Shown: piece by piece, positions 1 through 64,000 of the stretch
Position numbering within the stretch: position 1 is the first letter of the stretch
Layout of the letters: the number at the start of each line of letters is the position of its first letter
From: Dendrobates tinctorius
Taxonomy: Eukaryota
DNA length: 64,000 bases
Direction: 5' to 3'
NCBI RefSeq assembly: GCF_039654945.1
Contig: NW_027361829.1
Coordinates: 59,272,001 to 59,336,000, forward strand
Notes under the pieces: generated by a model
Database searches by the model: none
What the model saw: the letters and a program-made list of their open reading frames with translations, nothing else
Told to the model about the DNA's origin: nothing
Program-made: the position numbers and the translations under genes

Positions 1-396
1 CGTCCTCTTCTCCCGTCCTGTTATGGCTCTGGCAAAGGCGCATTGCTCTGCCCTGTTGAGGGCACAGCAGAGTCCTGCAGTGCGCAGGTGCCAGACCTCT
101 CCCAATGCCTGCGCACTGCAGGACTCTGCTCTGCCCTCAACAGGCAGAGCAATGCGCCTGCGCCGGAGCCATTACAGGACGGGAGAAGAGGACGTCATCG
201 CAAGAAGGGAGGCGCCGGATGGGACGGCGACACCCATCGGACCGTACCGCCCACCTCGGTGAGTATAATATAACGTGTTTTTCTTCTCTTTCAGGTTACA
301 TCGAAAGCTTATCTACAGCAGTACAGAATGCTGTAGATAAGCCCCCGATGTCTAAGCCGGCAGCTGCAAGGCCAAAAAAAGGGTGACAGATTCCCT
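1..396. mobile_element. Right part of a T2/Kolobok-type TTAA MITE
   Basis: Ends ...gggtgacagattccct followed by TTAA (397-400); GC-rich internally palindromic body. Confidence 0.65.
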
Positions 397-488
397 TTAA
401 GACATTCTCCAGACCAGTAACTGAGCTGGTCCTATTGTTGTCTTCTGAGAAAAAGAATAGTGGAATCCGTTTGATGCCAGACGGGGAG

Positions 489-1033
489 TGTTCTGTCGCC
501 AACATTTGATTTATAATCCTTTATAATTATCTGCTTGTTAATGTTTACAGTGTTTTCTTTGGCTCCATCTAGTGACCAGAGTCATAACCGCAGTGTGTTT
601 TACTTTCAGTTTGCTGTATTTCACTCCGTTGCAGTGCATCTTGGTAAGATTTGCAATGCACTCTGGTAGCCTTTTGCAAAGGATTATTGTATTTCCCTCC
701 AGTCCACCATTTTCCTTCAGCATGCATTCAGGAAGCATCTCATTTCTCTTCTCCCCTTGTGATAGCATCGCTGGTATGTATTTATGTTTCCTGTATCCAA
801 TTCCTGTCTCATACTAGCCTGCTTAGTTAGTTCTCCCCTGATTAACTATTAGTGCAGATGATGTATTATGTATATATGAATCCCTGATGAACCCAGTATT
901 GACTGTATACATATATGTTTGTATTGTAGTTTCACCGTGCCAATATACCATCACGTTCAATAAAGCACAGATTCAACCTACAGTCGCCTTATTGGATCCC
1001 GGTATAGTGGTTTAGCTGCCTGTATAAGCCACA
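489..1033 (+). mobile_element. Degenerate solo LTR related to the one at 2739-3436
   Basis: Starts tgttctg. Shares ccatctagtg and the 3' block aataaa...ctacagtc..cttatt.g....agtggttta.gct with 2739-3436. The 3' end and TSD are not resolved. Confidence 0.45.
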
Positions 1034-1212
1034 TGAATTCTGCTTCTTTTAGTGAAGAGGCTACAGCACTTTCATGAGTTTTACAATCCCTTCAAACAGC
1101 TTATGTTCGAGGTAGCCAAAAGTCAAATCCCCATTGGTCTAATATTGCTGACATATTCTAAAGGTAGACTATCAATATTGTCAAGTAATCTTGGACTGAT
1201 AACTTTAATTAC

Positions 1213-1308
1213 CTGGAGTTTCTTTTGCTGGATTTTGTCTTGTAGAATTGAAAGGCACTTTGTAAAATCAGTGAAGTCTTGGTCTGGTGTTTCCAGGAAT
1301 TCACATCC
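1213..1308 (-). CDS. TPK1: Thiamine pyrophosphokinase 1, next internal coding exon (96 nt)
   Basis: Minus strand: tttgtatgtttatag|GGA TGT GAA ... CTC CAG|gtaatt = GCEFLETPDQDFTDFTKCLSILQDKIQQKKLQ. Matches TPK1 GCELISTPDQDHTDFTKCL and joins in frame with the 20111-20183 exon. Confidence 0.95.
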
Positions 1309-1834
1309 CTATAAACATACAAAAAGATAGCAGAAAATAATAATAAAAAAAACAAATAACATTATTCAAGCCTCAACAGATTACTATAACACAAAAACAA
1401 AATAGTAGCACAAGAAAATAAGAATTGTACTGCAGCAATGCATTATAGTTTCCTATGAAATTCAGGAAGTGCTGGTCATAGAAATCGAAGCATTGCAATC
1501 AAAAAAATTCCTTTTCTTCAGTAAATGACAATATCTGATCTGTACAGTTATAAAGGCAGCACTTAAGGAAATTATATAATCAGAATATTAATTGGGTTCA
1601 GCCAGGAATAGGTTCTCTTTTAATTATCTTTTTTTATTTTAAAACAATACATTTTGTAGGTTTTTTTTTCAATACAATTTTTACTTTTGGCATGCAACAT
1701 GTTCAAGTTATAAAGTAGTTCTAATGTTTACAAGTGTGATAGAATATAATTAATAAAAAGCTATGAAAACCTTTGCAACGATATTTTTTTACTGTTCACT
1801 TTCTTTCTAAAGAAATACATACATATGTAATAAT

Positions 1835-3640
1835 CCAAACAGTATAATGGCCCCACAGTCCTACATACAGTATAATTGCCCTCACATAGCCTTCCATACA
1901 GTATAATGGGCCACCTATAGACCTCTATACAGTATAAAGGCCCTACATAGTCCTGCATACTGAATAATGGCTCCACATAGTCCTCCATACAGAATAATGG
2001 GCCCCACATAGACCTCTATATAGGATAATGGGCCCCATATAGTCCTCCATACAGTATAATGGCCCCACATAGTCCTCCATACATAATAATGGGCTCCACA
2101 TACTTAGTCCTATATACAGTACAATGAGCCCCACACAGTCATCCATATAGTATAAAGGCCCCACATAGTCATCCATACAGTATAATAGCCCCACATAGTC
2201 CTCCATACATAATAATGGGCTCCACAAACATAGTCCTATATACAGTATAATGAGCCCCACACAGTCATCCATATAGTATAAAGGCCCCACATAGTCATCC
2301 ATACAGTATAATGACCCCACATAGTCCTCCATATAGTATAATGACCCCAAATTGTCCTCCATACAGTATAATGGCCTTACATAGTGCTCCATACAGTATA
2401 ATGGTGTCACATTGTCATCCATACACTATAATGGCCCCCACATACATAGTCATCCATACAGTATAAAGCCCCACCATAGACCTCCATACAGAATAATGGG
2501 TCCCACATAGTCCTCTATACAGAATAATGGGCCCCATAAAGTTTTCCATATAGTACAATGGCTCCACATTGCCCTCCATAAAGTATAATGGCCACGCATA
2601 ACCATTTATACAGAATAATGAGTCCTACACAGTCATCCATACAGAATAATGGCTCCACATACTCCCCCATACAGAAAAATGGGTCCTACATAGTCCTCTA
2701 TACAGAAGAATAGGCCCCACATAGACATACATACAGAATGTTCTGCCCTCTGAATATAGGGCAGCCTGTTGAGTTATGTGCTCTGAATAAAGCAATCTGT
2801 TTGTATTATGTGTTGGGTTAATTATAGCACCATCTAGTGGTGGCTGAATTTATAGCTTAGTCTTAAACAGCATTCACAGCCTGTGCCTTTAACAGATGCA
2901 ATGCACTTTGGGATTGAAGCAATGCATGTGGTAACAAAGCAGTGTATTCTGGGATGAAGGAGACTCCATCTTCTTTTTGTGTATCTCATAGGATGCACAT
3001 GTGAATTTTGTCCTCCTGTTTAATCCTTGTTTTCCTGTGACTTCTCTACTTGAGTCGCTATCTGGGTAAAGCATATCTGGTAAGAATCAGTGTTTTCTTG
3101 CAATGCAGTGATTTACAGAGATGTTATTTACTGTCTAGCAGCCTGGAGATGTCATTAACTGTTTAGCTACCAGTTCACAGTGAATGTAATAAGGGACTCA
3201 TGTATTCTCACGTTATGTTTGCATCACTGTACACTTTCTATAAATGTATTAGCTGTGTTATCATCTGCCGAATACTTACCTATGTCATTTTGTATTCCTT
3301 GTAGTTTTACCACGCATGTTCTATACTGTTCACCAATAAACAAGATAGACTACAGTCTGCTTATTTGGAACACAGAACAGTGGTTTATGCTAGATGCGCA
3401 ATTGCACACCGTGACAATGTGTATGAAGGCAGAACACAGAATAATGGCCCCCACATACATAGTCCTCCATACAGAATAATGGGTTCCTCATACATAGTTT
3501 TCTATACAGTGTAATGGGCCCCACAGTCATCCAGATAGCATAATGGCCACATATAGTCCTCCATACAGTATAATGGCCTTACATAGTGCTCCATGCAGTA
3601 TAATGGGCACCACATAGTCCTTCACACAGCCTAACGTGCC
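1835..3640. repeat. ~30-bp minisatellite (atacagtataatggccccacatagtcctcc)n, split by a solo LTR; probably internal to a hAT-like element with an end at ~3980
   Basis: Dozens of visible tandem units. Produces the repetitive ORFs 1761-2009 and 1943-2422. tggcaacccctg near 3973-3984 resembles a hAT terminus. Confidence 0.85.
2739..3436 (+). mobile_element. Solo LTR (698 bp), 5-bp TSD
   Basis: TG...CA ends with inverted termini tgttctgccctc / gaaggcagaaca. TSD cagaa at 2734-2738 and 3437-3441. AATAAA at ~3335. Confidence 0.85.
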
Positions 3641-3999
3641 TCACATTAAAAAAAAAATAAAACAAATCCTCACCTCTCCTCATTCCCTGCTGCTCCAGTC
3701 TCCTCAGCATGTTTTTTGAAGCTCTGCACTACAGCACAGAGAGTGTTAAATAGTGACATCATTGTGCTCGCTGCGCTAAGATGTCAGAGGCAGAATGATG
3801 GTTGAGAGAACACCAGCTGATGTGTCCTCTTCCATCATTGAAAGTGTGATACCAGGAGGAGAGGGGGCAATCTATGACAGCGGCATTTAACATGCACGCG
3901 CTGGAAGCAAGGTTGCAAACCACACCCATCAGCGCCCATGTTACATGACTGTGGGTCACCGATCGGTTCGAATGGCAACCCCTGTGGTTGACATTACCA

Positions 4000-5133
4000 G
4001 ATAGCTAGCAAGCAAGCATTTCTGCTACACAGAGCAAGGCTGCTGTGTGTATCACAGGCAATCAAATGATTGCAGCTTCTAGTCTCACATGGAGGCTATT
4101 AAAGCAAGTAAAAAGTGGAAAAAAATGTTTTTAAAAATATTAAAAAAATAAGGAAAATAAAAAATACACATATTTGGTATCACCGCATTCAGAATCACCC
4201 GATCTATCAATGTATAAAAAGAATTACCGTATATACTCGAGTATAAGCCTACCCGAGTATAAGCCGGGGCACTTAAATTTGCCTTGAAAAACTGGGTAAG
4301 CTTATGGACTCGAGTATAAGCCAGGTATGCATTGTCCTCTCATCCCTATCCTGGTATGCATGGCTCCCCCCATCCCTGTCATGGTATGCATGACTACTTA
4401 TCCCCTATCCTTGTATGTATGGCTATTTATCCCCTATGATTGTAAGCATGACCCCTGTTAAAAAAAAAAAAACAAAAAACCCAACATCCTATTTACCTGC
4501 CTGCGCGCCCTCGCTGCATCTCATTCTGGCGCCAGCATCTCTTCCGGCTGGGCCCCGCTCAATGTGCACTCCACGCCTATGGGAGTGGAGAGGCATGCAT
4601 ATTCATTACCTTAATGAGCGGGGCCACGTGATCGCTTGGCCGGAAGAGCTGCTGGTGCCAGAACGAACGAGATGCAGTGCCAGCGAGGGCATGCAGGTAG
4701 GCGAGTAGGATGTGTGCTGGAAGACTGTGGCTGCAGATGGCACTGTGCACTATTACAGCAGCGGCACAGACATTAGCCACATCCGCTGGTTCCTGCCCCT
4801 GTGACCCGCTGCTCCCCCTTCCCCGCCGTCTTTCTGGGACAGTTGACTCCTGTATAAGCTGAGGGGGGTTTTTTCAGCACAAAAAAAGGTGCTTATACAC
4901 AAGCATATATGGTAATCCATAAACTGCGTAAAGCGAAAAAAAATCAAAACTCCAGAATTACGTTTTTTTGGTCGCCGCAACATTGCATTAAAATGCAATA
5001 ATGGGCGATCAAAACATTGTATCTACCCCCAAATGGTGTCAATAAAAACGTCAGCTCGGCATGCAAAAATAAGCCCGCAACCAGCTCCAGATTATGAAAA
5101 ATGGAGACGCTACGAGTCTCGGAAAATGGCAAC

Positions 5134-5164
<31 letters not shown>

Positions 5165-5505
5165 CTTTGGATTTTTTTCACCACTTAGATAAAAAGAACC
5201 TATACATGTTTGGTGTCTATGAACTTGTAATGAACTGGAGAATCATAATGGCAGGGCAGTTATAGCATTTAGCAAACCAAAAAAAAATTGTAGAATTGCA
5301 TTTTTTTGTAATTTCACCGCCCTTTGAATTTTTTTTCCTGTTTTCCAGCACACTATTTGTTAAAACAAAGTGTGTCATTCTGTGTGTCGTAAAAAACAAG
5401 CCCTCATATGGCCATATTGACAGAAAAATAAAGTTATGGCTCTGGGAAGAAGGGGAGCAAAATTCAGAGACACAAAAACGGAAATACCCCTGGTCTATAA
5501 AGGGT
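4000..5505. mobile_element. Partial non-autonomous TTAA (piggyBac-like) element, related to 47478-48560 in opposite orientation
   Basis: Shared blocks (gtcagctcggc, gtctcggaaaatgg, aaaaacaagccctcatatggcc); ends ...aagggtta. Confidence 0.55.
4227..4912. mobile_element. Tc1/mariner-superfamily (Tc2/pogo-type) MITE, TA TSD
   Basis: ta|ccgtatatactcgagtataagc ... gcttatacacaagcatatatgg|ta; inserted into the 4000-5505 element. Confidence 0.75.
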
Positions 5506-5622
5506 TACCCTAATTATGTTTTGGTACCTGTTTATCGTAAGTGTGTACAAGTTCACGTTACTGATACCTTGCTGTTACTGATATTACTTGAGCGCTTTAT
5601 ACCTTACAATGGTTCTTTACAC

Positions 5623-5783
5623 CATGGTTCCCCAACTCCAGTCCTCAAGGTCCACCAACAGATCATGTTTTCAGGATTTCCTTAGTATTGCTCAGGTGAT
5701 AATTGCATCACCTGTGCAATGCAAAGGAAATCCTGAAACATGATCTGTTGGTGGGCGTTGAGGATTGGAGTTGGGCAACCCTG
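5623..5783. mobile_element. Small palindromic hAT MITE, 8-bp TSD ctttacac
   Basis: Near-perfect fold-back (ca.ggtt.cccaactcca ... tggagttgggcaaccctg). Left TSD 5615-5622; right TSD interrupted by the next MITE. Confidence 0.8.
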
Positions 5784-5788
5784 CTTTA

Positions 5789-6170
5789 GGCTATGTGCCC
5801 ATGTAGCATTTTTTAAACGCTCAGGAAACGGGTTCTCCTTCCCAGAAAACGCATGTTTTTTTTCCACGCGTTTTTGCAGCGATTTTTCCGCTTTTTTTGT
5901 GCCAAAACACGCGTTTTTGATGCGTTTTTTCCGCGCATCTTTTGGACTATAGGAAATGGCCAAAAACACGGACCTAAGCAGAAATTAATGAACATGCTGC
6001 GTTTTTTACCGCTACGCGTTTCCTTAGCGGTAAAAAAACGCATCCATTGGCACAAAAAGGCCAAAATGCATTTAAATGAATGGGATGCTTCTTTTAAGCG
6101 TTTTTGATGCGGTTTGAACCCGAAAAACACATTAAAAATGCTTAAAAAAACGCTACGTGGGCACACAGCC
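5789..6170. mobile_element. PIF/Harbinger-type MITE, TTA TSD
   Basis: tta|ggctatgtgcccatgtagc ... gctacgtgggcacacagcc|tta; same family as 45362-45738. Confidence 0.85.
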
Positions 6171-6980
6171 TTACACTGTTTTTCACCAACAGTACTTCTT
6201 GCTTCTCTAGTCCCAAATTAAGGCTGTTTTACACATATCTTTTTGCCTTTTTCCCAGAATCACATAGCCTTTCCCATATTTCTTGGTCATTCTAGTTTTA
6301 CTGCAGTATGCTGTGTTTTCTAATGAATTTACATATCAATAAAAATCTGTATTTTATTTTTCAATTTATCTTGCTTTGCTTTTCATTTGAGGTTTAGCAA
6401 ACATAGGAGACTGCCAATTGAGAGGTATAAAAAGGTGTTCACTGATGTAATAATAGCAAGTCCTTTACAGAAAATGTACTTTCTAGAAAGTCTGTGGGTG
6501 CAGTCCTCCAAACGCAAAGTACTTTTTAATATTTTATTAGGGTGACTTTCCAATGAGAAGTCATAGTGATTGAGAACTGTGTATAAAAAAAAGTCCTGAA
6601 CATACTATAGATCTTTGACTATACTGTAGTATTCTGCTTCTGCCAAAAATTGTGAAGAGTGATATACATTGGACTTTGGAATGGTTTTACTGTTCATCTA
6701 CTTTAATAGACTGAAACTCTACACAAATCACTGTCCATCATTATTGGAAAATTTGTTGTGTACGCTTTCACCTTGGTAGAAATGAACAATCAATTAACAA
6801 CCTTTGTGTGCAAAGAGCTCTATGAATATTAGATGGCACACATATCTCATTTAAGCAAGCACACAAGCACCATGACTGTGACCAGGGGCCGCCAAGACAG
6901 GTAAATAGTGCTTACTGTATGAAGGTGATTACATTGAAAACCTAATTTTAATATCAATTAGAAGATGTTCATACTATTGT

Positions 6981-7940
6981 TGTTAGGCGTCGGGTTCCTG
7001 TCGCTGCACAGCAGGAATCCCGAGCTTTACTTCCGGTGGTCTCCTATTCCTCTCCAGCCGCAGAGGAGGTTGCTCAGCAAACTCGTCGGTCCCGGTGCTC
7101 TGCCCAGACCAGCTCCATGGGTTTGCTTGCTGCTGCCACCTCTGGCACAGCTATGGCAATGCATGCTGCTCAGCAACGAGATTCTCCAGGGACTAAGTCC
7201 CCATGTCGGGTCACTGAGCATGCCTGTGGAGTGATCTCTCATTGGAGATCAAGGGTCACGTGCTCAGGTCCTGCTCGTGTTCGGATTGGTCCATCCGAGA
7301 AGGAAGGTCCCAGACGCTCGCGGCTATAAAAGGTTCGCATGGCCGCTCGGCCATGCGCTAGGATAGCCTGTATTTTCAGACTTTTAAGGAGTGAGTGGTG
7401 TATGCATGTATGAATGTCTCTGGTGACTGACTCATTATGAAACCCCTACCCTTGGTATGCATGTGTTGTGCAGCCTAGACTGCTAGCACCCAGGCTTAGG
7501 TGTAGGTAGGTCAGAGTTTGAGTCAGGCATTAGCCATCATCAGTGACTCGGCATGCCTCAGTGCCCCGTGCTCCACACTCCATAGTCAGCGTTTATAGCG
7601 GCGCTCGTGGCAGCGACGCAGTGCGCTCAGTGAGCCTAGAAAGACTCTAACCCCGTGTCCTTAGGGTAGAGTTCTGTGGCCGCTTGCTGTGAGCTCTTTG
7701 GCCGGGCTCTGTGAGTTAAACAGGCTCCGGCATCCACGTTCAGCGGCTGTGCGGCTCTGTGAATTTACAGAGTCAGCTCCTGTTCACATTGGGTGACGTA
7801 ACCCACGTGTGACTGTTTTTACGCCGCTCTATTCTTCCACCATTACTTAGCAACAGTGTACCACCTCTGTACGGTGGACCCCGGGCTGCGAACGCACCTA
7901 CTATTATTTTATAATTTGGTGCGTTCCGCCAGTCCTAACA
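6981..7940 (+). repeat. 5' LTR (960 bp) with TATAAAA at 7325
   Basis: TGTTAGG...CCTAACA inverted termini; aligns with 12938-14456. Confidence 0.92.
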
Positions 7941-7941
7941 T

Positions 7942-7952
7942 TATCCTAGCGC
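7942..7952 (+). promoter_or_regulatory. Self-priming PBS (tatcctagcgc), complementary to the predicted transcript 5' end at 7355-7365
   Basis: No TGG tRNA-type PBS. The reverse complement gcgctaggata occurs exactly 30 nt after the start of the LTR TATA box. Confidence 0.85.
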
Positions 7953-7996
7953 CAGGGTCTGGCTAGTAACAGCGACTGCTGCAGAACATTCAGCAA

Positions 7997-8833
7997 ATGC
8001 AGGGCAGATTGGCGGCTCTCGAGCATCCAGCCTCAGCTGCGGATGTTACTGCGGTCGCTGTTCAGGCAGCCACAGAGGCTGTCTCCCGTGTGACCACTGC
8101 CATCCCTGCCCCGACTTTGTCCCGCCTCCCACTGCCCGAGAAGTTCTCGGGTGATATTGCCTCTTGTAGGGGTTTCGTGAGCTAGTGCTCGATACAGCTG
8201 GAGCTGCTGGCCGCACGATTCCCCTCCGAGTGGGCCAAAGTGGGATTTATTATTTCCCTCTTGTCGGGCAGGGCTTTGGAGTGGGCCACACCGCTGTGGG
8301 AGCGTGGTGATCATGTGGTGCAGAGTGCCTCTCAGTTCTTGGACACTGTGAAGCATGTCTTCCTGGGACCGCGAGTCACCCATGACACCGTGCTCCGGCT
8401 GCTGGCATTGTCACAGGGTTTGTCCATGGTCAGCCACTTTGCCATCCAGTTCCGGACGCTGGCCTCGGAGTTAGAGTGGCCAGATAAGGTCCTCATTCCG
8501 GCATTCTGGAGAGGTTTGGCTGGCCATGAGGACGCTCTGGCCACCAGTGAGATTCCTGCTACACTGGAGGAGCTTATCACCGTCTCCACCCGTATAGACC
8601 TTCGCTTTGCCGAGCGAAGGTTGGAGCGGTCCCAGTGTAGGCAGAGGTTTAGGATGGCATCCAGTTTTGCTAAACCTCTGGAATCTCCCGATCGGGCATC
8701 CGAGCGTCAGGTGGCTTCCCGCAAGGGATCCAGGCCCCGGCCCGCTCGACCCCTGTGATCTGTCATGGTTGCCGACAGTCCGGTCACTTTGCCAACCAGT
8801 GCCCACAGCGGCTGGGAAGGCGCTCGCCCCTAG
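7997..8833 (+). pseudogene. gag (Retrotrans_gag, PEG10/RTL1-like capsid + CCHC knuckle), disrupted
   Basis: LPLPEKFSGD...CRGF, KVGFIISLLSGRALEWATPLWE, CHGCRQSGHFANQCP; in-frame TAG at 8183 and a frameshift near 8700-8755. Confidence 0.9.
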
Positions 8834-11800
8834 TGGCCGTAGGAGGCGGCTCACTAGAATCCGCTGCATTTTCCTCCAAGTTGTCCTTTAAGGGGACACT
8901 TGGGTTTGGTTCTTCCACTCTGGCGGTGGAGGTTTGCGTGGATTCCGGAGCGGAGGGTAATTTTATGTCATCTGCTTTTGCTCAACGGCACACGATACCA
9001 CTGCTTATGATGTCCAAGCCAGTCACCATCAGTGTAGTGAATGGCGCGACTCTGCCCTCACAGATTACCCACCAAACCGCACCACTGTTACTCTCGGTGT
9101 CTCCATCTCATCAGGAGACGATACCCTCGGGCATGACGAGGAGGGATATCAACCAGGTCCTTCTAGGGATCCCCTGGTTGCGGTATCACTCTCCCCATAT
9201 AGAGTGGTCCTTGGGGAGAATTCTTGGTTGGAGTAAGTCATGTGAAGGTAGAGGTCTGAAGGAATGCGTCCAGGTTGCCTCCACCGAGGTCCCCGCAGAT
9301 CGTTCCTCACTTCCCAAACACTATCGACAATATGCGGACGTGTTCTCCAAAAAGGCGGCGGAGACACTTCCACCGCATTGCCCCTATGACTGTCCTATTG
9401 ACCTCTTTCCTGGTGCTGAGCCTCCCCGGGGTCAAGTCTATCCCCTCTCTCTCCCGGAGACAGAGGCCATGTCTCAATACATCAGGGAGAATCTGGCAAG
9501 AGGATTCATTAGGAAGTCAGTGTCACCAGTGGGGCGGGATTCTTCTTCATCCAGAAGAAGAGTGGGGAACTACGTCCTTGCATCAATTACAGGGGTCTTA
9601 ATGCCATCACCGTTAAGAATAAATATCCTCTACCCCTGATATCGGAGCTGTTTGATAGGTTACAGGGAGCGAAAGTGTTCACCAAACTTGATCTGTGGGG
9701 GGCTTACAACCTGATTCGCATCCGTGATGGGGACAAATGGAAGACGGCATTTAACACCTGACACAGGCACTATGAATATCTGGTGATGCCCTGCGGGCTC
9801 TGTAATGCACCAGCCGTCTTCCAAGACTTTGTGAACGATATCTTCTGGGATATGCTTACCACCTCAGTAGTAGTCTATCTGGATGATATTCTCATCTACT
9901 CTCCAGATATTGACTCCCACCGGAGAGATGTTTGCAAAGTTTTCGACCTCCTGTGGGGAAACTCCCTCTATGCCAAGTTGGAGAAGTGTGTGTTTGAGCA
10001 GGAGTCCATGCCTTTCTTGGGGTATATCATCTCTGCCCAGGGTTTGGCCATGGATCCTGCCAAGCTACAGGCGGTGATGGATTGGCAGGAACCCCATTCT
10101 CTCAAAGCGGTGCAGCACTTTATGGGGTTCATAAATTACTATCGCCAATTCATTCCCCACTTCTCAACTTTGGTAGCGCCCTTGGTAGCCCTCACCAAGA
10201 AGGGTGCAAACCCCAAGTTGTGGTCAGAACCTGTCTCCAAGGCCTTCTCCTCTATTAAATCCCATTTCGCTAGCGCTCCCATTCTACATCGCCCTGATGT
10301 GGATAAACCCTTCCTTATGGAGGTGGATGCCTCTTCCGTCGGTGCTGGAGCGGTCCTGTTCCAGAAGGACTCGCAAGGTCGGAAGCACCCATGCTTCTTC
10401 TTCTCCAAGACCTTCACACCAGTGCAGAGGAATTATTCCATTGGCGACAGGGAGTTGCTAGCAATGAAGTTGGCCTTTTCAGAGTGGAGACACCTCCTGG
10501 AGGGGGCTCGTCACCCTTTGCAGGTGTTCACCGACCACAAGAATTTGGTCTATTTACAAACAGCCCAGCGGCTGAATTCTCACCAGGCCAGATGGTCCTT
10601 GTTCTTCTCCCGATTCCACTTCACCCTGCATTTTCTCTCCAGGGAGAAGAACGTCTGGGCCAATGCTCTCTCCCGCTCCATGGTGTCATTGGAGGAGGAG
10701 CAGCCCTGGCTGATAGTCCCGTCTGAGAGCCTGAGGACCGTGGCTCCGGTCTCCCTTGAGTCTGTACCTCCGGGCAAGACTTTTGTCCCTGCCCAACTGC
10801 GACCGGAAGTCATCTCTTGGGCTCATTCGTCCAGGCTGGGTGGACATTTTGGGACCAAATGGACCTCTGAGCTTCTGGCGAGGATGTACTGGTGGCAGCA
10901 TATGGCCTGTGACGTCAGGGACTATATACGGGCATGCGTCTCTTGCGACCAGAATCGGCCCTCTCGGCAGCGGCACACTGGGTTACTCTATCCTCTGCCG
11001 GTTGCTGACAGGCCCTGGGAGATGGTCGGTATGGACTTTGTGGTGGATCTTCCCAAGTCCAGTGGCAGCACCGTCATTTGGGTGATCACCGATTATTTCT
11101 CCAAGATGGTGCATCTGGTACCACTCTCTCGGCTACCTTCGGCACGGGGCCTGGCAGCGTTGTTTATTAAATATGTTTTCTGCCTGCACGGCATGCCGGA
11201 TAAGATTGTCAGCGACCGGGGTCCTCAGTTTGTGTCTCGGTTCTGGAGAGAGCTCTGTTCTCTGCTCAGCATAGAGCTAAATCTCTCCTCGGCCTATCAT
11301 CCCGAGACGAACTGGTTGGTTGGGAGAGCCAACCAGACCCTGGTGACATATCTGCGACATTTTGTCTCGGCCAGGCAGGATGATTGGGCACCCTTGCTGC
11401 CGTTGGCGGAGTTCGCCTTGAACAACCCGGTGGCCGACTTCACCGCTCAGACCCCATTCCTCTTAAATTACGGCCAGCATCCGCGCGTCCCCGTACCCAT
11501 GCCCGTGTCGTCCACCGACTCTAGGGTGGCAGACTGGGTGGTGGAGGCACGTGACATTTGGGATCGCATGCAGGATGCTATCCGGGCCTCCAATGAGAGA
11601 ATGAGGTCCTCCGCTGACACTCGTCGGCGCCCGGCTCTAACCTTCGCCCTTGGTGACATAGTGTGGCTCTCCGCTCGAAAAAAATCAGGCTGCGGGTGGA
11701 ATCCGCTAAGTTCACACCGCGCTATATTGGCCCTTTCAAGGTCCTCGAGCAGATCAACCCTGTGGTCTACCGCCTGGCTCTTCCACCACACTTGACTATC

Positions 11801-11960
11801 TCGGACACGTTTCATGTGTCTCTCCTTAAGCCGGTGCACATGTCCTGGTTTTCTGAGCCATCTGCTGGAACCATCAGACCTGTCGTCAGACGATTTTGAG
11901 GTCAATGCCATCGTGGGATGCGGGATGCAAGATGATGCGGGGCAAATTTTTTTTTACTTA

Positions 11961-12803
11961 GGCTGGTTTCACACTTGCGTTTTTTGCGCTGTACTTTAGC
12001 GCTAAAAAACGCATGCGTTTTTTCCTATATTTTGCATGGGATGCGCTTATGTGCGCATGCACATACGTTTGTATGCGTTTTTCCGAGCATGCGCTTTTTT
12101 GTGGTGTGCGCTCGGGCGCACAAAATGCATCCTGTTGCATTTTTTGAGCGTCCGACTTGCCTCAAAAAAACGCATGCGCGCGCAATGCGTTTTTTTTACA
12201 GCAAGACACCCATTATAAGTCTATGGGTGCGCATATGTGCGCATTGCCATGCTCATGTATGCGTTTTTTTGCGCATGCGTTTTTTGTTGACCATTAGTTA
12301 GATAATGGAATTTAGGGGTTTGGGTTAGAGTTAGTGTTAGTTAAGGGGGTTTAGGGTTAGTGTTAGTTAAGGGGGTTTAGGGTTAGGGTTTGGGTTAGTA
12401 TGGTTTGGTTAAGGGTTAGGGTTTAGGGTTAGTTAGGGTTTATGGTTAGGGTAGGGTTAGGTTAAGGGTTAGGGTTAGTATGGTTTGGTTAAGGGTTAGG
12501 GTTAAGGTCAGGGTCAGGGTTAGGGTAAGATTTGGTTAAGGGGTAGGGTTAGGGTCAGGGTCAGGGTTAGTAAAGTCATGGCTTGGGTTAGTGTGAGGGG
12601 CCAACTAATGTTGGAAAAAAACGCAAACGCGGTAAAAACGCACTAAAAACGCATACAAACGCATAAAAACGCTGCTTTTTTTCATGCATGCTCATAAAAA
12701 TGCTTGAAAAAAAAAGCAGCATTTGTATGCATTTGTATGTGTTTTTTCCATGCTTTTTTTGCAGGAAAAACGCGCTGCAAAAAAAGCAAGTGTGAAGGTA
12801 GCC
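11961..12803. mobile_element. Harbinger-type MITE with internal degenerate (TTAGGG)n, inserted in the chromodomain
   Basis: tta|ggctggtttcacacttgc ... gcaagtgtgaaggtagcc|tta. Removing it restores TAC TTA GTG GAT TGG (YLVDW). Confidence 0.88.
12310..12592 (+). repeat. Degenerate telomere-like (TTAGGG/TCAGGG) array
   Basis: Repeated gggtta/gggtca units seen directly. Confidence 0.85.
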
Positions 12804-12937
12804 TTAGTGGATTGGAAGGGTCATGGTCCAGAGGCGCGGACCTGTGAGCCAGTGGAAAACATCCACGCTCCTCTTCTCATTGCGGAATTTGAGCGGAGCG
12901 AGGCTCAGAGAGGAGGGGGCCCTAGGAGGGTGGGTAA

Positions 12938-14456
12938 CGTTAGGCGTCGGGTTCCTGTCGCTGCACAGCGGGAATCCCGAGCCTTACTTCCGGTGGTCTC
13001 CCATTCCTCTCCAAAAAACATGAAGTATGGAGGGCACAGCTAGCAGTAACACGGGTTCACCACGGATGTACAAGGAAACATTATGCGAAAAAGAAGAAAA
13101 AGAGGTACATCCAACAAGGGAACTCCAGTACAAAAATATCAAAGTGAAAAACATGTATAAATTTTATTGAGAGCATGTACACAACACAGCAAGATAAAAA
13201 CACTTAAACACACAAGAAGCATGTCACAATCATATGATGCTGAAAAAGTGACTTTCCCACAGAAGATACCCCTATTAAACAACAATTTGATTTAGGTATG
13301 AATGCAGCAGACAACTGGGCAAAAAAGAAATAAAAGAATATCTATGACGCTCAACATATGAGCATAGATCATATATTGTGAAAAAGCCCCAAAAAGGGCA
13401 ACACATTAAACACAGCACCATGCAGCAAAGGAACCCAGTAATTCAGAACAGCCAAGAGATTATATTGAGGCTGTTCAAGGATTGATAACCTTTAAGTTGG
13501 AGAAAGGGAAATGGGAAACCCTTACATATCCAGAGGTGAAGTGTTGGCAATGGACGGTCAAAAGGAATAATAGCCCAATTACAAATGAAGCCAGTAGCCT
13601 GCGGGGTAAATCAAAGAGGGAACCGCACCCAGTCGCAGAGGAGGTTGCGCAACTCTGGCACAGCTATGGCAATGCATGCTGCTCAGCAACGAGATTCTCC
13701 AGGGAATAAGTCCCCATGTCGGGCCACTGAGCATGCCTGTGGAGTGATCTCACATTGGAGATCAAGGGTCACGTGCTCAGGTCCTGCTCGTGTTCGGATT
13801 GATCCATCCGAGAAGCCAGAAAGGTCCCGGATGCTCGCGGCTATAAAAGGTTCGCATGGCCGCTCGTCCATGCGCTAGGATAGCCTGTATTTTCAGACTA
13901 TAAGGAGTGAGTGGTGTATGCACTTATGAATGTCTCTGGTGACTGACTCATTATGAAACCCCTACCCTTGGAATGCATGCGTTGTGCAGCCTAGTCTGCT
14001 AGCGCCCAGGCTTAGGCGTAGGTAGGTCAGAGTTTGAGTCAGGCATTAGCCATCATCAGTGACTCGGCACGCCTCAGTGCCCCATACTCCACACTCCATA
14101 GTCAGTGTTTATAGCGGCGCTCATGGCAGCGACGCCGCGCATTCAGTGGGCCTAGAAGGACTCTAACCCCGTGTCCTTGGGGTAGAGTTCTGTGGCCGCT
14201 TACTGTGAGCTCTTTGGCCGGGCTCTGTGAGTTAAACAGGCTCTGGCATCCACGTTCAGCGGCTGTGCGGCTCTGTGAATTAACAGAGTCCGCTCCTGTT
14301 CACATTGGGTGACGTAACCCACGTGTGACTGTTTTTACGCCGCTCTATTCTTCCGCCATTACCTAGCAGCAGTGTACCACCTCTGCACGGTGGACCCCGG
14401 GCTGCGAACGCAACTACTATTATTTTATAATTTGGTGCGTTCCGCCAGTCCTAACA
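12938..14456 (+). repeat. 3' LTR with a ~620-bp foreign insertion (13014-13631) and a ~65-bp deletion
   Basis: Starts cgttaggcgtcggg (T>C at position 1), follows the PPT, ends cctaaca. Confidence 0.9.
13014..13631. mobile_element. Unclassified insertion in the 3' LTR, possibly a Penelope-like fragment
   Basis: Absent from the 5' LTR; A-rich; tttatt (minus-strand polyA signal) at ~13163. Confidence 0.4.
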
Positions 14457-14589
14457 TTTGTGTCATTAGAAATACTGCTAATTTCCATGACTCTGTTGTA
14501 CTAGCAGCCATTTATTGATTTTTTTTCTGTCTGCCATATTTATCCCATGCCACGAAGTGCACAACAAATAGCATATGAAGCATGACTTT

Positions 14590-15190
14590 TAACCAAGAGG
14601 TAGGAAAAAATGGGTAAAACATGGATTTATTCTGCACTGCTGAATAACTAGAAGTCCAAATGTATTTTCATAAAGATATGTGGTTTTATTCAATGAGTTT
14701 CAAAGTTCTTAGACTTCTTCATCAGGAAATACAGCAAACATTTGTGGCATTTCCTGATGAAGAAGTCTTAGAACTTTGAAACGCGTTGAATAAAGCATAT
14801 GCCCGGACTTCTAGTTATTCAGCAGCGCAGAATAAATCCACGTTATACCCATTTTTTTTTCCTACGGTTGGTCATCAGTGGACCTGTGGATCTGCTGTAG
14901 CGAATATTCCTACAAGCTATATTATAGCTCCATATGGTGAGTACAATTCAATTGTGTTAACCATTTGTGTCTTGGATAAGACCCTATTTTGCGCTATTTT
15001 CTCCAGCATCACTCATTGGATTTTACCTAGAGGTGAGAGAATTTATTCGAAGGAAATTGAATTAACAAATTTCACAAGAATATGGATTTTTTGCTATTTT
15101 GTCTACGTGAATTCAGTAAGCAAAATGGGGGCAGTTGCGATTGCCATTTTGTTGAAGCATAAACTGCAAGGTAATCAGTTAAAAAAAAAA
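14590..15190 (+). mobile_element. Penelope-like fragment with inverted-repeat head and hammerhead motifs
   Basis: 14590-14730 is the reverse complement of ~14748-14870; both arms carry CTGATGA...GAAA cores followed by AATAAA. Confidence 0.65.
14749..14791 (+). ncRNA. Minimal type-I hammerhead ribozyme (mirror copy on minus strand at ~14688-14730 with mutated stem III)
   Basis: ttc CTGATGA agaagt cttaga acttt GAAA cgcg TT gaa; palindromic stem III acgcgt; weak stem I. Confidence 0.6.
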
Positions 15191-15727
15191 TAAAATGAAA
15201 TAAATCAAACCTCACCAATCACCTTGTTCTTTTCTTTTCCCCTTCCTTTGTTGCATGTATCCTCTAACAGCTTAACTCCATGCCATGGCCTCAATTTCTC
15301 ACTAGGCCTCTGATGTAACTTTACACTGTGCCATTGTGGCCCACATCATGAGGTCAGATATTACGATGTGTGTTTTCCAAGGCACAGTCAATGCAGTGAC
15401 GTCAGAGGCCTAGCCTGCGATTCAAGACAAGGAGTGAAGCGGCCAAAAAGATGTGCGCAACAAGGGAAAGGAGAAAAGAAGAGGAGTGGACATCCAATAG
15501 TGGGCTGCGAGACATGTGAGCATTATTTCATTATTATTATTTTTTTTTTAACTCCTAAACGCTGGGGTTACTTAAGAGTGTAATAAGGAATATTTAATCC
15601 CCAGGAAATACCTTTGCTCTGCATCAAGTTTACCTATAAAATTTGCAGTGTTTGCCAAATTTTATCTTGCAGATTCGATCATCTCTAGTCTATTATAGTT
15701 GTCTGTCTTCTTGCAGGTTCCCATTAA

Positions 15728-18700
15728 CCGCTTCACCCCCAAGGGTGGTTTGCACGTTCATGACCGGGCCAATTTTTACAATTCTGACCACTGTCCCTTT
15801 ATGAGGTCATAACTCTGGAACGCTTCTATGGATCCCGGTGATTCTGACATTCTTTTCTCGAGACATATTGTACTTCATGATAGCGGTAAAATTTCATTCA
15901 AATAACTTGCGTTTATTTGTGAAAAAAAATGGAAATTTGGCAAAAATTTTGAAAATTTTGCAATTTTCCAACTTTTAATTTTTATGCCCTTAAATCACAG
16001 AGATACGGCACACAAAAAACTTGATAACTAACATATCCCACATGTTTACTTTACATAAGCACAATTTTGGAACCAAAATTTTTTTTTGTTAGGAAGTTAT
16101 AAGGGTTAAAAGTTGACCAGCGATTTCTCATTTTTACAACACCATTTTATTTTTAGGACCACATCACATTTGAAGCCACTTTGAGGGGTCTATATGATAG
16201 AAAATACCCAAAAGTGACACCATTATAAAAACTGCACCCCTTAAGGTGCTTAAAACCACATTCAAGGAGTTAATTAACCCTTTAGGTGCGTCACAGGAAT
16301 TTTTTTGAATATTTAAAAAAAAATGAACATCTAACTTTTTTTCACAAAAAAAATATTTCAGGTTCAATTTTTTTTATTTTACCAAGGGTAACAGGAGAAA
16401 TTGGACTGCAAAAGTTATTGTTCAATTTGTCCTGAGTACGCTGATACCTGATTTGTGGGGGGGAACGACTGTTTCGGCGCATGGCAGAGCTCAGAATGAA
16501 AGGAGCGCCGTTTGACTTTTTCAATGCAAAATTGGCTGGAATTCAGATCGGACGCCATGTCACGTTTGGAGAGTCCCTGATGTACCTAAACAGTGGAAAC
16601 CCCCTACAAGTGACTCCATTTTGGAAACTAGACCCCCCCAAGGAACTTATCTAGATATGTGGTGCGAACTTTGAACCCACAAGGGCTTTACAGAAGTTTA
16701 TAACGTACAGCGGTACAATTAAAAAATCATTTTTGTGGAAAAAATATGATCTTTTCACCCCAATTTTTTATTTTCCCAAGGGTAACAGGTCCCTAAAAGT
16801 TATTGTGCAATTTGTCCTGAGTATGCTGATACCCCACATGTGGGGTAAACGACTATTTGGGCGCATGGCAGAGCTCGGAAGGAAAGCAGCGCCATTTGAC
16901 GTTTTTGGCTGGAATTGAGATCGGACACCATGTCGCGATTGGAAAACCCCTGATGTACCTAAACAGTGGAAACCCCCCACAAATGACACCATTTTTGAAA
17001 CTAGACCCCCTAAGGAACTTATCTAGATGTGTGGTGAGAACTTTGAACCCCCAAGGGCTTCACAGAAGTTTATAACATAAAGCCGTACAATTAAAAAATC
17101 ATATTTTTTCCACAAAAATGATCTTTTCACCCTCAATTCTTATTTTTCCAAGGGTAACAGCACCCTAAAAGTTATTGTGCAATTTGTCCTGAGTACGCTG
17201 ATACCCCACATGTGGGGGTAAACCACTATTTGGGCGCATGGCAGAGCTCGGAAGGGAAGAAGCGCCATTTGACGTTTTTGGCTGGAATTGAGATCGGACA
17301 CCATGTCGCGATTGGAAAACCCCTGATGTACCTAAACAGTGGAAACCCCCCACAAATGACACCATTTTGTAAACTAGGCCCCCCAAGGAACTTATCTAGA
17401 TGTGTGGTGAGCACTTTGAACCCCCCAGTGCTTCACAGAAGTTTATAACGCCCGGGCGTGAAAATAAAAAATTTGTATTTTTTCCACAAACATGATCTTT
17501 TAGTCACCATTTTTTCTTATTTTCCCAAGGGTAACAGGAGAAATTGAACCCCAAAAGTTGTTGTCCAATTTGTCCTGAGTATGCTGATACCCCATATGTG
17601 GGAGAAAACTACTGTATGGACACACGTCAGGGCTCGGAAGGGAAGTAGTGACGTTTTGGAATGCAGACATTGATGGAATGGTCTGCGGGTGTCATGTTGC
17701 CTTTGGAGAGCCCCTAATGTACCTAAACAGTGGAAACACCCACAAATTACCCCATTTTGGAAACGAGAACCCCTAAGGAACTTATCTAGATGTGTGGTGA
17801 GCACTTTGAACCCCCAGTGCTTCACAGAAGTTTATAATGCCCGGGCATGAAAATAAAAAAATCGTATTTTTTCCACAAACATGATCAATTAGTCGCCAAT
17901 TTTTTCATTTTCCCAAGGGTAACAGGAGAAATTGGACCGCAAAAGTTGTTGTCCAATTTGTCATGAGTACGCTGACACCCCATATGTGGGAGAAAACTAC
18001 TGTATGGACACACGTCTGGGCTCGGAAGGGAAGCAGTGCCATTTTGGAATGCAGACTTTGATGGAATGGTCTGCGGGTGTCATGTGCGTTTGGAGAGCCC
18101 CTGATGTACCTAAACTATTGAAACTCCCCACAAGTGACCCCATTTTGGACACTAGACCCCCCACGGAACTTATCTAGATGTGTGGTGAGCACTTTGAACC
18201 CCCAAGTGCTTCACAGAAGTTTATAACGCTCGGACGTGAAAATAAAAAAATCATTTTTTTCCACAAAAATGATATTTTTGCCCCCAATTTTTTATTTTCC
18301 TAAGGGTAACAGGAGAAATTGGACCCCAAAAATTGTTTTGCAATTTGTCCTGAGTAGGCTGATACCCTACATGTGGGGGTAAAACACTGTTTGGGCACAT
18401 GGCAGAGCTTGGAAGGGAAGGAGCACCATATGACTTTTTCAACTCAGAATTGGCTGGAATTGAGATCAGACGCAATGTTGCATTTGGAGAGCCCCTGATG
18501 TGCCCAAACAGTGGAAACCCCCAATTCTAACTCCAACCCGAACCCCAAAACACCCCTAACCGCAATCTCAGCCCTAACCCAAGCCCTAACCCTAACCCTA
18601 ACCCTAACGGAAAAATGGAAATAAATACATTTTTTTAATTTTATTATTTTTCCCTAACTAAGGGGGTGATAACGGGGGGTTTGATTTACTATTTATGGCG

Positions 18701-20070
18701 GTTTTTATGTTTGGCGGCTGTCGCACGCTAAAAGACGCTTTTTATTGTAAAAATAGTTTTTGCATCACCACATATTGAGAGCTATAATTTTTCCGAATTT
18801 TGACCCACCGAGTCATGTGAGGTCTTATTTTTTGCGGGACGAGTTGACGTTTTTACTGGTACCATTTTCGGGCACGTGACATTTTTTGATCGCTTTTTAT
18901 TCCGATTTTTGGGATGCAGAATGAACAAAAACCAGCGTTTCATGAATTTCTTTTGGGGGAGTGCGTTTACACCGTTCCGCGTGCGGTAAAATTGATAAAG
19001 CGGTTTTATTCTTCGGGTCAGTACGGTTACAGCGATACCTCATTTAGGTCTTTTTTTATGTTTTGGCGCTTTTATGCAATGAAAACTATTTTATATAAAA
19101 AATAATTATTTTTGCATCGCTTTATTCTGCGAGCTATAACTTTTTTATTTTTTCGCTGATGATGCTGTGTGGCGGCTCGTTTTTTGCGGGACAAGATGAC
19201 GTTTTAAGCGGTACCATGGATATTTATATGCGTCTTTTTGATCGCGCGTTATTACACTTTTTGTTTGGCGGTATGATAATAAATCATTATTTTTTGCTTC
19301 GTTTTTTATTTTTATTTTTTAAGGGGTTCGCTAAAGGGGTTAACTAATGGGACAGTTTTATAGGGCGGGTCGTTACGGACGCGGCGATACCTAATGTGTA
19401 CTTTTATTGTTTTGGGTTTTTTTTTACTTTCAAAAAATGAATTTATTGGGGAATATTTTTTTTTTTTTTACTAATTTATTTGGCGATTTTTTAAAAATTA
19501 TTTTTACACTTTTTATTTTTTTTTACTTTATTACATAGTCCCAGGTGGGACATCACTGTCCTGTGACAGATCGCTGATCTGTCACATCACAGATCACTGT
19601 GACAGATCAGCGATCTGACACAGGCACTGCAGAAGGCTTCCTCATGCTTGCGCTTTGCAGGCACTGAGGAAGCCAGCTTCCTGCAGGCCCCCGAAGGCCC
19701 CCGTCGCCATCTTGGATTCGGGGGCCTGGAGGAAAGGAGTCCCCCGCAGCAGCGCTGCACATTGCGCTGCCGTGGGGGGCTCAGGGAAGCAAGGAGGGAG
19801 CCCCCTCCCTGCCGATGCTTCCCTTTAACTCCCGGTACACCGCGATCATGTTTGATCGCGGTGTGCAAGGGATTAACGTGTCGGGGCGGTCCGTGACCGC
19901 CCCTGACACATTGTGCCGGGTGTCAGCTGTGATAATCAGCTGACACCCGGCCGCGATCAGCGGCGCTCACCACGTGGGCGCCGCTGATCGCGGTGGACGT
20001 ACTATCCCGTCCATGGGCATAGGGGCCCGGGTCCCATGGACGGGATAGTACGTCGGATGTCAGGAAGGGG
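15728..20070 (-). mobile_element. 4.3-kb non-autonomous TTAA element (piggyBac-like CCC/GGG ends), copy 1
   Basis: TTAA at 15724-15727 and 20071-20074. Internal 372-390 bp tandem array 16190-18525, (CCCTAA)n 18530-18607, subterminal hairpins. Reverse complement of copies 2 and 3. Confidence 0.88.
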
Positions 20071-20110
20071 TTAAAAAGTAGCAAAAAAAAAAAACCCAGA
20101 ATAAACATAC

Positions 20111-20183
20111 CTTCTTTGTGTAGAAATCCTTCACCATTGACTGTATGGAATCAAAGTCTCCACTTATGAAATCTGGTAGGTAT
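20111..20183 (-). CDS. TPK1: Thiamine pyrophosphokinase 1, internal coding exon (73 nt)
   Basis: Minus strand: ttttgtttcctgtttag|A TAC CTA CCA GAT TTC ATA AGT GGA GAC TTT GAT TCC ... ACA AAG AAG|gta = YLPDFISGDFDSIQSMVKDFYTKK. Matches vertebrate TPK1 [24 protein letters not shown] (GDFDS motif). Canonical AG/GT; ends in phase 0. Confidence 0.95.
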
Positions 20184-20314
20184 CTAAACAGGAAACAAAA
20201 ACATTGTGAGTGAATCCATATTTAGACAATGTAATAATTAGATTACATACCGGACAAAGCAGATAATATATGTCAACTAAAAGGTAAAAAGCTACATACA
20301 GTTAATCATAAATA

Positions 20315-20946
20315 TGTCACGATTCATTTTTGGATTCGTGGCAGATCTGGTTCTGCTATAATTTAAATGCAGCTTTTTTCCTTTCAGACAAGCAAGGGTT
20401 AATGTCAGTTTCCTTGCTGGCAGCTGCTGATGTGGGTGGTGACCACTCCCACCATCCTTTAAATAGTCATCTGACGCATCAGCTGACTGTTGGTGATAGA
20501 GTTTTTTTCTGGAGACCAGCCGATGAGTGAGGAGCTCTTTGGTGTCAGCGTGTATCAGCTGCTTGAGGTCCTGGTTCCGAATCCTCTGCTGTGTGGAGCA
20601 TGCAGCAGAAGCTTGAAAGCTAAGTTTCTTTATTCCCTGTCTTTGTCTGTCTCATGCTTGTTACTACCCCCTGTGTTTACACCATCTGCAGTGGTGATGC
20701 TAGTGTCTTTGCCAGCCAGTGCACTAGCTAGAGCATAGTGAGATGACAGCTAGGGACAAGGCACGTGAGAGCAGCGGGGGGAGGACCCTCATAGAACGTT
20801 AGGGGAGCTTAGGGATAGGCACAGGATGTGTTAGGAGGTGCCCCATCCCTCATTCCCTATTGTTAGGGCCTTCATCTCCCTCTTTCCATCTCCATTGTGG
20901 GTGTTTGTTGTGCCATCCGCTGATCTGACCCTAGTGGGTCGTGACA
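20315..20946 (+). mobile_element. Solo LTR (Gypsy-like)
   Basis: tgtcacga...tcgtgaca 8-bp inverted termini, tttaaata TATA-like box at ~20458; TSD not conserved. Confidence 0.65.
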
Positions 20947-21557
20947 ACAGATAGTTATATTGACATATAACTGCGAGCGGATAAATGGTTGACCATTCGT
21001 AAGGAAACATGAATGCCTAAGGAAGAAAAACCGAACATGAGGTCACAGAAGAAAACAACCCATAAACTAAAAAAAAAAAAACCTTCATTGACAAGCACTG
21101 GTTAAATGGTGGCACTGTAGAAGACAGGTGCACACACGAGTACAAAACAACAATTATTATTGTGCATGTTTAAATACAAGGATATATAAAAGTAAAAAAT
21201 ATAAAAAAGACCACACAGGGAACAAGGTAAGCCAAAAGGGAACAATAGAGTAGGCACAGGACACAATAGGAGACTTTAGGAATGTCTCTCCCAGACATTC
21301 ACAGTACTGTGGCTCAGAGACATGAACTACCAATGTATCTGCTGGGTTGGGGTCCTGCTAATTTTTTTACTATGTAAGTGGTGTGTGTGGTAGAAAAGAT
21401 CCTAAGAGGCACTGAATTCAGTGAACTATTTTTTTTTTGTTACTGATCTAAACACAGAGGTAAAGACATTGATAAACATTTTAGGTGATAACATGGCTGT
21501 CATCTCTAATAAATACATTTTTAATTCTAGCTACTGTAATATAAAATAATATGCAGC

Positions 21558-21890
21558 TGAAGGTAAACCTGTCAGCTTGGAAATAGAACAATTATTAGAT
21601 TCCGTATAAGTTGTATTTTACGCAGTTAATTTCTGCTTATTCTGAACAGCAGTCAGGTGGGAGATTCTAATCAGTGATTGATTACCTTTCCTGCATAGAC
21701 ACAGCTGTCAATCATTGATTAGGTCCACCTACTTGACTTTCAAGCACAGACGGAGCAGAGATTTCAATGAATAAAATACACAATATGGAAAGTTCTCCCA
21801 TAAAACTATACATCAATTTGTTCAGCTTCTCCTGTTTTTACTAGTATGGCAGAACAAACACCATGTTCATTTAAACAGGAACCTTTTAAG
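21558..21890. mobile_element. Degenerate T2-type MITE
   Basis: aaggtaaacctgtca ... acaggaaccttttaa, with an internal palindrome (aatcagtgattga / tcaatcattgatt). Confidence 0.45.
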
Positions 21891-22598
21891 TTATTTCTGT
21901 GCTCATACTATTCGGGAATCTTATGCAGTCCCAGAAAGCTACTGTTACAAAGTAATTTTATATTCAGTAAATACTGTAGAAAGATTAGCACATGAGTACA
22001 GAATAGACTTTATGTACACTATGCGTAATCCTGCTTTCCATTTAGCTCATCAACCTAAAAAAAAAAGGAAACACACGAAGCAGCCAAAATATCAGCCACT
22101 TAAAATCACAAACACCACTTACATCCTATCACTTTGTGCTTCAAGGATGGAAGAAGAGGAATGAGTGTTTGATGTGCTGCATTGTACGCACCAAGTAAAA
22201 GACCCTGTTTCAATTTACAGCTGACTATGAAGGCGAGCTTGCTTGCTTGATTTTCATGACGGAAAATTACAGGTTATGCATCTTTCAATTACAGAGAATT
22301 GTCAGATGAGCCACATATTCTGATTACTGAATCCTTTGACAACAGCCTCATTTCATGTCATTGTTGTATACACGTAAAACATAAGAACTACAGCAATTAC
22401 TGGATGCAAACAAACACAGGCTGCAGAGAGCACAAACTTCTCTTCTGGTCTGGAGAAGAATTTATTACACAGCTGATTACAATCGATTCCATGTAGCACA
22501 CAATTTATATCATGGATTTGTTTTTCTTAGTTTATTTTCAATTGTTTTCACATATTGTTTTCATATACAAAAAGAATATTGACTGGCCAGTTTCCTAC

Positions 22599-22642
22599 TC
22601 CACACTGATGAGGGGCAATACCCCGAAACAGCTGTCTGTGGA
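22599..22642 (+). ncRNA. Intact minimal type-I hammerhead ribozyme (Penelope/retrozyme type)
   Basis: tccaca CTGATGA gggg caata cccc GAAA cagctg TC tgtgga: 6-bp stem I, 4-bp stem II, palindromic stem III, GUC cleavage triplet. Confidence 0.9.
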
Positions 22643-23365
22643 TGGATACCATGTTTTGGCATAGGTGGTTTCCTTCATTGGAGACTGCCCTTCCCATGGT
22701 TGTTCCTTCCCGGGGAAAGACCTGGCTAGTCATTGCTTGCGTTGAGAAACATGTGATGGTGTCTCCGCGGGTTGTGTTTTGCCTATTTTAGAGTGACTGC
22801 AGACGTGTAGCCTATGTGACTGTAGACTTTTGAATCCTTGCATTGCGCTCACTGCATGCTGTGAGCATTCTGTAGGGCCGGCATCAGGAGCAAAAAGTCT
22901 TACGTCTTGATATGTGTACTCCCAGCCACATTCCGACTAGACTGTGTCCGGCCTCAATCAATACATTTGAACAAGACTGTGCCCATTTAGTTGACACATG
23001 GGCACATGACCACATGTATGCAAATCACATTCTCGTCAGCACTAGAGTATCCTCAAAACACTCAGTGAGTGCAATGTGAGGATTCACAAGTCTACACTCA
23101 CATAAAATGACTACATAGTCCAAGGTCGAATAAACTTTTCAAACGTCTATAGTTAGAGTTCTAATAGACCTCTAACAAAGTATATTGAGCATATTCTCCT
23201 CTAGAAGGAATCCTATATCCAGAACCCAATGGAACATGCTACAATTTTTCTGTTGGGTTCGTTCACAAACCTTTATAGAGTTCAATAAAAAGGCATGTGT
23301 GAACGCAACGTCTTTTTCAGGTGGATTTCAGCTGGAACTTGCTTAAAAAAGCGATCATCAAACAT

Positions 23366-24420
23366 TAAAAGGAACCTGTCACCAGAAAAAAAAAAAAACA
23401 CTATTAACCTGCAAATATGGGGTTCATTTACAGGTTAATAGCGTTATTATGCTGCCCAGCCTGCATGAAGCCTAACATTGTGCGGAGCAAATTAACCTCG
23501 CCCCAGCAACGTTCCAGTTTCAGTCATGGGGTTGGCACGGTGTTGGTTCAGTCACCACTCTGGGTATACCAAGAAGCAGCTATAAACGCGACCCCAGTGG
23601 TGACAGCCAGCCCCAATACCGGGGGTGCGGTTACAGCTACCACTCAGTATTCTCAGAGTGGTGACACTGCCTTCACGACTGAAATTGCACCTCTTACCCT
23701 GAATAACACTGGCTCTGCATTGGGGCTGGCTGTCAGTCAAGGATGGGGGTGCTGTTTCAATTACAGAGGTGTCGATGGTACGGGTTTAGTCATGGGGGCA
23801 GAACCAAGGGAATAGTGACATGCAAAGCCAGTGTCAGAGCCGAGGGCATACTCAGAGCAGTGACAGAACCAGCGCCATCCCCATGAGAGATAAGGGAACG
23901 CTGTTGGCAAGAAAAAAGTTAATTTTCTATCCACAGCATTAGGCTGCATGCAGGTACCAGGCAGCAAAATAACAATATTAAAGGGAACCTATCACCCCCC
24001 AGGCGTTTTTTTAAGTAAAAGAGCCACCTTGTGCAGCACTAATGCTATATTCTGTCAATGTGGCTCTTTTACTTAGCATCCCTTCCACCGCAGAAATAAT
24101 TGTTTTTAAAATTGGTCAAAAATACCTGAATTTTGACAGGGGGACAGGTATTTCCCCCTCTGACAGATGCCTCGCATCCATCAGTCATTTCTTTCTTCAT
24201 TATTTGGCGCCGCCTCCTCAGCTTCTTTTGAAATCATGGCGCCTGCGCTGTACTATATCTTCTTGGGCATGCGCAGTTAACACTGCCCGTGCTCTCACAT
24301 CACATCCTGGCCTTCCTATCGCGTGGCCAGAGATCCCGCCCCGCAGTCGCTTATGATTTATTCACACTGCGGGGCTGGGAATCTTGTGCATGCGCAGAAG
24401 TTCTCTGCGTCTCTCATGCT
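23366..24420. mobile_element. Nested T2/Kolobok-type MITE remnants
   Basis: ttaaaaggaacctgtcacc (23366) and ttaaagggaacctatcacc (23978) termini; fold-back arms at 23420-23530 and 23880-23980. Confidence 0.6.
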
Positions 24421-24429
24421 CAAGAAGGG

Positions 24430-24890
24430 GAATAGAATGGGGCACATTACACCTGGAAATGGACCAGGATGGGCCACATTATATCAGGATGAGTCCTTGA
24501 TACGGCGATTATACTACGATGGAGAACATTACCAAAGGAAAAGGACCAGGATGGGACATATTATATTAGGAAGGGGACCAGAATTGGGAATATATCAGGA
24601 TGGGGAACCAGAATGGTGCAAATTATTTCAGGCAGGGAACTACGATGATGCACAATGAACTAGGATGGTGTTCATTATACAAGGAAGGAGACCAGGATGA
24701 ATAATATTATACTACAGTAGAATGGGGAACATCACCATAGGAAGGAGACCAAGATGGGGCACATTATATCAGGAAAGAAATCAGGATGAGGCACATTAAA
24801 CCAGGAAGGTGAACATTATACATAGAAAGGGACCATGACAGGAGATATTATCCCAGGGGACAAGTATGGGGAACATTATTACTTGAAGAG
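24430..24890 (+). repeat. Degenerate ~32-bp minisatellite (ggaccaggatggggcacattatatcaggaa)
   Basis: Repeated accaggatg / cattat motifs. Confidence 0.65.
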
Positions 24891-24932
24891 GTGTCCCTTA
24901 TTATGTACAAATCCTTTCTAGTCCATTATTAT

Positions 24933-25950
24933 AAAAAAACACATTTGAAAGGTTGACTCACCAAACCCTGACTAATGCACTAGCAGGATGCAGCAGACCT
25001 CCATTGATAAAGGCTGGGGCAGCACAGGTGCAAACCACTGATGAAAACAGCCAGTAACCCAAGATGGTCTGGCTGCCTAGTGGAAAAAATGCACACAAAT
25101 AGGGCTTGCATAGGACATCAGTCACACAGATAAGTGTGGTGCAAAGTGTCTGAACAGCCTATTAATGACGCCCATAGTATTAGCAGGTGGGCTGCTCAGC
25201 ACTATATATTTTTTACCACACTTATCTGTGTGACTGATGTCCTATGCAAGCCCTATTTGTGTGCATTTTTTCCACTAGGCAGCCAGACCATCTTGGGTTT
25301 CTAGCTGTTTTCATAAGTGGTTTGCACCTGTGCTGCCTCAGCCTTTATCAATGGAAGTCTGCTGTATCCTGCTAGTGCATTAGTCAGGGTTTGGTGAGTC
25401 AACCTTTCAAATGTGTTTTTTTTAATTTTTGGGAATTTTTTTCTTATGTGCGCTGTTCAGATTTAGTGTTAGGGACTTGCAAAATTTGGGGACCCTTGAC
25501 ATTGGGTTGCGAGTCTATCTGCTTTGGCCAAAATAGTAACTAATACCCCATATCTTTTTATCTTTTTGCACTTTTTTATCATTTTTGCAGGATGCAGCTA
25601 GACCTCTTTATGTTGGCTTGGTTTTTCCTGTGTGATGCATATATACATTGCTGAGCAGCCCACCTGCTAATACTATGGGCATCATTAATAGGCTGTTCAG
25701 ACACTTTGCACCACACTTATCTGTGTGACTGAAGTCCTATGCAAGCCCTATTTGTGTGCATTTTTTCCACTAGGCAGCCAGACCATCTTGGGTTACTGGC
25801 TGTTTTCATCAGTGGTTTGCACTTGTGCTTCCCCAGCCTTTATCAATGGAGGTCTTCTGCATCCTGCTAGTGCATTAGTCAGGGTTTGGGGAGTCAACCG
25901 TTCAAATGTGTTTTTTTTGAATTTTTGGGAATTTTTTCCTTATGTGCGCT
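24933..25950. mobile_element. Retroposed 494-nt monomer: inverted head (24933-25203) plus 1.5x direct tandem (25216-25950); Penelope pLTR-like
   Basis: accacacttatctg at 25216 and 25710; 13-bp TSD agtccatt(a/t)ttat at 24920-24932 and 25951-25963. Confidence 0.75.
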
Positions 25951-27999
25951 AGTCCATTTTTATGTAGCGTCCTCTATGTACAGTGCTTTCCCATTATTAC
26001 AAAGTAATATGTCTTATATACAGCACTGCCCTTACTTACATTATTCTCGTTATTTTTGCTAATCACATTGCCTTTTCTTTATTATATAGAGTGCTCCCTT
26101 GTTAGATATAAAATCAAATTACTGCAACGTGTGTCCAGAAGACCAGTACATCAGCTGACTACATCAGAAAAGAAACTTTTCCATGTTACATCAGCAGTCA
26201 TTTCAATTTATATCTAACAAGAGCGAACAGTACGTTATATAAATGGATAACAAAATAATAAGAGAATACAACATGTAAAGGATGTTGCTGTACATAAGAG
26301 ATGATACTACTGTATGTAATAAGGGGGGGCAATATACTTAATGAGAAGAGACTATGTAATAAATATATATACATATACGCACTTATATACACACACATAC
26401 ATAGATACACATACACATTACATACACATGTATCTTGGTCACCATAAAAGGAGGGTGCCCAATCCCATTTCTTGCACAGGGGCCCCAAGCTGTCAGTGTC
26501 CGAACCTGGGGCGAGATACTTCAAAAAATTGCTTGTGGCCATAATATGGATGTGTGATAGAATCCTAGCTTTCCAAGGCGGGGGGAGAGGTATTCCAGCT
26601 ACGATGCCCAGATTTGAGCTAACCGGTGTTTTTTTTTTATAAGAGACCTTTAAGTTGATCATTAAATGACTATGCATTACTATCAGCCCAAGATGCAGGT
26701 CTTACATGGTCATTCATGTAACTGCTTTTCAGTGGACACTATTGATATTAATTGCTGTGACTGTTCCAATAATCTAGGTAGATTACATACTTTCTCATTT
26801 TCAAACATATACTTAATTTACAGTACCTAACAATTTTTATTTCTCATTTTGAATATTTTATACCTAATTTATATTAAGCCATTTAAAAATTAAGCTAAAA
26901 AATAACTGCATCAAAAGTAATGTTATCTTCATTCTATAGACCTAAACTAATAAATGACTTTTTACATTTTATTATCAGTTTTGGTAACTTACATGAAAAC
27001 AAAGAACATTAGTCAGCCCATTATGAATTACGGATGATCTCTATGAAAACGTAGCTACTATATACTCAATACAGCATTGCGGTAAATGTATTAAAAATGA
27101 TAAAAGGAAAACTTTTCCGGACAGATTTATTGAGTTAAACACTACTGCATTTTGATATTATTAAAAATTAAATAAAGAAAATGAATTTGGCTCAAATACA
27201 TATCATAATACATGAAAACTCAATAAAAATCAATACAAAAAATTCCAGTGGGGTTTAATACTAAAAGGGAAGATGTCAGGATTAAGGAGAAATGGGTAAT
27301 TGCGAATGTAAAAAACACTATCAGGGGAGTTTCAATTAAAAGACAACAAGCCATACGTTTAATTAGAAAGAGGAAGCATTGCAAAGCCTACAGTTTTTAC
27401 ATAAATAAGATGTAATCCTTATTAACCTGCAGAGAGCATAATAGGCAATCCACCAATGTCCTGTAGAATACTAATGCATTCAGTTTCGCTCTACACATTC
27501 CATTTGGGATCTATTAACAGTAATGTTCACTTCTCAATCACTAAAGAAATAATGTTTGCTTTTTTAGATTAACCATTTATGTGCTTTCTTAATACGAATG
27601 TGTAAACTTACAAATGTTACATAAGGCAGAAACTAAAGCAATTCATATATTCTATGATAAATTAGCAATGTAAATATACTACAGTCAATACCTAAAGCAA
27701 AAGAGCATACTAATGAAAGTGATGAAACTAATGAAAATTACAGTACTTTAAATCAGTCTGAAATGAAAAAAATATATATAACACAACAATATCTAGCAAA
27801 AACAATTCGAGTGAACTATTCCTTGACTGAACTAAACAAGGAATATAATACTATTACCAGTACATAAAATTAAGATTATACAACCAATCACCCAGCAAGC
27901 TAATTGTGCAAACTAAGGCCATCAATTTGAAAGCAGTATGAGGAGAGTATCTATGAAATCAAATGGAGTACACTACTGCAAATGCTACTGTATAAAAGC

Positions 28000-28630
28000 C
28001 AGGTCTGTGGAGTCGGTAAGCCAAATCACTGACTCCTAACATACATGGCTCATGTTGAAGTAATATATTTACTGTAGTAAAATGGTAACATCAGGCTTTT
28101 CATCAGCATTATGATACCATAATCGAGCTATTTTTGGTTCACTCTAGCCGTTCTGAGATGAGTGCAGGCATTCCTTCCCAGTGTCTTTTTGCTCTTATCT
28201 TTAGAGGAGGAGTTTCAATACTGAGCATGTAAATAAAGTGCAGCACAGATTCATCTCAACTAAAAGTCTGTTGTTGAAACCACCTGCGTGCGTGCTGGTC
28301 ATGAAAGTGTTATTCGCACATCTAAAATCCCTGCTCTGTATGGACTTGCTCTTTGTAGTTATTTAATGTCTATTTGTGATTAAGGCCTTTGTTAGAGGCT
28401 GAAACATGTTGGTTCTAGATATCCACTGGTTGATCTGACTGCATACAACTGTGCTCTTTTATAATTTTTTTCTAATATTCAATAAAACAAAAGTTTTATA
28501 TACAAGACCTCTGAAAGTGCAGCGGATTCTTCATCGGCTGGTCATACATATTTTCTTGGATTTCATTTTATACTGACTCCACCAAAATGGACACTGACTC
28601 AGACTCCACGACTACAACTCCACAGCACTG
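28000..28630. mobile_element. hAT MITE with an internal Penelope-like fragment
   Basis: caggtctgtggagtcgg ... actccacagcactg; 8-bp TSD ataaaagc/atgaaggc; eroded hammerhead-like motif at ~28375-28412. Confidence 0.65.
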
Positions 28631-30187
28631 ATGAAGGCTACATGTAAGTACTGCCACACAAACAATATGAGTGTGTATACTAACATTGATATGCTGGAAA
28701 TCTACTTATTTTTGCCACTTATCAAAACTATATACAGTGGGTAAGGAAAGTATTCAGACCCTTTTAAATTTATCATTGCAGCCAATTGGTAAATTCAAAA
28801 AAGCTCATTTTTTTCCTCATTAATGTACACTCTGCAAACCATCTTGACTGAAAAAAAACAGAAATGTAGAATTTTTGCAAATGTATTAAAAAAGAAAAAC
28901 TGAAATATCACATGGTCATAAGTATTCAGACCCAGTGCTCAGACACTCATATTTAAGTCACATGCTGTCCATTTCCTTGCGATCCTCCTTGAGATGGTTC
29001 TACTTCATTGGAGTCCAGCTGTGTTTACTTAAACTGATAGGACTTGATAAGTAAAGGCACACACCTGTCTATATAAGACCTCACAGCGCATGTCAGACCA
29101 AATGAAAATCATGAGGTCAAAGGAACTGGCCAAGGAGCTCAGACAGAATTGTGGCACGTTACAGATCTGGCCAAGTTTACAAAAGAATTTCTGCAGTACT
29201 CAAGGTCCCTAAGAGCATAGTGACCTCCATAATCCTTCAAAGGAAGAAGTTTGGGACCACCAGAAGTCTTCCTAGACCTGGCCGTCCAGCCAAAATGAGC
29301 AGTCATGGGAGAAGAACCTTGGTGAGATAGGTAAAGCAGAGCCACAAGGTCACTGTGGCTGAGCTCCAGAGATGCAGTAGGGAGATGGAAGAAAGATCCA
29401 CAAAGTCAACTATCACTGCAGCCCTCCACCAGTTGGGCCATTATGGCAGAGTGGCCCGACGGAAGCCTCTCCTCAGTGCAAAACATATGAAAGCCCACAT
29501 AGAGCTTGCTAAAAAAACATGTGAAGGACTCCCAGACTATGAGAAATAAGATTCTCTGGTCTGATGAGTCGAAGATAGAATTATCACCAAAAAGTTCTAA
29601 GTGGTATGTGTGGAGAAAACCAGACACTGCTCATCACCTGCCCAATACAATCCCAACAGTGAAACATGGTGGTGGCAGCATCATGCTATGGGTGTGATTT
29701 TCAGCTGCAGGTACAGGACGACTGGTTGCAATTGAAGGAAACATGAATGCGGCCAAGTACAGAGATATCCTGGATGAAATCCTCTTTCAAAGTGCTCCGG
29801 ACCTCAGACTTGGCAGAAGGTTCACCTTCCATCCTCATATCGTGCACACTGTGTGCGGTGAGGATTCTCTGGTGCCGGCCCGGGGAACAGGTGGTCTTGT
29901 AACTGCAAGCATGCGATATATATATATATTCCCAGCTACATTCCAACTAGACTGTTTCTGGCCTTGCTCAATACAGTTACATTAGGTCATGCAAGTCTAG
30001 TCAGCATGTGACCGCATGTATGCAAATCACAAACTTGCAGTCACACCGGCCGAATAACCACAGCACCATGAGCAATGTGAGGAATCACAAGTCTACAGTC
30101 ACATAGAATGAAACAGAGTGAATGAACCAATGACACAGATGCACAGCCCCACTGTATAATGACAGACACACGCACAGTCCCACTGTA

Positions 30188-30441
30188 TAATAAAATAATA
30201 ATAATCTTTATTTTTATATAGCGTTAATATATTCCACAGCGCTTTACAGTTTGCACACATTATCATCACTGTCCCTGATGGGGCTCACAATCTAAATTCC
30301 CTACCAGTATGTCATTGGAATGTGGGAGGAAACTGGAGTACCCGAAGGAAACCCACGCAAACACGGGGATAACATACAAACTCCTTGCAGATGTTGTCCT
30401 TGGTGGGATTCGAACCCAGGACTCCACGCACCATGCTGCCC
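30188..30441 (-). mobile_element. tRNA-derived V-SINE with L2-type tail
   Basis: Minus strand: B box ggttcgaatccc, V domain gtttgtatgttatccccgtgtttgcgtgggtttcc..gggtactccagtttcctcccaca, tail ...gctatataaaaataaag(att)n. Confidence 0.85.
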
Positions 30442-30589
30442 ACGTGTATACTGACACACACGCACAGCCCCACTGCATAATCACATATCCACAGTCCCAT
30501 TGTATAATGACACACACAGCCCAAATGTATAATGACACACAGATGCACAGTCCCACTGTATAATGACACACACAGCCCCACAGTATAAT

Positions 30590-30661
30590 CACACACACCC
30601 AGGAAAAACACATACACCAAGGAAAAATACACACACACACCCAGGAAAATCACACACCTAG

Positions 30662-30702
<41 letters not shown>

Positions 30703-30786
30703 AAAACACACATACACACACCGAGAAAACACACACACACCCAGAAAAACACACACACGAAAACACACACACGAAAACACACACAC

Positions 30787-30825
<39 letters not shown>

Positions 30826-30852
30826 AAAACACACATACTCCCAAAAAACACA
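30590..30852. repeat. Compound (CA)n / gaaaa(ca)n microsatellite
   Basis: Seen directly. Confidence 0.95.
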
Positions 30853-31945
30853 ATCTAACCTGCCATACTTAATTTTTCAATTTCCCCCCTGCTACTTAGC
30901 ACAGCAAAAGTTGAGAGAGGCAGCTGGGGAGAATACCTGGAATGTGCTGGGCAGTGGGCACACAAGGCAGCTACCTCTCATCTTGCCCTGCTGTCTTGGG
31001 CTGCTGTTCTGCACGCTGATGCTCCTACCCCTCCAGGTCCAAGCTGATGGGACATCGGAGACAAAGTTGCACATAGAATAGGAGGATGCTGCATGCAATC
31101 ACTATGTAAGTAGCGCACCATCCTCTTCTTAGTTGTGTGGCAGGAGCCCCCTCTCACCACTGTGCCCCCTTCCCCGGCCTGCTCATCACATACTGCTGCA
31201 GCCTGCATGTCGGGTCGACTGGCAGGATGACGCAACCGCACACCTACAGGTGTGCTATGTATTAAAATCACTTCCAGTCCTCCAGCGGCCCTGTGCAGCT
31301 GTTTAGGCACCGGCCCGGGGAGAATGTTCATTACCACCAACCAGCCCAGCCCGCCCCTGTCTGTGACCATTCTTGACTGACCAAGCCAGCCAGAGCCCTG
31401 ACCTAAACCCAATTGAGCATCTCTGGAGAGACCTGAAAATGGCTGTCCACCAATGTTCACCATTCAAACTGAAGGAAATGGAGAGGATATGCAAGGAAGA
31501 ATGGTAGAGGATCTCCAAATCCAGGTGTGAGAAACTTGTTGCATCATTCCCAAGAAGACTCACAGCTGTACTAGTTCAAAAGGGTGCTTCTACTCTATAC
31601 TGACAGCATGTGACTTAAATATGAGTGTCTGAACACTGGGTCTGAATACTTATGACCATGTGATATTTCAGTTTTTCTTCTTTAATAAATTTGCAGAAAA
31701 AATTCAACATTTCTGCTTTTTTTAGTCAAGATTGGGTGCAGAGTGTAAATTAATGAGAAAAAAAATGAACTGTTTTGAATTTACCAAATGGCTGCAATGA
31801 AAAACGAAAAAAGTAGTTTGGTACCATGTTAGCCAGTAGAAAAAAATATATAAAGTGCTCTCAGTCTCTCACTGAGAGCGCTGCAATGAAACAAACAGTG
31901 AAAAATGTAAAGGGGTCTCAATACTTTCTGTACCAACAGTAAGTA

Positions 31946-33232
31946 CATTGAAGGAAATAATAATTTGATCCCCTGCTGACTTTGTAAGCTTGCCCACTGA
32001 CAAAGATATGAACAGTCTATAATTTTAAGGGTAGGTTAATTTTATCATTGAGAGAAAGAATATCAAAAATAAAATCCAGAAAATCGCATTGTATTTATTT
32101 TATAAATTTTTTTGCATTTTGCAGTGAGAAATAAATATTTGATCCCCTACCAACCACTAAGAGTTCTGACACCTACAGACCAGTTAGACGCTAATAAACT
32201 CATTACCTGCATTAAAGACAGCTGTCTTACCTTTATAAAAGACTCCTGTCCACAGACTCAGTCAGACTCTAACACCTACAACATGGGCAAGACCAAAGAA
32301 TTCATAAGGATGTCAGAGACAAGATCATAGACCTGTACAAAGCTGGAGTGTGCTACAAAACCATAAGTAAGAGGCGACAACTGTTGGTGTAATAGCAAAA
32401 AAAAGAAAAAAAAATGGGAGAAACACAAAATGACTGTCAATCGATATCAATCTGGGGCATCATGCAAAATCTCACCTTGTGGGGTAGCCTTGATCATGAG
32501 GAAGGTGACAGATCAGCCTTAAACTACACAGGGGAACTCTCTAATGATCTCAAGCTGGGGGGGCCAAGAAAACCATTGCTAACACATTACGCCATAAAGG
32601 TTTAAAATCCTGCAGTGCCCGCAAGGTCCCCATGCTCAAGAAGGCACATGTGCAGGCCCCTCTGAAGTTTGCCAATGAACACCTGGATGATTCTGTGAGT
32701 GATTGGGAGAAGTTGCTGTGGTCAGATGAGACAAAAATGAATTGATCTCTTTGGCATTAACTTAACTCGCCATGTTTGGAGGAAGAGAAATGCTGCCTAT
32801 GACCCTAAGAACACCATCCCCACTGTGAAGCATGGAGGTGGAAACATTATGTTTTGGAGGTTTTTCTCTGCTAAGGGCACAGGACTACTTCATCGCATCA
32901 ATTGGAGAATAGATGTACCATAAAATCGTGAGTGATAAGCTACTTCCCTCTGTACGACATTAAAAATGGGCTCTGGCTGGGTCTTCCAGCAAGACAATGA
33001 CCCAAAACATACAGCCAAGGCGACAAATTAGTGGCTCAAAAAGAAGCACATTAAGGTCATGGAGTGACCTAGCCAGTATCCAAACCTTAATCCCATAGAA
33101 AACTTATGAAGGGAGTTGAAGCTCCGAGTTGCCAAGTGACAGCCTCAAAAATCTTAATGATTTAGAGATGATCTGCAAAAAGGAGTGGACGAAACTTCCT
33201 CCTGACGTGCGCGAAACTCATCATCAACTAGA
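31946..33232 (+). mobile_element. Second Tc1-like relic, 3'-truncated, directly adjacent to the previous one
   Basis: Left TIR cattgaaggaaataataatttgatccc; ATG 32283 MGKTKE; [30 protein letters not shown] fragments with many stops and frameshifts. Confidence 0.85.
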
Positions 33233-33732
33233 AAAAAGGTAAATTAATTCTCTCCTACTTCTGTAATAAAACCAGGCTGGTGAAGAATAATAGTATTAAT
33301 ATGGGAGTACAGTCTAACAGCAGCAGTGTGAGCTACTAAATTAGTAGGTGAGACTGCTTGCACAGTATGGTTTCTCCTGCAGTAGTTTATTGCCGGCTTA
33401 TAATATATAAATATATGCACAATGGCCACAGATGCAATGTTTTGAACTCACTGTTGGATGAACCCTTGACAAGATTAGGGCTGCCAGGGAGGGACACCAG
33501 CTTTTGAGCGTAGAGTGGTGGTGAAGGCGAACACGTTTGGATAAGACATTACCTTGCGATGTTCACAAGGTGAATTAAGTGAGGTGGGTTGCTGAAGCTA
33601 CACTGCAGAGCCAGGAGTGCACCGGCCAACAGCGCTCCCTGGTACCAGGCAAAAAATGGCTGCTACTGTCTGGAGACAGCGTGTGATGTCAAAGTAGGAA
33701 AGTAGTTATATCTGGGCCAAAAAACCTAACCA

Positions 33733-33778
33733 AACCAAAGCGTTTCAAGAAGATCACGGCTCCTCTTCCTCAGGGTAA
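33733..33778 (-). ncRNA. Eroded hammerhead motif
   Basis: Minus strand: acc CTGAGGA agaggag ccgtgat cttctt GAAA cgct TT ggt; stem III mutated. Confidence 0.4.
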
Positions 33779-34523
33779 CTTTGGCAACCCACCTCAATGA
33801 ACTGACCTTGCGATCATCGCAAGGTAACGTCTTATCCGAACATGTTCAGAAGTTACCCGAGCACCTGGGAGTGTTCGAGTCCTTGTGGCTGCCTGATTTG
33901 CAGCTGTTAGACCGCATCAACATTTGAGGATTGCCTGCTTGTTGGCCTTTTTAACCAAAAAAATAAAGAAAAAGAAAAGCTAATTTTAAGAAGCAGTAGG
34001 ACTAAAGTCGGAGCTAAAACTCACTGTGTTAGCAGTGATCTCACGAAGGTTAAAGTATTTCAGGGGTCCATCTGGGAATGCAGCTTCAGTGACCAGCAGT
34101 AAGCTCGATAACGTCACCGCTACTCACTGATGCAGCCCTCGCAGCAACTCAATCATCAGTGGTTCTCAGTCTGGACGATTGCATCTTGGCAACAATGAGG
34201 TTGAAAACTGTTCATCCACAGACATGGGTTAAAGTGTGGGACAAAACGACTGACAGGTGAGGAGTAAGGTGTTTTTTTATTTTTGCTTTATTACATGAGG
34301 CAAGGGCGTTAATGAAACGGGCATTAGGCGAGTATAACTGTTTGTTATTTTGAAATAAAAAAGAAAAATGTACGTTTTTTAATTTCAAATAAAATACTTT
34401 ATTCTGGCTGTTTATTTACAATACAACTGTAGGATTAGTAATGGATAGGTGTCTTATAGACGCCTCTCCATTACTTAGTCGTGAGCCCGTGTGTATGAAT
34501 ATACCTACATATTATACTGTATA

Positions 34524-36135
34524 CACTACCGTTCAAAAGTTTGGAGTCACCCAGACAATTGTGTTTTCCATGAAAACTCATACTTTTATTAATCAAATGA
34601 GTTGCCAAATGAATTTAAAATCTAGTCCTGACATTGACAATGTTTGAAAAACAAAGTTTTTTTATTTGAAATAATAATTTTCTCCTTCAAACTTTGCTTT
34701 CACCAAAGAATACTCCCTTTGCAGCAATTCCAGCATTGCAGACCTTTGGCATTCTAGCAGTTATTTTGCTGAGGTAATCTGGAGAAATTTCACCCCATGC
34801 TTCCAGAAGCCCCTCCCACAAGTTGGTTTGGCTTGATTGGCACTTTTTGCGTACCATACGGTCAAGCTGCTCCCACAAAAGCTCAATGGGGTTGAGATCT
34901 GGTGACGGCGCTGGACACTCCATGACAGATAGAATACCAGCTGCTTGCTTCTTCCCTAAATAGCTCTTGCATAATTTGGAGGTGTGCTTTGGGTCATTGT
35001 TCTGTTGTAGGATGAAATTGGCTCCAATCAAGCACTGTCCACAGGGTATGGCATGGCGTTCAAACTGGAGTGATAGCCTTCCTTATTCAAAATCTCTTTT
35101 ACCTTGTACAAATCTCCAACTTTACCAGAACCAAAGCAACCTCAGACCATCACATTACCTCCACCTTGCTTGACAGATGGCGTCAGGCACTCTTCCAGCA
35201 TCTTTTCAGTTGTTATCCATCTCACAATTGTTCTTCTGTGTGATCCAAACACCTCAAACTTGGATTTGTCTGTCCATAACACTTTTTTCCATTCTTCCTC
35301 TGTTCAATGTCTGTGTTCTTTTCCGATATTAATCTTTTCCTTTTATTAGCCAGTCTCAGATATGGCTTTTTCTTTGCCACTCTGCCCTTAAGGCCAGCAT
35401 CCTGGAGTCGCCTCTTCACTGTAGACGTTGACACTGGCGTTTTGCGTGTACTATTTAATGAAGCTGCCATTTGAGGACCTGTGAGGTGTCGATTTCTCAG
35501 ACTACAGACTCTAATGTACTTGTCTTGTTGCTCAGTTGTGCAGCGGGGTCTCCCACTTCTCTTTCTATTCCGGTTAGAGCCCGTTTGTGCTCTCCTCTGA
35601 AGGGAGTTGTACACGCCGTTGTAGGAAATCTTCAGTTTATTGGCAATTTCTCGCATGAAATAGCCTTCATTTCTAACAAGAATAGACTGTCGAGTTTCAC
35701 ATGAAGGTTCTTTTTTTCTGGCCATTTTTAGAGTTTAATGGAACCAACAAATGTGTTGCTCCAGATTCTCAACTAGCTCAAATGAAGGTCAGGTTTATAG
35801 CTTCTCTAATCAGCCAAACTGTTTTCAGCTGTGCTAACATACTTGCACAACGGTTTTCAAGGATATTCTAACCATCCATTAGCCTTCTTACACAGTTAGC
35901 AAACACAAAATGCCATAAGACTCTGGAGTGATGGTTGTTGGAAATGGGCCTCTATACACCTATGAAGATAATGCATTACAAACCAGAAGTTTGAAGATAG
36001 AATAGTCATTTACCACATTAACAATGTATAGAGTATTTACTGAATCATTTAATATTAGCTTCATTGGAAAAAACTGTGCTTTTCTTTCAAAAATAAGGAA
36101 ATTTCTAAGTGACCCTAAACTTTTGAACGGTAGTG
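34524..36135 (-). mobile_element. Full-length (1612 bp) Tc1-like transposon, TA TSD
   Basis: ta|cactaccgttcaaaagttt ... aaacttttgaacggtagtg|ta. Confidence 0.93.
34687..35725 (-). pseudogene. DD34E Tc1 transposase, frameshifted, second catalytic D replaced by N
   Basis: MARKKE...GRPR...VAKKKPYL (ORF 35222-35725) and ILQQNNDPKH...[11 protein letters not shown] (ORF 34687-35031). Confidence 0.9.
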
Positions 36136-36758
36136 TATATACACATTTGTAAAAAAAGAAAATAACACCTATAAAGTAAAATGAAAGGTACAGTAAAATA
36201 TTGTCTGGAAACAGATCAATCGTAGAACATAAGGTCACACGCAGGGATGGTACAAGCATGTGCATAATCTCAGTCTGTACCTCAGCGCTTCACTGCTGAA
36301 GCCGATGAAATAGCTCAACAAGATGAAGTGCTGTGTTTACAAGCCTTTATGAAGCTTGGATTTACTGTGCACTTCAGTCAATAGATGACTGAGTGCTGAC
36401 TGATACTTTGCTTACCTCGCAGCCAGTGTAAATATGAAATGTTTTAACTCAAATTAAATGCAATATTTTTCCAAGATACATGCTGCGGTGATAAGTCTAA
36501 TAGAATACTTCTATATTTGCACTCATCAGGAATCAAATTAAATGATTTTGCATGTTTGTAAACTTGACATTAATTTCAATGGTGAAACTGTTGACTTTAA
36601 TAGCATCTCTGTAAGCTTTCATTTTCAACTTTTTTTTGGCAGTACAAACTAACAAGACAAAAAAAAAAAAAAACTAGGAGAACTACGTATATCAAAGTAC
36701 ATTGCTAAGACACATATCACAGGTAATAGATGACACACAGAAAAAGACTGATAATGAC

Positions 36759-37110
36759 TAGAGATGAGCGAATATTTCAAAGTTCAGCTCGGATTACGAT
36801 CGCCAAATTTGCAATATTCGCTGATTTATTCTTGGAATATTCACTGAACGCCATTCAAGTCAATGGTAGGCAAAAACAAGCTTATGCACACCTTCAAACG
36901 GCCCCAAAAGCTGCCAAAAGACATCAAATGAGGGAGAAACACCAGGAAAGTGGCCTCAATTCACCCACAGTACAAGCTGTAGCAAGGCACTGCAACAATC
37001 AGCCAGGCATGAGGTATTGGAGTCTGGGAGAGCCTTCACAGATTTCAATTGAACGTCAAAGTAAGACGAGGTGGGTGAGTGACCAACCTAGGCCTGCTGT
37101 GCTATAGTCC
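36759..37110. mobile_element. Left portion of a hAT-type element
   Basis: tagagatgagcgaat terminus, same type as 50485; no right end found. Confidence 0.45.
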
Positions 37111-38415
37111 TGATACCACATGCAACACCTCTACCTGCTTTCATGCTCACCCACACACAGGTGGCACAAATACCAGTTCTGTAGACCACTATTGTCAGAA
37201 AAATCTAAGGATCGTAACACAAGTAGCTGACTCCAATTAAGTGGAGGCCTGACTGTCTCGGAGTCTACTGCTACAAGCAACACGCATGAAGGAGACCCAA
37301 CCAGGAGCCTACACATTTACAAAAATTAGTGGCAGACACCAACAAGTGGCATCAATTTCACCACAGTAGAAATAGCATAATAGAAACTGTCACCTCTTAC
37401 ACTACAGTCAACCCAGCAGATGGAGACTGTGCTTGACAAAGTAGTGGAACTGTTAACGGTCACACTAAAGGTGTGTGATCATCTTAATTGTCTGTGGCCA
37501 TAATTATACAGAAGAGAGATTTAGGTGCACATGGAGAAAAACTACTGGTGATTGAACAAACAGTCACAAGCAGAAAATGTGTCTATTGAATGGAAGGTAC
37601 ATCCTTTCATCACTTGTTACGCTAATTTTTAGTGAAACCCTCTAACTTCCCTCCCCTCATGAGGACTTTAATGTTGATTGGCTTTATGATTCTGTTCTTT
37701 TCTTAGGCATTACTTCATTCTTGATTAGCTCAGTGGACCACGCTATCAAGTCAAAGTCCACCTAAGTAATCTAAAACTTACTGACAGTTATGACTTCTAG
37801 CACGAATACATATAATCAATGTCATTGATTCATAATGTTCATTTAGGCAAGCATCCATTTTGTCTGTATGCACTCATTTTGGATATCTTCAATCAAAATA
37901 CATATCCTTAGCAGAACCACTATGCAGTATCCCTTGGAAAGCCTGGAGGGGTGCAACTAAGTGACCTACAAAATCCCAACTCAAATAAGTGGCAGCAGGT
38001 GAAAACTGCGACCCAAGGAGGAATAAGGGGGTAGCACCAGGTGCTACTCCAGGGTTGACCTACAGAGTGTAGCAGCTGACCCCTTACAGCGGGTAGGCTG
38101 CTACGGCCCGAATGAGGGATTAAGAATGCAGTCAGGCACTGTAAGGACACTGGAACCACATGTGCAAATGGGACCGGCTGAGGAACAGAAAAGCACTGGA
38201 ATGTGTGAGCTGGACCAGGTGACCACCAGATGGGGAATGGCAGGTGCGATCTGGACTGGCTGATGGACAGAAGAGCACAGACAGATACGAGAAGACGAGT
38301 ACAGGGTAGACTAACAATGAAGCTCATGCACCTCTATAATGAGAAGCCTTAAATGAAAGGTAGTGCCCAGCTATAGGCTGGGAAGACCTTAGGTTGGTGG
38401 AAGCGGTCCCTTTAA

Positions 38416-41400
38416 CCCCTTTCTGACATCCGACGTATAATTCCATCCATGTGACCTGGGCCTGTCTGACTATGCACGAAATAGTACGTCATTTCTTTAA
38501 TGCGACACTGAGACCAAACTCGCGGTGATCGCATTAACCCCTTAACTTCAATTGACGTAATATTCCGTCCATGTGACCATGGACCTAATTACCATGGACG
38601 GAATATTACGTCATCGCGATCAGCGGTGCCCACGTGGTGAGCGCCGCTGATCGCGGCCAAGTGTCAGCTAATTATCATAGCTGACACCCGGCACAATGTG
38701 TCAGGGGCGGTCACGGACCGCCCCCGACACGTTAACCCCTTGCACACCGCGATCAAACTCGATCGCGGTGTACCGGGGGTTAAAGGGAAGCATCGGCAGG
38801 GAGGGGGCTCCCTCCGTGCTTTCCTGAGCCCCCCACGGCAGCGCAATGTGCAGCGCTGCTGCCGGGGGCTCCTTTCCTGCAGGTCCCCGGATCGAATATG
38901 GCGACGGGGACCTCCGGGGGCCTGCAGGAAGCTGGCTTCCTCAGTGCCTGCAAAGCGCAGGCATGAGGAAGCCTGTGCAGTGCCTATGACAGATCGCTGA
39001 TCTGTCACAGTGATCTGTGATGTGACAGATCAGCGATCTGTCACAGGACAGTTATGTCCCCCCTGGGACATTGTAATAAAGTAAAAAAAAAAGTGTAAAA
39101 ATAATTTAAAAAAATCGCTAATTCAAAAAAAAAAAAAAAAATATTCCCCAATAAATTCATTTTTTGGAAATAATAAAAAAAAACAAAAAACAATAAAAGT
39201 ACACATATTTGGTATCGCGCATCCGTAACGACCCGCCCTATAAAACTGTCCAAATAGCTAACCCCTTAAGCGAACCCCTTAAAAAATAAAAATAAAAAAC
39301 GAAGCAAAAAAATAATGATTTATTATCACACCGCCGAACAAAAAGTGCAATAACGCGCGATCAAAAAGACGCATATAAATATCCATGGTACCGCTGAAAA
39401 CGTCATCTTGTCCCGCAAAAAACCAGCCATGATACAGCATCATCAGCGAAAAAATAAAAAAGTTATAGCTCGCAGAATAAAGTGATGCAAAAATAATTAT
39501 TTTTTATATAAAATTGTTTTCATTGCATAAAAGCACCAAAACATAAAAAACGACCTAAATGAGGTATTGCTGTAACCGTACTGACCCGAAGAATAAAACC
39601 GCCTTATAAATTTTACCACACCCGGAACGGCATAAACGCACCACCCAAAAGAAATTCATAAAACGCTGGTTTTTGTTCATTCTGCGTCCCAAAAAACGAA
39701 ATAAAAAGCGATCAAAAAATGTCACATGCCCGAACATGATACCAATAAAAGCGTCAACTCGTCCCGCAAAAAATAAGACCTCACATGACTCGGTGGGTCA
39801 AAATATGGAAAAATTATAGCTCTCAATATGTGGTGATGCAAAAACTATTTTTACAATAAAAAGCGTCTTTTAGCGTGCGACAGCTGCCAAACATAAAAAC
39901 CGCCATAAATAGTAAATCAAACCCCCCGTTATCACCCCCTTAGTTAGGGAAAAATAATAAAATTAAAAAAATGTATTTATTTCCATTTTCCCATTAGGGT
40001 TAGGGTTAGGGCTAGGGCTAGGGTTAGGGCTAGAATTGGGGGTTTCCACTATTTGCGCACATCAGGTGCTCTCCAAACGCAACATGGCGTCTGATCTCAA
40101 TTCCAGCCAATTCTGCATTGAAAAAGTCAAATGGTGCTCCTTCCCTTCCAAGCTCTGCCATGCACCCAAACAGTGTTTTACCCCCTCATATGGGGTATCA
40201 GATCAGCCTACTCAGGACAATTGGCAAAACAACTTTTGGGGTCCTATTTCTCCTGTTGCCCTTAGGAAAATAAAAATTTTGGGGCAAAAATATCATTTTT
40301 GTGGAAAAAAATTTTTTTGTTATTTTCACGCCTGGGCGTTATAAACTTCTGTGAAGCACTTGGGGGTTCAAAGTTCTCACCACACATCTAGATAAGTTCC
40401 TTGGGGGTCTAGTTTCCAAAATGGGGTCATTTGTGGGGGGTTTCCACTGTTTTGGTACATCAGGGGCTTTCCAAACGCGACATGGTGTCCGATCTCAATT
40501 CCAGCCCAAAAAGTCAAATGGCGCTGCTTGCCTTCCGAGCTCTGCCATGTGCCCAAATAGTCATTTACACCCACATATGGGGTATCAGCGTACTCAGGAC
40601 AAATTGCACAAAAACTTTTAGGGTCCTGTTACCCTTGGGAAAATAAAAATTGGGGGTGAAAAGATCATTTTGTGGAAAAAATATGATTTTTTAATTGTAC
40701 CGCTGTACATTATAAACTTCTGTGAAGCCCTTGTGGTTTCAAAGTTCTCACCACATATCTAGATAAGTTCCTTAGGGGGTCTAGTTTCAAAAATGGGGTC
40801 ACTTGTGGGGGGTTTCCACTGTTTAGGTACATCAGGGGCTCTCCAAACGCGACATGGCGTCCGATCAGAATTCCAGCCAATTTTGCATTGAAAAAGTCAA
40901 ACGGCGCTCCTTCCCTTCTGAGCTCTGCCATGCGCCGAAACAGTGGTTCCCCCCCACATATCAGGTGTCAGCGTGCTCAGGACAAATTGCACAATAATTT
41001 CTGCAGTCCAATTTCTCCTGTTACACTTGGTAAAATAAAAAAAATTGAACCTGAAGTAATTTTTTTTGTGAAAAAAAGTTAAATGTTAATTTTTTTTAAA
41101 TATTCAAAAAATTCCTGTGATGCACCTGAAGGGTTAATAAACTCCTTGAATGTGGTTTTAAGCACCTTAAGGGGTGCAGTTTTTAAAATGGTGTCACTTT
41201 TGGGTATTTTCTATCATATAGACCCCTCAAAGTGGCTTCAAATGTGATGTGGTCCGTAAAAATGAGAGATCGCTGGTCAACTTTTAACCCTTATATCTTA
41301 CTAACAAATAAAAATTTTGGTTCCAAAGTTGTGCTGATGTAAAGTAAACATGTGGCAAATGTTACTTATTAACTTTTTTGTGTGCCATATCTCTGTGATT

Positions 41401-41664
41401 TAAGGGCATAAAAATTCAAATTTGGAAAATTGCGGAATTTTCAAAATTTTCGCCAAATTTCCGTTTTTCTCACAAATAAACGCAAGTTATATGAATGAAA
41501 TTTTACCACTAACATGAAGTACAACATGTCACGAGAAAACAATGTCAGAATCACAAGGATCCATGGAAGCGTTTCAGAGTTATTACCTCATAAAGGGACA
41601 GTGGACAGAATTGTAAAAATTGGCCCGGTAGTTAACGTGCAAACCACCCTTGGTAGTGAAGGGG
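38416..41664 (+). mobile_element. TTAA element copy 2 (3.2 kb), with a second internal terminus at 38538
   Basis: TTAA at 38412-38415, 38534-38537 and 41665-41668. Only ~3 tandem units; short TTAGGG tract at 39995-40031. Confidence 0.88.
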
Positions 41665-43052
41665 TTAAACTTCCGGCGCCATCTTACCTGTGGGTAGATG
41701 GTTTTGGCATCCTGGGGGTGTCCCTGCCCACCCGGACTCATGAACACTGTGATAAGCTGTTCAATTCTGAACAGCCTATCGCAGCCTCTCTCATTGTTTC
41801 AGGCAATAAGATTGTATGAGAAAGTTGGGATATGTAGCTGGCAGATGAAGCAAAAGTTTGATCTTTCAGTGATTGTAGAGATGCTAAAAAGTTACAATCA
41901 CCAAAGTATCCATGTATAGGAAAAATCAGGTGTCTGAAACTTAGGTTGGATTAACATTTGTGGTTGGGTCCGCAGCTTTTATGCCACATTCATTCGCATG
42001 CATCTTGTTTTCCTATCTCTAACGTTGTGGATGCAGGTACATGCGTTCGTATGCTTTAGGCTGCATTTCACTACAAATGCGTTGTTTTGGGTTTTGCGGC
42101 TAACGCAACATGTTGCAATTTTGGAGGTGGCAATTTGCCGCCGCCAGACGCATGCAGCCGCTTGCGGAAGGAATGCGTCGAAACAATGCATTACAGTCTA
42201 TGAGAATGAATGTTTGCGCAAGCACACACGTTCGCTAGCATTTCCGTACGCATGTGTTTTTCCAGAGTAAATGTGTCTAGACACTGGTTAGCCAGCCCCC
42301 ATGCCTAGAAAGATAAAAAGAGGGTGTGGGCACACATTGTCCATTACTCTACAGACACTGGAGACTGCAAGACAAGAGAAGACATCTGTGAAGACACTGA
42401 ACTAAAGCCAAATGTGAGTATACAACCTAATATCTGTGTGTCTTTTGGAATTTTACTCTCTGCCGTCTGTAATATTCTGTCTCTTTCTTGCAGCATTCTT
42501 CAACATGCCCTCTTCAAGCCCTGAGCACACAGGACAGGATTCTAAAGTGTGTACCCTTGCAACTATGGTTGGTAAGTACCACTGAACATATGTGCCAAAA
42601 TCATCTTTTTTCTTTTATAGAACACTTCATCAAGTGGCCAGGATCTGGACCAACAGGAGCAGGAGCAACAGAGGGAGGCAGAGATATCGGTGGTCAGACG
42701 GCGTGTAAGTTTTTTTGGTATTTTTTTGGTGATTAGCTATTTTTTCTGTTTTTTTTTTTGTTTTCTGGGAGTGTTGCAACTTTTTCTGCCGTGGTTTTTT
42801 TCTTGGATTTTTGTTGTTTTTTCTGGGTTTTTTTGGTTTTTTTTCTTATGGGATTGTGGCTAATTTTTCTGCCGTGGTTTTTTTTTCTTGGATTTTGGCT
42901 GTATTTTAGTGGGGTTTTGTTATGGGATTGTGGCTAATTTTTCTACAGTGTTTTTTTTATTTTCTTGGAGTGTTGCTATTTTTTTTTTTTACTTTTGTTG
43001 GCCGATTTTCCTTGTTTTATCTTGACAACAGTAAAGTTTTATTCATTTCTAG

Positions 43053-44770
43053 GTTCCACAACAGGAGGAGGACTACATAGATAATGACCTCATCTCCCTC
43101 GTTCAGGAGAGAGTAGCCCTGTGGGACATCCGTCATCGTGACCACTCGGACATGGTGGTGCTTCGGCGTGAGTGGAATGAGGTGACCAAAAAGCTGATGG
43201 ATGACTGGGCCAACGATACACCAAGAGCCAGAAAGGACTTTCGTAAGTATTGCAATGTGGTCTGATGCGGCAGTGAACCTGTAAAGGCCGTGAGCACACA
43301 ACAGTGTGTGATGCGATAAACTCCTGCGAGTTTCTTGCATCACAAACAGTTGTGTGCTCACGGCATGAAGTGCATTGTTTAAAACATTTCTTTTATCCTT
43401 CACAGTGACCAAAGTCAAAACCCATTGGCGTTCAATGAAGGATCGCTTCAATAAGGATCTCAGACACAAGAACCAGGCTCGCAGAGGTAGTGGTGATGGT
43501 GTAGCAAGGCTCAGGAAGTACAAGTATCACCATATGCTGGCTTTCCTGAGGCCCGTCCTTGCTCAGATAACGTAAGTATTTTTGTGTTGGATTCAATTGT
43601 GTTGTGTTACCGAATATGATTTTTTCTATTCCTCAGGAGCTGGCGCTTGTAAAATTTATTGTTTTATGGTACTAATGTTTGGCTTTTCTTTTCACAGCAC
43701 ATGGAGCAGCACCCTGGAGCCTGGTTCGTCCTCAGGAGCGGTCCTTCAATGAACAGCCTCGGAGCAGTCCCAGGCATCCACCAGCGATGCAGCAAGTAGG
43801 CCTGCGTCACAAGCTGAAGAACAGGCAGCTGGCCCATCAGGTCTTCACCTGTCCCAGGCCTCCTCCGTCTCTTTTTTTTAATGTTGAGTCTTCCCGACAG
43901 CAGCAGAAGGCCTTGGACAGGACAGTCATGCCTGTGTTTCTACACTTGAGCTCGGTTTTCCAAGATGGCATGAAGTCAATGGTAGATAGACTGGAAAGTG
44001 TTAGGAGCCATTTTGACACACCTTTCCAGTCTGTCCATCAGCGACTTGACTGTCTGAAAACCGACATACAGAGGCCAGCACATCATTTTTTTCTGGCCAT
44101 TAAACGGGGCATGGCCGAAAACCTTACGCCTGAACTTCAGCTGAATGTGATGCAGGCCTGCAATACTGCATACGTTCAGGCTATACAGCAGACTCGTATG
44201 TACCCGCTGGCACCGGTTTTTCCCACTGTGCCACCAGTTACCTGTATGGCCACCACCGTGCCCAGGCCTGCTGCCATCCACTACAGTGCCTCCACCATGC
44301 CAAGTGCACTCAACCACCACGCCTACTCCTGCGCAGATTCCCACCGCCACCATCACCCGGATTCCTGATCCAGCAACACCGTCCACCGCCACAAGCACCG
44401 GGTCCTGCTTCCTCCACCACCACCACCACGCCTTCTTATCACATGAGTCAGAGGAGAAGAAGGACAAGCAGTCACCCAACACATGGGAGACAGAAGAAAA
44501 AGAGAAAGGAACCAATGTGGAAAAGGACAGTGGTGCTTCCTCCACCACCCTCATCTCCCAATGTTTCTGTTATGTCCAATTTGTCCCTCCCTTCTAATGT
44601 GTCTCCTCATCCCATATTTCCACTCCTAATGTGTCCACCTCCATCCTTGATCTCCCAGACCCCACACATCTTGTAGCTCCTTCACCCTGGCAACCCCTGC
44701 AGCGTCCACCCCCAGCCAGTCCTCCCATCTGCACACCCCCGTGGTCCGTAACATTTCCCCCTCAGTGTGT
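43053..44770 (+). pseudogene. Harbinger Myb/SANT-like (MADF) DNA-binding protein, spliced (exons 43053-43242, 43406-43571, 43698-~44770; probable short upstream exons 42350-42704)
   Basis: LISLVQERVALWD...W.EV...|LTKVKTHWRSMKDRF...YKYHHMLAFLRP..T|TWSS; canonical GT-AG junctions; premature TGA at ~43750. Confidence 0.85.
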
Positions 44771-45361
44771 AAAAAAAATTTTTTTTTTGTAAATAAACCT
44801 TTTTTTCTTTTCCCCATACCACTGTTTGTTTTTTTGTCTCTTTCGTCGCCGGCAACATACACTGTGCGCCGTCAACACACAAATCGCCTTATACACACAC
44901 TATTTTTTTTTCCACCTCATAGTTCCATAAAATACAATTTTTGTTTTATTTTTTGGATTTTTCTGTCATGTTAAATCTATGAGGTGTAAAAAAAACAGAG
45001 AGCTTATAATATTCACACCAAAAAAAAAAAAAGGTAAACAACAAAAATGGTCAGGGGTTTGCAATACTCAACTGTCCAGGTTTAAATACTTTTACAGTCA
45101 GGATGCTGTATTTTTCGGCATCCTGATTGCAGTAATTCTACACACGGGCTGGGGAGTAAATTTATGAGTTACATTTCCTCAATCATCTATTCAGTGTGCA
45201 TTTATATTTGGATATATAATGCAGACTGAAGAGATGATGGAGATCATGAGAACGAAACATATGACTGACACAGATAACAAGTTAAGTTTAAAGCATGGGA
45301 ACAAAAACAAAGGAAACAAGTGTTTTCAAAAAAATTATTTTATGTAACATCAAAACTATAA

Positions 45362-45738
45362 GGCTATGTGCCCACGTAGCGATTCTGAAGCAGAATAAAC
45401 CTGAGCAGAATCGCACACCCTGCTCCCAGGAAAACGCCTGTGTTTTTTGACGCGCTTTTGAAAGCGTTTGTAAAGCGTTTTTGCATGCGTTTTCCTAAGC
45501 GTTTTTGCCAATATAATTGATGGTATGCGGAATCGCACGCGATTCCGCAAAATTAATGAACATGCTGCGTTTTTAATCGCTAAGCTTTTCTGCAGTGGTT
45601 AAAAACACACCATTGGCACAACATGTGCGTTTTTCATTAAAAATCAATTGGATGCTTTTCTTAAGTGTTTCTGCAGCAGAATCGCTTGCCTAAAAGCGCT
45701 GCAGAAACGCTTAAAAAACGCTACATGGGCACACAGCC
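45362..45738. mobile_element. Harbinger MITE between the two convergent genes
   Basis: taa|ggctatgtgcccacgtagcg ... cgctacatgggcacacagcc|tta. Confidence 0.85.
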
Positions 45739-45790
45739 TTAAAGACAGGTAAACTTTGAAAAAAACATAACATTACATAAAAATTATACA

Positions 45791-47137
45791 TTAAACCATT
45801 GCATTTTGCCATGTCACACGTCCAACATCAGAAACAAAGTAGTCCTCGAATGCATCCCTCATTTCTGCAACTTCCCTTGTAGTCCTCAGAGGGTGATGCT
45901 GGTAATCTGGCAATGGGGTAGCAACTGGTTCGTCTAGTTCAAACGATGGTCGCTCTTTAGCCATTATGTAATTGTGGAGAACCACACAAGCCTTGAAGAA
46001 CTCATTCACTGTTTTAATTTTCAGATTAATTGCTGTACCTAGAATGCGCCATTTTGACACAAGAATACCAAAGGCACACTCAACAGTTCTGCGGGCCCTG
46101 GTCAGTCGGTAACTAAAAATCCTTTTTTTGTGGTTCAAGTCCCGACTGGAGTATGGCTTGAGTAGGTTTCCACACATCTGAAAAGCCTCATTCCCCAAAA
46201 ACAACAAATGACATTGGCGGTCGTGTTGTGAAGAGGTCGTGGGAGGGGGAAATGAAAAGTACTGGTACACAACCGTTGGCCCATGTCCGAGTTTTTAAAG
46301 GTTTGGGAGTAATTTCCACAGCCAAATGAACCGATGTCGACGGCAATGAAACTACAGTCTGCAGCTGCAATGGCCATCAGCACTATGGAGAAGTATTTTG
46401 TACAGTTAAAGTACTCGGATCCACTTTGAGCCGGTTTGGCTATCCTAATAGGTTTCCCATCCACTGCTCCCACACAGTTGGGGAAATTACAAACTTCCCA
46501 GAATTTTTCTGCATTTTCCAGCCAGATGACTGTGTTGGGTAGGGGGATAAATTCCTGACAAAGCACGTCCCACAAAGCCCGGAAAGTGTCTGCAACAATC
46601 CCAGAAAGTGTGGAAAGGCCTATCCGGAACGGGAAATGGAGCGATGATAGGCTCTCTCCAGTAGCCAGGAATCTGTCAAACAGAGAAAGCAAAATTTTTA
46701 AAGAATAATAATAACTACAAGGGTTTTTGAAAAAAAAAAAGGGACACTGCATACAATATGACAAGCGTGCGATTAGTTTTAAATATTACGTACCTTAGTG
46801 TCACCAACAGACGTTCCTCAGCTGGAATAGCTCTACGGAGGTGGGTGTCCTGTCTGCTGATTGCTCCCTCTACACGACCCAGCAATTCCTGGAAGCTCTG
46901 TTGAGACATCCTTGTGTATTCAAAATATTTGTCTGGGTTTTCACAAAGCTCACTGAATAAGGAGTGGTAGGCGCCAAGGCTCCCCCGGACTTCAAGAATG
47001 GGGTGTTGCCAAAAGTGCCAATGCCGTCTTCTGCTTCTTTCTCTTTCCCTTTCTTGGTCACAAGCAAAGGCAAAGGAAACAGCCAATTTGATATCCAAAT
47101 CCAGTTTAAATAAGAAACTCTACTTGGAAATATCCAT
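45791..47137 (-). pseudogene. Harbinger DDE transposase (HARBI1-like), exons 47137-46794 and 46672-45791
   Basis: EERLLVTLR|FLATGES across a 121-nt GT-AG intron; FPNCVGAVDG; GNEAF (catalytic D>N); RARRTVECAFGILVSKW; early TAG and a frameshift at ~46270. Confidence 0.92.
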
Positions 47138-47477
47138 CTTGATGCAGGATACAGCCTCAAAATCTGCTGTTTTCAGCTCTACAAGGGTTTATATAAGGAA
47201 ATGCCATGAGCTATGCCCATTGGGCATGGCTGGTGTCCCAGAATATCTCCTGGAAAAATGTTTCCAAATGGGAAGCATGCGCTTAAAATACACAAACGCA
47301 TACTAACGCATAAAAACGCCGAGGTTTTTGGACGTCTTGCGTAAGATAATGCAGAGAAAAGCGCTGTGTTATTACGCATTTGCATGTGTTTTTGTATGCA
47401 TTCATGAATGTGGACAATACTCAGCAGACTCAACCGCAAATGTGAACTTTACCTTAGAGAAAGTCATTATTCTTTAA

Positions 47478-48560
47478 CCCATTCATGACCTGAGGTATTT
47501 TCGTTTTTTTCTCCCCTTCCCAGAGCCATAACTTTTTTTATTTTACAGTTAAAATGGCCATGTGAGGGCTTGTTTTTTGTAGGACAAGTTGTACTTTTGA
47601 CAGACACCATTAGTTTTAACATATCTTGTACTGGAAAACAGAAAAAAAATTCCAAGTGCGGTGAAATTGCAAAAAAAGTGCAATACCACAGTTGTTTTGG
47701 GGGGTTTTGTTTTACCATGTTCACCAAGTGCTAAAACTGACCTGCTATTATGATTCTCCAGGTCATTATGAGGTCATAGATACCAAACATGTCTAAGTTG
47801 TTTATTTAAGTGGTGAAATAAAAAAATCCAAACTTTAATAAAAAAAAATGGCACCATTTTCCGAGACCTGTAGTACCTCCATTTTTTGCGATTTGGGGCT
47901 GGTTGAGGGCTTATTTTTTGCGCGCCGAGCTGACGTTTTTATACCATTTTAGTGTAGATACAATCTTTTGATCTCCTGTTATTACATTTTATTGCAATGT
48001 AGCGGCAGCCAAAAAAACGTAATTCTGGCGTTTTGAACTTTTTTCTCATCACGCCATTTACCTTTTTTTTTTTTACATTAATAGATCAGGCGATTCTGAG
48101 TACGGTGATACCAAATATGTGCATGTTTTTTATTATTATTTTATTTTGAATGGGGCAAAAGAGGGGCGATTTGAAATATTATAATATTTTCATTTTTTAA
48201 ATGTTTTTTAAAACTTTTTTTTACTTTTTGCATGCTTCAATAGCCTTTATGGGAGACTAGAAGCTGCAGTTGTCTGATCAGCTCTGCTATATACGGGCGA
48301 TGATCAGATCGCCTGTGTGTAGTAGAAAGGCTCATATGTTCTGAGCTCCGACCACCGGGCGGCGCTCTTAGCAATCTGGCTATGACAGCCATAGAGTTCT
48401 GCTGGAGATCTCTGGTTGTCATGTCAACCCATCAGTGACTAGCGATCACGTTCAAAACAGCTGACATGTGCCGGAAAAGATGTGGGCTCAGCATCAGAGC
48501 CCACGTCAAAGGGAGGGATTCCGAGGTGGGTGTATTATTACGCTCAATGCCGGAAAGGGG
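47478..48560. mobile_element. ~1.1-kb non-autonomous TTAA (piggyBac-like) element
   Basis: ttaa|cccattcatgacc ... ggaaagggg; a related fragment lies at ~61330-62190. Confidence 0.7.
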
Positions 48561-49784
48561 CTATTAAGATAAATAACATATTATTTGCAGATATAATGAA
48601 CTAAGAAATAAGCCAGAGGTACACATTATGTAATATGCAAGGGAACTACATTATTATCTGAAGCACTGGTTTAAAAGGAAGAATTAACTGGTGTAATAAG
48701 AGAGGGCCATCGTAAGGAAGCAAGCATATGCTGTACGATACACTCATGGTCCCTGTGGAAGCCCACCTAATTCTGTGAAATATATTTTTATATTTTGTTC
48801 ATAATATTTTAATATTTTCCATATAACTTCAAAGAATGTTTCATTTGTGAACAACTATACCAACTCAAGTTAGAATTACAGCTCACCATGGCAAAACTTA
48901 AATTGAGCACCTTCTCAAATCGGAATATTACTTGTTCATCAAGCCTTCTTTACTACTCTGTGGAAACAGCTTGGAAGCCCTTTGGCACTGGAGATGATAC
49001 GAAAGATCACTGCATAACATTTTAATAACACATTCTCCTCTGCAGTATAGTATTAGACATAATATCGTAGCGGCACATTGCACTGATGTTCCACATATGC
49101 TGGTCATTATCTTTATGTATCAGAAATATAATTTAATACGTGTCCCTAGAGATGGTTATGGTGGTATATATGCTGATCAGTTCTTGTCACTTCATCTCGC
49201 TTCCCAGGAGGTATACACTAAAAAAAAAATTAACAATGAAATACCGTAAAATTTATAGCATCTGATTAAATAAAATGTTACATTTCCAGATTTTCCCATG
49301 ATCAGAAGAGCAGTGCATCATGTGCCATATACTTCACATCTTCTCCTTCATTACTATTTAATTACATCATAATACTTCTCCTTTGGTTTTAATTAACCTT
49401 TGCAAGAGAAGTGACCTTGGGCACACATATACATTTCAAATTATATTAGGTTGACAGGAAGTATTTTATCTAATATGGGTGTATAATGAATACAAAAGTA
49501 ATTCAGAGTACTGAGCAGGGTGGTGTGAGATTCTTTAAGAAGTTATAATAAGACACATAAAAAGACAACATTTCAAATGTAATCCGGGAGTCAGGAAGCA
49601 ACACCTTTTCTCAGTTAATTACAGGAGTCTGTAGGAACAGGGGCAAATATACAGTTTAAATAATTATGGGGCTACTTATTCTGGGGCAGGTTACAATACA
49701 CCATGCATATCATTGTATTCCAGAATGTGGATTCTCTAAACTACAGTTTCATATGTGTGGGCTAAATTAGAGTGGAAACTCTAA

Positions 49785-50150
49785 GGGTACTGTCACACTT
49801 AGCGATGTACCAGCGATCCAGACCAGCGATATGACGCGGTCAGGATCGCTGGTACATCGCTAAGTGGTCGCTAGTGAGCTGCCACACAGGCAGATCTCAC
49901 TAGCGACATCGCTGGGGACGGGGGTCGCTACTTACCTGTCACACCAGGCGATCCTGCGTCCTCCCGCCCGGCTCCACGCGTCGCTCGTCGTCACAGCAGG
50001 AAGCGCCGCAGGAAGCTGACGAGAAACAGTCCAGGACGTTCTCGCGGGTCGTAGGTAAGTATCAGACACAGCGATATCGCTAGCAATATCGCTATAACGT
50101 CACAAGTTATAGCGATATTGCTAGCGATATCGCTTAGTGTGACATGCCCT
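49785..50150. mobile_element. Harbinger-type MITE, TAA TSD
   Basis: taa|gggtactgtcacacttagcgat ... atcgcttagtgtgacatgccct|taa; rich in agcgat/atcgct motifs. Confidence 0.8.
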
Positions 50151-50484
50151 TAAGGGACACTATGTTCCTCAACCTTTTGACACCACATAAAGTTGTGGAC
50201 TTTGCAACAGATAATCCCCAGATCATGGTCCACAAAATAAACTGATAAGTAGTGGAGGCATAGTAGAAGAAAACATATGGTCAGGAGCATGCAAAGTTTG
50301 TCAGCAGAGGCTTAAGACCTCAATACATACAGGTGCTTTTAATTTTGTGAGAATATCATGAAAAAGTTAATTTATTTCAGTTCTTAAATACAAAAAGTGA
50401 AACTCATTATATAGAGTCATTACAAACAGAGTGATCTATTTCAAGTGTTTATTTCTGTTAATGTTGATGATTATGGCTTATAGT

Positions 50485-50932
50485 TAGAGTTGAGCGAAAC
50501 AGGTCAGTCAGATTCAAAAGTCGCTGACTTTCGCCAAAGTCGGGTTTCATGAAACGAAACCCGACCACAGTGTGAAGTTGGCCATGAGGTCGGCGACCCA
50601 AGCGTCAAAGTCGGGTTTCGCCGAATGCTTGCACGTGACTTTTTTCAGCCAATGAGAGAAACGGAGCGTAGCTGAGTGGGAGTGGGAGAGAGAGGGAGAG
50701 ATAGAAGAGAGAAGAGAGAGAGAGATTTCGCCACCTCTAGGGTTAAAATTCATGCCAGGTGTGTTTACAGTCCTCCACTCACTGCCGACTTTTCTCCCCA
50801 TTGACTTGCATTGGGTTTTGTGTTTCACGACTTTTCCCTATAGTCGGCCGATTTCGTTCGACTCGACTTTTGAGAAAGTCAGGCTTCATGAAACCCCACT
50901 CGACTCTAAAAAAGGCAAAGTCGCTCACTCTA
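50485..50932. mobile_element. hAT MITE, 8-bp TSD
   Basis: cttatagt|tagagttgagcga ... tcgctcactcta|cttacagt. Confidence 0.85.
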
Positions 50933-51188
50933 CTTACAGTCAATGAAAACCCAAAAGTAATTATCAAAAAAAAATTAGAATAATTATCTAAAGTTACCTG
51001 CAAAATTTTCCTAAGCATTTAAAAAGGTCCCATAGTCTGTTTAAGTAGGCTCCACAATCATAGGGAAGACTGCTGACTTAACAGATGTCCAGAAGGCAGT
51101 TATTGAAACTCCACAATAAGGGTAAACCACAAAAGGCCATTGCTAAAGAAGCTGGCTGTTCACAGAGTGCTGAATCCAAGCATATTAA

Positions 51189-54100
51189 CCCCTTTCTGCC
51201 ATCCGACGTACTATCCCGTCCATGGGACCTGGGCCCCTATGCCCATGGACGGGATAGTACGTCGGCGCGATCAGCGGCGCCCACGTGGTGAGCGCCGCTG
51301 ATCGCGGCCGGGTGTCAGCTGATTATCACAGCTGACACCCGCCACAATGTGTCAGGGGCGGTCACGGACCGCCCCCGACACGTTATCCCTTTGCACACCG
51401 CGATCAAACATGATCGCGGTGTACCGGGGTTTAAAGGGAAGCATCGGCAGGGAGGGGGCTCCCTCCGTGCTTCCCTGAGCCCCCCACGGCAGCGCAATGT
51501 GCAGCGCTGCTGCGGGGGGCTCCTTTCCTCCAGGCCCCCGAATCCAAGATGGCGATGGGGGCCTTCGGGGGACTGAGGAAGCTGGCTTCCTCAGTGCCTG
51601 CAAAGCGCAAGCATGAGGAAGCCTTCTGCAGTGCCTGTGTCAGATCGCTGATCTGTCACAGTGATCTGTGATGTGACAGATCAGCGATCTGTCACAGGAC
51701 AGTGATGTCCCACCTGGAACTATTTAATAAAGTAAAAAAAAAAAAAAAAAAAAAGTGTTAAATAATTTAAAAAAAAAAAATCGCCAAATAAATTAGAAAA
51801 AAAAAAAAAATATTCCCCCAATAAATCCATTTTTTGGAAATAAAAAAAAAACAAAAAAAAACAATAAAAGTACACATATTAGGTATCTCCGCGTCCGTAA
51901 TGACCCGCCCTATAAAACTGTCCCATTAGTTAACCCCTTTAGTGAACCCCTTAAAAAATAAAAAACGAAGCAAAAAATAATGATTTATTATCATACCGCC
52001 AAACAAAAAAGTGTAATAACGCGCGATCAAAAAGACGCATATAAATATCCATGGTGCTGCTGAAAACATCATCTTGTCCCGCAAAAAACGAGCTGCCACA
52101 CAGCATCATCAGCGAAAAAATAAAAAAGTTATAGCTCGCAGAATAAAGCGATGCAAAAATAATTATTTTTTATATAAAATAGTTTTCATTGCATAAAACC
52201 GACAAAAACATAAAAAAACGACCTAAATGAGGTATCGCTGTAACCGTACTGACACGAAGAATAAAACCGCTTTATCAATTTTACCGCACGCGGAACGGTG
52301 TAAACGCACCCCCCCAAAAGAAATTCATGAAACGCTGGTTTTTGTTCATTCTGCGTCCCAAAAATAGGAACAAAAAGCGACCAAAAATTGTCACGTGCCC
52401 GAAAATGGTACCAATAAAAACGTCAATTCGTCCCGCAAAAAATAAGACCTCACATGACTCGGTGGGTCAAAATACGGAAAAATTATAGCTCTCAATATGT
52501 GGTGATGCAAAAACTATTTTTACAATAAAAAGAGTCTTTTAGCGTGCGACAGCTGTCAAACATAAAAATCGCCATAAATAGTAAATCAAACCCCCCGATA
52601 TCACCCCCTTAGTTAGGGAAAAATAATAACATTAAAAAAAAAGTATCTATCTCCATTTTCCCATTAGGGTTAGGGTAAGGCTGTGTGCACACGCTGCGGA
52701 TTAGGTGCGGATTCATCCGCGTGGATTTTGTAAAATCCGCAGGTGAAACCGCAGGTTTTACCTGCGGATTACTCTGCGGTTTTGTCCTGCGGTTTTTCAT
52801 CTCCTCAATAGAGGAGATGGCAAACCGCAGGAGAATCCGCAGAAAGAATTGACATGTCAATTCTTTCTGCGGATTGAAAACCGCAGATAATCCGCGCGGA
52901 AAATTCCGCACCGTCTGCACTGCGGTTTTTGATTCCCATAGGGAATCATGGTACTGTACACCGCAGCAGAAACTGCTGCGGGTCCGCAGCAGCCAAAACC
53001 GCTGCGGAACTGCAGCAAAATCCGCAGCGTGTGCACACAGTCTTAGGGTTAGGGCTAGGGTTAGGGTTAGGGCTAGGGTTAGGGCTCAGATTAGGGTTAG
53101 GGGTGTGTTGGGGTTAGGGTTGGAGTTATAATTGGGGGTTTCCACTGTTTGGGCACATCAGGGGCTCTCCAAATGCAACATGGCGTCTGATCTCAATTCC
53201 AGCCAATTCTGAGTTGAAAAAGTCAAATGGTGCTCCTTCCCTTCCAAGCTCTGCCATGCGCCCAAACAGTGTTTTACCCCCACATGTAGGGTATCAGCCT
53301 ACTCAGGACAAATTGCAAAACAATTTTTGGGGTCCAATTTCTCCTGTTACCCTTAGGAAAATAAAAAATTGGGGGCAAAAATATCATTTTTGTGGAAAAA
53401 AATGATTTTTTTATTTTCACGTCCGAGTGTTATAAACTTCTGTGAAGCACTTGGGGGTTCAAAGTGCTCACCACACATCTAGATAAGTTCCATGGGGGGT
53501 CTAGTGTCCAAAATGGGGTCACTTGTGGGGAGTTTCAATAGTTTAGGTACATCAGGGGCTCTCCAAACGCACATGACACCCGCAGACCATTCCATCAAAG
53601 TCTGCATTCCAAAACGTCACTGCTTCCCTTCCGAGCCCCGACGTGTGTCCATACAGTAGTTTTCTCCCACATATGGGGTGTCAGCGTACTCAGGCCAAAT
53701 TGGACAACAACTTTTGGAGGTCCAATTTCTCCTGTTACCCTTGGGAAAATGAAAAAATTGGGGACTAATTGATCATGTTTCTGGAAAAAATACGATTTTT
53801 TTATTTTCATGCCCTGGCATTATAAACTTCTGTGAAGCCCTTGGGGGTTCAAAGTGCTCACCTCACATCTAGATAAGTTCCTTAGTGGGTCTAGTTTTCA
53901 AAAAGGGGTCATTTGTGGGGATTTCCACTGTTTAGGTACATTAGGGGCTCTCCAAAGGCAACATGACACCCGCAGACCATTCCATCAAAGTCTGCATTCC
54001 AAAACGTCACTACTTCCCTTCCGAGCCCCGACGTGTGCCCATACAGTAGTTTTCTCCCACATATGGGGTATCAGCATACTCAGGACAAATTGGACAACAA

Positions 54101-56318
54101 CTTTTGGGGTCCAATTTCTCCTGGTACCCTTGGGAAAATAAAAAAATGGTGACTAAAAGATCATGTTTGTGGAAAAAATACGAATTTTTTATTTTCAAGC
54201 CCGGGCGTTATAAACTTCTGTGAAGCACTGGGGGGTTCAAAGTGCTTACCACACATCTAGATAAGTTCCTTGGGGGGTCTAGTTTTCAAAATGGGGTTAT
54301 TTGTGGGGGGTTTCCACTGTTTAGGTACATTAGGGGCTCTCCAAAGGCAACATGACACCCGCAGACCATTCCATCAAAGTCTGCATTCCAAAACGTCACT
54401 ACTTCCCTTCCGAGCCCCGACGTGTGCCCATACAGTAGTTTTCTCCCACATATGGGGTATCAGCATACTCAGGACAAATTGGACAACAACTTTTGGGGTC
54501 CAATTTCTCCTGGTACCCTTGGGAAAATAAAAAAATGGTGACTAAAAGATCATGTTTGTGGAAAAAATACAAATTTTTTATTTTCCTTCCCGGGCATTAT
54601 AAACTTCTGTGAAGCACTGGGGGGGTCAAAGTGCTCACCACACATCTAGATAAGTTCCTTAGGGGGTCTAGTTTCCAAAATAGTGTCATTTGTGGGGGGT
54701 TTCCACTGTTTTGGTACATCAGGAGTTTTCCAAACGCGACATGGTGTCCGATCTCAATTCCAGCCAAAAACGTCAAATGGCGCTGCTTCCCTTCCGAGCT
54801 CTGCCATGCGCCCAAATAGTGGTTTACCCCCACATGTGGGGTATCAGCGTACTCAGGACAAATTGCACAATAACTTTTAGGGTCCTGTTACCCTTGGAAA
54901 GATAAGAATTGAGGGTGAAAAGATCATTTTTTTGGAAAAAATATGATTTTTTAATTGTATGGCTTTATGTTATAAACTTCTGTGAAGCCCATGGGGGTTC
55001 AAAGTTCTCACCAAACATCTAGATAAGTTCCTTAGGGGGTCTAGTTTCCAAAATGGTGTCATTTGTGGGGGGTTTCCACTGTTTTGGTACATCAGGGGTT
55101 TTCCAAACGCGACATGGTGTCCGATCTCAATTCCAGCCAAAAACGTCAAATGGCGCTGCTTCCCTTCCGAGCTCTGCCATGCGCCCAAATAGTGGTTTAC
55201 CCCCACATGTGGGGTATCAGCGTACTCAGGACAAATTGCACAATAACTTTTAGGGTCCTGTTACCCTTGGGAAAATAAAAATTGGGGTGAAAAGATCATT
55301 TTTGTGGAAAAAATATGATTTTTTAATTGTACCGCTGTACGTTATAAACTTCTGTAAAGCCCTTGTGGGTTCAAAGTTCTCACCACATATCTAGATAAGT
55401 TCCTTGGGGGGTCTAGTTTCCAAAATGGGGTCACTTGTAGGGGGTTTCCACTAATTAGGTACATCAGGGACTCTCCAAACGTGACATAGCGTCCAATCTG
55501 AATTCCAGCCAATTTTGCATTGAAAAAGTCAAACGGCGCTCCTTCCATTCTGAGCTCTGCCATGCACCGAAACAGTGGTTCTCCCCCACATATCAGGTAT
55601 CTGCGTACTCAGGACAAATTGCACAATAACTTTTGCAGTCCAATTTCTCCTGTTACCCTTGGTAAAATAAAAAAAATTGAACCTGAAGTATTTTTTTTAT
55701 GAAAAAAAGTTAGATGTTCATTTTTTTTTTAAATATTCAAAAAAATTCCTGTGACGCACCTAAAGGGTTAATAAACTTCTTGAATGTGGTTTTGAGCACT
55801 TTAAGGGGTGCAGTTTTTAGAATGGTGTCACTTTTGGGTATTTTCTATCATATAGACCCCTCAAAGTGGCTTCAAATGTGATGTGGTCCTAAAAATAAAA
55901 TGGTGTTGTAAAAATGAGAAATCGCTGGTCAACTTTTAACCCTTATAACTTCCAAACAAAAAAAAATTTTGGTTCCAAAATTGTGCTGTGAATTGTGCTA
56001 AACATGTGGGAAATGTTAGATATCAAGTTTTTTGTGTGCCGTATCTCTGTGATCTAAGGGCATAAAAATAAAAAGTTGGAAAATTGCGAAATTTTCAAAA
56101 TTTTCGCCAAATTTCCGTTTTTCTCACAAATAAACGCAAGTTATTTGAATGAAATTTTACCACTAACATGAAGTACAATATGTCACGAGAAAACAATGTC
56201 AGAATCACCGGGATCCATGGAAGCGTTCCAGAGTTATGACCTCATAAAGGTACAGTGTCAGAATTGTAAAAATTGGCCCGGTCATGAACGTGCAAACCAC
56301 CCTTGGGGGTGAATGGGG
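51189..56318 (+). mobile_element. TTAA element copy 3 (5.1 kb)
   Basis: TTAA at 51185-51188 and 56319-56322; ~7 tandem units at 53130-55860; TTAGGG tract interrupted by a MITE. Confidence 0.9.
52679..53042. mobile_element. Harbinger MITE inserted in the telomere-like tract
   Basis: taa|ggctgtgtgcacacgctgcgg ... ccgcagcgtgtgcacacagtc|tta; absent from copies 1 and 2. Confidence 0.88.
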
Positions 56319-57336
56319 TTAATGGAAAATTGAGTGGAAGGAAAAAGTGTGTTAGGAAAAGGTGCACAAGCAACCGGGACAACCGCAGCCTTGAATGGAT
56401 TGTTAAGAAAAGACTATTCAAAAATTTTGGGGAGATTCCCAAGGAGTGGACTGCTGATGGAGTCATTGCTTCAAGAGCCACCACACACAGATGCATCAAG
56501 GACATGGGCTAAAAGTGTCACATTCCATGTGTCAAGCCACTCATGACCAATAGACATTGCCAGAAGCGTCTTACCTGGGCCAAGGAGAAAAAGAACTGGA
56601 CTATTGATCAGTGGTCCAAGGTGTTGTTTTCAGATGAAAGTAAACTTTGCATTTCATTTGGAAAGCAAGGTACCAGAGTCTGCAGAAAGAGTAGAAAGGC
56701 ACACAATCCAAGCTGCTTGAGGTATAGTGTGAATTTTCCATAATCAGTGTTGATTTCTGGAGCAATGTCATCTGCTGCTCTAGGTCCACTGTGTTTTACC
56801 AAGACCTAAGTCAGTGCAGCCATCTACCAGGAAATTTTAGACCTTTTCATGCTTCCCTCTGCCGACAAGCTTTTTGGAGATGGAAATTTCATTCCCCAGC
56901 AGGACTTGGCATCTGTCCACAATGCCAAAAGTACCTATACCTGGTTTAAAGACAACAATATCACTGTGCTTGATTGGACAGCAAACTCGCCTGACCTTAA
57001 CCCCATAGAGAATCAATGGGGTATTGTCAAGAGGAAGAAGAGAGACACCAGACCCAACAATGCAGACCAGCTAAAGGATGTTATCAAATCAACCTGGGTT
57101 TACATAACACCTCAGCTGATCGCCTCTATGGCATGCCACATTGATGCAGTAATTGATGCAAAAGGAGCCCCAACCAAGTACTGAGTGCATTTACTGAACA
57201 TAAATTTCAGTAGGCCAACATTTTGGATTTTAACATCATTTTTCAAGCTGGTGTTATAAAATATTCTAAATTACTGAGATAATTTTGACTTTTGGGTTTT
57301 CTTTGGCTGTAAGCAATAATCATCAATATTAACATC

Positions 57337-57447
57337 AATTATTATTGTTATTTATTCATATAGCGCCATTAATTCCATGGTGCTGTACATGAGAAGGGAG
57401 GTTACATAAAAAGTTATATTGTTAACAGTAAACAAATTTACAATGAA
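57337..57447 (-). mobile_element. Short L2-type LINE/SINE 3' tail
   Basis: ttattattgttatttattcatatagcgcca... resembles the V-SINE tail at 30188; interrupts the Tc1 right TIR region. Confidence 0.55.
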
Positions 57448-57794
57448 TAAACATTTGAAATAGATCACTCTGTATTAAATGACTATATATGAGTTTCACT
57501 TTTGGTTTTGAAAAACTGAAATAAATTAATTTTTTGATGATATTCTAATTTTGTGAGAAGCACCTGTATTAGGTGGTTAAGAGATACATGTTCTAAGGTA
57601 GGCATTGGGTAGCGTTCACACAGACAACGTGGTCTAGTGCAAATATGTGCTCTCATAAAACTCAGAGGTTCAAAACCAAAACAGAAAATAAATACTTAAT
57701 TTAGCAGGGCACCTATATGTCAATATGGGCTTCCAAGTACAGATTACAGTCCATTCTCCTGGATCAAACTTTATGCACAGAATGGGAGCGGTCC

Positions 57795-58690
57795 TGTGGT
57801 AGGGGCCAGGATTGGGGGGTGGTCCACTGCTTACCGCGACCAGACGATGCAAAGACGAGACTGAGGCAGATTCCAATTTTAACAAGTCTGAGTTTATTGG
57901 CCGTCCTCCTGACGACCGTAGCCACACACCACAGCAACTTTACAGCTCTCTGTATCCAGGCCCGGGTACCTTCACCTTTCCTTCAGTCGTGGTGACATTC
58001 CTCGCGGATCTTTCGCTGGGGCTGTCCTAGACCAATCTACTGCCAGCGCTTCACCTGCCCGAGGACGTCGTCCAATCGGTACCCCCGGGGCCTCATCTGT
58101 CCTGCAGTATGTCATGTCAGGGCCACCCCCCTGACTGTCTTCTCCTGTCAGTCCCTTGGTTGAGCTCTCCACCGTCATCAGTCTTATGTTGTGAGTCTCT
58201 CCACCTGAGCTCCTCCCGGGACTAACCTAACCTGGAACCCTGTCCTGTCCTATTTATCCCCTCTCTCACTGGGAATTTCCCTCCTGGGTTCCTATCTCCC
58301 CGCCCCCCATGACTAAGCAGTTTCTATAGCCATAAACTGATGTCAAGTCCTGAACTACACTCCCCCCTGCCTTCTTGTCTTCAAATTTCGGTACTGCACT
58401 CCCTTTTCTATCTTTCCCTGCTGTTACCTTTCAGTCATTGCCAATCTCCGTCTATCGTGCACAAACCGTCCCCTCCTACTTCCAGTCAAGTCTGTCCATC
58501 AAGTCACCTTCCCCACAGTCCTACCAGTCTCATTATCACCCTCAGCCTGAGCTCTAACTATACCGAGTGCCAAACAGAAGTGTTGAAATTCAGGCACAGT
58601 TCCCATTGTACAGTATGCAGTTTCCACACGGTTCATTGCAGCTTCAACACACAGACTGCTCAGCTTTCCTAGCTGACCTGAGCAGTCTCC
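57795..58690 (-). mobile_element. Truncated LTR retroelement: 3' LTR 57795-58359 plus PPT and internal remnant
   Basis: Minus strand: PPT gaaggcaggggggag, then TGTAGT...ACCACA; ataaata at ~58255 and AATAAA at ~57895. Confidence 0.65.
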
Positions 58691-59432
58691 ATTGAGAGAA
58701 AGACCCTGGCATGTCTATTTCAGCTATCTTTCATATTTTGGCTGGTCATTCACCAGAAGTACTAAATTCTGGTCAACATCGAAAAAACAGACATAACTAG
58801 GGAACACAGGTCTTGGTTCTTAGTCAAAGCTAGTCTGCTGCCCACTTATCTCAAAGAAAACAAGGTAAGTGGCAGACATGTATGATCATCGGATTTGCTG
58901 ACAAACAATTGATGAGCACTCCCATACATTTTACAGTGTCAACAAAACTTGCCGATATCGATGGTTGTGGCTGAAATTAGTGTAATGTGCATGGAGAATC
59001 ATAGTAATAATACACTCACAAGAGATAAGACAAGAGGGAAGTGAGAAACAAGGCTAAGGACAGAAACCAGAAAAGTACAAGTAAAATACAAACTATGTAA
59101 AAAGGTCAACAGGGGCATGGTCAGAAACAAAGTTGAGGTCATGAACAGAAATAGGATCTATAGCAATAGTGATATCACATAACAGGAATAGGCCAGAAAG
59201 ACTCTAATCATCAGTTGTTGTCTATTGGGATGCCTAGTTTCTTCTTGTCATGATCTTCCTCTTATCTCAACACAATGACAGCAGCTAGATGTGGGAGAAG
59301 ACAAGATAGATGTATCTAGTAGACAGGGAACTAAATACATATATCATCTAGAATAATGGCCAAATATCAAGACACAGTGGACAAGGGCTGCTGGTGTTCG
59401 GGTTTTTCTGCCATTCCAGATTTTAACATTTA

Positions 59433-59839
59433 GGCTGGATTCACAATTCCGCACAATAGAGCCGAAGTGTTATGCAATACTGCATAACACTCAGCCCAGT
59501 GTTACTCCACCACATCAGCGATCGGCATACGAGAACAATTGCAGCATGCTGCAATTGGCAACGAGACTTGGCTCACTCGCACCCATATAAGTCTATGGGT
59601 GTAAGTGACAACACACAGCACTCGAATATCACCCGAGTGTGGTTTGATATATGCCGACGTCGGCAGTAGAGGAGATGGGATAAATTTTCTCTGTCTCCTC
59701 CGCAGCTGTGCTGCGATCCTCCCTGTGCGAGAGGATCGAAGCACAGTAGCATGACACTTGGTTCCCACTCACAGCAAAGTAGGAGCCGAGGGTCATTAGC
59801 TTATTGCATTGGATGTGATATGCTGGTGTGACTCCATCC
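59433..59839. mobile_element. Harbinger-type MITE
   Basis: tta|ggctggattcaca ... tgtgactccatcc|tta. Confidence 0.75.
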
Positions 59840-59842
59840 TTA

Positions 59843-60311
59843 GGGTCCCGTCACACCAAACGATGTACCAGCGATCCTGACAACGATACGACCTGGTCAG
59901 GATCGCTGGTGCATCGCTACATGATTGCTGGTGAGCTGCCAAACAGGCAGACACACCAGCGATCAGGACCAGCGAGGACACTTGTATCCAAGGTAAATAT
60001 CGGGTAACTAAGAGCGCAATAGTTACTTACCCGATATTTACCTTGGATACCATCTCCCAGCATCTGCTTACAGCGTTGGCAGCTCACTGATTGTTGGTCT
60101 CCCGCTGCCACACGCAGCAATGCATGCTGGCCAGCGGGAGACCAACGATCAAAATATGGCCCAGGTCATTCCTGCACGATCAGCAATACCCGACGGCGGG
60201 GGGGGGGGGGTCACTGATACGTGTCACACACAGCGAGATCGCTGGCGAGATCGCTGAAGCGTCACAAAATCAGCGATCTCGCTAGCAATCTCACTATGTG
60301 TGATAGGCCCT
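59843..60311. mobile_element. Harbinger-type MITE inserted at the TTA of the previous MITE
   Basis: tta|gggtcccgtcacac ... gtgtgataggccct|tta; similar to 49785-50150. Confidence 0.75.
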
Positions 60312-60364
60312 TTAGACTGCATATTTTTAGTAACTACTCTGTAATCCCATTTCCACTACACATA

Positions 60365-60574
60365 CAGTGGGTACAGAAAGTATTCAGACCCCTTTAAATT
60401 TTTCACTCTGTTTCATTGCAACCATTTGGTAAATTAAAAAAAGTTCATTTCATTTTTTTCTCATTAATGTACACTCTGCACCCCATCTTGACTGAAAAAA
60501 ACAGAAATGTAGAAATTTTTGCAAATTTATTAAAAAAGAAAAACTGAACTATCACATGGTGATGGTACCCACTG
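60365..60574. mobile_element. 210-bp internally deleted derivative of the 28735 Tc1 family
   Basis: ta|cagtgggtacagaaagtattcagacccc... left TIR fused to gtacccactg|ta. Confidence 0.85.
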
Positions 60575-62189
60575 TAGGTAATAATCATCTACTTTTCTAC
60601 CACTTTATTCAATGTAGGGTGTATTTTGCATGTGCAAATAACTGAAAATCCACAGACACATGAATATACTTGTTATCAGTTGTGTTATGTGGTCCTAGAA
60701 ATATTCAAAACTATATCCGCTTTCGTGTACAAGTACACCGTTATTTCCAAAGAAAATGATTAATATTTTGCCATATTACTACCCAGTGGAATGGTTTAAC
60801 ACTAATATTATTTAACCTCACCCAGAATTATGAATATAAAGCAGATTTGTTCTGAATAATTATCATTACAGAATAAAGTGGCATATTATTTTGTCACCAT
60901 TTGGAAATGCCACCATTTAACTTTAGTTCTGTTTTTAAATTTGATTTATGATGAAAAACAAGATAAAGTATTTACTGAAAGGAACATTATCTAACTAATG
61001 AAGGGTGAAAGATGAATGGAAATTAAGGGATATTAAATGCATAGTTATGCAAATTGGACTCCGTTAATAAAATTAACAAGGGACTACTTCATATATTTTG
61101 ATGCAGAATGGGAATATGTGTATTATATTTACTGCTATGTTTGGAAAAGTCTTTTCTTAATTTTAAAGGATAGAAATTGTGTAGTCAGCAAAAATATAAT
61201 CTTTTTCATAATGATGGGAAAAAAAAAGACACAAAGTCAAAGTATGGTTTAAAGACCCGAACAGCCCATATCCCAAACATTTTACATACTCATGAGGAGA
61301 TCAAAAGGGTCTTTTGGTCCGCTTTTACCTCCTTCATGATGTTGAAATTTACCATTGTTGTGCTTTTGTTTTTTTCTTCCCCTTCTTCCAGGATCCACAA
61401 CTTTTTTATTTTTCCATCAACATAGCTGTATGTGGCCTTGTGTTTTGTGGGGCGAGTTGTCCTTTTGAATGACACCATTGATTTTACCATATGGTGTAAT
61501 GGAAAATGGGAAAAAATCCAAGTGCTGTGAAATTGCCTAACAGTTGTAAATACACAATGTGTTTTGGTTTTTTTTATTTCCTATGTTCACTATATGGTAA
61601 AACAGACATAGCAATAGGATCCCCCAGGTCAGTATGAGTACACTGATTCCAAACATATTTGTTTTTATTTAAGTAGTGAAAAAAAATTCTTCTAAGAAAA
61701 AATAATTCCTCTTAGGGTGCCATTTTCCAAGACCCGTACCATTTTCATTTTTCGGGACTCGGGGCTGGGTGATGGGCTTATTTTTTGTGCCCTGAGCTGA
61801 TGTTTTTATTGATTCCAATATGGTGTAGATCACCTCTTATTTCATTTTATTGTAATGTTGCGGCAGACATAAAATGCAATCCTGGCATTTTAATTTTTTT
61901 CTCGTTGAGCAGTTTACCGATTGGTTTAATTTTTTTTATATTTTGATAGATCGGACATTTCTGAAAGCAGCAATAACAAAAATGTGTATTTATAATTTTC
62001 AATGGAGCAAAATGGGGATGATTTGATGATTTGAATTTTTTTCTTTTTTCATATTTTTAAAAACTTCTATCACACTTTTTAGTGACATCAATAGTCCCTT
62101 TAAGAGACTTGAAGCTGTGATTGTCTACTCACTTCTGCTATACATAGCAGTGCATCAGCTCTGCTATGTATAGCAAAAATCACGATAAA

Positions 62190-63700
62190 TGCGCCAATGG
62201 GCAGGATTTGTGATGTGCTTCCAGCTGGCGGGATAAAAGCTACCAAAAGATAAAGTGAAAAATGCAATATTAGCTCACTCAATCTAATTGACACAGACTG
62301 TAACAAAAGGTGTCTGTATAAATCTCACAACAGACGAGACGTATATACGTGTGACTATTCCAAGTCCCAGAATTTGAAAGACCAGACAAAAAATACCTTT
62401 GGTCAAAGAAAAAGGAAACTATGAACAAACACTGCCAATGAACCACTTTCTTGTTGGAGGTTATAATGTTACAATTTTCTAAGTCAGAAAAAGAAACAAC
62501 CTCTGCCCTGTGTGGGTTATCAAGAAAAATTAATGTTCATGCACCTTATAAAGACGTCATAAAAGAAATCCATTAGCACAGATAGTAAATGTGAAAAATG
62601 GAGTGATCTCACCAAAAATGTATAGAAGTGGTCCGCTGCCAATTCACCCTATTTTGCCCTGTCAGAGCTAGCATATCCTGATCCCCATGACTCCTGCCCT
62701 TACAAGGGAAGTCCACATCTGACCCTCAAATGAAGCTCTATTATGTCCCTGTGCATCCCGACACGTTTCGTCACTAAGTGACTCTTCAGGGGACCTATTA
62801 GCACTGAATGGGCATACTGAATAGAATTGAGACTGCACGGGCTACCTCCTCTGATTACAATGGGGTAAAACAAACCCGATATAAGGGCCTTTAAATAAAC
62901 TGCCAATCACAAAGCTGACACCCACCTGTGTCTGGTTGAAACGCATGCCATCCACCCATGCACGCCTTGGAACGCATCACGTGTCTCTTCGGGCATCCAT
63001 ACCGGAAGAAAAAGGTCCATTTGTCAATGACCACCATACCACCTCCTTAGTATCAGCCCGGAAGTGTATGTAACTGACACACAGGATCAGGCTGGAATGC
63101 AAAATAAAGATGGCCACGATACTTCCAGTATCAATGGGACGCAAAACCAATATGGTTATGCGCACTGAAATAAAGAGTGCGCCAAAATTATTGTCCAACT
63201 TCAGGACAGTGCAGCCTTAATATGAGTCCCTACACAATGCTGATACAACAAATTAGATCCAGACACTATACCATCATAATATCGAATCCGTACCAGGTTT
63301 ATGTTATTCCAAACATAATGCAATGACTGCAAATTGCAAAAAGATTTGTTAACCCATAAGACCTAGAAATGAAAATATCTATAGGTGGGTGATAGTACAA
63401 AAACAGAAACTAAAAATAAAAATGGTAGCTGAAAACGATAAACTAGGTATAGGCTAGGTAGCTTTTATCACTTCTTAACATTAAAAGTTATGTTTTAAAT
63501 TTATCTCTATTGCTGACCTTTTACATATGTGAGAGATTTGTAGTTTTCCTATCCACTTGTTGCTGTTTTTTTCCATCATACTTTATTAGTCAAGTATTTT
63601 TTACCCTTTGCGACTGCATATCTAAATTAGGATATTGGGCCATATGCTTTTTACTGCTTATTATTTTGTCTACATAACATTTTATATTACTTCAATATTT
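62190..63700 (-). mobile_element. Penelope-like remnant
   Basis: Carries the hammerhead at 62755-62794; boundaries approximate; no RT ORF seen. Confidence 0.45.
62755..62794 (-). ncRNA. Minimal type-I hammerhead ribozyme, in TPK1 sense orientation
   Basis: Minus strand: gtccc CTGAAGA gtcac tta gtgac GAAA cgtg TC gggat; stems I and II intact, GUC triplet. Confidence 0.85.
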
Positions 63701-63718
63701 TATTCTAAGATCTATTAA

Positions 63719-64000
63719 CCCCTTAATGTCTATGGACGCGCACAGTCCGTCATGGCAGGATGTAACTTCCCACACCAGGACGGACTCTGAAAGTCCTGCC
63801 TTTGAACTGTCACTGCTTGTAAACAATCAGTTTCAGTTCAGTGCTGACAGCTGTCAGGCACGGCAAGGGGGGCAGGGACCTAGTTAACCCCTTCAGTGAA
63901 CACCATAAAAAAAAAACACAAAAAAGTAGCAAATTATACTTTTTCCAAGTGGTATCGTCATACCGCTTGGAAAAAGTGCAATAACACGCAATCAAAATGA
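63719..64000 (+). mobile_element. Left end of another TTAA/CCCC element
   Basis: ttaa|ccccttaatg; internal block tagttaaccccttcagtgaac shared with copies 1-3. Confidence 0.65.

Follow-up and report, generated by a model that had tools for sequence, protein, structure and literature searches.

Tf1 of Schizosaccharomyces pombe primes reverse transcription from its own RNA. According to PMC7175516, the primer consists of the first 11 bases, and RNase H cuts between bases 11 and 12. Tf1 needs three duplexes, and the source in which this structure is described presents self-priming as something that Tf1/sushi elements have in common (10.1101/2022.12.06.519325). Self-primers are described in the Tf1/sushi group from yeast and vertebrates (PMC6317226), and self-priming is implicated from fungi to vertebrates (PMC4600332). 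As these sources present it, self-priming by vertebrate Tf1/sushi elements is implicated or predicted, and experiments come only from yeast; an earlier note on the DNA considered here, which stated that the mechanism had been proposed for vertebrate members, agrees with that record. A survey of plant elements predicts self-priming for 12% of its elements, under a rule that asks for at least 10 nt of complementarity, beginning 0-5 nt past the end of the 5' LTR (PMC6317226). Gypsy elements are described as abundant and germline-expressed in Oophaga pumilio, and further context is given by PMC3601003, PMC5341516, PMC7472051, PMC4340606, and PMC6278860.

A literature search for papers on self-priming in frog or fish elements found none that were relevant, with subscription papers and supplements mostly outside its range. 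Butler et al. 2001, which is cited in the literature, reportedly deals with vertebrate Tf1/sushi members.

The window analyzed here, a 64-kb stretch of Dendrobates tinctorius DNA, contains a decayed chromovirus of a frog/fish clade whose primer-binding site (PBS) is the exact complement of a stretch of its own LTR. With a probability of about 0.9, the family to which it belongs primes in the manner of Tf1, from the 5' end of its own RNA and not from a tRNA, with the start, the cut, and the extension modeled on Tf1. The locus is a real and well-supported case of self-priming, which published work had predicted for Tf1/sushi elements, those of vertebrates among them. It adds a compensatory change within one family to the known picture and leaves the accepted picture unchanged.

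The element and its copy state

A decayed Ty3/gypsy element of ~7.5 kb occupies positions 6981-14456, and its domains follow the Gypsy order of gag, protease, RT, RNase H, and integrase. The parts of the element lie on the forward strand, except for one inserted element to which no strand is assigned. The 5' LTR (6981-7940, 960 nt) has 7-nt inverted termini (TG...CA). The 3' LTR (12938-14456) differs from it in its first base, contains an insertion of 618 nt (13011-13628) as well as a ~60-nt gap, and retains a copy of the TATA box and primer; the two LTRs agree at 855 of 897 aligned bases. The insertion is A-rich and has no second copy in the window. The element is flanked by a target duplication of 5 nt, in which one base is mismatched, and a purine-rich tract, recognized from its sequence, lies ahead of the 3' LTR (12907-12937). 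Neither AATAAA nor ATTAAA was found in the LTR at 6981-7940.

The coding region of this copy is broken. The gag gene (7970-8758; Retrotrans_gag, E 6e-9) is interrupted by a stop at 8183-8185, and pol (8674-11896), which includes protease, RT, RNase H, integrase, and SH3_Tf2-1, is spread over several frames. The chromodomain is split by an inserted element of 843 nt (11961-12803), which has imperfect terminal inverted repeats, a TTA duplication on each side, and a core built of degenerate TTAGGG-like repeats at ~12310-12580; judged by its 3-nt duplication, it may be a Harbinger-type miniature element. Beyond the insertion, the C-terminal piece of the integrase chromodomain (12804-12893) gives over its last 30 amino acids a weak match to PF00385 (Chromo; E 0.0018, 18.6 bits, under the cut-off of 25.1), and the N-terminal piece has no profile match. 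PF00385 is present in most close relatives. The earlier note had called the priming signal of this element intact, which holds for the signal but not for the copy that carries it.

The 64-kb window contains no further copies of the element. Elsewhere in it, three related multi-kilobase repeats (15700-19900, 38500-41700, and 51100-56300, one inverted relative to the other two) each contain arrays of 372-393-nt units.

Among named proteins, the best match belongs to Ranitomeya imitator (89%). A tree built from 50 RT/RNase H segments, which spans only 290 amino acids and includes no named Tf1 or sushi-ichi reference, pairs the window element with Ranitomeya imitator (100/100; nearest, at 92%), nests it in a frog group (95/84), and places it within a frog/fish clade of chromoviruses (97/94). 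The clade also includes Xenopus, Leptobrachium, Pseudophryne, and fish proteins, together with three further loci (L078-L080).

The predicted priming signals and their duplexes

The PBS (7942-7952) begins 1 nt past the end of the 5' LTR at 7940. The sequence behind 7940 has no TGG, so that the site is, as had been observed, not of the TGG type, and ARAGORN finds no tRNA genes in the window. Positions 7355-7365 are the exact 11-nt complement of the PBS and make up the predicted self-primer, nucleotides 1-11 of the predicted RNA. This stretch begins 30 nt after the TATA box (TATAAAA, 7325-7331), the sole TATAWAW in the LTR, and has a pyrimidine-purine step at -1/+1. An unaltered copy of the 11-mer stands in the 3' LTR at 13872-13882, where the TATA box is at 13842. 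Each of these motifs lies where the earlier note had placed it.

Complementarity of this length is uncommon. A complement of at least 11 nt anywhere in the LTR, with no credit for position, appears in 20 of 20,000 dinucleotide shuffles, and 14 of 3,940 internal positions used as a pseudo-PBS reach 11 nt. In the predicted fold of an RNA spanning 7355-7996, the primer/PBS helix closes the structure, with pair probabilities of 0.77-1.0 over its 11 pairs, and the domain that it closes is large and stable (z -4.5).

The inverted repeat that had been noticed in U5 ahead of the PBS is confirmed (core arms 7890-7898 and 7918-7926). The 9-bp repeat is by itself not rare (173 of 2,000 shuffles), but it lengthens into a stem-loop at 7883-7935 that folds better than any of 200 sequences obtained by shuffling the last 70 nt. 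Pair probabilities are 0.99-1.0 for 13 of 14 pairs tested, and a change at 7933 in contigs from the family preserves its pair in the stem. A possible third duplex would join a candidate leader partner at 7684-7711 to 7953-7975 (-30.1 kcal/mol). No shuffled leader out of 200 pairs as well; the duplex is rich in G-U pairs, and no covariation was seen in it. A different leader duplex, adjoining the U5 stem, is unsupported, with 51 of 500 shuffles as good. In a simple test on 19 relatives, shuffles are beaten by a leader duplex confined to the last 110 nt in one relative and by a U5 stem in about four. Only part of the three-duplex structure known from Tf1 is apparent here, the third duplex being uncertain.

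Beside the TATA box lies a palindrome of 10+10 nt with a 2-nt spacer (7336-7357; arms 7336-7345 and 7348-7357), with a putative function only. The earlier note saw a perfect 10-bp hairpin between the TATA box and the primer. The hairpin is real and non-random, such a stem appearing in 13 of 2,000 LTR shuffles, but its fold has 9 bp and a loop of 4 nt; moreover, it is not simply between the two sites, because its right arm includes the first 3 nt of the primer. Its copy in the 3' LTR has one mismatch. In the same place in 19 relatives the longest stem is 2-7 bp, and a general role for the palindrome in self-priming is thus rejected. Judged by this distribution, the palindrome appears specific to the family or to the copy. 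It would fall outside the 5' end of an RNA beginning at 7355 and is probably a feature of the promoter or 3' end peculiar to this family, not a part of the priming duplex.

The palindrome is the sole unexplained part of the finding. An unlikely proposal is that this very high-copy family has added a control, in which the palindrome at the U3/R border masks the first primer bases in U3-containing RNA (the copy in the 3' LTR, read-through transcripts, or RNA started upstream) and leaves only correctly started RNA able to prime. In the same proposal, subfamilies that switch primer and PBS together would allow a test, from genomes only, of PBS copying from the element's own primer in vertebrate elements.

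Variation within the family and among relatives

Family contigs from four runs (X1, X7, X10, and X9, from three organisms and four studies) were aligned to 7250-8020 at 80% likeness. Among the 40 of 189 variants listed, one lies in the primer, at 7362, and one in the PBS, at 7945. The primer variant, T, makes up 75, 85, 95, and 61% of summed depth in X1, X7, X10, and X9, and the PBS variant, A, makes up 85, 98, 96, and 92%, where summed contig depth is not copy number. These two positions are pairing partners, G-C in the window copy and U-A in the family contigs, and pairing is preserved. Given one variant per 11-mer, the chance that the two would be partners and preserve the pair is ~1/33 (1/11 x 1/3). 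The variants sit on separate short contigs, with shares that differ (61 versus 92% in X9), and because the contigs are short they are unphased. In the window copy, both LTRs read G and the PBS reads C, which suggests that the G-C form likely went through replication. The comparison of the PBS with the +1 region that the earlier note had proposed thus reveals a compensatory pair, on unphased contigs, and such a change within the family is better evidence than complementarity alone.

Past 7977, contig depth drops at least ~250-fold in two runs (X1 and X7) and by a factor of 12 to 17 in the other two (X10 and X9). Far more copies have the LTR and PBS in common than the leader and gag start (7952-8020). 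Non-autonomous derivatives or divergence at the start of gag could account for the drop, as could an edge effect or a change local to the window copy.

Related elements provide a second line of evidence. The 87 loci examined comprise seven from viral contigs (L001-L007) and 80 from a scan covering part of the collection. The viral contigs hold 77 loci, of which L001-L007 entered the LTR test and five more distant ones plus L033 served as outgroup; the remaining 64 matched RT/RNase H only, at low identity, and were left out. A repeat pair is present in 32 of the 87 loci, and 12 remain after removal of 18 contig-end overlaps and two loci (L082 and L141) that resemble non-LTR repeats. The pair maps the LTR end in these 12 relatives, and in eight of them the element's own LTR holds 9-12 nt complementary to its own PBS. 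Of the other four, three, all of one family, have 8 nt, and L116 has only 6 nt. At random internal positions, at least 9 nt is reached in 131 of 3,600 cases and 8 nt in 447 of 3,600. In L116 (region 3419-3450), the 6-nt complement lies behind an inferred LTR end, in an element with an LTR pair; the case is either an exception or the product of a mis-set boundary.

A blind scan that also required a TATA-like motif matched 11 of 70 loci versus 1 of 70 controls. One match (L123, 4.3 kb from pol) is a likely false hit and was left out of later sets. The complements are private to each element: a PBS compared with the LTR of another element reaches at least 9 nt in 7 of 380 pairs, two of them between copies with the same PBS. 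In a set of 19 relatives, chosen for having a complement and including three near-duplicates, the complement starts at a pyrimidine-purine step in 16, and the complement-paired site starts 1-3 nt past the LTR end. Within the frog/fish clade, all three testable loci (L078-L080) have a complement, each with different letters and each starting at a T-G step, as in the window element. The complementarity that had been anticipated in related families is therefore found, as private complements of 9-12 nt in 8 of 12 relatives and in 3 of 3 from the clade. A TGG-type site is present near the contig start of one distant element (L007, 121-140), which has a long branch in the tree and is probably tRNA-primed.

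Mechanism, alternatives, and known systems

In the proposed pathway, RNA would start at 7355 and its first 11 nt would fold back onto 7942-7952. By analogy with Tf1, the RNase H of the element would cut after about nucleotide 11, and RT would extend the freed 3' end into U5. The element does encode an RNase H domain. Two indirect observations, the distance of 30 nt from the TATA box and the pyrimidine-purine step, fit the prediction that the complement is the RNA 5' end; we infer the start site and the cleavage by analogy with the yeast element. Taken together, the complement at TATA+30, the compensatory change, the private complements of relatives, and the clade placement support the claim of the earlier note that this family self-primes. 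Elements without a tRNA primer would escape tRNA-fragment silencing, as may be reasoned from PMC7472051.

The pairing might instead be a structural RNA element that acts in packaging, dimerization, or translation control, with priming by something else. The large, stable domain closed by the helix suits such a role, and covariation demonstrates pairing, not priming. However, the partner lies 1 nt past the LTR end (1-3 nt in the 19 relatives), where minus-strand synthesis must start, no TGG site is present at that end, and in Tf1 this arrangement has been shown to serve priming (PMC7175516). A purely structural role is accordingly very unlikely. If the RNA started upstream of the palindrome, the palindrome would form a hairpin at the 5' end, and release of the primer would require its cutting or opening; this would be a variant of Tf1 priming. 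The non-random nature of the palindrome fits this variant, as does its position in a bin (7328-7353) that is among the most deeply covered in all four runs; in addition, the predicted fold of an RNA starting at 7336 has the palindrome competing with the first two primer pairs. Yet an RNA beginning at 7336 or earlier would start no more than 11 nt from the only TATA box, whereas 7355 sits at +30 with its pyrimidine-purine step, and the stem is found in none of the 19 relatives and is mismatched in the 3' LTR. The upstream start is very unlikely indeed.

A fragment of a host tRNA, or some other small RNA, might prime at this site and leave the LTR match secondary; the half-tRNA primers of Ty1/copia lineages are a precedent (PMC6317226). 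Here PBS sequences vary by family and track their own LTR, and subfamilies differ at 7945 and 7362 jointly, which would not be expected if the primer were a fixed host RNA; an Rfam search of 6900-8200 also returned no matches. Such a primer is extremely unlikely. As for a chance match, ~1 in 1,000 shuffled LTRs contains an 11-nt complement somewhere and many elements were scanned, but chance does not account for the position at TATA+30 and is refuted by the paired variants at 7362 and 7945 and by the recurrence of private complements, with other letters, in relatives. Its probability is close to nil. Self-priming from the RNA 5' end is the preferred reading.

The closest described systems are the vertebrate Tf1/sushi chromoviruses (GyDB V-clade: sushi-ichi, Amn-ichi/ni/san). 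They have the order Gag-PR-RT-RH-IN-chromodomain, which the window element shares up to IN, with a candidate chromodomain behind it, and likewise have no tRNA PBS and an LTR stretch complementary to the PBS. The window element differs in having its own primer sequence and a TATA-side palindrome that is missing in 19 relatives, and its distance from primer to LTR end is 586 nt, versus 316-415 nt in the three fish-like loci. Tf1 and Tf2 of Schizosaccharomyces pombe, as well as Tj1 and Tosmo1-3, share the 11-nt complement between the predicted 5' end and the PBS and a U5 stem beside the PBS. Experiments established the start site, the RNase H cut, and the three-duplex structure of Tf1, whereas in the window element the start and cut are predicted by analogy and the third duplex is uncertain. 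The Tcn1-clade chromoviruses of plants (REXdb, PMC6317226) belong to hosts of a different kingdom, and the window element satisfies the rule that their survey uses to predict self-priming.

Follow-up and report, generated by a model that had tools for sequence, protein, structure and literature searches.

The locus described here raises the question of how about 1 kb of DNA, arranged as one and a half copies of a unit behind an inverted partial copy, came to lie in an intron of TPK1, and from what kind of RNA it was copied. The window, that is the whole stretch of DNA analysed, is 64 kb long. The insert is most likely a copy of a non-autonomous Penelope-like element (PLE), mobilised in trans by an autonomous PLE from an unspliced linear transcript of more than unit length, a reading that we hold with considerable confidence. 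Because no autonomous parent was found in the window, membership in the PLEs is argued from structure and not from homology.

Anatomy of the insert and its host gene

TPK1 lies on the minus strand and was identified by two exons that match PF04263 and PDB TPK1 chains; the insert is intronic, in the intron before the 73-nt exon 20183-20111. The features referred to below are as follows.

1126-1308, minus strand: frame with the TPK1 exon that comes after the 73-nt one (first ~32 codons); PDB TPK1 chains, E 3e-10 to 1e-9
20111-20183, minus strand: 73-nt TPK1 exon next downstream of the insert, bordered by AG and GT; PF04263, E 6e-6, as a fragment under the curated cut-off
24920-24932, plus strand: left target-site duplication (TSD), 13 nt, or 14 counting T24919
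24933-25209, minus strand: 277-nt pseudo-LTR, inverted and 5'-truncated, meeting the direct part head-to-head and without tail; reverse complement of 25641-25917 (96.8%)
24962-25076, minus strand: possible cryptic exon of 115 nt on the TPK1 sense strand, predicted from a weak acceptor (14/20 pyrimidines) to the donor at 24961
25210-25214, no strand: T5 linker at the head-to-head junction, absent from the unit
25215-25422, plus strand: direct pseudo-LTR copy 1, 5'-truncated, 208 nt, donor at 25394
25394-25590, plus strand: predicted spliceosomal intron, 197 nt, across the pseudo-LTR/body boundary, from splice signals
25423-25454, plus strand: internal copy of the tail, 32 nt
25455-25640, plus strand: unique body without ORF, made up of the remaining intron and 50 exon nt and passing into a TATATA tract; joined to the pseudo-LTR by diverged contigs in 4/4 runs
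25641-25917, plus strand: direct pseudo-LTR copy 2, 277 nt, ending 29 nt within the intron, donor mutated at 25890
25918-25950, plus strand: tail, 33 nt, at the right end only, ending 62 nt within the intron
25951-25963, plus strand: right TSD; an X1 contig (see below) matches 25923-26280 exactly

The insert thus spans the DNA between the TSD copies at 24920-24932 and 25951-25963. These read AGTCCATT(A/T)TTAT with one mismatch between them, as an earlier note on this DNA had reported, and a T at 24919 and at 25950 lengthens the duplication to 14 nt, yet the same T belongs to the unit. A 14-nt repeat with at most one mismatch and 3 nt of slack was found at 2 of 5000 random position pairs. The TSD is short, contains ATT and lies in AT-rich DNA; no empty target site was encountered. 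The direct part (25215-25950) consists, as had been claimed, of 1.5 copies of a unit, whose period is 495 nt instead of 494 and becomes 496 past a T-tract at which copy 2 carries an additional base. The inverted copy is also present, with a length of 277 nt and not 270. No poly(A) or simple-repeat 3' end is present in the insert.

The two ends of the insert are not equivalent. The inverted arm ends outwards at the equivalent of 25917 while the direct part extends to 25950, a one-ended extension of 33 nt, and both outer ends are intronic, 29 and 62 nt past the donor. The statement that the insert lacks terminal inverted repeats needs qualification, as the head and copy 2 form inverted repeats of 277 nt; these are not flush with both TSDs, being offset on the right by the 33-nt tail, and this offset is a diagnostic feature that the earlier note overlooked. 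The family majority has TATATATA where the pseudo-LTR begins (25640-25647), and neither local copy has the full TATA consensus. The fold of the pseudo-LTR is only modestly better than that of its shuffles (z -2.1; 4 of 100 shuffles equally good).

The GTGAGT donor of the inverted arm is intact at 24961, on the TPK1 sense strand where it had been placed. The inverted arm thereby supplies the TPK1 sense strand with a donor and, as predicted from splice signals, possibly with a cryptic exon of 115 nt, inside a 277-bp fold-back.

Intron signals and coding content

The unit carries a donor G|GTGAGT at 25394, a branch-like AACTAAT near 25540, a pyrimidine tract and an acceptor TTTTGCAG| at 25590, all of which had been recognised before; they predict an intron of 197 nt and an exon of 298 nt, rather than 297. 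The same signal set occurs in 4 of the 258 tiles of 495 nt across the window, the tiles of the insert being included in the count. In copy 2 the donor, which had been taken as intact, is mutated to GGGAGT (25890), where the family majority has GT. The joint of 25888 to 25591 is absent among the 15 joints listed out of 23, a comparison made on contigs only, in which joints are poorly detected: the tail-to-body joint appears at a depth of about 7-110 against a body depth of ~10,000 or more. The intron/pseudo-LTR depth ratios are 0.65 in X6 and 0.89 in X8 versus 0.38 in X1 and 0.53 in X5 (runs described below), and like the missing joint they speak neither for nor against splicing.

The absence of a long ORF from the unit is borne out, since the longest stop-free frame has 86 codons and none of the 12 frames of the insert gave a Pfam match, including to any reverse transcriptase (RT) of telomerase-like type or a GIY-YIG endonuclease (EN).

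A multi-copy family in public contigs

Contigs of four public runs were aligned to 25456-26280: X1 and X8 (both of organism label A, X1 perhaps being the source sample), X5 (B) and X6 (C), X6 being RNA by guess and X8 of uncertain kind. The numbers of contigs aligned were 1949 in X1, 1460 in X5, 166 in X6 and 53 in X8, some of which sit on flank repeats. In X1 the summed depth is 5,954-51,345 over the element versus 5.9 over the unique flank, a more than thousand-fold ratio which, while summed depth is no copy number, is most naturally read as thousands of copies. A high-copy family is thus present under three organism labels. In all four runs, contigs with 7-30 other letters pass from the acceptor region into the pseudo-LTR; with so many differences they must derive from other loci, and because these diverged contigs join the acceptor region straight to the pseudo-LTR, the ORF-less unit is a property of the family and not a local deletion. 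The tail-to-body joint is also listed in all four runs, a joint that a full-length parent would show as well, and strand switches at other positions account for 3 of the 15 joints listed out of 23. Together with the anatomy of the insert, these contigs agree with the earlier description of the insert as a small retroposed element that is non-autonomous, present in many copies and built like a PLE.

The median depth of the pseudo-LTR relative to the body is 2.5 in X1 (p 0.0008), 1.3 in X5 (p 0.03), 1.7 in X6 (p 0.009) and 1.6 in X8 (p 0.07, not significant), a step that is confounded by T-tracts of the body, which fragment contigs. The higher depth of the pseudo-LTR is as predicted from fixed 3' ends with 5' truncation. 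One X5 contig covers 25924-26223 with 5 other and 4 gap letters (97% similar) and begins inside the tail; this suggests that organism B shares the insertion in the TPK1 intron, the contig having 27 element-side letters, below our 31-letter rule for bridging.

Within the 64-kb window there are no other copies, the best match outside the insert being 36 nt of T-rich sequence (E 0.026), and no PLE ORF was found elsewhere in it. Searches with the unit gave 0 matches in metagenome contigs and 0 in viral contigs. A shorter pattern had yielded 89 loci, all of them chance, with 1 of 123 BLAST rows longer than 30 nt, at E 7.8. At 25617, two X6 contigs depart from the unit into ~67 unlike letters, and two joints start at 25622, in X5 and X6. 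These exits are a possible breakpoint toward a long parent element. The unit probably arose from a PLE by deletion of the ORF near 25617-25640, as a weak hint suggests.

Structural likeness to Penelope-like elements

The insert combines direct pseudo-LTRs (pLTRs) formed by a partial tandem, a head-to-head inverted 5'-truncated copy, a 33-nt tail and a TSD in AT-rich DNA. According to the description of rotifer PLEs in PMC3846280, two direct pLTRs with an adjacent inverted pLTR and an optional 31-bp tail lie inside a TSD of 8-10 bp, and PMC8557442 describes for PLEs in general partial tandems together with a 5'-truncated copy in inverted orientation and a tail of 30-40 bp, often at one end only; the same diagnostic layout is given in PMC8969392. 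The EN-bearing (EN+) PLEs (Penelope/Poseidon and Neptune, with Pen2a_Av, Drosophila virilis Penelope and Anolis PAc) resemble the insert in their two direct pLTRs and inverted pLTR, their one-ended tail of 30-40 nt, their TSD, their AT-rich target and, at the level of splice signals, their retained 5' intron, and Pen2a_Av as presented in PMC3846280 has TATATATA near the start of its pLTR, like the family majority here. The insert differs from them in having no RT/EN ORF and no detectable hammerhead, in 3' ends that lie within an intron and not within the start of an ORF as in PAc and Pen2a, and in a TSD of 13-14 nt compared with 8-10 nt in rotifer PLE copies.

Other likenesses are found in green algae. 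In the account of PMC8557442, Chlamys MRC1 is a non-autonomous PLE with pLTRs and head-to-tail copies, MRC1 and Chlamys-3_cRei share with the insert an ORF-less derivation from PLEs, and a 5'-UTR intron of Chlamys-3 crosses the pLTR/body boundary, as does the predicted intron here. The Chlamys clade is also mostly without hammerheads, like the insert. These elements are algal, whereas the insert is in a vertebrate, and the comparison is one of structure and not of sequence.

The host is a vertebrate, and the repeat landscape of the window resembles that of an amphibian. In a survey of retrozymes (bioRxiv 10.64898/2026.07.22.740005), the only PLE groups found in vertebrates are Neptune and Poseidon, and PMC8557442 describes the canonical hammerhead as a universal feature of Hydra and other PLEs with a C-terminal EN. 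The missing hammerhead hence counts against simple descent from Poseidon or Neptune; it may have gone with the deleted ORF, or may be too atypical for our descriptor. In the literature searched, to which most subscription papers, Repbase and Dfam do not belong, we found no description of a hammerhead-free, intron-bearing, non-autonomous PLE in vertebrates; four 16-nt words of the unit had no match in the literature text searched, and PMC12822217 treats Penelope only in bulk. The family may stand catalogued already.

Proposed mechanism

The properties published for active PLEs lead to a model of the insertion. The Penelope promoter is placed in the pLTR by PMC2377424, in which spliced as well as unspliced RNA is reported. 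In PMC11167929 the purified Anolis PLE protein, a predicted dimer, is described as cleaving and extending both strands at AT-rich sites with a preference for 5'-ATT-3' targets; the same source equates the tail with what lies between two internal start sites of RT, and finds that the PLE tested in vitro mainly uses uncut RNA as template. For the present insert, the promoter of an upstream pseudo-LTR would transcribe the intron, the body and the next pseudo-LTR into a linear RNA of more than unit length. A helper, presumably the RT with GIY-YIG endonuclease of an autonomous PLE acting in trans, would make staggered nicks 13-14 nt apart in AT-rich DNA, and each nick would prime RT at one of two internal start sites, 29 or 62 nt inside the intron, yielding one arm without and one arm with a tail. 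Both cDNAs would end early, being truncated, and would then be joined head-to-head via the T5 linker. As both putative start sites are intronic, a spliced RNA would lose them, which would favour retention of the intron at the 3' end; and since the internal intron is kept in the insert, the template was presumably unspliced there too.

Alternative explanations

It is very improbable that the insert is a satellite-like or LINE-dependent repeat retroposed by LINE enzymes, with an inverted head made by twin priming, which is the LINE mechanism for such heads. The insert does have a TSD of 13-14 nt and a 5' inversion, both typical of LINE-type insertions, but it lacks a poly(A) or simple-repeat 3' end, and its inverted arm repeats 208 nt that are also in the direct part, beginning 33 nt away from the equivalent of the 3' end instead of beside the 5' breakpoint. 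The marks of a LINE-mobilised SINE or retrocopy, namely such a 3' end and the loss of introns, are absent from the insert. A non-autonomous DNA transposon of the foldback or Mutator-like kind, families characterised by long terminal inverted repeats, would account for long near-terminal inverted repeats (277 nt, 96.8%) with a TSD. Against this extremely improbable origin, the right repeat ends 33 nt before the TSD, the tandem joint shows tail and body as one continuous stretch in 4/4 runs, and other copies switch strand at differing positions. We give practically no credence to a single-copy local duplication with inversion, which the earlier note had named as the outcome that would overturn its proposal, or to an assembly artefact: there is only one copy in the 64-kb window and assembly polishing could yield a near-consensus inverted arm, but against both stand the 1949 X1 contigs and the more than thousand-fold depth of the element relative to the unique flank, which exclude a single copy, and the X1 contig identical to tail, TSD and flank together with the 97% similar X5 contig.

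The earlier note had proposed that the template may be a circular RNA. A circle of the 495-nt unit, copied by rolling-circle RT in the manner of retrozymes and inserted in random phase, would produce a 1.5-fold tandem; PMC4209133 proposes a circular template for PLE tandems, and animal non-LTR retrozymes are presented as tandem elements derived from PLEs, with linear and circular monomer RNAs and a type I hammerhead as their defining feature (PMC7229834; bioRxiv 10.64898/2026.07.22.740005). Retrozymes are like the insert in being short, ORF-less, tandem and PLE-derived, short passengers of PLEs; their range of 51-972 bp includes the length of the unit, and that survey reports them from 7/7 amphibian genomes. 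They carry a type I hammerhead, whereas the insert instead has intron signals, an inverted head and a tail. A relaxed minimal-hammerhead descriptor modelled on the one in PMC4209133 gave no exact match to a hammerhead core, whether on one of the two strands or over the spliced junction, and Rfam at E up to 10 gave no ribozyme family, so that the statement that no canonical hammerhead is present withstands core, descriptor and Rfam searches alike. Three cores with one mismatch were found, all antisense, with helices of 2 bp and 3 bp. An antisense CTGATGA at the hairpin was rejected as a hammerhead, since 3 and 7 surplus bases surround its helix and helices I and III are lacking; the best Rfam matches, MIR946 and mir-2154, are far under their gathering scores, and the hairpin of the inverted junction accounts for both.

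Because no hammerhead was found, the insert falls outside the definition of a retrozyme. A back-spliced circle would measure 298 nt without the intron, yet the insert retains the intron; the two ends differ by a tail of PLE size, 33 nt as between PLE RT start sites; the depth is uneven along the unit; and the PLE tested in vitro in PMC11167929 used mainly uncut RNA. A circle is in any case needless for a 1.5-fold tandem, and neither route to one fits, because back-splicing would drop the intron and the searches gave no ribozyme. An ordinary PLE partial tandem with its pseudo-LTR accounts for the apparent circular permutation. A circular intermediate is therefore disfavoured, and we consider the rolling-circle origin improbable. 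The preferred reading is accordingly a linear, unspliced PLE transcript.

Uneven divergence of the three arms

One property of the insert is not explained by the PLE model with a single template. When private changes are polarised by the family majority, taken from the 40 rows listed of 171, their number is 0 in the 277 nt of the inverted arm, 6 in the 208 nt of copy 1 and 9 in the 277 nt of copy 2; the difference between the inverted arm (0/277) and the direct copies (15/485 nt, about 3% each) gives p 0.004 in a sign test and p 0.002 in Fisher's test, the asymmetry having been tested post hoc and at one locus. The body differs from the family majority at 6 of 185 positions. If the majority is left aside, 12 differences are found over the 208 nt that all three arms cover, and they split 6, 6 and 0 (p 0.02 for any arm with none). 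A rare allele at 25662, at a CpG and amounting to about 4% of the X1 depth, is carried by copy 2 as well as by the inverted arm.

Two RNA templates that come from separate loci would account for the asymmetry and may fit the extension of both strands by a dimer; the shared rare allele at 25662 counts against them. Later conversion from a young copy, or assembly polishing, may instead lie behind it. An extended reading, which we regard as tentative and rather unlikely, is that the family is a ribozyme-free, intron-bearing PLE 'SINE' with thousands of copies in one vertebrate lineage, whose RT starts are intronic so that splicing stops mobility, and whose head-to-head insertions derive from two different RNAs, one primed on either nicked strand, as the near-consensus inverted arm next to direct copies with 3% divergence suggests.

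Why PLEs keep introns and how their inverted ends and tails form are treated as open questions in PMC8557442 and PMC11167929. A short family of many copies with intronic 3' ends would make both testable from one assembly and, if the proposed reading is true, offers thousands of natural events that bear on inverted ends and intron keeping. The missing hammerhead further suggests that an abundant class of PLE-derived elements escapes surveys based on hammerheads. The surprise is limited by the architecture, which is that of a textbook PLE, and by the non-autonomous PLE derivatives already published (MRC1 in algae, retrozymes in animals).

Surrounding sequence

The right flank is itself repetitive, with a depth of 250-1,200 at 25960-26015, next to the TSD, and of about 6,000-10,000 at 26184-26239 (X1 and X5), and the element therefore inserted into another repeat or next to one. 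An inverted repeat of 46 nt extends across 26080-26239. Directly left of the insert, 24424-24880 is a degenerate minisatellite of 30-32 nt which, by eye, looks like the arrays at 1834-2736 and 3436-3634 in reverse complement. Long frames at 8186-11795, split into several, are presumably gag/pol-like and those of an LTR retrotransposon, a label given from their translation; we take the frame at 35222-35734 to resemble a Tc1-type transposase, and those at 43017-46785 to resemble a Harbinger-type transposase with a second gene. Tandem arrays at 16370-18608 and 53043-55674, with units of 373 nt and 389 nt, are each flanked by telomere-like TTAGGG/CCCTAA runs, and further telomere-like runs are found at 12316-12570 and 39994-40033.
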